Shown here one piece after another: positions 1 through 64,000 of a DNA stretch of 64,000 bases. A program made the position numbers and the translations under genes. The DNA is from an uncultured Actinomycetes bacterium (lineage in GTDB: Bacteria; Actinomycetota; UBA4738; HRBIN12): the NCBI GenBank assembly GCA_963796725.1, contig CAWCMT010000012.1, positions 2,026-66,025 on the forward strand, in the 5' to 3' direction. The notes under the pieces are model-generated. The model saw only the letters and a program-made list of their open reading frames with translations. It did no database searches and was not told the DNA's origin. Each line of letters opens with the position of its first letter. Within the stretch, counting starts at the first letter, position 1.

Positions 1-118
1 CGACTGACGCTCCACACGGGCTCCCTGAGGGCTGCCCGAACTCGCCGGACGGTGGCTTCCCGTTCGAACGTCATGGCTCTGGCCCCTGTGCGATCGGCGG
101 CTGGGTTCGCTCGTCTGC

Positions 119-2897
119 TCAACCTGATGTCTGGTCGACAAGGACGTCGTCGAAGTTGAGCGTCGATGTGACCGCTTGGGCGTTACCGATCTCCACACGG
201 CCGATAGGGGCGGTGCCGGTGTTGGCCACCCAGGCGTCCACGATCTTGGTCCCGTCACGGTAGAGGTCCCAGGTCCCGGAGGTCCCGACCGTGCCGCAGA
301 CCTCGACGTTGTGCCACCCGGTGCCGAGGGCCACGCCCGAGTAGATCTGGGAGCCCGGCATCCGAACGCACGTAGAGGACTCCGCTGGAGTTCACGAAGA
401 CCCTCGCGATCGGCCCATTGGACGCGGTCCGCAGGCGGAGCAGCGTCGTCGAAGAGGGGTCGAGCGTGGAGACGCTCACGTTCGCGCTCATGCAGAGCGC
501 ACCGTACGTGGAGGCGAGGTTCTTGTACGCGAAGGCGCTCTGCGCCGTCGTCTGCGCCCCCGCGCTGGGCGGTGCCACCCCACCCGAGGCGCTGTCGATC
601 GTGAGTCTCGTGACCCCGGTCCAGTTCGAGAAGTCCCCGGCGGTGAAGTCATCAGAGAAGACCGCCGAAGTCACCGAGATCGGGTCCGAGCTCGGGCCCA
701 GGGTCGGTCCGTTGTTGAACCTGTCGACCGCGTCCACCGTGTAGACATGCTGCGAGCCTGGCGCGAGCCCCGTGTCTGTGTAGCTCGTCGAGGTCGTCGC
801 TGCTATCGGGTTGCTGAGATCGCCATCTCGGTAGAGCCGGTACGTGATCGGAGGCGACACGTCCAGCGAGGCCGCCCAGTTGATCGTGATCGTGCCCGCG
901 CTGGGGCTCGAGCCGATGGGCACGCCGGGGGCTGTCGGCGCATCGACGTCAGGGGTGATGTGCGGGGAACACGAACAGGCCGCTGGAGTTCCAGTCGTAC
1001 CCGTTGGATTTGGGGCTCACGAGCGTTTCCGTGCCGCCGACGGGACCCCCGTTCGCGAAGTCCATCGAGTAGAGGTTGCCGTCGCTTCGAGCGAAGTAGA
1101 TCTTCCCGTTCGCCAGGGTCATGCCACGGACGGAGCTCCAGTCGACGGCCGGGGTCAACGATCCCACGGTGAAGCGATAGGAGCCGACCATCGGGCTCTC
1201 GGGCGAGAAATACCGGTAGTACATCCGTGTATCGCTCTTGACCGTGTAGTAGATCTTCCCGTCCGCGTAGAACATCCCTGTGAGGCTCTGCACAGGGAAG
1301 TCCGTCAGGCCATTCAGGTTGATCGCTTGTGCCGGTCCCACCTCAGTTCCGTCGAAGGACCTCGCATAGAACTTGCCGTCGGTCGACCCGCTGTAGAGCG
1401 TGCCCTGGAGCGCGAAGATGCCTCGGGTGGTGCTCCAATCGGTGGCCGGAGTGCTGACGCTCGACGCGCTGCCGAGGGCGGAGCCATCGTAGGTCCTGTG
1501 CACCAATGAGTTGACGGGCCCAGATGCCGGCGGAGGGGGGACTTCGTAGAGGTCGCCCGGCAGGGTGTAGGGGGCCGTTGACGGCGGGGTCTCGCCGCCG
1601 GCGAGAGGGAAGAACGCGATCTTGCGATGCGTCTCGCCGGCCACGTGATCGGTGTCGCTGCCCATCCAGAGCCCGGTCGTCGGTGGAGAACAGCGCGAAG
1701 ACGCCCGCGCCGCGATCCTTCGTGGGGTTCCAGGAGAACGGGACGCCGTTGGAGGGGTCGAGCGCGGCGATCCCGGGGCGAGAGACCGCACCCGGGCCCG
1801 GCGGAGTCCTTCCCGTAGTAGTTGTTCATCCAGCGCTGGTGCCCACCCGCGTAGACCACGGAGCCGGTGATCGCGACGGAGGACAGCGTGTCCCCACCGG
1901 TCGCGTCGACCCATGCCGGTTGGAGCGCCGAGCCGGTGGCGTCGGTGTTCCAACGCACCGCCGCGTCGCACAGCGTCCCCACGTTGGGTCCGCCGGTGGC
2001 CACGATCACGAAGTACGAGCCGTCCGGGGAGAAGTCGACGTCGCGCATGTAGGTGTCGAAGGCGTTGGAGAAGCAGGGGGGGATGTACCGATCGGTCTCC
2101 CAGTCCGCCAGCGTCGCCGTCGGAGTGGATAGGTCGATCAACGCCACCTGGGGTCGGGGTTGTCCATCCACTTTCATGAAGTTGCCGATGATCACGAGGT
2201 GCGAGCCGTCGGCGCTCACGTCCATGCTGTAGACCCAGGGGACCGAGTCCGACGTGTGCGGGTCGGTGATCGAGAAGCTGACGTTGGGATCCACCGCCCC
2301 CGTGGTGACGTTCAGTGCCGCGAGCCGGTCGCGGGCGACGTTCTTGATCGAGGTGAACCGTCCGCCCACGAAGAGGCGGTTCCCGGAGACCTTGATGTCC
2401 CAGACCTGCCCGTTGGCGTTCGCGCTGAAGGCCGTGATCCGCTGACCGTTCGCGGGGTTCAGCTTCACGAGCTTCTTGACGGAGGTATCCCCGTTCACCG
2501 AGCTGAAGTAGCCGCCGACGAACAGGTCGCCGTCGGGGGCCACGGCCAGAGCTTTCACGATGTTGTCGAACGTGGGCGCGAAGTTCGTGTCGATCGCGCC
2601 GGTCGTGGCGTTGAAGGCGAAGAGGTTCGAACGGGGGTAGATCGTGCCGCCGGTGGCGGCCTGGACCTGGGTGAACTGACCACCCGCGTAGATCTCGTTG
2701 TCGATCTGGACGATCGTGTTGATAACCCCGTCCAAGACGTTCGGCGTCCAGTTCTCCGGGTTCGGATTGACGATCTTGTCCTGGGGAACGTTGACGGCCT
2801 GTGAGACACCCACGTTCGCGAACGTCATGCTCGCGAGGAGCGTGAGTGCGGCGAGCGCACCGAGGCCGCGACGAGGGTGGGATGAACTACGCGTCAT
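119..2897 (-). CDS. Large secreted beta-propeller/Fn3/beta-sandwich protein (paralog B), split by frameshifts
   Basis: Joins ORFs 1314..2897, 949..1971, 255..923 and 119..361. It has a signal peptide ([22 protein letters not shown]...SQA), repeated 'VGGxF' propeller blades, Fn3 ('[10 protein letters not shown]...YRLYRDG...YTDTGL') and a C-terminal 'FSDDF...DDVLVD' sandwich domain. It is colinear with paralog A. Confidence 0.8.
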
Positions 2898-2936
2898 CTG
2901 TTGGATCCTCCTGGTTCCCTTGGGGGCGGGGTCGAT

Positions 2937-5900
2937 CTAGCCCGGGGACTGGTCCACGACGACGTCGTCGTAGTTGAACGTCGCGGTGTAGGCCTGAGCG
3001 TTGCCGATATCCACGCGACCGACCGGGGTCGTGCCGGTGTTGGCCGTCCAGGCGTCGACGATCTTGACCCCGTCCCGGTAGAGGTCCCAGGTCCCGGAGG
3101 TCCCGACCGTGACGCAGGCCTCGACATTGTGCCACCCGTTGCCCAGGGCGACGCCGGACCAGATCTGTGCGTTGGACACGTCCGAGCGCGCGTAGAGGAC
3201 ACCGCTGGAGTTCACGAAGACCTTCCCGATCGGTCCGTTGCCCGCGGTGCGCAGGCGGAACAGCGTGGAGTCGCTTGGGTCGATCGACGTCGCGTTCACG
3301 TTCACGCTCATGCAGACCGAGTTGTAGGTACTCGCGAGCGTCTTGTAGGCGAAGGCGGACTGGTTCGTGACCGCCCCACGTGCGCTGGGCGGTGCGACCC
3401 CACCGGTGCCATTGTCGATCGTGAGCCTGGTGACCCCGGTCCAGTTCGAGAAGTCCCCGGTGGCGAAGTCATCGGAGAAGATCGTCGATGCCGAGCTCAC
3501 GGTGATCGAGTCCGAAGCCGGACTCATCGCGCTCGGGCCGTTGCCCAGGTTGTCGGTCGCATCCACCGTGTAGGTGTGCTGGGAGCCTGGCGTCAAGCCC
3601 ATGTCGGTGTAGCTCGTGGAGGTCGTGGTACCGATCGGACTCCCGTCGCGGTGGACGGTGTAGGTGATCGGCGGTGAGGCGTCCGTCGATGCCGTCCAGC
3701 TGATCGTGATCTTCCCCGCCGAGGGGCTCGTGCCCGAAGGCTTGCCCGGGGTCGTTGGCGGATCGGTGTCGACGATCACCTGCGGCTGATCCACGACGAC
3801 GTCGTCGAAGTTGATCGTCGCGGTGATCGCCTGGGCGTTGCCGATCTCCACGCGACCGACCGGGGTCGTGCCGGTGTTGGCCGTCCAGGCGTCGACGATC
3901 TTGACCCCGTCCCGGTAGAGGTCCCAGGTCCCGGAGGTCCCGACCGTGACGCAGGCCTCGACGTTGTGCCACCCGTTGCCCAGGGCGACGCCGGACCAGA
4001 TCTGTGCGTTGGACACGTCCGAGCGCGCGTAGAGGACGCCGCTGGAGTTCACGAAGACCTTCCCGATCGGTCCGTTGCCCGCGGTGCGCAGGCGGAACAG
4101 GGTCGGTGCGTTCGAATCGATCGACGTCGCGTTCACGTTCGCGCTCATGCAGATCGAGTTGTAGGTATCGGCGAGCGTCTTGTAGGCGAAGGCGGACTGG
4201 TTCGTGACCGCCCCACGTGCGCTGGGCGGCGCGACCCCACCGGTGCCGTTGTCGATCGTGAGCCTGGTGACCCCGGTCCAGTTCGAGAAGTCCCCGGTGG
4301 CGAAGTCATCGGAGAAGATCGTCGATGCCGAGCTCACGGTGATCGGGTCCGAAGCCGGACTCATCGCGCTCGGGCCGTTGCCGAGGTTGTCGGTCGCATC
4401 CACCGTGTAGGTGTGCTGAGACCCCGGGGTGAGGTTCGGGATCGGTGTAGCTCGTGGAGGTCGTGGTGCCGATCGGACTCCCGTCGCGGCGGACGGTGTA
4501 GGTGATCGGCGGTGAGGCGTCCGTCGATGCCGTCCAGTTGATCTTGATCGTCCCCGCCGAGGGGCTCGTGCCCGCCGGCTTGCCCGGGGTCGTGGGCGGA
4601 TCGGTATCGGCTGTGACGTGGGTGAAGGCGAACAGGCCGTTGGAGGCCCAGTCGTACCCGTCGGACTTCGGGCTCACGAGTGTCTCCGTGCCCCCGACGG
4701 GGCTGCCGTTGGTGAAGTCCATCGAGTACAGGTTGCCGTCCGTGCGAGCGAAGTAGAGCTTCCCGTTGGCCAGGGTCATCCCCCGGACGGTGCTCCAATC
4801 GACGGGACCCGAGGGCGACGGAGGGACGTCGGTGTTGATGATCTCGATGCCGTTGATCAGCGAGTTCTCGGTCTCGTGCGAGAGGTCGATGTTCACGTTG
4901 CCGTCGCTCGTGATGTTGAACGCCTTCATCGTGCCGACGCGATCCCCGGCGTCCGCAACGATGTCGTAGTGGTCCAGGACGGTGGTGCCGTCGATGGCCA
5001 CGTCGAATACCCGCTGGCCGGGCTGCGAGGTCCCCGAGTACTGGTTGATGAAGTAGAGGCGGACCTGCAGGTGCGTGCCCGAGGCGACAGGGAAGTTCCA
5101 CTGCATCTCCGGGGGGTCGCTCGGATCCCACCGCTCGGTGTTGAAGATCGAGCTCGGGGTGGTGGAAGGGACGCTCCCGTCCACGCTGAACTGCTGACTG
5201 TAAGAGGACACGTTGCTTCCGGTGTTGCGGTAGCTCGCGCCCGCCGCACCGTCGGAATCATCGGCCAACCAGGCCGGCCCGCAATCGGACGCGCCGACGC
5301 TCGGTCCGCCCGCATCGACTCGATACAGGATGGACGGGTCGACGGTCGGACAATTCGCGACCGGGAACAGGTACGATCCGACGATCCGGCTCTCCGGCGT
5401 GAAGTAGCGGTAGTACATCTGCGGGTCGCCCTTGACCGTGTAGTAGATCTTGCCGTTCGAGAAGAACATCCCGGAGAGGTTCTGCACCGGGAAGTCCGTC
5501 AGCCCGTTCAGGTCGATGGGCTGTGCCGCACCGACGGTCGTGCCGTCGAAGGTCCTGGCGTTGAACGAGCCATCGGTCGAGCCACTGTAGAGCATGCCCT
5601 GCAGCGCGAAGATGCCTCTGGTCGTGGTCCAGTCGGTCCCCTGCGTCGGAAGCGCCGACGTGGGGCCCGTGGGGGAGCCGTTGAACGCCCGGCGTTGCAG
5701 GAAGTTGACGTTGCCGCCCTGCATCGGAGGGATGTCCGTGTTGACGATCTCGATGCCGTTGATCAACGAGTTCTCGGTCTCGTGTGAGAAGTCGATGTTG
5801 ACCGTGCCGTCGCTCGTGATGTTGAACGCCTTCATCGTGCCGACGCGATCGCCCACGTCGCCCACGATGTCGTAGTGGTCGAGGACGGTCGTGCCGTCGA

Positions 5901-7681
5901 TGGCCACATCGAACACGCGCTGACCGACACTTGAGGTGCAGGAGCATTGGTTGATGAGGTAGAGGCGGACCTGCAGGTGCGTGCCTGCGTCGACCGGGAA
6001 GCTCCACTGCATCTCCGGCGGGTCGCTCGGATCCCACCGCTCGGTGTTGAAGATCGAACTCGGTGTGGTTGAGGGAACGCTCCCGTCCACGCTGAACTGC
6101 TGATTCCAGGCGGCGGGGTTGCTTCCTGTGTCGCGATAGCTCGCGCCCGCTGCGGTGTCGGAGTCATCGCCCAGCCAGGCCGGCCCGCAGTCCGAGGGGT
6201 CGGCGCCCGGTCCACCTGCGTCCACGCGGTAAAGGATGGAAGGATCCACCCCCTGGCAACCCGTGGTCGGAACGCTGTAGAGGTCACCGGGCAAGGTGTA
6301 GGGGGCCGTGGACGGCGGGGTCTCGCCGCCGGCGAGAGGGAAGAACGCGATCTTGCGATGCGTCTCGCCGGCCACGTGGTCGGTGTCGCTGCCCATCCAG
6401 AGTCCGGTGTTGGTGGAGAGCAGCGCGAAGACTCCGGCGCCGCGATCCTTCGTGGGGTTCCAGGAGAACGGGACGCCGTTGGTGGGATCGAGGGCGGCGA
6501 TCCCAGGCCGTGAGACCGCTCCGGGCCCGGGGGTGTCGCTCCCGTAGTAGTTGTTCATCCAGCGCTGGTGCCCACCGGTGTAGACGACGGAGCCGGTGAT
6601 CGCGACGGAGGACAGCGTGTCCCCGCCGGTGACGTCGACCCATGCCGGCTCGAGCGCCGTACCGGTGGCGTCGGTGTTCCAGCGCGCGGCCGTGTCGCAG
6701 AGCGTCCCGACGTTGGGTCCTCCAGTGGCCACGATCACGAAGTACGAGCCGTCCGGGGAGAAGTCGACGTCGCGCATGTACGTGTCGAAGGCGTTGGAGA
6801 AGCAGGGAGGCGCGTAGCGATCGGTCTGCCAATCGGCGAGGCTCGCGGGCGTGGTGGTCAGATCCAGGAGAGCGGCCTCAGGGCGCGACTCACCGTTGAC
6901 CTTCATGAAGTTCCCGATGATCACGAGATGCGAGCCGTCGGCGCTCACGTCCATGCTGTAGACCCAGGGGATCGAGTCCGACGTGTGCGGATCGGTGATC
7001 GAGAAGCTGACGTTGGGATCCACGGCACCGGTCGTGGTGTCCACGGCCGCGAGCCGGTCCCGGGCGACGTTCTTGATCGAGGTGAACCGTCCGCCCACGA
7101 AGAGGCGGTTCCCGGAGACCTTGATGTCCCAGACCTGGCCGTCGGTGTTCGCGCTGAAAGCGGTGATCCGCTGGCCGTTCGCCGGGTTCAGCTTCACGAG
7201 CTTCCTGACGGAGGAATCCCCGTTCACGGCGTTGAAGTAGCCACCGCACGAACAGGTTGCCGTCGGGGGCTACGGCCAGGGCCTTCACCCGGTTGTCGAA
7301 CGTGGGAGCGAAGTTCGTGTCGATCGCGCCGGTCGTGGCGTTGAAGGCGAAGAGGTTCGAACGGGAGTAGATCGTGCCGCCGGTGGCGGCCTGGACCTGG
7401 GTGAACTGACCACCCGCGTAGATCTCGTTGCCGATCTGCACGATGTTGTCGACTTCCCCGTCAAGGACGTTGGGGGTCCAGTTCTCCGGGTTCGGGTTGA
7501 CGATCTTGTTCTGTGGAACGTTCACGGCCTGGGAGGGAGGGCCGGTCACGACCAGCGCAGCCACCATGGCGGCGACCCATACGATGCTCGCGAAACGATG
7601 CGACACGGCTGGTCGGTGATCCACTTGCACGCTCCTTCGCCCCTCCGAAGGCTTTGCCCTCGGGATCGGTTCCACCCTCAA
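2937..7681 (-). CDS. Large secreted beta-propeller/2x malectin-like/2x (Fn3+beta-sandwich) protein (paralog A), split by frameshifts; start uncertain
   Basis: Joins ORFs 6890..7681, 4306..7227 and 2937..4403. Signal peptide ends '...PSQA-VNVPQ'. The malectin-like motif 'YRVDAGG...QVRLYF...RVFDVAIDG...INGIEI' occurs twice. Confidence 0.8.
2948..4608 (-). repeat. Tandem ~837-bp intragenic duplication (Fn3 + beta-sandwich module); a third, more diverged copy lies at ~122-950
   Basis: Near-identical shadow ORFs are offset by 837 nt (3167..3370 vs 4004..4207; 3367..3573 vs 4204..4410). The copies differ at scattered codons. Confidence 0.9.
4828..6249 (-). repeat. Two ~516-bp malectin-like domain copies (4828-5343 and 5734-6249)
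   Basis: The peptide VDPSILYRVDAGGP...ERWDPSDPPEMQW...HETENSLINGIEI is repeated within ORF 4306..7227. Confidence 0.85.
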
Positions 7682-7846
7682 CGACGGACCGCCGTTAGAT
7701 ACGGCGAACTAGGCGGACCCTAGCACTATCCGCCTGACAAGGCTACAGCTAATGCACTAGAGGCCTATAGGACTTTCGTCTCGTCTTCGCGCAATCCCCA
7801 GCAGCATCGTCTCGAGCCCCCGAGACCGACGCTGTAGCCTAGGTGC

Positions 7847-8803
7847 GTGACAGACGTCTCCGTCGTGACCTGTGCGTACTCAGAAGACCGCTGGGACGAC
7901 CTCGTGCGAGCGGTCGAGTCGGTCCAGGCTCAGACGTGCCCTCCGCTGGAGACGATCCTGGTGATCGACCACAACGATCGGCTGCTGGAGCGCGCCCGCG
8001 AGCGATTCCCCGAGATGCGGGTCGAAGCGAACGCGGGAGCCCGAGGTGCCTCGGCTGCCAGGAACACGGCCTGCGCGATCGTCCGCGGCGAGATCATCGC
8101 GTTCCTCGACGACGACGCCCGAGCGACCGATACGTGGCTCGAGGAGCTCATGCGACCCTTCGAGGATCCCCGGGTGGTCGGGGTCGGCGGGATGGCGCTG
8201 CCGGAGTGGCCGGTTCGACGACCGCGTTGGTTCCCCGAGGAGTTCGATTGGGTGGTTGGCTGCTCCTACCGGGGACTCCCGACGAAACCCGCGCCGGTGC
8301 GGAACCTGATCGGCACGAACATGTCCGTTCGGCGAGAGGCGATGGCTGAGATCGGTGGATTCCGAGAGGGCTTCGGCAACGTCGCGGGCGGGGGGGTCGG
8401 CGAACCTTCGGCCCCCCGGATGTCGACCGCCGAGGAGACCGAGTTCTGCATCCGGGTGCACGCGCAACGGCCGGACACGCACTGGCTCTACGCGCCCGAC
8501 GCGGTCGTGTTCCATCGCGTACCCCCCTACCGGGTGACGTTCGCGTACTTCCTCTCTCGCTGCTGGATCGAGGGGAAGGGCAAGGCGGAGCTCTCGCACC
8601 TCACCGGGCGATCCACTGCGCTTTCATCCGAGCGCGCCTACGCGCGCGAGGTCCTCCTGCAGGGGGTGCTACGGGAGACCGGGGAAGCGATGCGTCAGCG
8701 CGACGTTGCGCGGCTGGGACGCGCCGGAGCCATCGTCGTGGGCCTCACCGTGACGGTCGTCGGTTACGCGATCGGCATGCTCCGACGGGGCGCTCGGGGC
8801 TGA
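7847..8803 (+). CDS. Family 2 glycosyltransferase
   Basis: 'VSVVTCAY', 'LVIDHN', 'ARNT...IIAFLDDDA' (DxD) and 'GTNMSVRR...GGF' GT2 motifs. Confidence 0.9.
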   Translation: MTDVSVVTCAYSEDRWDDLVRAVESVQAQTCPPLETILVIDHNDRLLERARERFPEMRVEANAGARGASAARNTACAIVRGEIIAFLDDDARATDTWLEELMRPFEDPRVVGVGGMALPEWPVRRPRWFPEEFDWVVGCSYRGLPTKPAPVRNLIGTNMSVRREAMAEIGGFREGFGNVAGGGVGEPSAPRMSTAEETEFCIRVHAQRPDTHWLYAPDAVVFHRVPPYRVTFAYFLSRCWIEGKGKAELSHLTGRSTALSSERAYAREVLLQGVLRETGEAMRQRDVARLGRAGAIVVGLTVTVVGYAIGMLRRGARG

Positions 8804-8821
8804 GTCCGTCGAGCAGAGCTC

Positions 8822-10120
8822 TCACGCCGGCGGCCCCCATCCAGAGCGCCTGGCCCTCCTATAGAGGAATGGGCCGGCGGCCATGCCGCGAGCCTCGGCC
8901 AGGATCAGCGAAGGACGGCTCCCTCCCCCGCCTTCATCGGCACGACCCCACAACCGCAACATGTGGAGCGCCGCATCGGGCAGCCGCCCACCCAGCTCCC
9001 GCCGGGTGGCGGGGTCCGCCAGATACTTCGTGATGTAGGCGGCGAGCCCGGCGCCGTAACCGTAGAGATGCGGACGCAGCTCATCGAGGTCCGACCGGTG
9101 GATGTGCCACACGATCGCCGACGGCTCGTAGACGATGGAGCGATCCGCACGGAGCACGCGGACGAACGAGTCGAGATCCTCGCCTCCGAGCGTCGGTGAC
9201 CCGGCGCCCAACCCCTCGTCGAAGCCTCCGAGCTCCAGCATGAGGGCTCGGTCGACGGCGAAGTTCGCTCCCGTTCCGATGCGCCCGGCGTCGAAGGGGA
9301 AGAGCCGCGACTCGCCGGAGCGAGAGCGGATATCGAAGACGTGCGGCTCCGTCCCCGTCGACCACCAGACCCGTTGGTCGAAGTACCGTTGCGACATCGT
9401 GTCGAGCTGCGCGGACGGGACGAGGCCGGTCACGCAGCCCACCCTGGGACCTCGGCCGAACCCCTGCGCGATCCCGTCGAGCCACAGCGGATCCACCAGC
9501 ACGTCGTCGTCGGTGAAGGCGACGTGATCGTTCGCGGCTTCCGCCAGACCTCGGTTCCGGGCCCTGGACAGGCCGGGACGCGGCTCCATCACGTACCGGA
9601 ACCTCGGGTCGTCGCCGACCACCTCCTGGAAGCATCGGGCCGTCCCGTCGTCGCTCGGGGCGTTGTCGACCACCACCACCTCGAACCTCGGGTAGCGGAT
9701 CCGCTTGAGCGGGGCCAAGCTCGCGGCCAGCTGGTCGGGTCGATCACGCGAGGAAAGCACCACCGTCAGCGGCTCGTCCCAGTCCGACCGGATGACGTCG
9801 CGGCAATCCTCTCGCCCGGGGAGGCCGGGGTGCGCGATGTCGGCGGGAACAGAGAGTCCGTCCCCATCCAGGTGGCGGGCGATGGTACCGCCCAGGTCCC
9901 GGTACGCCGCAGCCGTGATGCGCTCGGGGTCGATCTCCGAGGCCGGGAGCACCACCTGGATGAACCCCAGCGGAACACCGTGGAGGCGAACGAGGATCCG
10001 CGCCCGGTCGTACGTCTCCTGCCTCTGCGGCCCGACCGCGCTCATCCGGGTTGGATCGCTCAACTCGATGTCCCCCACCCAGATGGACCGCGAAGGTGCG
10101 CTTTCGTCAGTTGTCCTCAT
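8822..10120 (-). CDS. Family 2 glycosyltransferase
   Basis: 'VVVVDNAPSD', 'GLSRARNRG', 'AFTDDDV', 'GGFDEGLGAG...GGED'. Confidence 0.9.
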   Translation of the reverse strand: MRTTDESAPSRSIWVGDIELSDPTRMSAVGPQRQETYDRARILVRLHGVPLGFIQVVLPASEIDPERITAAAYRDLGGTIARHLDGDGLSVPADIAHPGLPGREDCRDVIRSDWDEPLTVVLSSRDRPDQLAASLAPLKRIRYPRFEVVVVDNAPSDDGTARCFQEVVGDDPRFRYVMEPRPGLSRARNRGLAEAANDHVAFTDDDVLVDPLWLDGIAQGFGRGPRVGCVTGLVPSAQLDTMSQRYFDQRVWWSTGTEPHVFDIRSRSGESRLFPFDAGRIGTGANFAVDRALMLELGGFDEGLGAGSPTLGGEDLDSFVRVLRADRSIVYEPSAIVWHIHRSDLDELRPHLYGYGAGLAAYITKYLADPATRRELGGRLPDAALHMLRLWGRADEGGGGSRPSLILAEARGMAAGPFLYRRARRSGWGPPA

Positions 10121-10168
10121 CGGTGACTCCTCAAGCTTGGGTGGCGTTCATCTCTATCGTCGTTCGGA

Positions 10169-11241
10169 TCACGCCGTCGGGTTCAGGTACGCATCCGCCC
10201 CGATCTGGGCGTAGGCGGCCATGGATGAGGCCGAGCTGTCGGTTATCCAGGGGTAGTCCTTGTCTTCGTCGAAGTAGATCAAGGCCTTGAGCTCGGGCCA
10301 GGTCTTGGCCACCGCGAGGGCATCGAGGATCCACTGGGCCTTGCGTCCGGGCACCGCGGGATCTTCCTGGGCGCCCCACTCCACCGCCATCCACGGCTTG
10401 TCGTGGGCCAGGGCGAAGGCCTCGGTGGGTCCGAAGACCTTATCGAAGGAATCCCACTTGACCCCGGGTTTGCCCGGAGCGAAGTTGTAGCCGTCGCTGC
10501 CGATCAGGTCGACGTAGTCATCCCCGGGGTAGTAGGCGCCGGGATCCCGGCCCGAGCGCGGGTCGAAGGTCCACGACATCATCGTCCAGACGAACGCGAC
10601 GTTATCGACCCCGGTGGATCTGAACAGGTCCACGATGTGGCGGTAGGCCGCGGCGTAGTCAGCGGGGCTGCCCAGGTCCCCAGGTCGTCCTCGGGCTCGT
10701 GGTGGAAGGTGAGGTACATCGGGGACCCGAAGGCCTTGATCGCCTGGGCACGGGCGATGATCGTGGCGTCTTGGGCCCCCGAGGCGATCGAGGCCCAGGC
10801 CACGGGCTGACCGTTGGAGCGCATCGCCTTCCAGTTCAACAACGGGATCCTGCCCTGGGAGGCGGTCCAGGTCTCGTAGGGGCCGGGGAAGTTCGAGTCC
10901 CACCGGTAGTACTGGTGGTCGATCGCGAAGCGGCGCCCGATCTGGGCCTCGACCCGGGAGATCGCATCGGTGCGTGCTTCCCCGTAGCGCGGGGCGACCC
11001 AGGACCCGAAGTAGGCCCCGGAGGCCGGGATCAGGACGGCCGGCGGGCCATGGGCGGATGCGAAGTAGTCACCCGCGAGGAGGGCGATGATCATCGCGAT
11101 CACCAGGCTCGCGGGAAAGATCGACGCCTCGACCGCCTCCGGCGCCTTTCGTCCCTCGAACCCCGCGCTGTCGAGACGCCGGCTGCGCCTCGCGCGTCGA
11201 TACGTACCGTCCCGGAACCATCCGAGCGCTCGATCCACCAT
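10169..11241 (-). CDS. Membrane-anchored/secreted GH26-family glycoside hydrolase (frameshift ~10680)
   Basis: N-terminal hydrophobic helix. 'FHHEPE' (acid/base), 'YYPGDDYVDLIGSDGYN' and 'KPWMAVEWG' (nucleophile) occur across ORFs 10579..11241 and 10169..10903. Confidence 0.8.
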
Positions 11242-11265
11242 AGTCGTACGACCTTGCCCGGGCGC

Positions 11266-13106
11266 TCAGCGCCACATCTCCGTGCCGTGGTCGGGACGGG
11301 GCTCGGGCGGATTCGGGGACGATCTCGGGCTCGGCCATCGGGCTCGTCGGAGCCTTCGGAGCGGCGTCGGGCACCGCGTCTGCCGCCGGCACCTCGGACC
11401 CGGGCACCTTCCCGTTGGCACGGTGGCCGTCGGCGCCCTCGGCGAACGGCTCGGGGCCAAGATCCACGTTCAGCTGCGGGGCATCGTGGCGGGGGGTGCC
11501 GGGATGCTCCGCGCCGACCTCGTGCGGCACGCGACGTCCCCCGTAGCGGTAGCCGGCGCTGTAGTAGGCGCTGTAGCGCGAGGCGGCCTTCGGGTCCATG
11601 TTGTTGAGGATGCAGCCAAGCAGTCTCGCCCCACCTGGTCCAGCTGCGCGGCGACCCGCGCGACTTCCGCCTCCGTTGGTGGTTGAGCCGTCGACCACCA
11701 CCAGCACGGCGTCAACCTGGGAGGCCAGCTCCAGCGCATCCCCCACCACCAGCGAGGGCGGGCTATCGAGCAGCACGAAGTCCGCATTGGCCCGCAGCTC
11801 GTCAGGACGGCCACCATGCCGTTGGAGCCCAGCAGCTCAGCGGGGCTAGAGGGCGCCTTGCCGCTGGGCAGAACGAGCAGGTTGGGCACCTCGTCCTGTC
11901 GAGGGCGCTGCGCAGCGAGACCTTGTGCTGCAGCACCTCGGAGATCCCCGGCTCGCCGGGCACCTTGAAGAAACGATGGAGCGCGGGCTTGCGGAGGTCG
12001 CAGGAGAGGATGGCGACCCGATAGCCGGCGCGGGCGAGGACCACGCCGAGGTTGGCGACCGTGGTCGACTTGCCCTCCCCCTGGCCCGGGCCCGTCACCA
12101 GGATGGTCTTCACTCGTGCTCGGCCGCCCGGTGCAGCAGCACGGGGCGGGTCGAACGGTAGGCCTCGGCGGCCGGCCCTCCGGGTCCGAGAGACTGACGA
12201 CCGTGGTGCCGCGATCCTTCCGCTTGACCTTCACGTGCGGGACCACAGCGAGCACGGGCGTGCCCAGGATGGCGTCCATCCCTCGTGCTCCCCGACGCGC
12301 GTGTCCATGCGCTGACGGACGAACGCGAGGCCCACGCCGAGCGCCAGGCCGAGGAGAAGGCCAGGACGCCCGTCGTGACGTAGTCCTTGTTCGAGGGCGA
12401 GGCCGGCAGATCGGCGGGGGTCACCACCTGCGCGGGCGTCGCCGCGGCGGTGGGCAACGCATCCAGGGCGGACTGCGCCAGACGTCAGCCGCGTCTGCAG
12501 TGCGGTCTGCTCACTGGAGAGCTTCGCGCGGAGCACCGGGTCGGTCGTCGCGGCGAGCTGGTCGTCCAGCTTCGCCAGGCTCGTGCTCAGGGCCGCGATA
12601 CTCTTCTCGAGCGGGTCCCTCAGGTTGGCCTCGGCCTCATCCGCGAACGCCTTGCGCTCCTCGACATAGGCACCGGCGAAAGCCTGGGCGCATGCCTGCG
12701 CGGTATCGGGCTGCTGCGTGGTGCAGGTGATGTCGAGGTTGGTGGTGTTGGTGGGGACGGAGACCGAGACGTCGTCCTCCCTGGCCAGGCCCGGGTCATA
12801 TCCGCCGTCCGCCAGGCGCCTGGCTGCCCGCTCTCGGATCTGCACGGAGGTAACGCTCGCGGCCTCGGAGTCCATGTTGACGTACGACGTCGAGGTTGGG
12901 GTCAAGACGGCCACCGCGTTCAGGGGCAGGACCTCGACCGTGGCGGTGGACGCGTACGTGGGGGTGCGGAGGTAGAGGAGAGTCACGGCTGCAGCGACGA
13001 TCAGCAGCGTGGGCAGGATGACAGACCACTTGCGTCGGCGGAGGACGGCGAAGAACTCTCGGAGATCTATCGCCGCGGGTTCGTCATCGGGGTAGGGCAT
13101 GCGCAT
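11266..13106 (-). CDS. Polysaccharide co-polymerase/BY-kinase (Wzc/CpsCD-like), multiple frameshifts; 3' end approximate
   Basis: N-terminal 'IDLREFFAVLRRRKW' + TM (Wzz domain), Walker A 'GQGEGKSTT', 'CDLRKP', 'LLDSPP' and a Tyr cluster 'YSAYYSAGYRY'. Confidence 0.85.
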
Positions 13107-13194
13107 GGGACCCTTCGGGGAAGTGGCGCCTCATCCTACAGACCGCCCAAGATCGGCGGTAGAGGACGCCGCGTGTCGGGCGGGGCCACCGGGC

Positions 13195-13610
13195 CTACCG
13201 GCCGACGCTGCGATCGTGCGACCACGCGCCGTCGCACTACCCGTAGCCGCCGTAGCCGCCTCCGTACTGCCCGTGGGTGTGCGTCCGGATGTCGTGCTCA
13301 CCCTTGGACAGGTTTCCCGGTGAGCAGCGAGTAGGAGCCGTCGGGTCCCGTGGTCGTGAAGGCGACGAACCTGCCGTCCACGTAGAGGTCGACCTCCTTG
13401 CCGTAATCGTCGCCGCAGTGGTCCCCGTGCTCGTGATCGGAGTGATATGAGCCCCTGGCCTGGAAACCTCCGGCGTGCGAGTTGAGGTTCATCGACAGTG
13501 TGGCACCAGAGCGTGAGTACGACTGTTGGTGGAACGCCAGCGCCACCCCACCCAGGGCCAGTACCAGCGCCGCCAGCGTGGTCTTGGTCTACTTGCTGAG
13601 TCTGGACAGC
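13195..13610 (-). pseudogene. Small secreted His/Gly/Tyr-rich protein, apparently disrupted
   Basis: Reads TKTTLAALVLALGGVALA (signal-like)...HSDHEHGDHC...VDLYVDG...TTTGPDGSY then, after a frameshift, LSKGEHDIRTHTHGQYGGGYGGYG. It has two in-frame TAG codons and no clear start. Confidence 0.4.
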
Positions 13611-13676
13611 CCGGGCCTTGAGGGTCAGGGACAGTTGGGCCGTAGCGGGGCGATCCGCCCAGCGCACTCGGCAAGA

Positions 13677-14672
13677 TCAACCTCGATTGCCATCCCTGGC
13701 CTGCAGTCGGACGACGATCGTGGGCGCCAGGAGGTAGGCAGCTGTTAGTGCTGAGACACCTACGTAACGCCACCCGAAACCCATCCCACCCTCGATTCCG
13801 ATAGCGATCAGTCCAATCAGTCCTGACATGACCGCAGTAGTGAACGCCACCCGCAGGTGGGAGAATCCTAGGTCCACCAGCTGCTGATAGGTGTGAGAGC
13901 GATGTGGCTCGAGGATTGGTTCTCGTCGCCAAACTCTCCTCATCAACGAAGAGCCAGTGTCGGCAAGGTACAGCACCAGCGGCCCGACCGCCGCAATCGG
14001 AAGCGCTCCAGCCAGCCACAGCCCATAGGAGCAAAGGCCCAGCGATGCGCCAATCGCATAAGACCCAACATCGCCCAGGAACACTTGAGCCTTCGGAAGG
14101 TTCCAAGGGAGAAACCCGAGAGCCGCTGCGCCCGTCGCACACGCAAGTACGGCGAGCGTTGCTTCGCCAAGATGGACTGCTTCAGCGGTGAACAGCACGG
14201 AAGCCACCAGAGCGTTCAGCGCGGTAATACCGTCGATTCCGTCCATAAAGTTGACAGCATTGACCACGGCGGGGATTGCGAGAATGGCCAGCGAGACGCC
14301 GAGCCACGGTGCGCGTGTCGGCCGGGCGACAAGAGCGAAGGTTAGGAAGCCGGCTACACCCCCGAGTACTAGTTGTACCCAGAGTCGCCTCCTCGCTGAG
14401 AGCGGGGACAAGTCATCGACGAAGCCGAGGACCGCGAACGCCACCACGAGCAATGCAAGTATCCAGGTGCCCAGATCACCAACCAGTGTCCCTGAGCAGA
14501 TTCCCACAACGAGGCCAATGCCTCCCCCTCTGGGGATTGGACGCGAGTGCGACGAGCGGTCATTGGGGAGATCAAGTACGTCGCGCCTTCGCAGCAAGCC
14601 AACAACGAGCGGCTCCGTGGCAACAGTCGCCGTCAACCCTATCCCGGCTGCTACGGCGAGCTGCGCCGTCAC
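13677..14672 (-). CDS. MraY/WecA-family polyprenol-phosphate sugar-1-phosphate transferase (WbpL-like initiating enzyme)
   Basis: 'DLPNDRSSH..P.PRGGG', 'GFVDD', 'NAVNFMDGIDG', 'FLGDVGS'; polytopic. Confidence 0.9.
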   Translation of the reverse strand: MTAQLAVAAGIGLTATVATEPLVVGLLRRRDVLDLPNDRSSHSRPIPRGGGIGLVVGICSGTLVGDLGTWILALLVVAFAVLGFVDDLSPLSARRRLWVQLVLGGVAGFLTFALVARPTRAPWLGVSLAILAIPAVVNAVNFMDGIDGITALNALVASVLFTAEAVHLGEATLAVLACATGAAALGFLPWNLPKAQVFLGDVGSYAIGASLGLCSYGLWLAGALPIAAVGPLVLYLADTGSSLMRRVWRREPILEPHRSHTYQQLVDLGFSHLRVAFTTAVMSGLIGLIAIGIEGGMGFGWRYVGVSALTAAYLLAPTIVVRLQARDGNRG

Positions 14673-14676
14673 TAGT

Positions 14677-15882
14677 TCATCTCGATCCAGTCGATTCGAT
14701 TGACCCCTCTAGCACGGACTCCAACTTCTCAGCAAGACGGCAGAGATCGTGGTGCTCGAATGAATAGTCCCGGCCTCTCCGCCCCATTTCCGCGCGCCCC
14801 GGCGCACCCATCTCGTCCAGCGCTCGAAGAGCCGCGGCCATCTCTACCGGGCTCTCGGGCGGCACGGACAGCCCAGCGCGTGCCTCACCCACCGGATCGT
14901 TCGAAGCGGCTATGGCGTAGACAATTGGGCGAGCGAGCGCCATATAGTCAAACAACTTGTTCGGGCTGACGCCGTATCGAAAGACATCTGCCCTCCTTAG
15001 AGGGAGAACAAACACATCTGCTTGTCTGAGAACGTCGTAGATTTCCGACTTGGGAACGGGGTCCTCAAATCTCACGTTGCTGATCTGCTCGTCCAGCGCG
15101 CGCTTGATGAGCCGACTCTTTTCCACACCATCTCCAATAAGGCGGAAGGTCCAACGGTTCTCGTCGACCAATAGGGCTGCAGCATCGAGCACTACGTCGA
15201 GTCCGTTCGGTTCGCCGTGCGCGCCTGCGTATATGGCGGTAAGCCCCGTTGAGCCCCCAGATGATTGGTCAATCGAACCGACCATCGCTCGGTCAATCCC
15301 GTTCGGTATCCAGGCGACCTTTCCCTTGGGTCCTCCGCGCTCCTCTATGACTCCTACCGCATCCGGCAAGACCGAGATTGCCGCTGCCGCGTGCCGATAA
15401 AGCCACCGCTCAAGCGCACGGAGCAAGCGCACCAACAAATGAGACGCACGAATTCTGCCCAACGCTACAAGAGAGTCCGGCCACAGATCGCGAACCTCCA
15501 TCACGAAAGGCACTCTCGCGCGGAAAGCCAAGACCGCAGCGCCGGCCGCGGCGAACGGTGACGGAGAGGAGCCCATTACAACATCCATACCCTTCGTGCG
15601 GCGAAGGAGGCAGACTCGACACCCGAATAGCAACATTCCCATGATTCTTCCCACGTTGTTGCCAGATGCGGTAGGAACCCTCAGCCAGCGATAGCGAACA
15701 CCGTCGATGAGGTGACGCTTGCATCGCCCTCCCCGCGGGGCTCGGCTCATATAGCCCAAGGGAGCTGCAACTACCGTGACCGCGTGCCCACGAGCAACGA
15801 GTTCTCGAGCGAACGCGTGAGTCCGCGTATTCCCCGGGCCGTCCGGGGGTTGAGCATACTGGTTGACGATAACTATCTTCAT
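14677..15882 (-). CDS. Family 4 glycosyltransferase (WbuB-like)
   Basis: 'VNQYA.PP', 'EVRDLWPDS', 'IPNGID', 'YAGAHG', 'SPNKLFDYMA'. Confidence 0.9.
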   Translation of the reverse strand: MKIVIVNQYAQPPDGPGNTRTHAFARELVARGHAVTVVAAPLGYMSRAPRGGRCKRHLIDGVRYRWLRVPTASGNNVGRIMGMLLFGCRVCLLRRTKGMDVVMGSSPSPFAAAGAAVLAFRARVPFVMEVRDLWPDSLVALGRIRASHLLVRLLRALERWLYRHAAAAISVLPDAVGVIEERGGPKGKVAWIPNGIDRAMVGSIDQSSGGSTGLTAIYAGAHGEPNGLDVVLDAAALLVDENRWTFRLIGDGVEKSRLIKRALDEQISNVRFEDPVPKSEIYDVLRQADVFVLPLRRADVFRYGVSPNKLFDYMALARPIVYAIAASNDPVGEARAGLSVPPESPVEMAAALRALDEMGAPGRAEMGRRGRDYSFEHHDLCRLAEKLESVLEGSIESTGSR

Positions 15883-16769
15883 GACTCGTCAGCGAAACCA
15901 AGCACTTGAAACGCTTCTGCGAGTATGCCGTCTTCGAATGATCGAGGACAGAAACGGAAGTCCCGCCTTGCGTCGTGAATCGAGAGCGACTTATCTTCCG
16001 CCAGGCGGGCGACTTGCTCGGCACGGAGTCTCGGGTTCGGGGACCAAAGTTCGTAGGCTCGGACCATCCAAAGAGCCGGCCCGGCAGGCACGTGCCAAAT
16101 GCGCGCTCTTCTGCCCACGGCGTCACTGGCAATCCTGATGATAGTGTTGAGATCTTGGGGGTCGGGACCTGCAAGGTTGTAGGTCTTCCCCACAGTGTCA
16201 CGCGCCCCAAGAGCAGCGACGATTCCCTCTGCCAAGTCGTCAACGTGGATGGGCTGCTGTAGAGCCTTCCCGCTCCCAGGCACTACCACTACAGGCGAAC
16301 GAGCAAGCAATCGAAGGAGGCGGGCGAAGTTCCGGTCGTCGGGAGCACCGTAGATCATTGTTGGCCTGAGGATTGTCCAAGCCAGGGAACTGTCCTTGAT
16401 AGTGGCCTCGGCCGCCGCCCGGATAGGCCTTGACACTGAGGGTAGGGATGTGGTCACCGAAGCCGAGGACACAAACACCGCGCGCTTCGCACCTGACGCC
16501 TCGGCCGCGTTCACAAGGGTGGCGGCGTGGCCAAGGCCAAGAGAAATCAAGCTAAGGAAGACGTCATGCGTTTCTGATGCTGCAGCTCTGACTATTTGAC
16601 TTCTATCATCGAGATTTGCATCAATCGGATCGGCCCCTAGAGATCGAACGACCATCCGGGCAGCCGGGCTGCGGGCGACCCCTCTGACTTTGTAGCCAGC
16701 TGCGAGAAGCTCCGGTATCACGCGCTTGCCCAGGAATCCACTGCCACCAAGCAGGAAGACCGAGGTCAT
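15879..16769 (-). CDS. NAD-dependent epimerase/dehydratase (atypical SDR)
   Basis: 'GGSGFLG' Rossmann motif, 'WTILRPTMIYG', 'QPIHVDDLA'. Confidence 0.85.
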   Translation of the reverse strand: MTSVFLLGGSGFLGKRVIPELLAAGYKVRGVARSPAARMVVRSLGADPIDANLDDRSQIVRAAASETHDVFLSLISLGLGHAATLVNAAEASGAKRAVFVSSASVTTSLPSVSRPIRAAAEATIKDSSLAWTILRPTMIYGAPDDRNFARLLRLLARSPVVVVPGSGKALQQPIHVDDLAEGIVAALGARDTVGKTYNLAGPDPQDLNTIIRIASDAVGRRARIWHVPAGPALWMVRAYELWSPNPRLRAEQVARLAEDKSLSIHDARRDFRFCPRSFEDGILAEAFQVLGFADES

Positions 16770-16771
16770 GC

Positions 16772-17400
16772 TCATGACCTATTCGGCCCCGGTTCAGCAA
16801 TGAACTCAGCGCTGCCTCCAGTTCCAAACGGTGCCCCGTCAATACATATGGTCCTTAGCGCCGACAAGATGCGCGCGGCTGCCGCCCTCTCGCTCACAGG
16901 AGGGCTACCCCGTTCCAGCCAAGAGCCAAGATCTCCTCGAACCCCGCCCCAAGAGCGGCTCTGGTCCGGGGGATGCAATGGGAGTACGACCTCATTCTCA
17001 TTCGCAGCCATCATCAACCCGCCGATGAAGTAACTCAGTCCGCTCGGGGTCATCGGTGTCGCCAGCCCGATGGATTCTCGCCGAGACATAGCGGCGAGGG
17101 CCGAGGCCCACAGCCTCAAGCATGCTCCTGCGACCTCTCACTGAACGCAACCACCTCGCCATACATCACATCGCCGAAGAAGCGTACCGCATCCCCATCT
17201 CACTCTTCCGTGAAACGTTGTCGACAGAAGCGGCGTAGGGGAAGACAGGATGCTCAGAGAGGTGATCAGCAACGAGACCGTCTACCACTTCATGCATCCG
17301 ATGACCGAAAGGGCGGAGCCCAGCCTCGACGTGAACAAGTCTCACACACCAGTTACGCGGCAGCGAGGACGCCCGTGGTGGAGTTCGAGCCGCCATTGGG
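16772..17400 (-). pseudogene. Decayed UDP-GlcNAc 2-epimerase (wecB/wbpI) paralog
   Basis: Colinear remnants in changing frames: 'HVEAGLRPFGHRMHEVVDGLVADHLS', 'GDVMY', 'IHRAGDTDDPER', 'VVLPLHP', 'APFGTGGSAEFIA'. They match intact 25504..26589 ([63 protein letters not shown]). The DSGGVQKEA block is absent. Confidence 0.8.
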
Positions 17401-17685
17401 TGAGGCGTCCACCTCTCACAGTCCCGCTGTCAGGGATGACGCGCCTCGGCGCGACTGTCTGTCTGGGAGCACCCTATCCCACCAAGTCCAGTCGGGCACG
17501 TGGCTGATGCCGGTCTACAGAATTGACACACGTTTGATCACCGCCGGCCAGCGCCGCCCGTTTGTAGGGTAAGCCGCGAACAGTCTAGACTTTCTTGTGG
17601 CTCCCTAGGGACACGCGCCCAATTGGAGAATGGCAAGGGTAAGATTGAGTCGACCCAGCGACGCGTCTCAGACTGGAGGACCTGA

Positions 17686-18454
17686 GTGGTTATCGTCGAG
17701 AATCATCGTTTCGGCCTTAGGGATCGGCTGGTCCTCTTTCCTAACCCCGCGGAAGTCATCGACCTATGCCACACACTTCGGCCCCGGGACACACTGCGAC
17801 TCCGTCAGGCAAGCACGAACTTACCCGATACCGCGAGTCTGGTATCTCATACGGTCACTGAGACGAGTTGGATTCCTCTGCAACGGGACGATGATGCCTT
17901 GCTCGCGGCCATGTCGAAGTCTTCGCGCACAGATATCCGCAAGGTTGAACGACTTGGCACTCATGTGAGGGTGAAGCAAGGACGGTTTGACCTTGCGCCT
18001 GAGTTCCTGGCTGCTCAAGAGCGATTCATAAGCCGAAAGCCCTATGTCAACCCGATTGGTCAAAGGCGCCTTATGCAATATTTGCAAGTATCGGAATTGT
18101 GGCTGGCTCATCTCGACCGCTCGTTCGTCTGTGCGCATCTTGTCCTCAAAGATCCTCAGGTGGGGCGGGTACTGTTGCTTCAAGAAGCCAACTCGAGATT
18201 GGAGGGGGGAGAAGTGGCGAGAATGTCAGCTTCAATTAACCGTTTCCTACACTGGACCTCATTCCGGCATTATCGGAATGAGGATCGACATCTATGACAT
18301 GGGTGGCATAGGCAATACCCATGACCTGGCCAACATCGCGAAATTCAAGCTATCGCTTGGGGGCGAGCGCGTCCAGGAGCATAGTTACGATCTGGCGGGC
18401 GTAATCGGGAGGATCGCAATATTGGCGCATCGGTCTCTTCGTCGTGCTCCCTGA
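17686..18454 (+). CDS. GNAT/FemABX-like acyl- or aminoacyl-transferase (frameshift ~18285)
   Basis: 'LLAAMSKSSRTDIRK' and C-terminal 'YDMGG...AKFKLSLGG' resemble FemABX-like GNAT folds; ORFs 17686..18297 + 18044..18454. Confidence 0.6.
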
Positions 18455-18468
18455 TCGTATGTCGCAAC

Positions 18469-19890
18469 CTATCCCCTCAGAGATTCACGCAGCTGTGACA
18501 CGGTCGCCAGGTACAACTGAAGATCGAATGCCCTTGCACTCCCTCCTCCCCATCCAGGAACATCGTTCTGCCAACCGGACCCCGAAGCGACCTGCGCGTA
18601 GCCGTCCGCGAACAAGTTGGAAGTATTGAAACCGTACTCAAGGCTACCTTCTTGGATTGGGAAAATGGCATAGTGGTTACTCGCATCACCGTGTGCGGCG
18701 AGAACGATATTGTACTTCCGGCCTTTCACCAGCGTGCGAACCTTACGGAAGCGATACCTGACCCATCCATATGCCCCTGGCACCTTTCCTTTCTGGACCC
18801 TGCCCTCCTCCAGCTTGGAGCCGCCCCCTCGTTCCAAGCGGACCCTCAATGGTCCTGGGTTACCCACACGTCTTATGCGAATGAAGAGAGAGCTCACCTT
18901 CTGAGTCATCCCAGTCACCGCTTCAATGCGTTCACGGACTCGATTGACACCATATATGCCCTTGTCGGCGCCCGTACCCATGTACCCCTGGCCAAACTTG
19001 AAACCATCCGTGTAACCAACCTCAAATATAGGCGTCTCATGCGTTCGTATGTGCCAGCCTGGAGCATAGGAGTATCGCGCCATGAGAGCCAGATCCATTC
19101 CGGACACTGAGGGTTGAAGGCGGCGGTTGGGCCGTCGCAAATAGAGGCTGTTCAGCGAAACGTAGTTCCTGTGGGGCACGGGGGCTGGATTGGAGAAGAC
19201 CAGATGATAAATGCCGCCCTTTTGAAGGTGTGCATTTGGGATCTTAACGACGCGGAAGTTGGCGGTCACTCTTCCACCAACGCCGCTCCCGACGCCATAA
19301 CTGGGCGCGCCACGGTGTCTATCCATTGGGTGCTTCAGAACTGTCTCACTCAGCACAGCGGAGGATGGCCGGTGGGCGCCCGTGCCGTCGTCGGACCGGA
19401 GTTCGATCTTCACGCGCCCCCCGTCCCCTGCTCCGTAGCATTCCACTGGCCGGCACTGATCGGGTGATCCTTGGGCAGCCAGGTCGTCGCTCGTCGCGTA
19501 GATGAAGTAGAGCTTAACGCTGTGGACTACTCCGCTACGCGGAGCTCGGAAACGAATATCCACGCCGCGTTGCCAGTACCCGACTGGAATGTTCGATAGA
19601 CCGTCAGCGTTCCACGCTGTCCCGTAGAAGCTGCTGGCTAGCCGCCCTCTGAGTCGCTGCTGCCCCCTCCCTGCCCTCGCACCGTGAGTCCCAGCGTGAC
19701 CCCGAGCTGGCCTTGCGGACCCGGACCAACTCCACGCCGATAGCAGCAGCACTGCCACGAAGAGGAGGCACAGCTTGCACCCAGGCTGCCGGTTAACAGA
19801 CAGTCCAACCCTCCGAATGCAGTACCGCAACTGGCAGCCCCCCTTCCCCGTCGATACTTGGATTCCACGTGTGAAAGCTGATTGAACCAC
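18469..19890 (-). CDS. Hypothetical secreted protein (true start probably downstream of the ORF start)
   Basis: Long open frame with a hydrophobic signal-like segment (LCLLFVAVLLLSAWS) and beta-rich Gly/Tyr content; 'IRFRAPRSGVVHSVKLY'. Confidence 0.55.
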   Translation of the reverse strand: MVQSAFTRGIQVSTGKGGCQLRYCIRRVGLSVNRQPGCKLCLLFVAVLLLSAWSWSGSARPARGHAGTHGARAGRGQQRLRGRLASSFYGTAWNADGLSNIPVGYWQRGVDIRFRAPRSGVVHSVKLYFIYATSDDLAAQGSPDQCRPVECYGAGDGGRVKIELRSDDGTGAHRPSSAVLSETVLKHPMDRHRGAPSYGVGSGVGGRVTANFRVVKIPNAHLQKGGIYHLVFSNPAPVPHRNYVSLNSLYLRRPNRRLQPSVSGMDLALMARYSYAPGWHIRTHETPIFEVGYTDGFKFGQGYMGTGADKGIYGVNRVRERIEAVTGMTQKVSSLFIRIRRVGNPGPLRVRLERGGGSKLEEGRVQKGKVPGAYGWVRYRFRKVRTLVKGRKYNIVLAAHGDASNHYAIFPIQEGSLEYGFNTSNLFADGYAQVASGSGWQNDVPGWGGGSARAFDLQLYLATVSQLRESLRG

Positions 19891-20006
19891 GTGGGAAGTC
19901 CTTCTGCAACGTACCCACTTGAAGAAACGGGGACTCTAGCTTCCCAGTTACAAACGCTTGAACGGTAACCAATCCCTCACCTCGACGCCTTGCCCCGTTT
20001 CGGCTC

Positions 20007-20753
20007 TCACAGATCCCAATAACTCATCAATTGGCGGCGAAATTGAGAATCGACATCGGCAAGCGCCCGGAGCCGAGTCTCATCAGCCTCAGTTTCCCCG
20101 GCACCTGGGTGAAGGCCGACTTCAATGGTGTGAATGGCTCGACTGAGGTTTCCGCGCCGCTCAATGAAAGTGGATAAATCGGTGAATGCGTCAGTCGTCG
20201 CGCTTGTTCGCATATGCCGGAGGGCCTCTCTGAACATCAGCTTCTTGAGAAGCAACATGCGGGTGGCATCTTGAGACGTGCTATAGAGGTTTCGGGAGAT
20301 TCGCACACGCCGAATCCCGAAGTCCGCTTGAATCTGCTTCACCACAGGAAATAGGCTGGGCAGGGTGTGGACATGGTGGTGTGAATCTATGTGACTGACC
20401 CGCACTCCGTACGCGAGGACTCGTGTAACTTGGCATGACCACTCGTCACGGATTTCGGGCCTTAAACGTCTCAACTCTCGTGATTCACGGATCTCAGGAC
20501 AGAATTCTCCCTTCGCACTCAGAAGCTCAGCGAGCCCAGGCGAGAGAGGTGCAAATTCAGTTAGGTTGAGATGCACTCCAAAGGAGCACTCAGCATAGTC
20601 GACCGCCCGAAGGCACGCATCCTCTGCAGCTGGCCCATTGGCAAGTATCGTCGCCGATGTTACGAGCCGGTCTCGCATGAGCTCAAAAGTGATCCTATTG
20701 ATCTCTGAGCTCCTCCCGAGGTCGTCTGCGTTGGTGATAACTCGCACTCTCAA
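20007..20753 (-). CDS. ChbG/YdjC-family carbohydrate deacetylase
   Basis: 'ITNADDLG', 'GVHLNLTE', 'SHIDSHHHVH', 'EVGLHPG'. Confidence 0.88.
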   Translation of the reverse strand: MRVRVITNADDLGRSSEINRITFELMRDRLVTSATILANGPAAEDACLRAVDYAECSFGVHLNLTEFAPLSPGLAELLSAKGEFCPEIRESRELRRLRPEIRDEWSCQVTRVLAYGVRVSHIDSHHHVHTLPSLFPVVKQIQADFGIRRVRISRNLYSTSQDATRMLLLKKLMFREALRHMRTSATTDAFTDLSTFIERRGNLSRAIHTIEVGLHPGAGETEADETRLRALADVDSQFRRQLMSYWDL

Positions 20754-22009
20754 TCGGCCACCGACGTGGAGAGGTTCTTCATGATACGGTCATCTGCTCT
20801 GCCCACTGACGCAGCTACTGCAGCAAGGCCAACCACGAAGAACAGTGCTCGATTGTCATTAATGTCGCCACTCACCAGGGAATTCAGGAGCATGTATACA
20901 AACGCTCCGAAGATTGCAGATCCGCTGAAGTTCCAAGCAAGCCGTCTTGCCCTCGTGACTTCCCAGATGAGCCAACTGACAAAGAAGGTCCCCCAGATCA
21001 ATCCGTCTTCAGCGAGGACCTCCAATATGATGTTGTGCGGATAGGTCAGTCCTCCAGCTTCGGGCGCAAATCCACCCCATCCGGTCCCTAGGGGCGCGAC
21101 TTGGAGCGATTGCCACGCCTCTTGATACAACACTAGACGCGCCGACGAGGACGAGTCGAGGTGGCCTCCAACAAGGGACGCCAATCTCTGTTGGGAGTAG
21201 ACGGGGGCAAGGTTGAAAGCGAAATAGGTTGCGATAATGAGCAAGCTTGCCAGGCCCGCAAGCGAGACGGTTGAGGGGCGCGAGGGAGAAAGCACGAATG
21301 TCGCCAAGATTGCAAGCCCTGCTGCGAAGAGTGGGCCCCGAGATCCAGATTGCAGCAGGGAGTATAGGGCAACGCAGGCAATAGGTAGGACGAGAGACCA
21401 GCGGACTTCATGCCACGCTCGCGCCAATACGATAACCACCAAGGTGATCCCTGAGGCCCTACCGAGGGCAATCGTGTCTGACCCTGCCGCAGCGATTGGA
21501 GCCCCAGCGTAGGCTGACGCCGTTGGCGCGAGGACCGACGCCAAGGCGATAATCCCGCAGACTGCAGTCCAAGCCCACAGCAAGCGCCGAAGCTCCAATT
21601 CCGTGCGAACTAGGATGACCGGGCAAAGCGCAGCCAACAGGGTCAGGGTGAACAACCTACCAGCCTTTTCCACTCCGTAGGCGCTTCCATCTAGTGAAAG
21701 AGCGGCGGGCAGAAGGAAGAGGAAGCCAACCAAGACACCCCCGAGTGCAACTGGCAGTTCGCCGCTACGAAGAACGCGAAAGCAGCAGATGGCCAGCGTA
21801 GCGATGCCGAGGGCGAGAGTGAGATCGACGGGGCTCCTGCTGAAGGGATAGGCTCCTTTGAAGTAGCCTGCCATCACGAAGGACGACGCCAGGACAGGTG
21901 CAATCCACCCCCTGAGCGGCCTCGCGGTGGGCCTACTCCAGTGGTGATCCCGATGAGCTCGACTACCCGGCATCTCCTCTCCCGGTTCTGACCTCGCGTT
22001 CATTGTCAA
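20750..22009 (-). CDS. O-antigen polymerase/ligase-family protein (Wzy-like)
   Basis: About 11 hydrophobic segments; 'SGSRGP', 'PLGTGWGGF', 'YPHNIILEVLAE.G'. Confidence 0.85.
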   Translation of the reverse strand: MTMNARSEPGEEMPGSRAHRDHHWSRPTARPLRGWIAPVLASSFVMAGYFKGAYPFSRSPVDLTLALGIATLAICCFRVLRSGELPVALGGVLVGFLFLLPAALSLDGSAYGVEKAGRLFTLTLLAALCPVILVRTELELRRLLWAWTAVCGIIALASVLAPTASAYAGAPIAAAGSDTIALGRASGITLVVIVLARAWHEVRWSLVLPIACVALYSLLQSGSRGPLFAAGLAILATFVLSPSRPSTVSLAGLASLLIIATYFAFNLAPVYSQQRLASLVGGHLDSSSSARLVLYQEAWQSLQVAPLGTGWGGFAPEAGGLTYPHNIILEVLAEDGLIWGTFFVSWLIWEVTRARRLAWNFSGSAIFGAFVYMLLNSLVSGDINDNRALFFVVGLAAVAASVGRADDRIMKNLSTSVAD

Positions 22010-22842
22010 TCACCTATGGTGCGGATGGCCCTGACGAACTCATACCGTGTCCCCTCCCATCCACGCCAGAGATCGTCCCTAAGGTTGACCCACAATCGGG
22101 CCCGCCAGTGTCTCGGGTGAACGAGAAGATAGATGACGGGCAGTCCGCCAAGCACCGCATCGACTGGATTGCCGTTGCGCCAGAAAGTGGGAGCCAGACT
22201 ATCAGAGTGCCGTGAGGCCACGGCTTCATTGACTAACTGATCGTACGCCTCGTACTTGATACCCATGGCGAGTCTGAAGGACGGATCCTCAAGGATCAAC
22301 TTGTTGGAAACACCTAGCCGTCGGTTGATGAAGTCGCCATGAGCCGCTGCGGCAACCAACGACAACCTCGTCACAGATCGAATGGCAGCGAGGTTGCGGG
22401 CGAAGTTCTCCCTCGCCTCGTTGAGCAAGAGCGCGGCCTCGTCCGCACTCGCTGCCCCTCGGTTCTTCGCTGCAGTAGACAGCTCCTCGTAGTGATAACC
22501 CACCTCACACCCAGACGCATCCAGTTCGCGCATGAACTCTGGCTGGAGCGTGCTCAGTCGGAAGAAGTATGTCGAAGTAAGACCCAGCTCCGACTCGATT
22601 AGCCACATCTCGCGCGCAGTGGCAGCATCGGTGTCCAAGTCATGACGCAAAACCATCACTGGAGAGCTCGCGCGATTGACCGAATGATCAGCCAAATCAT
22701 CGACTCGAGCAACGTAATAGCCACTATCGACAGCCACTGCCAATAGATTCCGGTACTCACTGAGTCGCGAGCCCATCAGGAAGTCGGAGTACACTCGAAA
22801 TCCAATGCCCCGGAGCCGACTCCCTGGCTTGCGAATCATCAA
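22006..22842 (-). CDS. Polysaccharide deacetylase-like protein (NodB-like fold)
   Basis: 'VLRHDLD', 'STYFFRL', 'EVGYHYE', 'AAHG', 'LLVHPRHW'. Confidence 0.65.
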   Translation of the reverse strand: MMIRKPGSRLRGIGFRVYSDFLMGSRLSEYRNLLAVAVDSGYYVARVDDLADHSVNRASSPVMVLRHDLDTDAATAREMWLIESELGLTSTYFFRLSTLQPEFMRELDASGCEVGYHYEELSTAAKNRGAASADEAALLLNEARENFARNLAAIRSVTRLSLVAAAAHGDFINRRLGVSNKLILEDPSFRLAMGIKYEAYDQLVNEAVASRHSDSLAPTFWRNGNPVDAVLGGLPVIYLLVHPRHWRARLWVNLRDDLWRGWEGTRYEFVRAIRTIGD

Positions 22843-22927
22843 ATCTCACTCCGGAGCCTACAATCGCCCAACAGGCCCTCACAAGAACTTCGTTTGGTCG
22901 ACCGGTCACTCTTCGTCACCAATGCGT

Positions 22928-24235
22928 TCACCTCGGCACGCCTATTTCCCCTCTGCCAGCGGCTAGATAGCTGATGGCGAAGAGGAGGACATATGAAACC
23001 ACCATCGCACAACTCAAAGAGAAGGCTGCACCCATCAGCCCCCAGCCTAGGGCGTGCGCGACGAAGACTGAGGAGACCACCAGAATCAGACGGACAAGAT
23101 CCCAAGACAGCTGCCAACTCTGTCTCTCCATGATATTGACTGTCGCTCCAATCGGGGACACGACGAGCTGGGCGAAGTATCCGACCACGAGTACGCGCGT
23201 CAAATGCCCAGCCTCATTCCACTGGGGACCGAAGATGATTCCAAATAGGAAAGGTGCCAATAGAGCCGTAGCCAGCATGAAGGGGAATCCAACGACGAGC
23301 AAACCTCTGGTTGTCTTGAGAACGAGAGGCAGCATTCTTCTGTGTTGTTCCCGCCGTACTCGGGTTGCCTCCCCCACGTACACACGGTTTACTGCGTCGC
23401 CGAGGAACGTCAAAGGCACCGCCATCACGGCCTGAGCCAAGGCAAACAGGCCCGCATCAGCCGTTCCATAGAGGATGGCCACAAGCACGGTCGGAATCTG
23501 TTGGCCGACTGTGCTCACCAGCCCCGCGGGTGCAGCAAAGATTGGGAAGCGACGATAGCGCCGAGCAAGGGCGCGCGTTCTGCCCGCGTCCTTCTGGCCA
23601 CCAGACAGCCTGAATCGCGTTCCCCTTGTCAAGGTGATCAGCTGAGCCCCCCAACCCAAGGTATCTCCAAGTACTAGACCCAAAGCGCCCCAGCCCAGCA
23701 CGCCGAATCCAACTTGACTCGCGGCCTGGGTCAGGCCCTGACTTGCACTCCCGTAGGCGATCAACGAGTACCTTCGTTGGCGAATGACGACGGCGCCAAA
23801 GGCTTGCGCCAAGCCCACCAAGAGAAGCGCCATCGGCAGAACCACCAGCGCGCTTCCCGACTCATCAGCTCCGAGGCTTCCGCCTATCCACGACCTACCC
23901 CAAACAAGCACAAGGCCAGTCCCAAACGACACCCCTAAAGCTGCCGCGACTGCAAGGTGCAACATCCGAATAGCGTCATCATCGGAGGTCGTTAGAGGGA
24001 TAGCTTCCTCGTAGCGAAGGCAAACAACACCCCCCAACATTGCCAACAGCGATGCAAACACGGCAAGTACGCCCACATCCCGAGGGGCGTATAGTCGCGT
24101 AATGATGGGATAGGAGAAGACGACCACCCCCTGCCCAACGGTGACACCAAGAGCTACCCGTGCGGCGTTTCCTGCGAACCTATCGGGATTGAGGACGACC
24201 CCCAGGAGCGACAGCACCTTGGCCCCCGCCTTCAC
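22928..24235 (-). CDS. wzx: Wzx-type oligosaccharide flippase
   Basis: Polytopic; 'PIITRLYAP..VG', 'LRYEEAIPL', 'RYRRFP', 'IFGPQWNEAG'. Confidence 0.85.
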   Translation of the reverse strand: MKAGAKVLSLLGVVLNPDRFAGNAARVALGVTVGQGVVVFSYPIITRLYAPRDVGVLAVFASLLAMLGGVVCLRYEEAIPLTTSDDDAIRMLHLAVAAALGVSFGTGLVLVWGRSWIGGSLGADESGSALVVLPMALLLVGLAQAFGAVVIRQRRYSLIAYGSASQGLTQAASQVGFGVLGWGALGLVLGDTLGWGAQLITLTRGTRFRLSGGQKDAGRTRALARRYRRFPIFAAPAGLVSTVGQQIPTVLVAILYGTADAGLFALAQAVMAVPLTFLGDAVNRVYVGEATRVRREQHRRMLPLVLKTTRGLLVVGFPFMLATALLAPFLFGIIFGPQWNEAGHLTRVLVVGYFAQLVVSPIGATVNIMERQSWQLSWDLVRLILVVSSVFVAHALGWGLMGAAFSLSCAMVVSYVLLFAISYLAAGRGEIGVPR

Positions 24236-25400
24236 AGAGATGGTCGTGGCAATGTTCGGAATCTAGTCCCGCCACCTTTCACAAGCCCGTCGTACACGCG
24301 AACGAGACGATCGCCTTGACTTTCCCAAAGGTACTCCTCAAGGACTCTCTGCCGCCCTCGGTTCCCCATGGCGGCGGCATCCGAGGGGTGATCGAGAAGG
24401 CTAGCGATCGCAGAGGCTATCGCTCTGGGCGAGAAGGGATCAACAAGGTAACCGCAACCCGCCGGTTCGACGATGGCGCGCCATCGCGGGAAATCCGACG
24501 CGATCACGGGGAGTCCCGCGAGCATGTATTCAAACAGCTTCGTGGGCTGAGCATCAACGTAGTTCGGGGTCGGGTGAAGAAGGACAAGCCCGATCCTCGC
24601 CCGTCCAAGGAGGGCTCCCACCTTTTCCCGGCCCAACCAGCCAAGCGCCTCCGTCTTCCGCCACGCTGCTCGACGGCGAGCCGCTTCAATAAGCGCCCGA
24701 GGACGAAACGAGCCGGCAAGTTTTAGCTGCACGCCAAGGCTCGACGGAAGTAACTCGATGGCGTCAAGCATCTCAAAGAGACCTCGCTCCTCCGTGATTC
24801 CTCCAACGTAGACGAGGAGCGGTCCCCGAGACTCATACGGGTTCTCCTCCACGGGCCCGAACTCTTCAGACCGAGGGTAGTTTTGCACCAGGGTCGCATT
24901 CGATCGTCCCTGAAATCTCGAGTACACGCCGGGCTCAGCGATGACAACATGGTTGACCAACAGCGCAGCAAGTCGCTCCCAACAACTAGCCGCGTGGCTG
25001 GCGGGTCGGCGTAACCAGGGTGGTATCCACGCCTTGGTCGACACTTGTCCCGGAAGATCCTCGTGGACATCCATGATTGTCACGCACCCGAATAGCCGGA
25101 GAATAATGCCTGCCGAAGCAACTCAGGATCGTGCATATGACATATGCGAGCTTTCTCGGCCAAACACCGACGGATCACACCAGCGTTACCCAGGGCGAAT
25201 CGCGCCGAGCGCGACGAGTACGACGGGAGCGCGATAATCCTGACGCCATCCATCCAAGAATCTGACGAAGCGGGCGCCACGAGTCCCACCCGGTAGCCCG
25301 CCTCGACAAGGGACTTGCACTCCTTCGAGAATATCCGAGCATCATTTGCTCGGTGAACCGTCGTAGCGTGAACTACTTTGATGACACCACGACGCAACAT
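24232..25400 (-). CDS. Family 4 glycosyltransferase (frameshift ~25110)
   Basis: 'VHATTVHRANDARIFSKECKSL', 'HMHDPELL', 'DVHED', 'YVGGITEERG', 'PTKLFEYMLAGLPVIASDF'. Confidence 0.88.
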
Positions 25401-25503
25401 CAAGACCTCCCAAGTCCACGCTTGGGCGAATGCGGCGACAATCTGCCAGTCGCACGAAGTCGCGTCCTCCGATCCTGGCATGCGATAGGGCACCACGGGA
25501 CAA

Positions 25504-26589
25504 TCATCGGAGAGTCTCGCTTGCATCTGTTAGCACCAGAGCAATCCGATCCGCTGCGTGGCCATCGCCGTACGGTGCTCCCGCGCGACCTCTAGTCCCT
25601 CGAGCGGTCAAGAAGGCCTGGAGTACCCGCTCTGAATCCTTTGGATCAACCAAGTGATTCCAGCCGAGCTCCACGAGTTCAGGCCACTCAGTCTCCGTTC
25701 TCATGGTGACGCACGGCACCGAGTGGAAGAACGCCTCCTTCTGCACTCCGCCGGAATCGGTCACAATAAGCTCGGCGCATCTCTCGAGCTGAATCATGTC
25801 CAAGAATCCAACTGGATTTGCTACGATGACGTGCCCAACGTCCGCTTTGAGGGCACTGAGAGCGGTCCGTGTCCGCGGGTGAAGCGGCCAGACAACCGGC
25901 ATCTCATCGGAGAGAGCAGCAAGGGCACCCACGATGGCTCTTAGTCGGCTGGGATTGTCGGTGTTCTCGGCCCTGTGGACGGTTGCCAACGTGAAGCCTG
26001 CCCCTCTTAGGCCGACTTGCTCTAGGATACCGGACCTCTTCTCCGCCTCATCTCGGAAAGCGAGGGCGGCATCGAACATGACGTCTCCCACCTGGCTAAT
26101 CACGCGATCATCCAGGCCTTCGCGAACGAGGTTAGCCACCGCAGCATCGGTAGGTGCAAGCAGCACATCCGAGAGGTGGTCCGCAACAATTCTGTTGACT
26201 TCCTCGGGCATCCGACGATTCCCGGAGCGCAGACCGGCTTCAACATGAGCGATCGGGAAATGCACCTTGGATGCTGCGAGAACAGCAGCAAGAGTAGAGT
26301 TCGTATCTCCGAATACCACTACCCAATCCGGTCTCTCGGACAGGAGCAACGGCTCCAAGCGTTCGAGCATTCCTGATGTCTGAAAGGCGTGGGAGCCAGA
26401 ACCGATCCCCAAGTCAGCGATAGGGGCGGGAAGCATCAGCTCGGAGAAGAAGGCCTTGCTCATCTCCTCGTCATAGTGCTGACCCGTGTGGATAAGCCGA
26501 GCCGAGATACCGGCTGCGCGAAGGGCTCGGATCGTAATGCTCGCCTTGACGAACTGTGGTCGCGCCCCAACCACCAACAGGACGTCCAT
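25504..26589 (-). CDS. wecB: Non-hydrolysing UDP-N-acetylhexosamine 2-epimerase (WecB/WbpI-like)
   Basis: 'VGARPQFVK', 'HTGQHYD', 'GDTNST', 'HVEAGLRS', 'TDSGGVQKEA'. Confidence 0.92.
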   Translation of the reverse strand: MDVLLVVGARPQFVKASITIRALRAAGISARLIHTGQHYDEEMSKAFFSELMLPAPIADLGIGSGSHAFQTSGMLERLEPLLLSERPDWVVVFGDTNSTLAAVLAASKVHFPIAHVEAGLRSGNRRMPEEVNRIVADHLSDVLLAPTDAAVANLVREGLDDRVISQVGDVMFDAALAFRDEAEKRSGILEQVGLRGAGFTLATVHRAENTDNPSRLRAIVGALAALSDEMPVVWPLHPRTRTALSALKADVGHVIVANPVGFLDMIQLERCAELIVTDSGGVQKEAFFHSVPCVTMRTETEWPELVELGWNHLVDPKDSERVLQAFLTARGTRGRAGAPYGDGHAADRIALVLTDASETLR

Positions 26590-26646
26590 GCGCTCAGACG
26601 GGGAAATGGTTGGCTAGATACCGGGGCGTCCAATTCAAGGTGAACC

Positions 26647-27762
26647 TCATAGGACCGCCATGAGAGTTGCAGTCACTACAGCCTGCTCCGCTGCAGTAAG
26701 GGAGGCACCCATTGGCAGCGAAAGGACCTCATGCGCAGCAGATTCGCTGACGGGAAGAACCACGGCTTCCTTGCTGTACACGGGGGATTGATGGATCGGA
26801 GTTGGATAGTAAATAGCCGTATGGACGCCCGATTTGGCCATCGAGGTCTTGATGTCGTCTCGTGAAGCGGCCGGGAGCCTCACCGTATATTGGTGGAAGG
26901 CATGATTCACCTCTGGGCGGACGATGGGTGTATCCAAGCCGGGCAAGTGTGCCAGGCTCTCGGTATAGCCTGAAGCCACACGTCTGCGGGCCTCGATTGA
27001 CTCGTCGAGATGTCCAAGACCGACGCGTAGCAGGGCCGCCTGCATCTCGTCGAGTCGTGAGTTGTAGCCGAGTATCTCGTTTGCGTATTTCTCCTTCGAG
27101 CCATGCGAGCGCAACATGCGGCTAAGCTCTGCGACATTGTCGTCGTCGGTCACGATCATCCCGCCGTCGCCAAACCCTCCCAAATTCTTACTTGGGAAGA
27201 ACGAGAATGCAGCCGCGTTGCCCAAGCCTCCGAGCTTCTTGCCCTTGTATGATCCTCCCATCGCTTGAGTCGCGTCCTCGATAACCTTCAAGTGGCGCCT
27301 TCGCGCGATATCCATGATGCGGTCCATTTCGCAGGCATGGCCGAACAAGTGAACCGGCAGAATCGCACGCGTGCGGTCAGTGATGGCGTCCTCAATCAGC
27401 TCAGGATCGATGTTGAAAGAGGCCGCTTCGATATCCACGAAGACGGGGGTTGCGCCTACATTGCTCACTGACTCCGGGGTGGCAAAGAAGGTGAAAGGCG
27501 TGGTGATAACCTCGTCGCCCGGCCCAATCCCCAGAGCCCTGAGGCCGATGACAAGCGCATCGGTGCCAGAATTAACCCCGACGGCGTGCCTCACGCCAAT
27601 GTAGGCAGCAATCTCTTCCTCGAACGCTTCAACATTCGGTCCCAGGATGAACCGTCCCGAACGAAGCACCCCAGCGAATGCCTCGGTCAACTCACCCCAG
27701 TGTCGCTCTATCTCGGGCTGTAGGTCCAGCATGGGGATCTGACGCCTCATGCCCAAGTTCAC
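26647..27762 (-). CDS. DegT/DnrJ/EryC1/StrS PLP aminotransferase (WbpE-like)
   Basis: 'NSGTDAL', 'PVHLFG', 'IEDATQA', '[15 protein letters not shown]', '[12 protein letters not shown]'. Confidence 0.92.
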
Positions 27763-28340
27763 CCTTCCTCGGACCGTAGGACGTCGGATGCAACCTCACG
27801 GTACCTGCGCCCACACGATTGGCACACGGCCCAACCTTCACTGAGTTCGAGGACCGCGCCACACTCGCATGCCCACCCGACTCGGCGCGCGGGCACGCCA
27901 ACCATCAAAGCATACGGGGGCACATCAGCCGTAATCACGGCGCCGGCTCCGATGAAGGCCCACTCCCCCAAGGTAACCCCACACACCACGGTCACGTTAG
28001 CCCCAATCGTGACCCCCCGCCGCACAAGCGTTCGCCTGTAGTCCTCGACGCACGTCGGGTAGGCCGCCCGTGGGTTCTTCACGTTCGTGAAGACCATGGA
28101 TGGCCCGCAGAACACGAGATCCTCGAGCACCACGCCCTCGTAGATGGAGACGTTGTTCTGCACCTTGCAGCCGTCGCCGATGCTCACCCGGTCGGCCACG
28201 AACACGTTCTGACCTAGGCTGACGTCTCGCCCCACCACGGCGCCACTCATCACATGGGCGAAGTGCCAGATCTTCGAACCCTCCCCGATCTGGGCGCCCT
28301 CGTCGACGATGGCGCTGGGGTGCACGAAGCTCGCGCTCAC
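27759..28340 (-). CDS. Hexapeptide-repeat N-acetyltransferase (WbpD-like)
   Basis: '[20 protein letters not shown]', 'KVQNNVSIY', '[15 protein letters not shown]', 'GWACECG'. Confidence 0.9.
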
Positions 28341-29302
28341 AGGGGTCGGTTCAGCTCCCTCATTTGGCGGTCGGCCCGGGCCAGCACCCGCACCACACTT
28401 AGTGCACTCGCGCCATCTGACCGGGGAGTGTCGCCGCCTTGCACACAGGCAAGGAAGTGCTCGAGTTCATGCTTGAGGGGTTCGGCGTCACCCTGGAAGA
28501 GCACCTCACACCCATCGTCCTGCACGCTCAGATCAGCGTTCACGCGGCGACGGTACAACCTTACGGTCTGATCCTTCTCGTCTAGGACGACCATCGCCTC
28601 AGTGCCTACCACGGTCAGCCGTCGCCTGAGCTCCGGCCAAAGCCAGGAGTTGTGGATGTGCGCCTCGGCGCCATCCTGGAACTGCATGTGCAGATGCATG
28701 TCATCCTGCACCCCGGGCTGGATGATCGCCTGGCCCCATGTGGCCGTACGCACCGGCTCCTGGCCCATCAAGTACATGATGGCAGCTACGTCGTGCACGC
28801 CCAAGCTCCACAGACTGTTCTCCACCGTACGCACGGTCCCGAGATTGAGACGGTCCTGATACATCGTGCCCACCCAGCCGATCCGACCACTGGCCAACAT
28901 GTCCCGGAGGTACACGACGGATGGCTGATACAGCAAGAGATGACCCACCATCAGCACCCGATCCGCGATTGCTGCTTCCTTCACGATCCGCTCCGCGTCC
29001 TCCACCGTCAGAGCGAAGGGCTTCTCGACGAAGACGTCCTTTCCCGCACGGAGCGCCTCGACAGCGAGGTCGGCGTGGGTAACTGCTGGAGTGGCAACCA
29101 CCACTGCGTCGATCGTGTCCGAGTCGAAAACACGAGTGGCCTCGCCGAACACCATGATCCCCGGATACTCCTGGCGGACGCCTACCTGTATCTCGGGTCG
29201 CGGATCGACGACTGCCGCGAGCGCCCCCAATTCATGCAAGTTCCGCACCAGGTTCCGGCCCCACAGGCCAGCCCCCAGCACTCCAACTCGCACGTCACTC
29301 AC
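28337..29302 (-). CDS. Gfo/Idh/MocA oxidoreductase (WbpB-like sugar 3-dehydrogenase)
   Basis: 'GAGLWGRN', 'VATPAVTH', 'VEKPFA', 'MVGHLL', 'GVHD'; overlaps the acetyltransferase start. Confidence 0.85.
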
Positions 29303-29478
29303 CAGATTCCTCCGGGTACCGATATCGGGCCCACAACGAGCGGGCTACGGAGAACGTAGGATAGCGTCGTATGGCAACGGTCGCCTCGGCTGAAGGGACC
29401 CTGGGTATCTGGCGGAATCGCGCCTGGTACTCCGAGAAGCGTCGGGCAGCAAGATCGAAGAGGCGCTGATGGCCGCCG

Positions 29479-31362
29479 ATGCGTGAAGGGAGCACAACAC
29501 CCGGGGCACGTAACCGCTTGCTCTTGAAAGCGCTCGCCGACGTCGGGCTTTGGACGCTCGCCTCCATCGCGGCCATCCCGTTGCGCATACCCGGCCACTG
29601 GCTCGATCTCGGGAGTGCCATCCCCACCTACCTCGGGATCGGGCTCGTCGTCTACACCACGCTCGTACTCGTCTTCCGTCTCCATCGGCAGTCCTGGCGA
29701 ACGGTCACGATGATGGACCTGCAGCGGCTGGCCTTGGCGATCGTGACCGGCACCGTGTTGATGGAGATGGTCGGCCTGCTCCTCTACTCGGCCGACACCG
29801 GCTTCTCCCGCACGATCCCCATCATCGGAGGGATGCTCGCGTTCCTGTTCCTCGGGGGGGCGCGTGTGGCGGCGCGGATCTGGCACGAGGGTCGGTTGCG
29901 CTCCGACGTGCCGGCTGGAACCCAGGGCACCAAGCGGGTGCTGCTGGTCGGAGCGGGAGACGCGGGCACGCGGATGGCCCGGCAGCTGCATCGCCACCCA
30001 GACACAGGCCTGGAAGCGGTCGGGTTCTTGGACGACGATCACTCCCTCGGCCGGCTGTCGATCAGCGGCCTGAAGGTGCTGGGCAAACTCGACGACCTCC
30101 CGGCTGCTGTGAAGGCGCACCGGGTCGATGAGGTGCTGATCTCGATGCCCTCGGCTCCCGGGGCCACCACCCGGCGCGTGGTCGACCTGGCCACCCAGGC
30201 GAACGTGCCATGTCGGATACTGCCCGGGCTCACCGAGATCCTCTCCGGCGACGTCGACGTCAGCCGCATCCGCGACGTGGAGGTCGAGGACCTGTTGCGG
30301 CGCGAGCCCGTGGAGCTGGACCTGCCCGGTGGCGGAGAGTACGTGACCGACGGCATCGTGCTGGTGACGGGCGCCGGCGGGTCCATCGGTTCCGAGCTCG
30401 TGCGCCAGGTGGCTTACCTGCGTCCACGACGCCTCCTCCTGTACGGCCATGGGGAGAACACCCTGTACGAGATCGAGCAGGAGCTGCGCCGCACGGTGCC
30501 CGACCTGGTGCACAACGTGATCGTTGGCGATATCCGCGACCGCGCGAAGATCGACGAGACCATGCGCCGGTTCCCGCCCGACGTCGTGTTCCACGCCGCG
30601 GCCCACAAGCACGTGCCGCTCATGGAGGGCAACCCAGACGAGGCGGTGCTGAACAACGTCGGCGGCACGCGGAACCTGGCCGAGACCGCCCGGGAGTGGG
30701 GCGTCAAGCGGTTCGTGAACGTCTCCACCGACAAGGCGGTGCGCCCGATCTCCATGCTCGGGGTCACCAAGTCCCTGGCGGAGCGGGTGGTGCGCGACGT
30801 GGGCCTCGAGGCCGGACCCGACCAGGCGTTCGTCTCGGTCCGCTTCGGCAACGTTCTGGGCAGCCGCGGGTCGGTGGTCCCGATCTTCCAGGAGCAGATC
30901 CGCCGCGGCGGGCCCATCCGCGTGACCCACCCCGACATGACCCGGTACTTCATGACGATCCCTGAAGCCTCACGTCTGGTGATCCAGGCGGGCGCCTTGG
31001 GCGACAACGGCGCGGTCTACGTCCTGGACATGGGCACGCCTGTGAGGATCGTCGACCTCGCCCAGGACATGATCAGGCTCTCCGGCGCGCAGGGTGACGA
31101 CATCCAGATCGAGTTCACGGGGTTGCGCCCCGGCGAGAAGCTGCACGAGGAGCTCTTCACCGGCGACGAGGCGCTGGGCGCCACACGCTTCGAGCAGATC
31201 ATGGTGGCCCACCATGAGGAGACCGCGAGCCAGGACTTCGGACTCATGGTCGATGACCTCCTGAAGGTGGCCGAGGAGCGGGACTGGCCGGGGATCGACC
31301 GGGCCTTGCAGGCGCTCGTTCCGGGCTTCGAACTCGGCGGTCGGGGCGAGCTGGCCCCCTGA
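29479..31362 (+). CDS. Membrane-anchored UDP-GlcNAc 4,6-dehydratase (CapD/WbpM/PglF family)
   Basis: Four N-terminal TMs, 'GAGDAG', 'TGAGGSIGSEL', 'HAAAHKHVPLME', 'STDKAV', 'RFGNVLGSRGSVVP', 'RPGEKLHEEL'. Confidence 0.93.
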   Translation: MREGSTTPGARNRLLLKALADVGLWTLASIAAIPLRIPGHWLDLGSAIPTYLGIGLVVYTTLVLVFRLHRQSWRTVTMMDLQRLALAIVTGTVLMEMVGLLLYSADTGFSRTIPIIGGMLAFLFLGGARVAARIWHEGRLRSDVPAGTQGTKRVLLVGAGDAGTRMARQLHRHPDTGLEAVGFLDDDHSLGRLSISGLKVLGKLDDLPAAVKAHRVDEVLISMPSAPGATTRRVVDLATQANVPCRILPGLTEILSGDVDVSRIRDVEVEDLLRREPVELDLPGGGEYVTDGIVLVTGAGGSIGSELVRQVAYLRPRRLLLYGHGENTLYEIEQELRRTVPDLVHNVIVGDIRDRAKIDETMRRFPPDVVFHAAAHKHVPLMEGNPDEAVLNNVGGTRNLAETAREWGVKRFVNVSTDKAVRPISMLGVTKSLAERVVRDVGLEAGPDQAFVSVRFGNVLGSRGSVVPIFQEQIRRGGPIRVTHPDMTRYFMTIPEASRLVIQAGALGDNGAVYVLDMGTPVRIVDLAQDMIRLSGAQGDDIQIEFTGLRPGEKLHEELFTGDEALGATRFEQIMVAHHEETASQDFGLMVDDLLKVAEERDWPGIDRALQALVPGFELGGRGELAP

Positions 31363-31393
31363 CGCGCCTCCGAGCCGGCAGACGCGGCCGGGT

Positions 31394-31885
31394 TCAGGCG
31401 GTCGCCGGCGCCCCCCACGTCTTGCGCAGCCACAGGTGGACCGCGAATGCGACGGCCACGCCGACGACCTCGGCCACGACGTCCCCCACCTCCGCCTGTC
31501 GTGTCGCGGTCATCCCCTGAAGGATCTCGATCGCGATCCCGGCACCGATCGCCACGAAGGGAACCACGCGCCCCGCCACCGGGTACCGTCCCGCCCCCCT
31601 ACCCGGGCGCCACACCGCCGCCAGGAGGAAACTCAGCGACGTGGCGAAGTACGCGAAGGCGTGCATCACCTTGTCGGCGCCGTGGAAGCTCCCTGCTCCG
31701 GGAGGCGCCTCCACGAAGGAGAACCACAGCGTCGCCGCCACGCAGACCGCGGTGAGCGCCCACAGGCTGCCGTCGACGAACGAGCGATGTGAGAGGGTCG
31801 AGTGCCGGGGGATGGCCACGACGGCGACACTACCAGCGCTGACCTGCACCCTTGCGTGGCGCGACCGTGTCGTGTGACGATGCAA
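31394..31885 (-). CDS. VanZ-family membrane protein (start uncertain)
   Basis: 'DKVMHAFAY', 'IEILQG...R....GDVVA'. Confidence 0.75.
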   Translation of the reverse strand: MHRHTTRSRHARVQVSAGSVAVVAIPRHSTLSHRSFVDGSLWALTAVCVAATLWFSFVEAPPGAGSFHGADKVMHAFAYFATSLSFLLAAVWRPGRGAGRYPVAGRVVPFVAIGAGIAIEILQGMTATRQAEVGDVVAEVVGVAVAFAVHLWLRKTWGAPATA

Positions 31886-31910
31886 TTTCTACCTACACCA
31901 AGGAGCGTAT

Positions 31911-33251
31911 GTGACGTCCCCCCCGTCCATGGTGCGTGATGACCCCGACTGGTCCCGTCTAGCAACGAAGATCGTCGATCGCACCGCCACCCTCGCCGTG
32001 CTCGGGCAGGGCTATGTAGGGCTGACCCTCGCCGCCGTCGCGGCCGCCGAGGGGTTCGCCGTCTGGGGCATCGACGTCGACCAGGCACGCGTGAACGGTC
32101 TGGCCGCCGGGCAGCAGGTGGTCCCGGGCGTCGATCCCGAGGAGCTCAGCGCAGGCACGAACAGCGGCAACCTGCGCTTCTCATACGTCCCCGATCCGGT
32201 GGCCGAGGCGGACATGATCTTGATCTGCGTCCCCACGCCGGTGTCCGACCACACCCCCGATCTCCGGTACGTGGAGGGCGCCGCTCGCGACGTGGCCGCC
32301 CACCTGCGTCCCGGTACGCTGGTGATCCTGGAATCCACCACCTACCCCGGGACCACCGACGCGCTCCTCAAGCCGATCCTGGAGCTCGGCTCCGGCCTCG
32401 AGGCCGGGAGGGATTTCCTCCTCGCGTACTCGCCCGAGCGCGTGGACCCGGGCAACGAGGAGTTCGGGATGCGGACCACCCCGCGCATCGTGGGCGGATC
32501 CACTCCCGAGGCCACGGAGATGGCCGTGGCCTTCTACACCACCTTGGTGGACAAGGTCGTCCCCGTCTCCACCACCCGTGCCGCCGAGACCGCGAAGCTC
32601 CTGGAGAACACGTTCCGCCACATCAACATCGCCCTGGTGAACGAGATGGCGATGCTCTGCCACGAGATGGGCATCGACGTCTGGGAGGTCATCGACGCGG
32701 CCGCCACCAAGCCGTTCGGCTACATGCCGTTCTACCCTGGCCCGGGCATCGGGGGGCACTGCATCCCGCTGGACCCCACCTACCTGGCGTGGCAGATCCG
32801 CCGCGAGTCCGGCCGCCGCTTCGGCGTGCTGGAGGCCTCCCAGGACGTGAACGAGCGCATGCCCAACTGGGTGGCCAGTCGCGCCACCGAGCTGCTGAAC
32901 GACCAGCACCGCTCGGTGCGCGGAGCCCGCGTGCTGGTGCTGGGCGTGGCGTACAAGGCCGATGTGGGTGACGTGCGGGAGTCCCCGGCCCTGCTGACGA
33001 TGCAGCTCCTGCATCGGCGCGGCGCCGACGTCCGGTTCCACGACTTCTTCGTGCGGGAAGCACAGCTGAACGGCGGCAGGGCGACGTGCGTGGCCGATCT
33101 CGAGACCGAGGTCGCGGAGGCCGACGTGGTGCTGCTGCTCACGCCGCACTCCGCCTACGACCTGGATGCGATCGCCGACCGGGCGAAGGTAGTCCTGGAC
33201 ACGCGCAACGCCTACGGGTCGGACCGCCGCCCCAACATCATCCCGCTGTAG
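31911..33251 (+). CDS. UDP-N-acetylhexosamine 6-dehydrogenase (WbpA/WecC family)
   Basis: 'GQGYVG', 'CVPTP', 'ESTTYPGTT', 'SPERVDPG', 'KLLENTFR', 'GGHCIPLDP', 'YKADVGDVRESP'. Confidence 0.93.
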   Translation: MTSPPSMVRDDPDWSRLATKIVDRTATLAVLGQGYVGLTLAAVAAAEGFAVWGIDVDQARVNGLAAGQQVVPGVDPEELSAGTNSGNLRFSYVPDPVAEADMILICVPTPVSDHTPDLRYVEGAARDVAAHLRPGTLVILESTTYPGTTDALLKPILELGSGLEAGRDFLLAYSPERVDPGNEEFGMRTTPRIVGGSTPEATEMAVAFYTTLVDKVVPVSTTRAAETAKLLENTFRHINIALVNEMAMLCHEMGIDVWEVIDAAATKPFGYMPFYPGPGIGGHCIPLDPTYLAWQIRRESGRRFGVLEASQDVNERMPNWVASRATELLNDQHRSVRGARVLVLGVAYKADVGDVRESPALLTMQLLHRRGADVRFHDFFVREAQLNGGRATCVADLETEVAEADVVLLLTPHSAYDLDAIADRAKVVLDTRNAYGSDRRPNIIPL

Positions 33252-34268
33252 CTAGCGAGCCGGAGCCACCAGCCCCTGCTCGATCTCTCCCACCGACTTA
33301 CAGCCCGCCAGCGCCATGACGTTGACGAGCTCAGCCCGCAGGATCCCCAGCACGTCGGCCACGCCCTCGGCGCCGCTCACCGCCAGGCCCCACGCCACCG
33401 GGCGGGCCACCATCACGGCCGTGGCCCCCAGCGCCAGGGCCTTCAGGACGTCGGTCCCCCGGCGCACGCCGCCGTCCACCAGGACAGGGACCCGGCCGCC
33501 GACGGCCTCCAGCACCTCGGGCAGCGCCCGCAGCGTGGCCGGCGATCCGTCCAGCTGGCGCCCGCCGTGGTTCGAGACCACGATCCCCTCGAGTCCCTGA
33601 TCCACCGCGATCCGGGCGTCCTCGGCGGTGAGGATGCCCTTCGCCAGGACCGGGAGCCCCGGCGCCGCCGAGCGGATCCAGTCCAGGTCGTCCCAGGTGA
33701 GCGCGGGCTCGAAGACCAGGTCGCCGCGCGCGCCGATCGGCAGCTCGAAGCCGCTGCGGGTGTCGCGGTGGCGCAGGCCCAGGAACGGGACGTCCACCGT
33801 CCACATCAGCGCCCCGTACCCGGCGGCCGCCACGCGCTGCAGCATGTCCCGGGTGCGCTCGCGGTCGGTGAACACGTACAGCTGCCACCACTTCGGTCCC
33901 GCCGTGGCTTGGGCGATGTCCTCCAGGTCCGCCAGCGCGGTCGAGGACACCACCATCACGGTCCCCGCCTCGGCGGCGCCGCGGGCGGTGGCGCGGTCGC
34001 CCTCGGCGTGCGCCATCTTCTGGTAGGCCCAGGGCGCCACCAGGATCGGCATCGACACGGGCACCCCCAGCACCGTGGTGGAGGGATCCGGCGTCCCCAC
34101 GCCGCGCAGCACGCGGGGCCGCAGCACCCAGTCGTCGTAGGCCCGAGGGTTCTCCCGCAGGGTGCGTTCGTCGCCGGCGCCGCCGGCGTAGAAGTCGTAG
34201 ACGTCGGGCGCCAGGAGGGCGCGCGCCGCCTCCTCGTAGTCGTCGACCGTGACGAAGTCGCCGCTCAT
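33252..34268 (-). CDS. FMN-dependent alpha-hydroxy-acid oxidase/dehydrogenase
   Basis: Starts [12 protein letters not shown] (ATG overlapping the IclR stop); 'LRPRVL', 'WWQLY', 'KGIL', 'VSNHGGRQLD', 'DGGVRRGTDVLKALALGA'. Confidence 0.9.
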   Translation of the reverse strand: MSGDFVTVDDYEEAARALLAPDVYDFYAGGAGDERTLRENPRAYDDWVLRPRVLRGVGTPDPSTTVLGVPVSMPILVAPWAYQKMAHAEGDRATARGAAEAGTVMVVSSTALADLEDIAQATAGPKWWQLYVFTDRERTRDMLQRVAAAGYGALMWTVDVPFLGLRHRDTRSGFELPIGARGDLVFEPALTWDDLDWIRSAAPGLPVLAKGILTAEDARIAVDQGLEGIVVSNHGGRQLDGSPATLRALPEVLEAVGGRVPVLVDGGVRRGTDVLKALALGATAVMVARPVAWGLAVSGAEGVADVLGILRAELVNVMALAGCKSVGEIEQGLVAPAR

Positions 34269-35067
34269 ACCCCGCCGCGCGCCGCGATCCGCCCCGCCCC
34301 CATCTCCCGGGAGAGGCCGCGCGCCGTCTCCTTCACCGTGGTCACGATCGTCGCTTGCGGATGACCTTCCGGCAGGATCCGCTCCACCGATCCCGATGAC
34401 CGCGATCGCACCCGCCACGTGCCCCCGGTGATCGAAGACCGGGGCGGCGATCTCGGCCTCCCCCACGATGGCCTCCTGATCCTCCAGGGCCAGGCCCGAT
34501 GCCGCCACGTCCTCCAGGACCGCGGCCAGGGCCTCGGGATCCGTCACCGTGCTGCCCGTGAGGCGCGCCAGCGGCGCCGCCAGGAGCGCCGCGCGGACCT
34601 CCGGCGCCACGTTCGCCACGATCGCCTTGCCCAACGCGCACGCGTGCCACGGGATCGAGGCCCCAACCTCCAGGATCTGCACCGAGTTGTCGGGGCGGAA
34701 CACGTGGTGCACGATCAGCACCGAGGGCCCGTGCATCACCCCCACGCGGACCGCCTCCCCCACCCGCGAGGCCAGCGAGTCGGCCCACAGCAGCGAGCGC
34801 CCCCGCAGCTCGTGGTTGTCCAGGAAGGCGTTCCCCAGCTGCAGCATCGCGGGGCCCAGCCGGTACTTGCCGGTCTCGGCGTCCTGCTCCACCAGCTCCT
34901 GCTGCTCCAGCGTGCGCAGCATCCCGTGCACGGTGCCCTTCGACGAGCTCCAGGCGCTCGGCCAGCTCGGTGACGCCCAGGCGCGAGGTGCCCGCGCCCA
35001 GCGCCTTCAGGATGCGCGCCGCCCGGTCGACCGACTGGATCGTCCCCCGGCGCTCGGGCCCACTCAT
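34265..35067 (-). CDS. IclR-family regulator, GylR-like (two frameshifts)
   Basis: '[14 protein letters not shown]...[37 protein letters not shown]', 'HHVFRPD....ILEVG', 'HACALGK'; divergent from glpF-glpK. Confidence 0.88.
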
Positions 35068-35726
35068 CCAACCCCGCCGGCGGAGGACGCCAGCGCGGCG
35101 AAGAGCAGGCCCGTCGACGTGGCGCCGGGATCCTGATGCCCGACGCTGCGCGGGCCGAGGTAGCTGGCCCGCCCCTTCCGCGCCTGCATCGGGATCGTGG
35201 CGTGCGCGCCCTCACGCGCGGCCTCGGCGGCACGCGTGGCCGCCACCTCGATCGTGTGCGCGGACCGCAGCTCGCGCTCCATGGCTACCAGGGCGGGCTC
35301 GTAGGCGTCGACGATCGTCTTGTCGCCCGCCACGGCCGCGCCCAGCCGTTGGATCCCGTCGAGGCCGGCGCGCAGCGCCTTCAGCAGGTCCTCGCCGTCG
35401 AAGGGGCCGGCCGTCGGCAGGGCCGAGCCCATATCTCGGAACATCGATCCGAACAGCGGCCCGGCGGCGCCGCCCACGCGTCGGATCAGCGTCGCCCCCA
35501 CGTGCTGCAGGACCTCCCCCGGCTCCAGGTCCCCGTCGGCCTCCAGGTCGGTGACCGCGGCGGAGAACCCCCGGTCCATGTTGACGCCGTGGTCGGCGTC
35601 GCCGATCGCGGCGTCCAGCTGGGTCAGGTAGTCGCGGTTGGCGGCGAAGCCATCGGCGCAGATGCGGACCCACCGTCGGACGAAGGCGCCGTCCAGCCGC
35701 TCCTGCGTCTCCATGCGCTCGCTCAC
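35064..35726 (-). CDS. dhaL: Dihydroxyacetone kinase ADP-binding subunit DhaL (second paralog)
   Basis: '[21 protein letters not shown]', '[10 protein letters not shown]', 'GDKTIVDA', '[21 protein letters not shown]'. Its TGA overlaps the IclR ATG. Confidence 0.9.
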
Positions 35727-35803
35727 ACCGCGGACACCTTCCGGCCCATGCCACATGCTTGTCAAGCCGACGCGCCGCGGTACCTCGGTGATCAACCCCA
35801 TGT

Positions 35804-35820
35804 GTTCGATGATACCGAAC
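35804..35820. promoter_or_regulatory. Candidate IclR/GylR operator (GTTCG-N7-CGAAC)
   Basis: Palindrome GTTCGATGATACCGAAC in the divergent intergenic region between dhaL2-iclR and glpF; a partial second copy (TTCGATACCAAACGA) lies at ~35845. Confidence 0.5.
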
Positions 35821-35936
35821 GGCGTCTGGCATCCCCGCAGAAGATTCGATACCAAACGACTATTGACTTCACAACCGGAACGGCATTGGCTAGGGGACAG
35901 ATGGGAGCTGCCCCGGGAGGGGCATGACAGAAGGGG

Positions 35937-36719
35937 GTGGTCACCCAGATGTTTTGGGGAGAAGTGGTTGGCACCGGAGTGCTGATCCTGCTCGGTGACG
36001 GCGTCGTCGCCGGCGTCCTGCTGAACAAGTCGAAAGCCCAGAACGGCGGATGGATCGTCATCACCTGGGCGTGGGGCATGGCGGTGACCATGGGTGTCCT
36101 CGCGAGCCTCGCCGTCAGCGGCGGCGTCGCGCACCTGAACCCGGCCGTGACGGTCGGACTGGCGGCCATCGGCGCCTACAAGTGGGCCGACGTGCCGATC
36201 ACGATCGCCGGTGAGTTCGTCGGCGCGATGATCGGCGCGATCCTCGTCTACCTCGCCTACCTGGTGCACTGGGCCGAGACCGAGGACCCGGGCCTCAAGC
36301 TCGCGGTCTTCAGCACCGGCCCCGCGATCCGCAACACCGCGGCGAACCTGATCACGGAGATCATCGGCACGGCCATGCTGCTGCTCGGCGTCCTGTCGAT
36401 CAGCGGGCTCTACATGGGCAAGGTCGGTCTGACCGGTGCCCTGGCGACCGGCGCCCTGCCGGTGGGCCTCCTGGTGTTGGTCATCGGTCTGTCCCTCGGT
36501 GGACCGACCGGGTACGCGATCAACCCGGCTCGAGACCTCGGGCCGCGCATCATCCACGCCATCCTTCCGATCGCCGGCAAGGGCGGCTCGGACTGGGCGT
36601 ACTCGTGGATCCCGGTGGTCGGGCCGATGATCGGAGGCGTGATCGGCGCGTTCATCGCCAAGTGGGTCTTCGACCTGACTTTCGTACTGACCGCGCGGGC
36701 GGACGGGGGGGTCGGCTGA
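35937..36719 (+). CDS. glpF: Glycerol uptake facilitator (MIP aquaglyceroporin); true stop may be ~36690
   Basis: 'HLNPAVT', '[17 protein letters not shown]', '[13 protein letters not shown]'. Confidence 0.95.
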
Positions 36720-36734
36720 CCCCCTCGCGTCCGC
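36699..36734 (+). terminator. GC-rich stem-loop between glpF and dhaK
   Basis: GCGGACG-GGGGGGTC-GGCT-GACCCCC-TCG-CGTCCGC inverted repeat; no U tract. Confidence 0.4.
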
Positions 36735-36761
36735 ATCTGCACAGGAGGTGAGGCACACACG

Positions 36762-37764
36762 ATGAAGAAGCTCATCAACGACACCGCCGATGTCGTACGC
36801 GAGTCGCTCCAGGGAGTGGAGGCGGCGCACGGCGACCTGGTGAAGGTGTTCTACGACCCGTACTACATCGTGCGGGCCGACGCCCCGGTCAAGGGCAAGG
36901 TGGCCCTGGTCTCGGGCGGCGGCTCCGGCCACGAGCCCATGCACGGAGGCTTCGTGGGCATGGGCATGCTGGATGCGGCCTGCCCGGGCGAGGTATTCAC
37001 CTCCCCCACCCCCGACCAGATGGAGGCGGCCACCAAGGCCGTCGACGGCGGGGCGGGCGTGATCCACATCGTCAAGAACTACACCGGCGACGTCATGAAC
37101 TTCGACATGGCCGCCGAGCTCTGCCGCGCCGCGGGCACCGACGTCGAGGCCGTGGTGGTCGATGACGACGTGGCGGTCCAGGACTCCCTCTACACGGCCG
37201 GGCGCCGCGGCGTCGGGGACACCGTGCTGATGGAGAAGATCGCGGGCGCGGCCGCGGAGGAAGGGCGGCCGCTGAAGGAGGTCGCCGACATCTGCCGCGA
37301 GGTGAACGCCAACGGCCGCTCGCATGGGCATGGCGCTCACGTCGTGCACGGTGCCCGCCGCAGGCAAGCCCACCTTCGAGTTGGGCGACGACGAGATGGA
37401 GATCGGCATCGGGATCCACGGCGAGCCCGGTCGCGAGCGCATGAAGATCAAGAGCGCGGCCGAGATCGTGGAGATGATGGCCACGGCCGTGGCCGACGAC
37501 TTCCCGCTCGCGAGCGGCGATCGCGTCCTGGCGTTCGTCAACGGCATGGGCGGCACGCCCCTGATCGAGCTCTACATCGTCTACAACGAGCTGGCGAAGT
37601 TCCTCAAGGGTCGTGGCGTCACGATCGAGCGGAACCTGGTCGGCTCCTACATCACGTCGCTCGAGATGGCGGGGTGCTCGATCACCCTGCTGAAGCTGAA
37701 CGACGACTTCATCAAGCTGTGGGACGCGCCCGTGAAGACGGCCGGCCTGCGCTGGGGCGCCTGA
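36762..37764 (+). CDS. dhaK: Dihydroxyacetone kinase subunit DhaK (frameshift ~37322)
   Basis: 'MKKLIN', '[23 protein letters not shown]', 'KNYTGD..NF', 'GIGIHGEPG', 'TSLEMAG'. Confidence 0.95.
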
Positions 37765-37800
37765 GGTCTATCCGATGGCGCGGAAGGAGGAGGTGACAGG

Positions 37801-38437
37801 GTGAGCGTCACCTACGCGGACGCCCTCAGCTTCGTCCGCGGGTTCGCGGCCATGGTGGCCGAGAACAAGACGTACCTGACCGAGCTGGACTCCGCGATCG
37901 GCGACGCCGACCACGGGATCAACATGGACCGGGGGTTCACCGCGGTCCTCGACCAAGCTCGACGGGCTGCCCGAGGACGACATCGGGGCCCTCTTCAAGA
38001 CGGTGGGCATGACCCTCGTGTCCACCGTCGGGGGGGCCAGCGGGCCCCTCTACGGCACCTTCTTCCTGCGTCTGGCCGTCGCCACCGATGGGAAGGCGGA
38101 GATCGGCGCCGAGGACTGGCGCGCGGCGCTCTCCGATGCCATCGACGGCGTCCAGGCGCGGGGGAAGGCCGAGCCCAACGACAAGACCATGCTGGACTGT
38201 CTATGGCCCGCCCAGGCGGCCCTGGGGGAGGCGCTCGATGAGGGCGCCTCCTTCGCCGAGGCGTTGCAACGCTCGGCCGCCGCCGGGGAGGACGGGATGA
38301 AGGCCACGATCCCATTGGTGGCCAGGAAGGGACGCGCCAGCTACCTGGGCGAGCGCAGCGCCGGGCATCAAGACCCCGGCGCCACGTCGTCGTTCCTGTT
38401 GCTGAAGACCGTCGCCGACACATGGGCCGGCGCCTGA
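37801..38437 (+). CDS. dhaL: Dihydroxyacetone kinase subunit DhaL (frameshift ~37960)
   Basis: '[18 protein letters not shown]', '[10 protein letters not shown]', 'DKTMLD', '[21 protein letters not shown]'. Confidence 0.93.
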
Positions 38438-38462
38438 GACGAAGAACGATAGGAGGCAAGTC

Positions 38463-39963
<1,501 letters not shown>

Positions 39964-39973
39964 CCGGTGCGTC

Positions 39974-40069
39974 GCATCCTCCCGCGCGCGATGCGGGCGG
40001 GAGGGTGCACCACCAGATGTGGAGGGTCCCGCGGACGGACCGCACCGCCGACCGCGGGACCCCTCCACA
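39974..40069 (+). terminator. Two tandem stem-loops after glpK (39974-40008 and 40018-40069)
   Basis: GCATCCTCCCGC...GCGGGAGGGTGC, and TGTGGAGGGTCCCGCGG...CCGCGGGACCCCTCCACA (17-bp arm with one extra C). Confidence 0.55.
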
Positions 40070-40086
40070 GGATCGGGAGGCGACAC

Positions 40087-40317
40087 ATGGACGACGGGGA
40101 AGAAGGACAAGGCAAGGACGAGCACGAGGGCGACTTCGCCGAGGGGCAGGAGACCGAGCCCGAGAGGACGAGCATGTCGGGGACGTTCGCCACGGGCGAG
40201 GAGAAGGGCGAGGGCCCGGAGGTCGGTGGACGCGAGGGCGACTTCGCCAAGGGGCAGGAGACCGAGCCCGAGAGCGAGCACCGCGGGGACTTCGCCGAGG
40301 GCCGAAGAGGAACCTAA
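40087..40317 (+). CDS. Small acidic repeat protein (four G[DT]FAxG repeats)
   Basis: GGGAGG RBS at 40075-40080, then [26 protein letters not shown]...GTFATGEEK...[23 protein letters not shown]; GC-rich third positions. Confidence 0.7.
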
Positions 40318-40340
40318 CGACGACTGAGCCCTCGGTGGCG

Positions 40341-41627
40341 ATGATGCCGGTATGGCTGCGAGCGGGCGCCTCGCAGCACGTCTTGATCGTCGGCGGTGGG
40401 GGCACCGGCGGCGCGCTCGCGCACGACCTCGCGCTGCGGGGACTGAGGGTCACGCTCGTGGAGCGGGGCGAGTTCACCTCCGGCACCACCGGGCGCCACC
40501 ACGGCCTGCTCCACTCCGGCGGCGCGCTACGCGGTGAACGACCAGGAGTCCGCCGATCGAGTGCATCGAGGAGAACCGGATCCTGCGCAAGATCGCGCCG
40601 GGGTCCTTCGAGGAGAACGACGGGCTGTTCGTCGCCGATCACCGACGAGGACATGGACTACCTGCCGCTGTTCATGGACGGCTGCGAGGCCACCGGCATC
40701 CCCACGCAACGGTACGGGCCCCAGGAGGCCCTGGCGGTCGAGCCGATGCTCAACCCGGAGCTGAAGGCCGCCGTGCGCGTGCCCGATGCCACGATGGATG
40801 CCATGCGCATGCCGCATGCGCTTCTTCGCCACCGCCAAGGCCAACGGCGCGCGAGCTCCTGAACTACGTGGAGGTCACGGGCATCCTGACGTCCAGACGC
40901 GGCGCGTGGACGGCGCGGCCGTGCGCGACCAGGTCACCGGGCGCGACGCCGAGATCCACGCCGACCTCGTGGTCAACGCCACCGGGCCATGGTCGGAGAA
41001 GCTGGCCGCGATGGCCGGCGGTGGACGTGCCCATCCGCCCCTCCCCCGGCGTGATGCTGGCGCTGCGCGGGCGCCTGTGCAACATGGTCGTGAACCGCCT
41101 GCACCGCTCCGGCGACGGCGACATCGTGGTGCCCCAGCGCGGGCTCTCGGTGGTGGGCGACGAGCTCGTGGACGGTGGAGGACCCCGATGAGCTCGACGT
41201 CCCCGAGGACCACGTGCGCCGGATGGTCGAGGAGGGGTCGAAGCTGATCCCGGCCGTGCGCACGGCGGCGTTCCGCGCGGCGTGGTCGGCGGCGCGGCCC
41301 CTGATCGGCTCGACGGAGGACGCCGACTCAGCGGCCGCGAGCTGTCGCGCACGTTCAAGACGATCGACCACGCCGCAGACCGACGGCGCTGGAGGGCTTC
41401 GTCACGATCACCGGCGGCAAGGGCACCACGCTGCGCGGGCATGGCCGAGCTGTGCGCGAACGTGGTCTGCGGCAAGCTCGGCGTCGACGACGCCCTGCCG
41501 GACGCGCGACACGGTCCTGCTCCCCCACACCGCCTACTTCGCGAACGAGCGTGATGACGATGGCGCAGACCACCAGCGCGGCGCTCGCCGCCGGATGCCC
41601 AGACCGCCGCCGGCGGGCACCCGATGA
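40341..41627 (+). CDS. glpA: FAD-dependent glycerol-3-phosphate dehydrogenase subunit A, short form (multiple frameshifts)
   Basis: '[25 protein letters not shown]...[36 protein letters not shown]', 'VNATGPW', '[20 protein letters not shown]...CRT' match GlpA signatures. No C-terminal BFD-like Cys domain is visible. Confidence 0.88.
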
Positions 41628-42330
41628 CCGGGCACGCGCACGGTGAAGGTCTTCCGCTTCAAGCGGGGCGACGCGGATCCTCACTACGAGGAGTACGAGG
41701 TCCCGGTGGGCGACCGGACCACCGTGACTCGAGGCCCTGCGCTGGATCCAGATCCACCGCGACACGCACCCTGGCGATCCGCCACTCCTGCCTCCACGCG
41801 TCCTGCGGCACCTGCGGGCTCCGCGTGAACGGCCGCGAGGGCCTGGGCTGCGTCACGGCGCTGGAGGACGTGGGCGGCGACGTGGTGACGATGGAGCCGA
41901 TGGCGAACCTCCCGGTCCTCAACGACCTGGTCATCGACATGGCGCCGTTCGTGGAGCGGTTCCCCGCGCCGCACCCCATCATCCGCGGCAGCGAGTTCCT
42001 GCGGCAGGCCATCCCCGCCGGAGGGCGTGGAGCACTGGGAGCGCTTCGAAGACTGCATCGAGTGCGGGCTCTGCCTCTCGGCGTGCCCGGTGGCCGCCAC
42101 CGACGACACGTACGTCGGGCCCGCCGCCCTCGCCTACGCCCAGCGGCTGCTGGAGGAGGCGCGCGGCGCGGACCGCGAGGCGATCCTGGACTGGGCCGAC
42201 GACGACGCCGCGGCCTGGCGGTGCCACGCCGCGTTCGAGTGCACCGAGGCCTGCCCCTCGAACGTGCGGCCGGCGCAGCGGATCATGGCGCTGCGCAAGG
42301 AGCTGCAGCGCCGGGAGGGGGTCCTCATGA
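41624..42330 (+). CDS. Succinate dehydrogenase/fumarate reductase-type iron-sulfur subunit (SdhB/FrdB-like)
   Basis: 'VKVFRFK', 'RHSCLHASCGTCGLRVNG...GC' (2Fe-2S), 'EPMANLPVLNDLVID', 'CIECGLCLSACP' (4Fe-4S), 'YVGPAAL', 'CHAAFECTEACP' (3Fe-4S). Its ATG overlaps the glpA TGA. Confidence 0.9.
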
Positions 42331-42784
42331 GCGACCGCACGCCCCGCCGATCCCGGCCTGGAGGCGCTGCGCGACGCGCGGAGGGCGCCGGGCCCGGTGC
42401 CGCGCAAGGGCCTGGGGACGGCCCGGTCGCATGGTTCGATATCCGCCGCGGCGGGCTCGGGCACTTCGCGTTCTCCCTGAACCGCATCACGGGGCTCGGC
42501 CTGGTCTTCTACCTCTACCTGCACCTGGCGGTGCTCTCGTTGCTGCTGGGCGGCGCGTCCTCGTGGAGCGGGTTCCTGGCCCGGGCCACAACGCCGATCT
42601 TCCTCGGGCTCGACGTGCTGCTGATCTTCGGGCTGCTGGCACACGGGCTCAACGGGCTGCGGCGTGGCGCTGGTGGGCAGCGGCTTCGCCACGGACCATC
42701 AGAAGGCCCTGTACTGGTCGGCCGCGATCTTCGGCACGATCCTGCTGATCGGGGCCGCGCTGCACATCTTCGGGGAGCGGATGA
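42327..42784 (+). CDS. SdhC-like cytochrome b membrane anchor
   Basis: 'FSLNRITGLGLVFYLYLHL', 'LLAHGLNGLR', three hydrophobic helices; frameshift ~42662. Confidence 0.8.
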
Positions 42785-43167
42785 TGGCCACGACGACGAA
42801 GGTCAACGGGCTCGGGCGGCTCCCGCACGCGCACGTGGCATATGGACCTCGCTCACCGGCGTGGCGCTGCTGGTCCTGGTGACGGTGCACATGGTCGCCA
42901 ACCACTTCGTGGTCGAGGAGGTGGGCGGGCTCCGCACCTACCAGCAGGTGCTCGACTACATCGGCAACCCCCTGATCTTCGTGCTGGAGATCGTCTTCCT
43001 GGTCGTCGTGACCGTGGCACGCGATGCTCGGCCTGCGCTCCGTCCTGTTCGACTTCGGGCTGTCCGAGCGCTCCCGGCGCCTCGCGAACCGCGGGCTCGC
43101 GGTGCTGGGCGTCCTCACGGTGGCCTACGGCATCGTCCTGATCAGCATCCTGGCGTCGAGGGCCTGA
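42784..43167 (+). CDS. SdhD-like hydrophobic membrane anchor
   Basis: 'WTSLTGVALLVLVTVHM', 'TYQQVLDYIGNP', 'HAMLGLRSVLFDF', three helices; frameshifts ~42835 and ~43015. Confidence 0.78.
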
Positions 43168-43176
43168 GAGGCCGCC

Positions 43177-45684
43177 GTGGTCGGGATCGTCATCGTCTCC
43201 CATAGCTTCCGCATCGCCGAGGGCGTCGCCGAGCTGGCGCGCGAGATGGGCGGGCCCGACGTGCGCCTGGAGACCGCGGGGGGCCTGGACATGCCCGAGC
43301 ACCCGATCGGGACGGACGCCGCCCTGGTGATGGCCGCGATCGATCGCGCGTGGTCCGAGGACGGCGTGCTGGTGCTGATGGACCTGGGCAGCGCCGTGCT
43401 CTCCGCCGAGATGGCCCTGGAGTTCCTCGACGAGGATCGGCGCGGCAAGATCCTGCTCTGCGAGGCGCCGCTGGTGGAGGGCGCGGTCTCGGCCGCGGTC
43501 ACGGCGAAGATCGGCGCCTCGCTCGAGGCGGTGGCGGCCGAGGCGCGCGGCGGCCTCGCCGGCAAGATCGCCCACCTGGGGATCGAGCCCGATCGGGCCG
43601 CTGCGTCGGCGGAGGCGATGAGGGCGACGCCGGGGAGGAGGTCGCGGCCCGCCTGAAGGTCCGCAACCCTCACGGCCTGCACGCGCGCCCCGCGGCGCGG
43701 TTCGTCCAGACGGCCTCGGGGTTCGACGCGCGGGTGAGCGTCCTCGACCTCACGAACGGGCGCGGGCCCGCCGACGCCGCCAGCCTGAACGGCGTGGCCA
43801 CGCTGGGGGTGGCGCGCGACCACGAGATCGAGGTGCGCGCGTCGGGGCCGAGGCGGCCGAGGCGATCGAGGCGCTGCGCGCGCTCGCGGACCGCGACTTC
43901 GACGAGGGACCCGAGGCCGAGGTCGAGGCCGCGCCCGGCGTGCCGGATGCGGCCGGGCTCGCTGGAGCCGGCCGAGCGCCGGGACCGTGCGGGGGTTCGC
44001 GGCCTCGCCCGGGCATCGCGCTCGGGCGCGGCGCGGCGCTTCCACGTGGAGGACCCCGAGATCCCCGACGTCGCCGCGAGCGACCCGGCCGCCGAGCTGG
44101 CGGCCCTGGAGCGCGCGATCGGTGAGACCGCCGTGGACATCCGCGCCCAGCGCGACCAGGTGGCCGCGCGTGCCGGTGAGGCCCAGGCCGCGATCTTCGA
44201 CGCGCACCTGCTGTTCCTGCGCGACGAGGCGCTGCTGGCGCCCGCGCCGGCGCTCGATCCACGCCTACAAGCGCACTGCCGCCCAGGCCTGGCGCGGCGT
44301 CGGTCCACGAGACCGCGGCGGCCTGGGACGGCCTGGACGACGAGTACCTGCGGGCGCGCGCGGCGGACCTGCGGAGCGTGGGCGCCCAGGTCCTGGCGCA
44401 CGTGCTGGGCCTGCCGGTCCCCCGCCCCCACCTGGAGGCCCCGGGGATCCTGGTGGCGGAGGACCTCACACCCGCCGACACCGCGGGACTGGACCCGGAG
44501 GCGACGCTCGGGATCGCGACGGCGCGCGGCGGACCGACGTCGCACGCCGCGGTGCTCGCCAGGGCGCATGGGCATCCCCGCCGTGGTGGCGCTGGGCGAC
44601 GCGCTGGGCGAGGTGCAGGAGGGCACCGCCGTGGCGCTCGACGGCGACCGCGGGCTCCTGCTGATCGAGCCCGCCGAGGCGGAGCGGGCGGCGTTGGAGG
44701 AGATCCGCGACCGGCGCGCGGCGCGAGGTGGCGCGAGCGCGGGCCGTGGCGGCCGGTCCCGCGGTCACGGTGGACGGCGCGACGATCGAGGTGGCGGCGA
44801 ACATCGGCACACCCGCGGAGGCCGCCGGGGCCGTGGCCGCCGGCGCGGACGGCGTGGGGCTGTTCCGGACGGAGTTCCTCTTCATGGGCCGCGACGCGAT
44901 GCCCGACGAGGACGAGCAGACCGCGGCCTACGTCGCGGCCGCCGAGGCGCTGGCGGGGCGTCCCCTGCTGATCCGCACGCTGGACGCCGGCGCCGACAAG
45001 CCGATCCCCTACCTGGGCCAGGACCCGGAGGCGAACCCGTTCCTGGGGGTGCGCGGCCTGCGGCTGGGGCTGGCGCGTCCGGAGCTGCTGGCGGCGCAGC
45101 TGCGCGCGGTCGTCCGCGTCGCCGAGGCGGGACACCGGATCCGCGTGATGTTCCCGATGGTGGCCACGCTGGACGAGCTCCTGGCGGGGCGCGCCGCCCT
45201 GGAGGAGGCGCGAGGCCGCACGGGGTCCGGCGGCGCGGCTCGAGGTCGGCATCATGATCGAGGTGCCCGCCGCGGCCCTGAACGCCGCCGCGCTCGCCGA
45301 GCACGTGGACTTCTTCTCGATCGGCACGAACGACCTGACGCAGTACACCGCTGGCCGCCGACCGCGGGAACGAGCACGTGGCGGCCCTCAACGACCCGCT
45401 GCACCCGGCGGTGCTGCGCCTGATCCGGGCGACCGTGCAGGGCGCGGAGATCCACGGCCGCTGGGTGGGCGTCTGCGGCGAGCTCGCGGCTGACTCCGGC
45501 GACGCCGCTGCTGCTGATCGGGCTGGGCGTCACGGAGCTCTCGATGAGCGCGCCGGCGGTCGCCGCGGTGAAGGAGGCGGTGCGCGCCACGGAGACGGGC
45601 GCCGCGCGGCGGCTCGCCGACGCGCGCCCTGGCGTGCGCGAGCACGGCCGGAGGTGCGGGCGTGCTCCTGCCCGGGCGTGCTGA
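43177..45684 (+). CDS. dhaM: DhaM(EIIA)-HPr-Enzyme I multidomain phosphotransferase (multiple frameshifts)
   Basis: 'IVIVSHS' and 'MDLGSA' (EIIA), 'HGLHARPAA' (HPr), 'TSHAAVLAR', 'GLFRTEF', '[10 protein letters not shown]', 'MIEVP', 'SIGTNDL', 'GVCGE' (complete EI). Confidence 0.88.
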
Positions 45685-45717
45685 GGGACCGTCGCTGCTA
45701 CGATGCGGCGCACCGCT

Positions 45718-46297
45718 GTGACCACCGCCGACGACGCGCCGCCGCGTTCCTCACGTTCATCACGTACCTGCGCATCGCGCTCACCCCGGTCGTGATGGCG
45801 TTGATCATCTGAACGCCGATCGCTGGAGTCCTGGGCGATCCCCGTCGCCGCCGTGCTGTTCGCGTTCGCGGCCCTCACGGACTTCTTCGACGGACGGCTC
45901 GCGCGCCGATGGAAGCAGACCACCTCGCTCGGCAACTTCCTGGACACCACGGCGGACAAGCTCCTGGTCTCCGGCGTGCTCGTCGCCCTGGTGCAGGCGG
46001 GCCGCGCCTCGGCGTGGGCGGCGTTCATCATCATCGGCCGCGAGCTCGCTGATCCTGGGGCTGCGCGGCGCGGTCTCGGCGGCCGACGGCACGGTCGTGA
46101 AGCCCTCGATCTGGGGCAAGCTCAAGGCCAACGTCCAGTTCCTCGCGATCCTGCTGGCGATCTGGCAGCCGGACGTCACGATCGGGTCGTGGCGGCTCGA
46201 CCAGGTCGGGATGGCCGTCGCCGTGGCCGTCACGATCGCCTCGGGCGTGGAGTACGTCGCGCGGTTCGGGAGCGTCCTGGCCGGCCGGGACGGCTGA
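45718..46297 (+). CDS. pgsA: CDP-alcohol phosphatidyltransferase (PgsA-like), frameshifted
   Basis: 'ITYLRIAL.P', 'TDFFDGRLARR....SLGNFLDTTADK', 'GRE', 'WGKLKA..Q'. Confidence 0.82.
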
Positions 46298-47285
46298 GTG
46301 GGGCCCGCCTTCATCACGGGCGCCAGCGGCTTCGTGGGCGGGGCCGTCCTGCGGCACCTGACGGTCCGCAGGCCGCGAGGTCCGCGCGCTGGCGCGCAGC
46401 GACGCCGCGGAGGCGTCGCTCCGCGGGGCCGGCGCGCGCCCGCAGCGGGGCGACCTCTTCGACCAGGAGGCCTGCTGGTCGGCATGCGCGGCTGCTCGAC
46501 CGTCTTCCACGTGGCGGGGGTCAACGCGAACTGCCTGCGCGACCCGCAGCCCATGATCCACGTCAACGTCGAGGGCACGGCCAGCGTGATCCGGGCGGCG
46601 GCCGCGGCCGGGGTGCGCGCGGTTGATCCACACGTCGTCGGCCTCGGCGATCGGCGAGGCCGCCGGCGTCGTGGGACGCGAGGACACGCCGCACCGCGGG
46701 CACTTCCTCTCCGACTACGAGCGCTCGAAGTTCCTCGCCGAACGGCGGGCGCTGTCGCTGGGTGAGGAGCTGGGGATCGAGGTCGTCTGCGTCAAGCCGT
46801 CGTCGGTGCAGGGGCCGGGGCGAACCGAGGGCTCCGCCCGCTTCTTCATCGACCTGCTGAACCGGCGCCGTCCCCCCGTCGTCGAGACCTGGGTCTCCGT
46901 GGTGGACGTCGACGACTGCGCGGCGGGGCACCTGCTGGCGGAGTCCGCGGGCGTGCCCGGGCGCCGCTACCTCCTGAACGGCACCAGCCTCACCACGGCG
47001 GAGGCCGTCGAGCTCCTGCGCACCGTGGCCGGGCGCCCCGAGCACGTCCTGCGGATCCCGCGCGGCAGGGGTCCGGATCGCGGGGAGCCTGGCGGGGGCC
47101 TGGGGGCGCCTCTCGCGGCGCCAGGTCCCCTTTGCCCCGAGGTGGCGCGCACGATCCTGCACGGACATCGCTACGACGGCTCCCTCGCCGAACGCGAGCT
47201 GGGCCTGCGCTACCGCCCGGCCGAGGAGACGGTCCGCCGCACGCTGGCGTGGTACGCCGACCGGGGCATCGTCCGCCCGGCGTAG
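46298..47285 (+). CDS. NAD-dependent epimerase/dehydratase (HpnA/dihydroflavonol-reductase-like), frameshifted
   Basis: 'ITGASGFVG', 'VFHVAG', 'NVEGT', 'HTSS', 'YERSK', '[10 protein letters not shown]'. Confidence 0.82.
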
Positions 47286-47329
47286 GATGACGCCGCACCG
47301 GTTCCCGCACGACCTCAGGGAGGACTCTG

Positions 47330-48323
47330 ATGACCGACGCCGCACGACCCGACCGCAACCTCGCGATGGAGCTGGTCCGCGTGACCGAGGCCGCCGCGCT
47401 GGCCGCCGGGCGCTGGATCGGCCACGGCGACAAGATCGCGGCCGACGGCGCCGCCGTGGACGCCATGCGCCTGATGATCGACACCGTCTCGATGCCGGCA
47501 CGGTCGTGATCGGCGAGGGCGAGAAGGACGAAGCGCCCATGCTCTTCAACGGCGAGGAGGTCGGCAACGGGGACGGGCCCGGGACCGACGTGGCGGTCGA
47601 TCCCGTCGACGGCACCACGCTCACCGCGTGGGGCAGCCCAACGCCCTCGCGGTGATCGCGCTGGCCGAGCGCGGGACGATGTTCTTCCCGGGCGCGGCCG
47701 TCTACATGGAGAAGATCGCCTGCGGCGCCGGAGGCGGCGGAGGCCATCGACATCACTGCCCCCCGACGAGAACGTGCGGCGCGTGGCCAAGGCCAAGGGC
47801 GTGCATCCCGAGGACATCGCCGTGACCGTCCTGGATCGCCCGCGCCACGCCGAGATCGTCGCGTCGATCCGCAGCGTCGGCGCCCGCGTCTACCTCATCT
47901 CCGACGGCGACGTGGCGGGCGCGATCGCGGCGGCGGCGCCCCGCACCGGCATCGACCTGCTCTACGGGATCGGCGGGACGCCCGAGGGGGTGATCGCGGC
48001 GGCGGCGCTGAAGTGCCTGGGCGGCGCGATCCAGGGACGCCTCTACCCGCGCGACGACGCCGAGCGCGCGACCGCTGGTCGACGAGGGACTCGACCTGGA
48101 CGCCGTGCTGACCACCGACGATCTCGTCAGCGGCGACGACGTCTTCTTCGCCGCCACCGGCATCACGGACGGCGCATTGCTGCGAGGCGTCCAGTACTGG
48201 TCCGACGGCGCCACCACCTACTCCATGGTGATGCGGTCGCGTTCGGGCACGGTGCGCTACGTCGAGGCGCACCACCAGTTCGAGAAACTCGAACGATTCT
48301 CCTCGATCGCCTACCGTCGCTGA
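47330..48323 (+). CDS. glpX: Class II fructose-1,6-bisphosphatase (frameshifted)
   Basis: '[19 protein letters not shown]', '[14 protein letters not shown]', 'DPVDGT', 'SDGDV', 'GIGGTPEGV', 'FAATGITDG'. Confidence 0.93.
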
Positions 48324-48410
48324 GCATGGCTCGGGCCGTCGCCACCCCTTGGTAATCCGTGCCATTTCGCGTATCCTTCACGCAACTTCAGCACCCATGG
48401 GGGGAACGGC

Positions 48411-48686
48411 ATGGCGGAGACGAACGATCCTGGTATGCGACACGTGCGGGCAGGCCCGCGGCGGAGACCGTCACGATCAAGCGTCGAGCGGGGCAACTTC
48501 GTGAAGGACCTGTGCGGCACCCACGTCAACGAGCTCCTGTCGGGCGCCCGCAAGCCCCGTCCCGGACGGCGCAAGGGCGTCGCCGCCGCCTGCCGCGGCA
48601 GCCCCGCCGCCAAGCCGGCGAAGAAGACGACGGCCGCCGCGCCGAAGAAGCGCGGCCGCCCCCGGAAGACCCCCGCGGCGTCCTAG
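48411..48686 (+). CDS. Small basic Lsr2-like nucleoid-associated protein with AT-hook tail
   Basis: Removing three single-base insertions gives MAERTILVCDTCGRPAAETVTIKVERGNFVKDLCGTHVNELLSGARKPRPGRRK...PAKKTTAAAPKKRGRPRKTPAAS. Confidence 0.65.
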   Translation: MAETNDPGMRHVRAGPRRRPSRSSVERGNFVKDLCGTHVNELLSGARKPRPGRRKGVAAACRGSPAAKPAKKTTAAAPKKRGRPRKTPAAS

Positions 48687-48898
48687 CGCTTCGCCGGCGT
48701 AGACGCCCTTCCCCGCACGCTCCACCGCGCCTTCGGCGTACAGCGCGCGCAGCGCGCGCTGTACGGCCTGCGGACGTCGGGCGTCGTGAACGGGTCCAGC
48801 CAGGCCCGCGCTTGAGCGCGCGGTCCTGGATCACGGTCCAATGCAGCGGCTCGCCGGCCTCGTCCAGCACGGCCACGCACGGCCTCCCGCACCTCCAC
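48683..48898 (-). CDS. Small winged-helix protein (HARE-HTH-like), frameshifted
   Basis: Reconstructed as MEVREAV.AVLDEAGEPLHWTVIQDRALKRG.LDPF...ALYAEGAVERAGKGVY. Confidence 0.55.
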   Translation of the reverse strand: MEVREAVRGRAGRGRRAAALDRDPGPRAQARAWLDPFTTPDVRRPYSARCARCTPKARWSVRGRASTPAKR

Positions 48899-48901
48899 GC
48901 G

Positions 48902-49911
48902 CTAGCTCCGCGAGCGGGCGCCAGCACGCGATGTCGCGAACAGATCCAACATGCTCGGGCTCGGGGATCGCGAACGGCAGCACCCACGGCGCCACGACGA
49001 TCTCCTCGACCCCCAACGCCTCGAACTCCCGGACCCGTTCGATGACCTGCGCGGGCGTGCCCGAGAGCGTGTCCGCGCACCATCCCTCGTAGGTATCGGC
49101 GTCCATCGCGCCCCCCGGCATCGCGGCGCGTCCACGCTCGAACGCCGCACGCGCCGCTGCCTCGTCCTCCCCGATCAGGCTGTAGAGACCGATCGATCGA
49201 TGGAACGTGGCGGGATCGCGGCCCACGTCCTCGCACGCTGCGTTCGACGGCCTCGCATGCGTCCCGCGTACCGGCCCGGGGCCACCCGCCACACGACGTT
49301 CCATCCCGTGCCGTGGCGGGCCGCGAGCGCGCAGCAGCCGCGGCCCGCCCTTGCCGCCCACCCACACGGGGATCCGCTCCTGCACCGGCGGGGGCAGCAA
49401 GCGCGCGCCGCGCAGCGTGACGGTCGGGTCCGTCGAACGTCGACCGGCGCCCCCGAGCCCATCGCGTCCAGGACCGCCAGCGTCTCCTCCAGGATGTCGA
49501 ACCGCTCGCCGAGCGTGCCGAACCGGTAGCCGAAGGCGGCGAACTCCGCCTCCAGCCAGCCCGCTCCGAGGCCGAGGTCGAGCCGCCCGCCGCGAGATGC
49601 CGTCGATCGTGGCCGCCATCTTCGCCAGGAGCGCCGGATGCCGGAACGAGCGCGCAGAGCACCAGCGCGCCCAGGCGGACGCGCTCGGTGACGGCCGCCA
49701 GTCCGGCGAGGGCCGTCAGCGGCTCGAGCGACGCGATCGGCGCCGGGTCGGCGCCGTAGCGGGCGAACGAGTAGAAGAAGTGATCGGAGACCCAGACCGA
49801 GTCGAAACCCGCGGCCTCGGCCCGCCGGGCCCACGCCGCCATGGCCTCGAACGTGATGGGTTCCCCCGGGAGCGAGAATCCGTAGTGCGGCAGGCTCAGA
49901 CCGAAACGCAT
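48902..49911 (-). CDS. Luciferase-like (LLM) flavin/F420-dependent oxidoreductase, frameshifted
   Basis: 'MRFGLSLPHY', 'GFDSVWVSDHF', 'AAVTERVRLG', 'GRLDLGLGAGW', 'PVWVGGKG'. Confidence 0.88.
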
Positions 49912-49945
49912 GCCCGGCAGGATACCGACGCGAGGGCGGCGGACG

Positions 49946-50761
49946 CTACGGGCTGGGCGAGGACAGCGGGGCCCGCGTGGCGAGCGCCCCGCCGCAGGAG
50001 CGACGTGCCCGTTCGCATCGACGACGGCGACGCGGTCGGTACACGGCGAGATCCCGATCGAACTGCTGCGAGAGCATGGCGCCCCCGCCGGAGTCCAGCG
50101 ACGGTGATCTTCCCGACCGACAGCGCACGGTGAGGTCGGGCTCCGCAGAGTAGACGGTGTACGGGCAGCGCCGCGGGCTTGGCCGCCGGCAGGCCGTCCA
50201 CCATCACGACGGCCATGTCGATGTAGTCGCGGGCGAGACGAGGGTGAAGGCCGAGCCGCCTCCCGGTGCCGTCGGCGCCGGGGGCCAGCGTGCCGATGAA
50301 GACCTCGCTCCGTCGGATCGGCGAACTCCAGGTTGTTGATGTAGCGGATGTACCTGGCCTCGGCGGCGGAGCGCTGCCGCCCGTGACTCCGTGGCCTGCT
50401 GCTCGGAGCGCGCCGCCTTGCCCGCCATGACCGCGCCCCAGCCCAGGCCCGATACCGCCACCATCGCGGCCACCACGGCCGCGACCGCGAGCCGTCCCGC
50501 GGCGCCCCGCAGCATGGCACGTTCCCGCACGGCGCGCCTGCCCCTGCACCAGCTCGACGACGCGATCCTCCAGCTCGGGGGCGGGCTCCGCGGGGGCCGG
50601 CGGCGAACGCCAGGACCGCGGCGGCGTCGCGTCAGCTCCCCGGACCTCCTTCCGGCAGGCGGCGCACCACTGCAGTGCCGGTCGACCTCGGCGGCCTCCC
50701 GCGCGTCCAGCACCCCCAGCGCCCGCTCGGGGAGCCGCTCGCGTACGTCCGCGCAGGTCAC
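49946..50761 (-). CDS. Zinc-finger (zf-HC2) anti-sigma factor with TM helix, frameshifted
   Basis: 'TCADVRERLPERALGVL...EVDRH..WCAAC', TM 'LAVAAVVAAMVAVSGLGWG'; immediately downstream of the ECF sigma. Confidence 0.72.
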
Positions 50762-51331
50762 AGGCTCCTTCCCCTCGTTCGCCCGGCGCACCTTGATCAT
50801 GGCCGCCCGCAGGCGGGTCTTGACCGTGCCCAGCGGGATGCCGTCGGCCTCGGCGATCTCCCGGGCGGTCTGCCCGCGGAAGTACGCGCGCAGGACCAGC
50901 CGGCGCTCCGCGGAGCCGACAGCGAGTCCAGGGCCCGCATCGCCGTGTCGCGCTCCATCAGCACCGCCTCTTCGTCGATGCCGGGGGCGTCGGGGACCTC
51001 GTCGACCAGCACCAGCGTGGGGCGCGTGACGCCCGTCTCGCGGCGGAGGCGGTCCACGGCGAGGTTGTGCGCGATCGTCATCAGCCACGTCGACAGCCGA
51101 TCCGCGCGAAGGGTCGAACCGAGCGGCCTTGCGCCACGCGGTGAGGAACACGTCCTGGGTCAGTTCCTCGGCGGCCTCGCGCGTGCCGAGCAGCCGCAGG
51201 CCCATCCCGTACACGGGTCGTCCGAACCGCGCGTAGAGCGTGCGGATCGCGTCGTCGTCTCCGGCGAGCAGGCCTTCCATCAGCTGCTGTTCCTCTTTCG
51301 GGAGGAGCGGTCCGTCATGCCGAGCGTTCAC
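50758..51331 (-). CDS. ECF sigma-70 factor (SigK-like), frameshifted
   Basis: 'AEELTQDVFLTAWRKAARFDP', 'TIAHNLAVDRLR', 'AYFRGQTAREIA...IPLGTVKTRLR'. Confidence 0.88.
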
Positions 51332-51489
51332 TCGGGTCCCTTCCGATATACGCGCGCAGCGGGGGCCGAGGCTTGACGGCCTCACCCGCCCGGACGAGCC
51401 CAGGTCGTCCGGTGCCTTCCAAGGGGTTCGACGAGAGCGTACGCTCGGTTCTCACGGGTGCAAACCCCCGGAGGACCGGACCCCCCGAC

Positions 51490-52909
51490 ATGCGACGAAC
51501 GGCGCGGATGCGGATACATGGACGGCGCGGACACGCCGGCGTCCGCCTGGGCACGCGGATCGCCGTCGCCTCTGCCGTCGTGCTCGCCCTCGGGGCGGCC
51601 GGCTGGTCCGGCGCCGCGGCCGCCCAGACCTCCTCGGCCGACACGGTGGTGCGCGTGCACCTCGACGGCGTCGTCGATCCCTTGGTGGCCGACTACCTGG
51701 ACGGCGCGATCGGCCGCGCCGCCTCCGCCGGCGACCAGGCGGTGCTGCTGGAGATCGACACCCCAGGCGGGCTGGTGTCCTCGATGCGTCAGATCACGCA
51801 GTCGATCCTCAACGCCGACATCCCGGTGATCGGCTACGTGGCGCCGCAGGGCGCCCGGGCCGCCTCGGCCGGCGCGTACGTCCTGATGTCGACGCCGGTC
51901 GCGGCCATGGCCCCCGGGACGAACGTCGGCGCCGCCACCCCGGTCGGCCTGAACGGGGCGATCGGCTCGGAGAAGGCGGTGAACGACGCGGCGGCGTCGA
52001 TGACGAGCCTGGCGGAGCAACGCGGACGCAACGCCCAGCTCGCGGCGAGCTTCGTGACGGATGCCGTCAGCATCTCCGCCCAGCAGGCCCTCGACGAGAA
52101 CATCATCGACCTGATCGCCGGGAACGAGACCGAGCTGCTGAACGCCGTGGACGGGACCCAGGTGATCCTCGCGAACGGCACGTCGGTGACCCTGGCGACC
52201 GCGGGGGCGACCGTCGTCGACGAGTCGATGGGCGGCTTCACCGGGTTCCTCCACAGCTTGCTCGACCCCAACCTCGCCTTCCTGTTCTTCTGGCTCGGCC
52301 TGGCGCTCATCGTCCTGGAGCTGCTCGTGCCCGGCCACATCTTCTCCGGCACGGTCGGCACGATCCTGCTGATCCTGGCTTTCGTGTCCTTCGGCCTGCT
52401 GCCGGTGCGTCTGCTGGGGCTCCTGCTGCTGGTGGGCGCCGTGGTCGCGTTCATCGCCGAGGCGGCCAAGCCCGGCCTGGGGGTCTGGGGCGTGCTGGGG
52501 CTGATCTTCCTCGTGCTGGGCGGGTGGTTCCTCTACGACCGTGCGGGCGGCGGGGGCGTCTCGCCCTGGGTGATCCTGCCCGTGGCCGCGGGCATCGCCC
52601 TGTTCTTCGGCGTCGCCATCACCAAGGTGCGCGCGATGCGCAACCTGCCGCCGCTCCCCCTGGGACCGGAGGCCGTCGTCGGCCGCGAGGGCGTGGCGCT
52701 GAGCAGCGGGCTGAACCCGAAGCGGGGTCGTCCGCGTGGACGCCGAGGAATGGCACGCCGTATCGTCCGGCGGGAGGATCCCGGGCGGCGCGAGGGTCCG
52801 CGTCACGCGGCTCGACGGGCTGGTGCTCACCGTCGAGCCTGTCGACAGCGAGCACGCCCCGGCCGCGGCGCCGCCGATGCCGGGCGTCGAAGGAGGGAAC
52901 GCTCCATGA
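51490..52909 (+). CDS. nfeD: NfeD long form (ClpP-like serine protease + membrane domain + OB fold)
   Basis: 'IDTPGG', 'YVAPQGARAASAG', 'MAPGTNVGAATPV', 'RGRN', TM bundle, C-terminal 'G.VRVDAEEW.A'. Confidence 0.88.
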
Positions 52910-53859
52910 ACGTGCTCCTGATCGTGATCGCGGTCCTGATCCTGCTGGGGATCGGCGTCGCTGATCGGCGCCATGAAGATCGTCCGCGAGTACCAACGGC
53001 TGGTCGTGTTCCGACTCGGACGCGTGCTCGCCACGAAGGGTCCCGGGCTGGTCATCCTGATCCCGTTCGTCGACCGCGCCGTCCAGGTGGACCTGCGCGA
53101 GTTCTACCTGGAGATCCCCCACCAGACGGCCATCACCGAGGACAACGCGTCGATCTCGATCGACTTCATCGTCTTCAACAAGGTGCTCGACCCGCAGATG
53201 TCGGTGGTCTCGGTCGGCAACTTCGCCGGGGCGGCGCAGAACATCGCGGCCACCACGCTGCGTTCGGTGGTCGGCGACATGTCCCTGGACGACGTCCTGG
53301 CCAAGCGGGAGCAGATGAACGAGATCCTGCGCGCCAAGCTGGACGAGGTCACCGAGCGCTGGGGCGTGAAGGTGACCAACGTCGAGATCCGCGAGATCGT
53401 CCCGCCGCCCACGGTGCAGGAGGCGATGACCCGCCAGATGTCGGCCGAGCGGACGCGCCGCGCGGTCGTGACCGAGGCGGAGGGGGCCAAGCAGGCGGCG
53501 ATCACGGTCAGCGAGGGGAACAAGCAGGCGGCGATCCTGAACGCCGAGGGTGAGAAGCAGGCCGCGATCCTTCGGGCCGAGGGTCAGCGGCAGTCGCAGA
53601 TCCTGCAGGCCGAGGGGTTCGCCTCGGCGCTGGAGAAGATCAACGAGGCGGCCCTGGTCGCCGGCACCAACACGATGCGGCTGCAGTACCTCGAGGCACT
53701 GAAGGCGCTCGGCGTCTCGCCGTCGTCGAAGATCGTCGTCCCGATGGAGCTGGCCGGTCTGGTGGCCGGGTTCACCGCGATCGCCCAGGCCGTGAGCACC
53801 GACGGCACCGACGGGGGCGTGCGGTCGGCGGCGGCGGCGAGACCACCGCTATGGGCTGA
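52906..53859 (+). CDS. SPFH/band 7 (stomatin-like) protein; 3' end approximate
   Basis: 'IVREYQRLVVFRLGR...GPGL..LIPFVD', 'TTLRSVVG', 'WGVKVTNVEI', 'AERTRRA...AEG'. Confidence 0.9.
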
Positions 53860-54983
53860 CCGAAACGCCCTCCATGGTCGAGCGGGCAGCGGCCATGCCG
53901 GCCTGCTGCATCGCCAGCTCGAAGTCGTGTTGGGAGCTCACGGCCTGCATCGCGGCCTCGACGTCGATCTTGCCCTGCTTCAGCAGCTCCAGGATCGACT
54001 GATCGAACGTGACCATGCCGTAGAAGGCGCCGTCGGCGATCACATCCTTGATCTCGCTCGTCTTGTCCGGATCGGCGATGCGCTCGGCGATGCGGCCGGT
54101 GTTGATCATGATCTCCAGCGCCGGGGTCCGGCTGCCGTCCAGCGTGGGAACGAGACGCTGGCAGACGATCCCGCGCAGCGTCCCCGCGAGCGCCAAGCGC
54201 ACCTGCTTCTGCTGGTAGGGAGGGAAGAAGTCGATCACGCGGTTCACGGTCTCGGTGGCGTCGACGGTATGGAGCGTGGACATGACCAGGTGGCCGGTCT
54301 CGGCCGCGGCGATGCGCGGCGCGCACCGTCTCGGTGTCCCGCATCTCGCCGATCAGGATCACGTCTGGATCCTGGCGCATCGCGGCACGGAGGGCCACCA
54401 GGAAGTCCTGGGTATCGTTGCCGACCTCTCGCTGGTTGATCGAGGCCACGTCGTCGCGGTGCAGCACCTCGATCGGGTCCTCGACCGTCACGATGTGCAC
54501 GGGCTTCGTCCGGTTGATGTAGTCGATCATGGCCGCCAGGGTGGTGGTCTTGCCCGATCCCGTGGGGCCCGTCACGAGGATCAGCCCTCGGTGCTCGTCG
54601 GCGATCTTGCGGACCGCGTCGGGCAGCCCGATCTCCTCGAACGAAGGACCGCCGAACCGCAGCTTCCGCAGCACCATGCTCACCGACCCACGCTGGCGGA
54701 AGACGTTGACGCGGAACCGCCCCACGTGGGGGATCGAGTAGGCGAAGTCGATCTCGCCGTGCTCGACGAAGCGCGCCTTGCGGTCCTCCGGCACGATGCC
54801 GTCGGCGATCGCCTCGGTGTCCTCGTTCGAAAGGGGCTCGCGGGGCAGACGCTCGAGGCCCTGCGGCATCCGGATCATCGGGGCGGACCCCGCCTTGACG
54901 TGCAGGTCCGAACCCTCGCCGCTCACCAGCTGCGCGAGCCACCCGTTGAATTCCTCGACGATCGGCGTGGTGATGCCGTCCAT
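53849..54983 (-). CDS. pilT: PilT/PilU-family type IV pilus retraction ATPase (frameshift ~54315)
   Basis: 'SDLH', 'RFRVNVFRQRG', 'TGPTGSGKTTT', 'EDPIE', 'AAMRQDPDVILIGEMRD', 'TGH...STLHT'. Confidence 0.9.
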
Positions 54984-55128
54984 ATGTGCGTCTCGCTCCC
55001 TCGTAGGTGGTGCCGCCGGACAGGTACGGCTATCCATCGGCGCGCGGACGCGAAGACTTCAGTCCTGACTACGTCATCGGGGGGAACGATACGTACGTAG
55101 GTCCCGAGGCCCCGATCGGGCTACGCCC

Positions 55129-55807
55129 TCAGTCGCCTCGGGCCACCAGCCGGCAGACGGAGGAACGCTCCGCCTGCGGCTCGAAGGACTCGAGCTTCAT
55201 GGGCGGACGGGAGGCGTCCAGCATCCCCTCCATGAGCCCCTCGTGCACCCGGCACACGACGTCGCGGTGCTCGTCCAGCAGGTCCTGGAAGGGGCACGCG
55301 CGGAAGGTCACCTCGACGCTGCGCCGCCCCTTGCGGCGGAACCGAGGGTCGAAACCGGCAGCCGACAGCGCCGACTGCAGCACCGCGAGATCGGGGCCCG
55401 GGGGACGGCGGGCGCCCGGCTTGGGCGCGGCGCGGCCGACCAGGTAGGCGCCCCAGTCCCGCGCCAGCTCCGTCGCGCGGGCGCGCTGGCGCTCCGTGGT
55501 GGTGAGCCCGGCGAGGATGTCGGCCAGGAGCCGGTAGTCGCGGCCCTGCCGCTCCTCCCGGTCCGTGGCCGACCACAGGACCTGCGGCCGGCCCACGCTG
55601 GCGGCCTTGCGAACCTCCGACGTGGCGAGGCCCACCTCCTCCAGCCGGCGCAGGTGGGGACGGAGCGTGTTGGGGTGCAGGGAGAGCCGCGCGGCGATCT
55701 CCCGCACCGATACGGGGCGTCCCGCTCAGGCGCAGGTAGCGGTACAGGCGGTAGCGGGTGTCGTCGGCCAGGGCCTTGTGGACCTCGATCGGCGCCGGCT
55801 CAGGCAT
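55129..55807 (-). CDS. ArsR/SufR-like HTH regulator with C-terminal Cys cluster (frameshift ~55715)
   Basis: 'KALADDTRYRLY', 'LHPNTLRPHLRRLEEVGL', 'GRP', 'CPFQDL...VVCRVHEG...VC'. Confidence 0.82.
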
Positions 55808-55878
55808 CCCGCCTCCGTCGTAGACTGGATTTCCACGGCACGCGCCGTGCCAACCAAGCTTAGTGGGAGGAACCCCCG

Positions 55879-57018
55879 TTGGTCACCGAGGCAGAGGTAC
55901 GCGAGGCGCTGCGAGGCGTGATGGACCCCGAGATCGGCCGCCCGATCGAGGACATCGGCATGCTCGAGGGCATCGCGGTGGACGGCGACACCGTGCGGGT
56001 GGACGTCCTGATCACGATCGAGGGCTGCCCGCTGAAGGACCGCATCACGGCCGACGTGACGGCCGCCGTCTCGCCGCTGGCCGGCGTCGAGCACGTGGAC
56101 GTGGGGCTCTCGCCCATGAGCCAGGACCAGCGACAGGCGCTCGTGACGAAGCTGCGGGGCGGCGCCGCGCCGGCCGGGGGCGCCGCGCAGCCGCGGATCC
56201 AGTTCCCCCCGTCCACGACCGTGATCGCGGTGGCCTCGGGCAAGGGCGGCGTGGGCAAGTCCTCGGTCACCGTGAACATCGCCGCGGCCCTGGCGGCCCG
56301 CGGCAAGAGGGTCGGCATCCTCGACGCCGACGTCTGGGGCTTCAGCGTGCCGCGCATGATGGGCGTCTCAGGCCAGCCGGTCGGCTTCAACGACATGATC
56401 CTGCCGCTGGAGGCCCACGGCGTGAAGGTGATCTCGATGGGGTTCTTCGTCCCCGAGGAGACGCCGGTGATCTGGCGCGGCCCGATGCTCCACAAGGCCA
56501 TCGAGCAGTTCCTGGGCGACGTGTACTGGGGCGACCTGGACTTCCTGCTGTGCGACCTCCCCCCCGGCACGGGCGACGTCAGCATCTCGCTGGCCTCGTT
56601 CCTGCCGGGTGCCTCCATGCTCGTGGTCACCACCCCGCAGGAGGCGGCGCGCAAGGTCGCCGAGCGCGCGGGCAAGATGGCGGAGCGCACGAACCTGCGC
56701 CCGATCGGCGTCGTGGAGAACATGAGCTACTACGTCTGCCCCCACTGCGGCGGTCGAGACGAGATCTTCGGCAGCGGAGGAGGGCAGGAGGCGGCCGACA
56801 CCCTCAACGTCCCGCTGATGGCGCGGGTGCCCCTGGTGCCGGCCCTGCGTGAGGGTGGGGACGCCGGGGTGCCCATCGTGATCGCCGAGCCCGACGCGCC
56901 CGCCTCGGTCGCGCTGGGCGAGGCCGCCACCGCGGTGGTCCGTGCCACCAGCTCGAACGTGGGGAAGCCGCTGACGCTCATGACGTCCCCGGCCGCGGGC
57001 GGCGCGCACCAGCACTGA
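55879..57018 (+). CDS. mrp: Mrp/NBP35 (ApbC) Fe-S cluster carrier ATPase with N-terminal DUF59-like domain
   Basis: 'VMDPEIG...GCP', 'SGKGGVGKS', 'DADVWG', 'WRGPM', 'DLPPGTGD', 'ENMS...CPHCG'. Confidence 0.93.
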   Translation: MVTEAEVREALRGVMDPEIGRPIEDIGMLEGIAVDGDTVRVDVLITIEGCPLKDRITADVTAAVSPLAGVEHVDVGLSPMSQDQRQALVTKLRGGAAPAGGAAQPRIQFPPSTTVIAVASGKGGVGKSSVTVNIAAALAARGKRVGILDADVWGFSVPRMMGVSGQPVGFNDMILPLEAHGVKVISMGFFVPEETPVIWRGPMLHKAIEQFLGDVYWGDLDFLLCDLPPGTGDVSISLASFLPGASMLVVTTPQEAARKVAERAGKMAERTNLRPIGVVENMSYYVCPHCGGRDEIFGSGGGQEAADTLNVPLMARVPLVPALREGGDAGVPIVIAEPDAPASVALGEAATAVVRATSSNVGKPLTLMTSPAAGGAHQH

Positions 57019-57062
57019 GCGCGCGCCACGCGGTCTGCCGCCCGGTCTGCCGCTCCGGTCTA

Positions 57063-57437
57063 TCAGGCCCCCAGCACGTCGATCGAGGCCCCGGCGAGGG
57101 CGGCGACCGCATCGCTCAACTGCCGCACCAGCACGTAGTCGGTGTCGTAGGTGGAGATGGCGAACACCGACACCCCGGCCTCGGCGAGCGGGTCGAGGAT
57201 CTGCTTGAGGACCCCCACCAGGTTGAAGTCGAACTCCCCCGTGAGGACCAGGGCGCGCCAGCCGCGCTCGGCACGCACGTCGCGAGGCACGGCATCGGCA
57301 GCGCAGACGACGCTGAGCTCGCCCGGGGACCGGGTGATGGAGACGAACCCTCCCCCGGCCCAGCTGGGGCGTGGGGCGTCGGGCGAGAGCCGGCAGACCG
57401 CGAGCTCGCCCGGCATCACCCGCAGCCGCAGGTCCAT
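57063..57437 (-). CDS. ACT-domain protein
   Basis: 'SITRSPGELSVV', 'GWRAL', 'LVGVL..ILDPLAEAGVSVFAISTYDTDYVLV'. Confidence 0.88.
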   Translation of the reverse strand: MDLRLRVMPGELAVCRLSPDAPRPSWAGGGFVSITRSPGELSVVCAADAVPRDVRAERGWRALVLTGEFDFNLVGVLKQILDPLAEAGVSVFAISTYDTDYVLVRQLSDAVAALAGASIDVLGA

Positions 57438-58423
57438 CAGGGCTCCGCGGGTTCTCGGTCGGGCGAGGGCGCGTCGCCCGAAGGGTCATCGGAGCCGTCG
57501 GGCGGGCCGCCGTCCTCCGCGCTCGGCGCCGTCTCCGGCTTCGGGTGGAACGCCCACCACAGCAGCAGCCCGGCGGAGAGGGTGGCCACCACGGCGGCGG
57601 TCCACTGCGATCCGGTGAAGAACCAGAAGCGTTTGTCGATGCGGAGCGAGTCCTCGACGATCCGCTCGATCCCGTACCAGAGGCCGAAGGTGAGGGTCAG
57701 GATGCCCTCGCGCCGCGGGCGCGACTGGAGGAACCACAGGAGCCCGAACAGACCCCACGCCAGGATCATGTCGTAGAGCGCCGTCTGGTGGACGCCCGCC
57801 CCCTGGGCGATCAGGTGGCCCTGCGCGTCGAGCAGCTTGGCCCCGGTGCGCGTGATGATCTCGATGTGACCGCCCTGCAGCTGCGCCTGACAGACGTCGT
57901 TGGCGCAGACCCACGGCGGCGCCAGCGTGCCGCCCTTGTACTGCCACGCGAACAGCCAGCTGGTGGGCTTGCCCAGGTGGTCCCCGATGATGAGATCGCC
58001 GATCCGCCCGATCGCGATGCCGAACGCCAGCGCGGGGGCCACGGCGTCGGCCACCTGGAAGAAGCGGTAGCCGTGACGCCGGACCCTCGGCACGTTGATC
58101 AGCGTGGCGCCGGCGATGCCGCCGAGGAGCGAGATGCCGCCTCGCCAGATCGCGAGCATCTCCCCGAGGTTGCTGAACTCGCTGAAGTGCCCGATCACGT
58201 AGAACAGCCGCGAACCGACGATCGCACCGATCAGCGACCAGAAGGCGATCCCGTTGACCTCCTCGGCCGAGATGCCGCGCTTGGGCCCGATCTTGCCCAG
58301 CAGCCAGGCCCCGAACATGAATCCGACCGCGATGAACAGCCCGTGGGGGGAGATCGCGAACCGATCCCCGAATCGGAACCGGTCGAGGACGGGCCAGCCG
58401 ATGGCGGCGAGTGCGGGGAGCAT
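57437..58423 (-). CDS. lgt: Prolipoprotein diacylglyceryl transferase
   Basis: 'GSRLFYV', 'IWRGGISLLGG', 'AIGRIGD', 'HQTALYD', 'R..ED.LR'. Confidence 0.85.
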   Translation of the reverse strand: MLPALAAIGWPVLDRFRFGDRFAISPHGLFIAVGFMFGAWLLGKIGPKRGISAEEVNGIAFWSLIGAIVGSRLFYVIGHFSEFSNLGEMLAIWRGGISLLGGIAGATLINVPRVRRHGYRFFQVADAVAPALAFGIAIGRIGDLIIGDHLGKPTSWLFAWQYKGGTLAPPWVCANDVCQAQLQGGHIEIITRTGAKLLDAQGHLIAQGAGVHQTALYDMILAWGLFGLLWFLQSRPRREGILTLTFGLWYGIERIVEDSLRIDKRFWFFTGSQWTAAVVATLSAGLLLWWAFHPKPETAPSAEDGGPPDGSDDPSGDAPSPDREPAEP

Positions 58424-58434
58424 CGCGATCGAGT

Positions 58435-59052
58435 CTACCGACGCCAGAACGCTGCGACGGCCCTGCCCATCAGCAGCCCGCTCACGACGTCGGAGGGGTA
58501 GTGGACCCCGAGGTACACGCGGGAGGCCGCCACGGAGACGCCGAGACCGCCGAGCGCGGCCCGCGCCGGCGCGCCGAGACCCAGGTCACGGGCGGCCACG
58601 GTGGTGAAGGACGTGAGGACCGCGGGGTGGCTCGAGGGCCACGAGGTCCCGCTGGGCGGCGCGATCAACCGGCGGACCGTCGCGGGCTCCGCCTCGTAGG
58701 GGCGCGGCCGCGTCACGAGCTTCTTGAGGCCCTGGCCGAGGAGCCACGTGACGCCCGCGGCCGACGCCGCCCTGATCGCCGCTCGCGCGTGGCCGGTGGC
58801 CGCGAGCGACCCGGCCGCGGCGCCCGAGGCGTAGAGGGACCCGAGCTCCGTGACCCCGGCGAACCACCGATCGGCCGAGGGCCCGTGCCCGGCGTTGATC
58901 GCGCCGAACGCCCGGCGGTCGGCCTCCGCGCCGGCCGGGATACGGAGCGCGGCGTAGCCGACGGCGGCCGACGCCGCAGCCAGCGCCGTCCCTCGCAACA
59001 GGTTTCGAGCACGCACGCGCTTCACTATGCTTGCCACGACGACGAGCGTCAC
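58435..59052 (-). CDS. PAP2-family phosphatase (start uncertain)
   Basis: 'KKLVTRPRP', 'SWPSSH', 'SRVYLGVHYPSDV'. Confidence 0.88.
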   Translation of the reverse strand: MTLVVVASIVKRVRARNLLRGTALAAASAAVGYAALRIPAGAEADRRAFGAINAGHGPSADRWFAGVTELGSLYASGAAAGSLAATGHARAAIRAASAAGVTWLLGQGLKKLVTRPRPYEAEPATVRRLIAPPSGTSWPSSHPAVLTSFTTVAARDLGLGAPARAALGGLGVSVAASRVYLGVHYPSDVVSGLLMGRAVAAFWRR

Positions 59053-59081
59053 GCGGCGTCAGGCGGAAGGAGCACTCGAGG

Positions 59082-59312
59082 ATGAGCCGAAGGAGCGGAG
59101 GCGGGGGCCGGGGAGGGCCGAGCGCCGGCGTCATCGTGGCCATCGTCCTGGCGGTGGTGGCGATCATCTTCATCGTTCAGAACAACGGGAAGGGCACGAT
59201 CGACTTCCTGTTCTGGAGCTTCAACACGCGGGTCTGGGTCGCCCTCGCGGTCGTCGCGCTCTGCGCGTTCGTGGCCGGCTACCTGATGGGCAAGGTGAAG
59301 TGGGGCGACTAG
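59082..59312 (+). CDS. Small integral membrane protein (LapA/DUF1049-like)
   Basis: 'AIIFIVQN....IDFLFW' between two TM helices; GGAG RBS upstream. Confidence 0.75.
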   Translation: MSRRSGGGGRGGPSAGVIVAIVLAVVAIIFIVQNNGKGTIDFLFWSFNTRVWVALAVVALCAFVAGYLMGKVKWGD

Positions 59313-59334
59313 CTCCGGGCGCGGGGGTTCCGGT

Positions 59335-59775
59335 TCAGGCGTCCTCGATCTGCCGCTTCTGCGCCATGACGCCGTGTTTCAGCGCGAACTGAGCGCCGCC
59401 GAGCATGTTGAGGCTGGAGGCCCCGAACCCCCCCAGCGGCCCCTTGAACCGGTACTCGATCTCGTGACGCAGCACGGAGCGGCCGTGCGAGAGCGCTCCG
59501 ACCGAGGTCGTGATGTCGGCCTCCAGCAGTCCGTCGAGATGGATCCTCGAGCGCCACGGCGGATCCCACTCGGCCACGTGCGCGCGGACCGTGGTCTGGA
59601 CCGCCATGAACCCCATGTCCACCTCGTAGTCGATGCCGGCCGCCATCCCGCCCTCGGGGATCCGCACGCGCACGATGTGTCGATCCCACTGCGGGAGGTT
59701 GCCGGGGTCGCCCGCCACCGCCCAGACACGCTCGGGCGGCGCCTCAACCTCGACGGAGAATTCGACGGAGGTCAC
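59335..59775 (-). CDS. SRPBCC/polyketide-cyclase-family protein
   Basis: 'SVEVEAPPERVWAVAGDP.NLPQW', 'EWDPP'; GTG start overlaps the upstream stop. Confidence 0.8.
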   Translation of the reverse strand: MTSVEFSVEVEAPPERVWAVAGDPGNLPQWDRHIVRVRIPEGGMAAGIDYEVDMGFMAVQTTVRAHVAEWDPPWRSRIHLDGLLEADITTSVGALSHGRSVLRHEIEYRFKGPLGGFGASSLNMLGGAQFALKHGVMAQKRQIEDA

Positions 59776-60719
59776 GTGAGCGCGGCGCTCCCGCTCGACC
59801 AGCCGCTCCACCAGACGAGGCGTTCCGGGGTGATCCTGACCAGGGCGTCGCCGGCGGGATGGAGATCGGCCGCGAGGGAGCGGACCGTCTTCGAACCCGA
59901 CCCCATGCCCTCCGCGACGTAGCAGGCGCCCGTCCCCTGCACCATGGTCCCCACCATGTCCCGCGCCCGCCAGGCGGACGCGCGGTCCATCGTCAGCGCC
60001 ACCGGGGCGTCGGGGCCGGCGCCGGCCAGCGCGAGCGTCTCGGCGGGAAGCGCCGCGTAGAGCGAGGCGTCCTCGACGGCCCACCGGACGGGGAGCACCA
60101 CCGGGCCGCGCGCGCCGGCGACCGCGAGGGATCCTACGCCCGAGCGCCCCAGCTCGCCTGCCACCTCCCCCGGCAGCCGCGCGAGGGGGTCTTCCGCCGC
60201 CTTCGACCGTCGGAACGTCCGGTGGCTCGTGGTGGCGCCGCCCCAGCGGCCCCGCCCCTCCTGCACGCCGTCCTCGTCCAGCAGCGCGGCTCGCTCGATG
60301 TCGATCCCGACGAACACGCGGCCCGGAGGCGTCCAGGCCAGCGGCACCTGCCTGGCATCGAACGCGTAGCCCGCGAAGAACCGCGCGTTCTTCCGCGAGA
60401 ACCCCGCCGTGGCGCGTGCGATCGAGGTGGCGCCCGCGACCGCGGATGCCCAGGTACCCCGGTCGAGTGCGTCGTAGGTCTTCACGGTCCCGGTGAACGT
60501 GACGGCCATCTCGCCGCTGCGCACCAGGCCGGCGACGCCCGGGTCCACGCGCCAGGCGCGGGTCTTCACCGAGCCGCGCGACGTCGTGAGCCAGATCCTG
60601 CCCGCCGAGTAGGCGAAGACGAGCGGCGTGCAGTGCGGTCCACGCGGGGTCGTGGTGGCCACCGCGCAGAACTGACCCTCCTCGAGGATCCCCTGCACGG
60701 CGGTGGACAAGAAGCTCAT
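59772..60719 (-). CDS. Pyridoxamine-5'-phosphate-oxidase-like (split-barrel) protein
   Basis: 'AVATTTPRGPHCTPL...TSRGSVK...DP', C-terminal 'VRITPERLVWW'. Confidence 0.7.
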   Translation of the reverse strand: MSFLSTAVQGILEEGQFCAVATTTPRGPHCTPLVFAYSAGRIWLTTSRGSVKTRAWRVDPGVAGLVRSGEMAVTFTGTVKTYDALDRGTWASAVAGATSIARATAGFSRKNARFFAGYAFDARQVPLAWTPPGRVFVGIDIERAALLDEDGVQEGRGRWGGATTSHRTFRRSKAAEDPLARLPGEVAGELGRSGVGSLAVAGARGPVVLPVRWAVEDASLYAALPAETLALAGAGPDAPVALTMDRASAWRARDMVGTMVQGTGACYVAEGMGSGSKTVRSLAADLHPAGDALVRITPERLVWWSGWSSGSAALT

Positions 60720-61339
60720 ACCGACCTCACCTTCCGACCTGCTCCCGGCGGGAACGCGAGCATCGCCCCCGTCCAGAGGATATGGCTCCCGAGGCAGGCG
60801 AGCACACCCCCCGACCACCAGAAGAGTCCGCACCAGACGGCCCCGCCCACGATCGCGCCCGCGATGATCGGCAGGCTCCGGCTGGGGACGTTGGCGGCCA
60901 GGTAGGCCAACACGGCGAGCGCGGCGGCCGCGCCGGCGGCCATCCCCTGATCCAGCCGCGCCTGGAAGAGCCCGCGCCAGAAGAGCTCCTCGGCCGGCAC
61001 CATGATCAGGAGGCTCAGCACGATCGAGCGCGCGAGCGTGATCTCGGCGGCCTGCTGGTACTCCCCCGCCACCGCGCGGCGGAACGGCTCCCAGAACGAG
61101 GCGATCCAGACGAACGCGAGCGTGCCGGCGTACAGCAGCGCCCCGCTCAGCAGGCCCACCCCGAGGGCGAGACCGGCCCCCACCGTCGCCCACGCCGGCG
61201 GATGGACGAGGACCGCGGCCACGCCCATGGCGCCCAGCACGATCGGCATCAGGCGCCAGACGTCGCGGCGTCCCGCCGCCACGGCCGCCCAGCCGACGGC
61301 CTCCGCGACCAGCCCCCCGAGCATCACGACGATCTCCAT
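60716..61339 (-). CDS. CPBP/Abi-family intramembrane metalloprotease
   Basis: 'AEELFWRG..Q' and 'SHILW' in a polytopic protein. Confidence 0.8.
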   Translation of the reverse strand: MEIVVMLGGLVAEAVGWAAVAAGRRDVWRLMPIVLGAMGVAAVLVHPPAWATVGAGLALGVGLLSGALLYAGTLAFVWIASFWEPFRRAVAGEYQQAAEITLARSIVLSLLIMVPAEELFWRGLFQARLDQGMAAGAAAALAVLAYLAANVPSRSLPIIAGAIVGGAVWCGLFWWSGGVLACLGSHILWTGAMLAFPPGAGRKVRSV

Positions 61340-61341
61340 CG

Positions 61342-62101
61342 CTACGACGCCAGGAAGCGGGTCTTCACCGCCAGCTCGGCCGTGAACGCGGTCACCACGG
61401 CGAGGTAGTAGAAGCCCGTGGCCGACTGTACGGCGGAGGCGCGTTCGCCCTTCAGGGCCGCGCGGGTGAGCGCCGCGATGAGCGCGGTGGTCCCGGTCAT
61501 CCCCAGCGCGATCCACGGCGCGAGGGCGCCCGCGGTGAGGAGCGGGTTGATCGCCTGCGAGGAACCTGTGCCCTGGAAGCCGCCGCTGATCACCGCCACC
61601 GCCTCCACCCCGACGGCGACCAGCATGATGTTCGTGTAGCGGTTGATCGGCCGCCTGGGGAGGCCGCGATCGGTCAGGTACCAGTGGCCCAGCAGCAGGC
61701 CGTCCGTCACCGAGCCCAGGAAGGCGGCCCCTGCCAGGAGCTGGAAGAGGCAGAGGGCGTAGGACTGCCGACCCGTGGCCGCCATCGCCCCCAACACCGC
61801 CACCGAGACCGCGGCGCTCAGGAACCCGGCGACGCGCGCCGCCACGTCCAGCTTCGCGAACAGCAGGACGGTCGCGATCGCCATCACGCAGAGGGACGCG
61901 AACGCGAGATCCACGGAGAGCTCGCCGGCGCGATCGCCCGGGATCGAGGCCGGCCCTCGTCGACCACCACGCGGTGAGCGCGAGGACGGTCAGGATCGAG
62001 GCCGTGAGCTTGAAGAAGCCCCGCTTGACCTCGTTCCAGAGCGGGACGAACCACAGCAGGACGGCCGCGCCGGCCACCGTCTCCGCCAGCACGAGCGCCA
62101 T
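61342..62101 (-). CDS. Uncharacterised polytopic membrane protein (frameshift ~61940)
   Basis: About 8 hydrophobic helices; motifs 'DGLLLGHWYLT' and 'QSATGFYYLA'. Confidence 0.65.
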
Positions 62102-62227
62102 CACGCCCGCGGATCCCCTCACCCCACACCCCCTCGCATCCGGTCGGTAAGCCTACCGGCCAGCCCGTCGCCCACCGGCCCCGCACGACGGTCCGTCGCC
62201 GCCACTCGCCTGTAGGCTGACTCGACC

Positions 62228-63019
62228 ATGAGCGACTGGCGTACCTACGACGACGTGGCCGAGACCTACGAACGCGTGCACGCCCTGCGGTTCCAGGAGG
62301 CGGCGCGCGACCTGGTCGCGTTGGCCCAGATCCCCGAGGGTGCGCGGGTCCTCGACGTCGGCACCGGCACCGCCGGCTCGGCGGCGGCCGTGGCCGCGGC
62401 CGGGTTCGCGGTGGTGGGCGTGGACGAGTCCGTGGGGATGCTGCGTGTGGCCCGCCGCGAACGACCCACGATCCCCGTGGCGGCCGCCGAGGCGATCGAC
62501 CTGCCCTTCCGCGACAGGGCCTTCGACGCCGCGGTCGGGAACTTCGTGCTGGCGCACTTCACGAAGGTGGAGACGGCGCTGTTCGACATCAAGCGCGTGG
62601 TCCGCGAGGGCGGGAAGCTGGCGTTCTCGTCGTGGGCCGACGCCGTGGACGCCTACCAGGAGACCTGGCAGGAGATGGTCGAGTCGGTCGTGCCGCGAGA
62701 GATGCTGGAGCCCGCCTACGCCGAGGCCGCGCCCTGGCACCACCGGTTCCGCAGCCGGGAGAACATCGAGGAGGTGCTGATCGACGCCGGCCTGCGCCAC
62801 GTGCGCACGGAGCTCGTGAAGTACCGATGGACCTACGGGCTCGACGAGTACCTGGACGGGATGCAGACGTGGGCCACGGGTCGGTTCGTCCGCGACATGC
62901 TCGGCGCGCGCGGCTGGGAGGACTTCATGGCCCGCGTGAGGACGGTGTTCGCCGAGCGCTTCCCCGACCCGCTCAACGACTTCCGCGAGGTCATCCTCGC
63001 GGTCGCCACCAAGGTCTGA
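62228..63019 (+). CDS. Class I SAM-dependent methyltransferase
   Basis: 'VLDVGTGT', 'GVDES.GML', 'LPFRDRAFD'. Confidence 0.88.
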   Translation: MSDWRTYDDVAETYERVHALRFQEAARDLVALAQIPEGARVLDVGTGTAGSAAAVAAAGFAVVGVDESVGMLRVARRERPTIPVAAAEAIDLPFRDRAFDAAVGNFVLAHFTKVETALFDIKRVVREGGKLAFSSWADAVDAYQETWQEMVESVVPREMLEPAYAEAAPWHHRFRSRENIEEVLIDAGLRHVRTELVKYRWTYGLDEYLDGMQTWATGRFVRDMLGARGWEDFMARVRTVFAERFPDPLNDFREVILAVATKV

Positions 63020-63032
63020 GGGCCGCGCGGGG

Positions 63033-63758
63033 CTAGCGCAGGTCGAGGACGCGGAACTCCTCGGCGTAGCGGACGCCGATCTTCGCGCCCGACTGGGCCG
63101 CCTCCTTCTCGAGGGACTCCTCGAAGTAGCGGATGCCCTCCTCGAGTTGGCTCGCGTGCTCGGCCAGGGCCGCGACCTTCGTGGCGAAGTGATCGGTGAT
63201 GTCCTCGACATGGTTCGGCTCGTTGCTCCAGCCCAGCCAGATGTCGTGGACGTCCTTCACCTCGAGTCCCTCGCCGAGGTGCTCGCTGAAGAAGTGCGGG
63301 TTCCCCGAGGCGGGGAAGGCCGCGTCCAACGCGATCGAGCCCGCCGCGCGGTGGTCGCGGTGGTTGTAGTAGCGGTTCTCGAAGAAGATCGCCGTGGGGT
63401 CGCAGGTGAGTACGGTCTCCGCCCGGACCTCGCGGATGCGCCGCGTCACGACCTCCCGCGTCACGGTCGAGTCCTCCAGGTCGCCGTCGTGGATGCTCAG
63501 CACCTGGATCCCGGCCAGGCCCAGCACGGCGGCGGCGGCCTCCGTCTCCACCAGGCGCGTGGCGGCGAGCTCCGCACGGTCTCGGGCGGGGTCCTGCGAC
63601 CCGCGGTCCCCGTTCGTCAGCACCAACAGGTGCGTCTCCCTGCCGGCGGCCGCCCATCTCGCCATGACGCCGCCCGCCGCGATCTCGGCGTCGTCGGGGT
63701 GGGCGAAGACGGCCAGCACGGGGCCGGTGCGAACCTCGGGATCGGGATCATGGCTCAT
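63033..63758 (-). CDS. PIG-L/LmbE-family deacetylase
   Basis: 'AHPDDAE', 'TNGDRG', 'NHRDH', 'K..ALAEHASQ'. Confidence 0.9.
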   Translation of the reverse strand: MSHDPDPEVRTGPVLAVFAHPDDAEIAAGGVMARWAAAGRETHLLVLTNGDRGSQDPARDRAELAATRLVETEAAAAVLGLAGIQVLSIHDGDLEDSTVTREVVTRRIREVRAETVLTCDPTAIFFENRYYNHRDHRAAGSIALDAAFPASGNPHFFSEHLGEGLEVKDVHDIWLGWSNEPNHVEDITDHFATKVAALAEHASQLEEGIRYFEESLEKEAAQSGAKIGVRYAEEFRVLDLR

Positions 63759-63768
63759 CGTGTCCGCC

Positions 63769-64000
63769 TCAGCCGGCCGCGCGTCGTTCGACGAAGCGGA
63801 CCAGGGTCCGCACCGGGACCCCGGTGCCTCCGGCGGGGCCCAGGTCCGTGCTGCGCTGGCTGAACGCCGGACCGGCGATGTCCAGATGCACCCACGGCGT
63901 GTCGCCCACGAACTCGGCGAGGAACCACCCGGCGATGATGGCCCCACCGTAGCGGTCGCCGATGTTCTTGATGTCCGCCACCTTCGAATCGATCAGCTTG
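63769..64000 (-). CDS. pepA: Leucyl aminopeptidase (M17), C-terminal part only
   Basis: 'ADIKN.G...GAI.AG.FL.EFV...[11 protein letters not shown]...TGVPVRTL'. Confidence 0.9.

Follow-up and report, generated by a model that had tools for sequence, protein, structure and literature searches.

Four adjacent genes in a glycerol operon of the window (the whole 64,000-nucleotide stretch of DNA that was analyzed) probably encode, as judged from their sequences, a membrane-bound, Complex II-like glycerol-3-phosphate (G3P):menaquinone oxidoreductase in which a GlpA-type flavoprotein replaces SdhA. Respiratory G3P oxidation is taught as the domain of GlpD or GlpABC, and Complex II as SdhA or FrdA seated on the SdhB wire; this locus joins the two schemes. 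The replacement of SdhA by GlpA was put forward in an earlier reading made from the sequence alone (hereinafter, the sequence-only reading), and it is favored by the synteny, the type of the flavoprotein, the presence of a separate sdhCDAB operon and the placement of the linked SdhB-like proteins in a clade of their own.

In the proposed mechanism, glycerol would enter the cell via GlpF and be phosphorylated by GlpK, and the 398-aa GlpA core would convert G3P to DHAP on a non-covalent FAD. Because GlpA-short has lost its own BFD exit domain, its electrons would be handed to the translationally coupled SdhB-like subunit at the [2Fe-2S] domain and move onward through the [4Fe-4S] and [3Fe-4S] clusters into an SdhC/SdhD-type two-subunit anchor, where menaquinone would be reduced. 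We infer the binding of the subunits to one another, the substrate, the cofactors, the quinone and the quinone site used in this scheme from gene and protein comparisons. If the hybrid reading is true, the SdhB/SdhCD wire is separable from the dicarboxylate flavoprotein and reusable by an unrelated flavoenzyme fold, and a GlpA without its own Fe-S exit domain can use the [2Fe-2S] domain of SdhB. This would be the first SdhB wire to serve a non-SdhA flavoprotein, with carriers in at least five bacterial phyla, and is uncharacterized so far.

The glycerol locus and its frame breaks

The gene order described in the sequence-only reading, a GlpA-type flavoprotein gene followed by an SdhB-like gene and two membrane anchors, all between glpF-dhaKL-glpK and dhaM, is borne out by the open reading frames and Pfam matches of the raw sequence (Table 1). 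The three cysteine motifs of SdhB (SCLHASCGTCGLRVNGREGLGC, CIECGLCLSACP and CHAAFECTEACP) and the anchor motifs NRITG, HGLNGLR and MLGLRSVLFD reported there can likewise be read directly in the raw translations. Profile searches of the window's contig found no SdhA/FrdA, GlpB or GlpC gene, in agreement with the same reading: the sole PF00890 match is the Rossmann start of the flavoprotein itself (40377-40499), the sole TIGR03379 match is the Fer4 region of the SdhB-like gene (42042-42311), and GlpB has no profile match on this contig.

Table 1. Genes of the glycerol locus in the window, with Pfam matches of the raw ORF fragments.
Feature	Coordinates	Strand	Evidence and remarks
glpF	35937-36719	+	Pfam MIP; tblastn with G012 proteins
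dhaK, frameshifted	36762-37764	+	Pfam Dak1; tblastn with G012 proteins
dhaL, frameshifted	37801-38437	+	Pfam Dak2; tblastn with G012 proteins
glpK, frameshifted	38463-39963	+	Pfam FGGY_N; tblastn with G012 proteins
small acidic His-rich ORF between glpK and glpA-short	40087..40317	+	four G-x-F-A-x-G-(Q/E) repeats
glpA-short, truncated GlpA-type FAD flavoprotein, ~398 aa	40341..41557 (end approximate)	+	DAO, E 1e-21 (fragment 40341-40862); ~13 frameshifts
sdhB2, SdhB/FrdB-like iron-sulfur subunit, ~256 aa	41551..42330 (both ends approximate)	+	Fer2_3, E 1.8e-17 (fragment 41750-42040); Fer4_8, E 1.4e-11 (fragment 42027-42680); ~5 frameshifts
sdhC2, SdhC-like three-helix anchor, ~148 aa	42327..42784	+	Sdh_cyt, E 1.1e-6 (fragment 42027-42680); ~3-4 frameshifts
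sdhD2, SdhD-like three-helix anchor, ~128 aa	42781..43167; TGA stop 43165-43167	+	weak Sdh_cyt match, E 0.0033, below cut-off (fragment 42843-43167); Sdh_cyt in the orthologue; ~3 frameshifts
dhaM-HPr-EI fusion gene, frameshifted	43177..45430	+	Pfam EIIA-man + PTS-HPr + PEP-utilizers; tblastn

Frameshift-aware alignment detects ~24 frame shifts across the four genes (13, 5, 3 and 3, respectively), mostly of +1 nt. With a frame break about every 100 nt over 2.8 kb of raw sequence, the locus could be taken for a decaying pseudogene cluster that is functionless in the host genome, an interpretation that we consider hardly credible on several grounds. The dhaK, dhaL, glpK and dhaM genes of the window are broken just like those of the module. 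Contigs from 4 other public runs omit one base at each of the positions 41376, 41388, 41437, 42664, 42772, 42805/6, 42839 and 43014, and these bases coincide with the frame-break sites. In all 12 same-genus genomes examined, glpA-short, sdhB2, sdhC2, sdhD2 and dhaM follow each other in this order with intact frames, and the median dN/dS values of 0.19 for glpA-short, 0.23 for sdhB2, 0.33 for sdhC2 and 0.36 for sdhD2 (11 sequences, 55 pairs) indicate purifying selection on the four module genes. The lower-GC island at 14-28 kb keeps long open frames, which fits a composition-dependent sequencing error. Given that the neighboring genes are broken as well, that the independent contigs lack the extra bases and that the genes are intact in the relatives, the frame breaks in the module are assembly errors.

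The stop of the flavoprotein gene and the start of sdhB2 were originally read as overlapping in the ATGA at 41624-41627. This ATGA is indeed present, and in the raw sequence one ORF stops and the following one begins there, but homology places the flavoprotein end at ~41546-41557, at GTGATGA, so that the true glpA/sdhB junction probably lies ~70 nt upstream. In relatives, the glpA stop overlaps the sdhB start in 14 of the 14 Actinomycetota loci checked, 9 of them from the same genus; over all 29 loci compared, 19 show the 4-nt overlap.

The repeat-containing ORF between glpK and glpA-short keeps both its position and its repeat pattern in 5 of 5 aligned genomes (the copy in the genome G012 is an 84-aa ORF) and has no match in Pfam or NCBIfam. 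A tandem repeat finder detected nothing in the glpK-glpA spacer, no Rfam family matches the 33000-49000 region, and scanning the G012 operon for promoters and terminators gave nothing exceeding the shuffled expectation.

Subunits of the predicted complex

In canonical GlpA, electrons are passed on via a C-terminal BFD-type [2Fe-2S] domain. The short flavoprotein of the window shares 338 of 396 residues with its G012 orthologue (frameshift-aware alignment), which matches the GlpA model TIGR03377 with an E-value of 2.5e-135 over positions 1-378 of 530; glpA-short also matches NF008313 (E 8.3e-120), the next-best families, GlpO (102.6 bits) and ThiO (80 bits), being far lower. In Pfam, it matches DAO and, less strongly, other FAD/NAD(P)-binding families. 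The PF00890 match is weak (39 bits, positions 1-212 of 414; the sdhA of the same genome reaches 380.6 bits and spans the full model), and the flavoprotein is accordingly GlpA-like rather than SdhA-like, as originally proposed. Fer2_BFD, DAO_C (PF16901, the domain expected of GlpD) and Succ_DH_flav_C have no Pfam match in the orthologue, and the canonical GlpA representatives do carry Fer2_BFD; by this comparison, glpA-short has lost the C-terminal BFD [2Fe-2S] domain.

Enzymes of the DAO family often oxidize other small hydroxy or amino acids, and the complex might be assembled as proposed but act on a substrate of this kind instead of G3P. Two observations point in this direction: the G012 orthologue scores below the equivalog cut-off of TIGR03377 (452 vs 552.8 bits), and among the loci of the wider family that lack anchors, only 7 of 36 have glpK directly upstream, with a sodium:solute symporter (SSF) gene in this place in one of them. 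The shortfall in score is, however, accounted for by the 150 missing C-terminal model positions, and the GlpO and ThiO scores are far below that of GlpA. Furthermore, the window gene follows glpF, dhaK, dhaL and glpK, with a single small ORF between glpK and glpA-short, 29 of 35 anchor-bearing loci have glpK directly upstream, and searches of five nearly complete, glpK-bearing relatives revealed no other respiratory G3P dehydrogenase. A substrate other than G3P is unlikely on this evidence, at least for the window locus; for the wider family, the substrate is less certain because glpK rarely adjoins the anchor-less loci.

The iron-sulfur subunit, with 187 of 252 residues identical to the G012 orthologue (frameshift-aware alignment), carries the Cys motifs for the [2Fe-2S], [4Fe-4S] and [3Fe-4S] clusters; all 11 cluster cysteines are present in the window and are invariant in 24 SdhB2 sequences from several phyla. 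On TIGR00384 (cut-off 88), the orthologue reaches 188.5 bits; SdhB2 also matches the TfrB model NF004898 (E 1.2e-40). Identity between SdhB2 and the canonical SdhB encoded in the same genome is 34%. The [2Fe-2S] motif of SdhB2 is all-Cys, whereas canonical SdhB in this genus has Asp at the third position.

Both anchors are recognized by Sdh_cyt in their G012 orthologues (cut-off 25.8 bits), at 40.2 bits (E 4.2e-10) for sdhC2 and 51 bits (E 1.9e-13) for sdhD2, and fall below the NCBIfam cut-offs (35.9 vs 52.3 for SdhC; 32 vs 41.8 for SdhD). The sdhC2 product carries the motif NR(I/V)TG and one His each in YLYLHL and HGLNG, with H63, H103, R50, N106 and R109 invariant in 20 sequences; the motifs of sdhD2 are HMVANH and W-H-x-M-L-G-L-R, and across 19 sequences H42, H80 and R86 never vary, while conservation of H37 and D91 is at least 90%. 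Among solved structures, Mycobacterium smegmatis Sdh2 (6LUM) is the best match of SdhB2 (E 2.7e-36) as well as of both anchors: the sdhC2 profile matches 6lum_C (E 4.4e-20), and the sdhD2 profile matches 6lum_C and 6lum_D. All cluster cysteines are common to the two systems, and C-H63, C-H103, D-H80 and D-H37 align with His C47, C87, D107 and D65 of 6LUM, to which the relevant passages of the structure paper (PMC7447783) assign the axial ligation of hemes bD and bP. The four conserved histidines thus form the pattern of a diheme-b type A anchor, with predicted heme sites.

Relation to canonical Complex II and other known systems

The linked sdhB, sdhC and sdhD genes are not the only set in the genome, a possibility that would have weakened the sequence-only reading: a complete canonical sdhCDAB operon resides on a separate contig (C9), and the one true sdhA of the genome sits inside it. 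Among 10 module-bearing genomes, 8 also encode a canonical sdhB and 2 have only the linked one; of the latter two, one is without any Succ_DH_flav_C match, and the other has a single 46-bit match, 1 Mb away. The module is independent of SdhA.

These data bear on the alternative in which SdhB2, SdhC2 and SdhD2 are a second SDH/FRD set that works with SdhA or an SdhA-like protein during growth on glycerol, GlpA-short acts alone or with another acceptor, and the adjacency reflects co-regulation. Several Sdh isoforms do occur in Actinomycetota, for example, Sdh1 and Sdh2 of M. smegmatis, SdhB2 passes the generic SdhB/FrdB model TIGR00384, and the genome does contain one SdhA. But the canonical operon has its own B, C and D subunits, sdhB2 is translationally coupled to glpA-short and to no sdhA, and none of the 71 pair-bearing loci has an sdhA-like neighbor by the queries used. 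Added to this are the two genomes with the linked sdhB only, the loss of BFD that leaves the flavoprotein without an exit cluster of its own, and the tree topology common to the flavoprotein and the SdhB-like subunit, all of which make a second SDH/FRD set very unlikely.

Measured against Complex II, the locus encodes an SdhB/FrdB subunit with the ligands of three clusters and two Sdh_cyt anchors with two histidines each, and lacks the SdhA/FrdA catalytic subunit (FAD_binding_2 + Succ_DH_flav_C); the missing SdhA partner argues against succinate oxidation or fumarate reduction. E. coli-type GlpABC oxidizes G3P with menaquinone as the acceptor. The catalytic FAD core is homologous (TIGR03377 1-378), whereas the module lacks the BFD domain of full-length GlpA as well as GlpB and the CCG-containing GlpC, and has SdhB/SdhCD-like subunits instead. 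Unlike M. smegmatis Sdh2, the module has no SdhA, and it is predicted to draw electrons from G3P, a far stronger reductant than succinate. Profile searches of the own genome, which is 75% complete, detected neither DAO_C (GlpD type) nor GlpB, nor GlpC above the cut-off, and DAO_C, GlpB and GlpC likewise did not turn up in 5 relatives (94-97% complete) that have glpK. By these searches, the module is the only candidate respiratory G3P dehydrogenase in the own genome and in the 5 relatives. As regards annotation, linked copies of sdhB, sdhC and sdhD should be left out of the succinate dehydrogenase count when metabolism is reconstructed from MAGs.

No such complex has been characterized in the literature searched, as the sequence-only reading surmised, but the arrangement already has a name: for Thermofilum pendens and its relatives, Schmerling et al. 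(Commun Biol 2025, PMC11962113) called it GlpA-SdhBCD, relying on synteny and a model figure, and this paper and its preprint are the only sources in that literature that use the term. In the passages of PMC11962113 that deal with Thermofilum, glpA is followed by counterparts of sdh b, c and d next to glycerol kinase, and these counterparts are proposed to function in anchoring to the membrane and in the transfer of electrons. The window locus has the same architecture, glpA followed by the sdhB, sdhC and sdhD counterparts in a glycerol locus, but the Thermofilum system is archaeal, is known from synteny and has not been purified. Also according to PMC11962113, in a passage on bacteria, bacterial glpA consistently co-occurs with glpB and glpC; this statement is contradicted by the bacterial glpA-short/sdhB loci found here. 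Thus, GlpA-SdhBCD was already known as an archaeal synteny prediction (PMC11962113, in the part cited), and what is new is its scattered occurrence across bacterial phyla.

Two further systems invite comparison. The characterized GlpA-CoxG of Sulfolobus acidocaldarius, as described in the corresponding part of PMC11962113, likewise has a truncated GlpA devoid of the Fe-S C-terminus that depends for membrane association on a partner other than GlpBC; in place of an SdhB/C/D wire, however, it uses a small CoxG-like protein that carries no redox cofactors. As in type E succinate dehydrogenases and TfrB-like proteins, some close relatives of SdhB2 (48-59% identity) carry CCG domains (PF02754) as a fusion and are encoded directly after glpA-short, recalling SdhB + SdhE, TfrB and GlpC; the window version differs in having heme-b anchors, not CCG domains.

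Distribution and phylogeny

The synteny from which the hybrid complex was originally read is conserved, not only in the 12 of 12 same-genus genomes but also in 16 of 16 SdhB2-type loci from a 400-genome sample of the phylum and in 71 of the 80 nearest loci across phyla. A second sdhB is present in 22 of the 24 same-genus genomes, a set that includes the unpublished G019. The glpA-short/sdhB pair was found in Actinomycetota, Chloroflexota, Spirochaetota, Thermodesulfobacteriota and other phyla, in ~4-5% of the sampled species genomes of Actinomycetota and Chloroflexota and more rarely elsewhere. Downstream of this core, 35 of the 80 nearest loci contain SdhC/D-like anchors and 36 of the 80 nothing recognizable, and in metagenomes, the fused SdhB2-CCG gene comes directly after glpA-short in 10 of the 10 loci that carry such a fusion.

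In trees obtained by quick searches, with SH-aLRT as the only measure of support, 37 linked SdhB-like proteins form a clade apart from 8 canonical SdhBs of the same genomes (SH-aLRT 98), which make up the entire outgroup and include two on long branches; this separation favors the hybrid reading. Similarly, 60 flavoproteins (59 SdhB-linked ones and L117, which has no linked sdhB) and 7 GlpBC-linked GlpAs fall into separate clades (SH-aLRT 99), and five truncated GlpAs from other archaea group by themselves, outside the bacterial clade. The two subunits are inherited together: the major clades of the flavoprotein and SdhB trees largely match, and Actinomycetota are nested in a Chloroflexota group in both. 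The pair of GlpA-short and SdhB may well be the conserved core of a separate branch of the Complex II superfamily, old and subject to horizontal transfer, in which a DAO-fold dehydrogenase replaced SdhA and which comes with three alternative downstream arrangements (diheme SdhCD, fused CCG or none).

Among the six apparent fusions of DAO with Fer2_3, P0346, P0355, P0303, P0350 and P0359 proved on inspection to contain out-of-frame stretches and were dismissed as frameshift artifacts, and GlpA relatives of 580-1000 aa that had been considered as SdhB fusions are actually GlpA with BFD or GlpA-GlpB fusions. One natural GlpA-SdhB fusion, P0337 (682 aa), is apparently in-frame and occurs on 10 contigs, although it could also be a frameshift artifact. 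The carriers of the pair include a cultured isolate, Thermanaerothrix solaris, in which the SdhB-, SdhC- and SdhD-like genes are all present, and one complete Nitratidesulfovibrio genome (sp. HK-II), which has just the glpA-short/sdhB core; this makes the enzyme directly testable.

The glycerol gene cluster and its reading frames

The source genome (3.14 Mb in 13 contigs, high GC, rated 75% complete) carries in the window (contig C12, bases 2026-66025) a glycerol gene cluster in which a truncated glpA gene (glpA-short) is followed by one SdhB-like gene (sdhB2) and two anchor genes (sdhC2, sdhD2). The cysteine and anchor motifs quoted in the sequence-only reading are present and readable in the translations of the window ORFs. 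In G012, a relative of the same genus, the four orthologues are intact and tightly packed on contig L032.

Features of the window and their counterparts in G012
Feature	Window position	Strand	Position on L032	Content or evidence
Polysaccharide biosynthesis island	14000-28000			Glycosyltransferases, Wzy-like protein, Polysacc_synt_3 protein, UDP-GlcNAc 2-epimerase, DegT aminotransferase, YdjC
Single open frame	33252-34931	-		IclR C-terminal domain and full FMN-dependent alpha-hydroxy-acid dehydrogenase domain
Second dhaL-like gene	35073-35672	-		Just upstream of glpF
Glycerol gene cluster	35.9-48.3 kb	+		Pfam; tblastn with G012 proteins
Cluster, 5' part		+		glpF (MIP), dhaK (Dak1), dhaL (Dak2), glpK (FGGY), small repeat ORF; upstream of glpA-short
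Small acidic His-rich ORF	40087-40317	+	6894-7148	Between glpK and glpA-short
Four-gene module	40341-43167	+		ORF fragments matching Pfam DAO, Fer2_3, Fer4_8, Sdh_cyt
glpA-short		+	7174-8370	
sdhB2		+	8367-9137	
sdhC2		+	about 9137-9583	
sdhD2		+	9580-9966	
Cluster, 3' part		+		dhaM-HPr-EI fusion, epimerase, glpX; after the module

Frameshift-tolerant alignment of the G012 proteins with the window places about 13, 5, 3 and 3 shifts, mostly single inserted bases, in glpA-short, sdhB2, sdhC2 and sdhD2, respectively; after frame correction, 338/396, 187/252, 114/148 and 92/127 residues are identical. Taken at face value, such breaks would make the locus a pseudogene. The adjacent dhaK, dhaL, glpK and dhaM show the same kind of breakage, and contigs of four other public runs, 88–99% alike, lack one base at 41376, 41388, 41437, 42664, 42772, 42805/6, 42839 and 43014, which are sites where the G012 alignment requires a frame shift. 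The frame breaks of the window are assembly errors and, because the neighbor genes are equally broken and the contigs from other runs do without the extra bases, the organism itself most likely carries the four genes intact. The polysaccharide island has a lower GC content (0.57–0.60 vs about 0.70) and long, unbroken ORFs, and differs in this from the high-GC parts of the window, which fits a composition-dependent sequencing error.

The ATGA at 41624-41627, originally read as the glpA/sdhB junction, sits in shifted sequence, and homology places the end of the flavoprotein near 41546-41557, at GTGATGA; the stop/start overlap itself is real in relatives, a 4-nt overlap being found in 14 of the 14 Actinomycetota loci checked (9 from the same genus) and in 19 of 29 loci overall. 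The gene order is conserved, with open frames for glpA-short, sdhB2, sdhC2, sdhD2 and dhaM in all 12 same-genus genomes examined. A second SdhB-like gene is present in 22 of 24 same-genus genomes (51–75% identity to the window fragment) and was found in none of 16 same-order genomes of other families (best match 46% or lower), both counts including the unpublished G019, G029 and G037. The median pairwise dN/dS values, 0.19 (glpA-short), 0.23 (sdhB2), 0.33 (sdhC2) and 0.36 (sdhD2) over 11 sequences and 55/55 pairs, are rough, given high dS and strong codon bias.

Several smaller features accompany the cluster. The His-rich ORF (84 aa in G012) contains four G-x-F-A-x-G-(Q/E) repeats and is found at the same place, with the same repeat pattern, in all five aligned genomes; it matches no Pfam or NCBIfam family, drew only three hits in a word-based protein search and is not found in the short glpK-glpA spacers of Chloroflexota loci. 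The second dhaL-like gene, 47% identical to DhaL of G012, is kept in relatives, and the IclR/hydroxy-acid dehydrogenase frame may be two genes joined by a frameshift.

A truncated GlpA and its probable Complex II-like partners

The 398-aa flavoprotein of G012 matches the GlpA equivalog model (E 2.5e-135) across model positions 1–378 of 530 only, under the cut-off. Its Pfam matches are DAO and weaker FAD/NAD(P)-binding families, with none to BFD [2Fe-2S], DAO_C or the SdhA C-terminal domain; Fer2_BFD is present in canonical long GlpA relatives. In a tree of 67 flavoproteins (a quick search, like the SdhB tree, with SH-aLRT and no bootstraps), 60, i.e. 59 SdhB-linked proteins and one from a locus without linked sdhB (L117), split from seven GlpBC-linked ones (SH-aLRT 99). 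A partial match under the cut-off could also suit a flavoprotein with another substrate, a much less probable reading. GlpD-type DAO_C, GlpB and above-cut-off GlpC were not found in the source genome at its 75% completeness, nor DAO_C and GlpB in five relatives that are 94–97% complete, in all of which glpK adjoins the module; the truncated GlpA is thus the sole respiratory G3P dehydrogenase candidate found.

SdhB2 of G012 (256 aa) passes the TIGR00384 cut-off of 88 with 188.5 bits, and its closest solved relatives are Mycobacterium smegmatis Sdh2 SdhB, Escherichia coli FrdB and E. coli SdhB. In 24 sequences spanning several phyla, none of the 11 cluster cysteines varies. Such proteins might, much less probably, belong to a spare Sdh set instead of a hybrid complex, and the sequence-only reading had raised the points whether these are the only sdhBCD of the genome and whether a glycerol-linked clade splits from the canonical sdh operon. 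A complete sdhC-sdhD-sdhA-sdhB on contig C9 of the source genome rules out the former; on the latter, the SdhB-family tree (n = 45) places 37 glycerol-linked proteins on one side of a branch and eight canonical SdhBs of the same genomes on the other (SH-aLRT 98). The two G012 paralogues are 34% identical and are easily told apart by the third [2Fe-2S] ligand position, Asp in canonical SdhB (CGSD, contig L129) vs all-Cys in SdhB2 (CGTC, L032). Among 10 module-bearing genomes, eight carry a single canonical sdhB beside a single linked one, and two carry the linked gene only; one of these two lacks a Succ_DH_flav_C match, and the other, a single 3.07-Mb contig, has only one of 46 bits, 1 Mb away.

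Both anchors score over the Pfam Sdh_cyt threshold and under the NCBIfam SdhC and SdhD cut-offs. In 19–20 sequences, C-H63, C-H103, D-H42 and D-H80 are invariant and D-H37 occurs in at least 90%. By profile alignment, C-H63, C-H103, D-H37 and D-H80 fall on His C47, C87, D65 and D107 of the M. smegmatis Sdh2 structure (6LUM), which its published description assigns as axial ligands to hemes bD and bP in a diheme enzyme (PMC7447783). With these four positions common to Sdh2 and the module, the SdhC2/SdhD2 anchor looks, at the level of aligned residues, like one of the type A diheme kind.

The major clades of the flavoprotein and SdhB trees largely match, with Actinomycetota inside a Chloroflexota group in both and a few odd-phylum records in matching places, an agreement that fits transfer of the pair as one unit. 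A 682-aa protein (P0337), present on 10 contigs, can be read in frame as a fusion of GlpA and SdhB; five further fusion candidates were rejected as frameshift artefacts. Together with the two tree splits, the sdhB counts and the CCG-fusion loci described below, these results speak for a joint function of the flavoprotein and SdhB2.

The most economical reading, and probably the right one, is that the module is a Complex II-like G3P:menaquinone oxidoreductase, for which we infer subunit binding, substrate and cofactors. Electrons from G3P would be taken by the FAD of the GlpA core, the [2Fe-2S] domain of SdhB would stand in functionally for the lost BFD cluster, and the [4Fe-4S] and [3Fe-4S] clusters would hand electrons to the diheme anchor for menaquinone reduction. 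The G3P/DHAP couple is far more reducing than succinate/fumarate, so menaquinone reduction would be exergonic here. The quinone site could be proximal or distal, and the energetic role of the second heme would hang on which.

Described relatives, distribution and variants of the module

This kind of module is already named, as a prediction only, and the window locus is a bacterial member. GlpA-SdhBCD was proposed for Thermofilum-related archaea, with glpA followed by counterparts of sdhB, sdhC and sdhD and a drawing of the reconstructed complex; the enzyme characterised in that article is Sulfolobus GlpA-CoxG only (Schmerling et al., Commun Biol 2025, PMC11962113). The gene order is the same as in the window, a likeness at the level of the published description. 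A full-text search for the term returned only this article and its preprint, and no bacterial description was found in further searches of the openly readable literature. The present data add a wider bacterial distribution, a separate SdhB clade and interchangeable downstream subunits. Five further truncated GlpAs from archaea (one from Pyrofollis, two from Nitrososphaerota, one from Thermoplasmatota and one from a Thermoprotei MAG) form their own clade, sister to the bacterial SdhB-linked clade with weak support (87).

Genes downstream of glpA in the best 80 of at least 600 GlpA relatives (one genome per species; tblastn, E 1e-4, by which partners may be missed, as may those past short contig ends)
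Downstream context	Loci	Taxa
SdhB-like and both anchors	35/80	Actinomycetota 11, Chloroflexota 22, labelled Planctomycetota 1, unplaced 1
SdhB-like only	36/80	Spirochaetota 21, Thermodesulfobacteriota 6, Chloroflexota 3, Bdellovibrionota 1, Myxococcota 1, unplaced 4
Canonical glpBC	5/80	Bacteroidota 3, Bacillota 1, Pseudomonadota 1
Contig end at glpA	3/80	
Neither SdhB-like nor glpBC	1/80	

Within these best 80 loci, 29 of the 35 with anchors have glpK as the immediate upstream gene vs 7 of the 36 anchor-less ones. None of the latter, which include L089 (Nitratidesulfovibrio sp. HK-II) and L091 (Sphaerochaetaceae), has a recognisable anchor downstream; in L091, genes for a two-component system and a sodium:solute symporter, instead of glpK, precede the pair.

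The glpA-short/sdhB2 pair is rare and patchy among the sampled species genomes, negatives here meaning not found in the genomes searched: it occurs in 16 of 400 Actinomycetota (none of the 16 among the 11 unpublished genomes included), 15 of 300 Chloroflexota, and 2 of 200 each of Spirochaetota and Thermodesulfobacteriota. Of the 16 Actinomycetota positives, 13 belong to the family of the source genome, which has 22 genomes in the sample; in each of the 16, glpA-short precedes sdhB2 and both anchors follow it.

Among longer forms, about 70 SdhB2-like proteins (48–59% identity) are fused to CCG domains, some labelled Solirubrobacteraceae at source. In 10 of 10 metagenome loci of such fusions with an SdhB2-type N-terminus, glpA-short, 74–78% identical to that of G012, lies directly upstream. 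This third variant (L176-L182, L188, L196, L213) consists of glpA-short and one gene of roughly 530 aa, SdhB2-like plus CCG (PF02754), with no SdhC/D-like anchors found in these loci.

In a Streptosporangiaceae MAG (L066, 6001-13030), both systems stand in tandem, glpA-short-sdhB2-sdhC2-sdhD2 followed immediately by canonical full-length glpA, glpB and glpC. The whole operon from dhaK to dhaM, with 64–89% protein identity to actinobacterial G012, lies on a 16-kb contig (L054) binned as a Planctomycetaceae MAG, which may be mis-binned.
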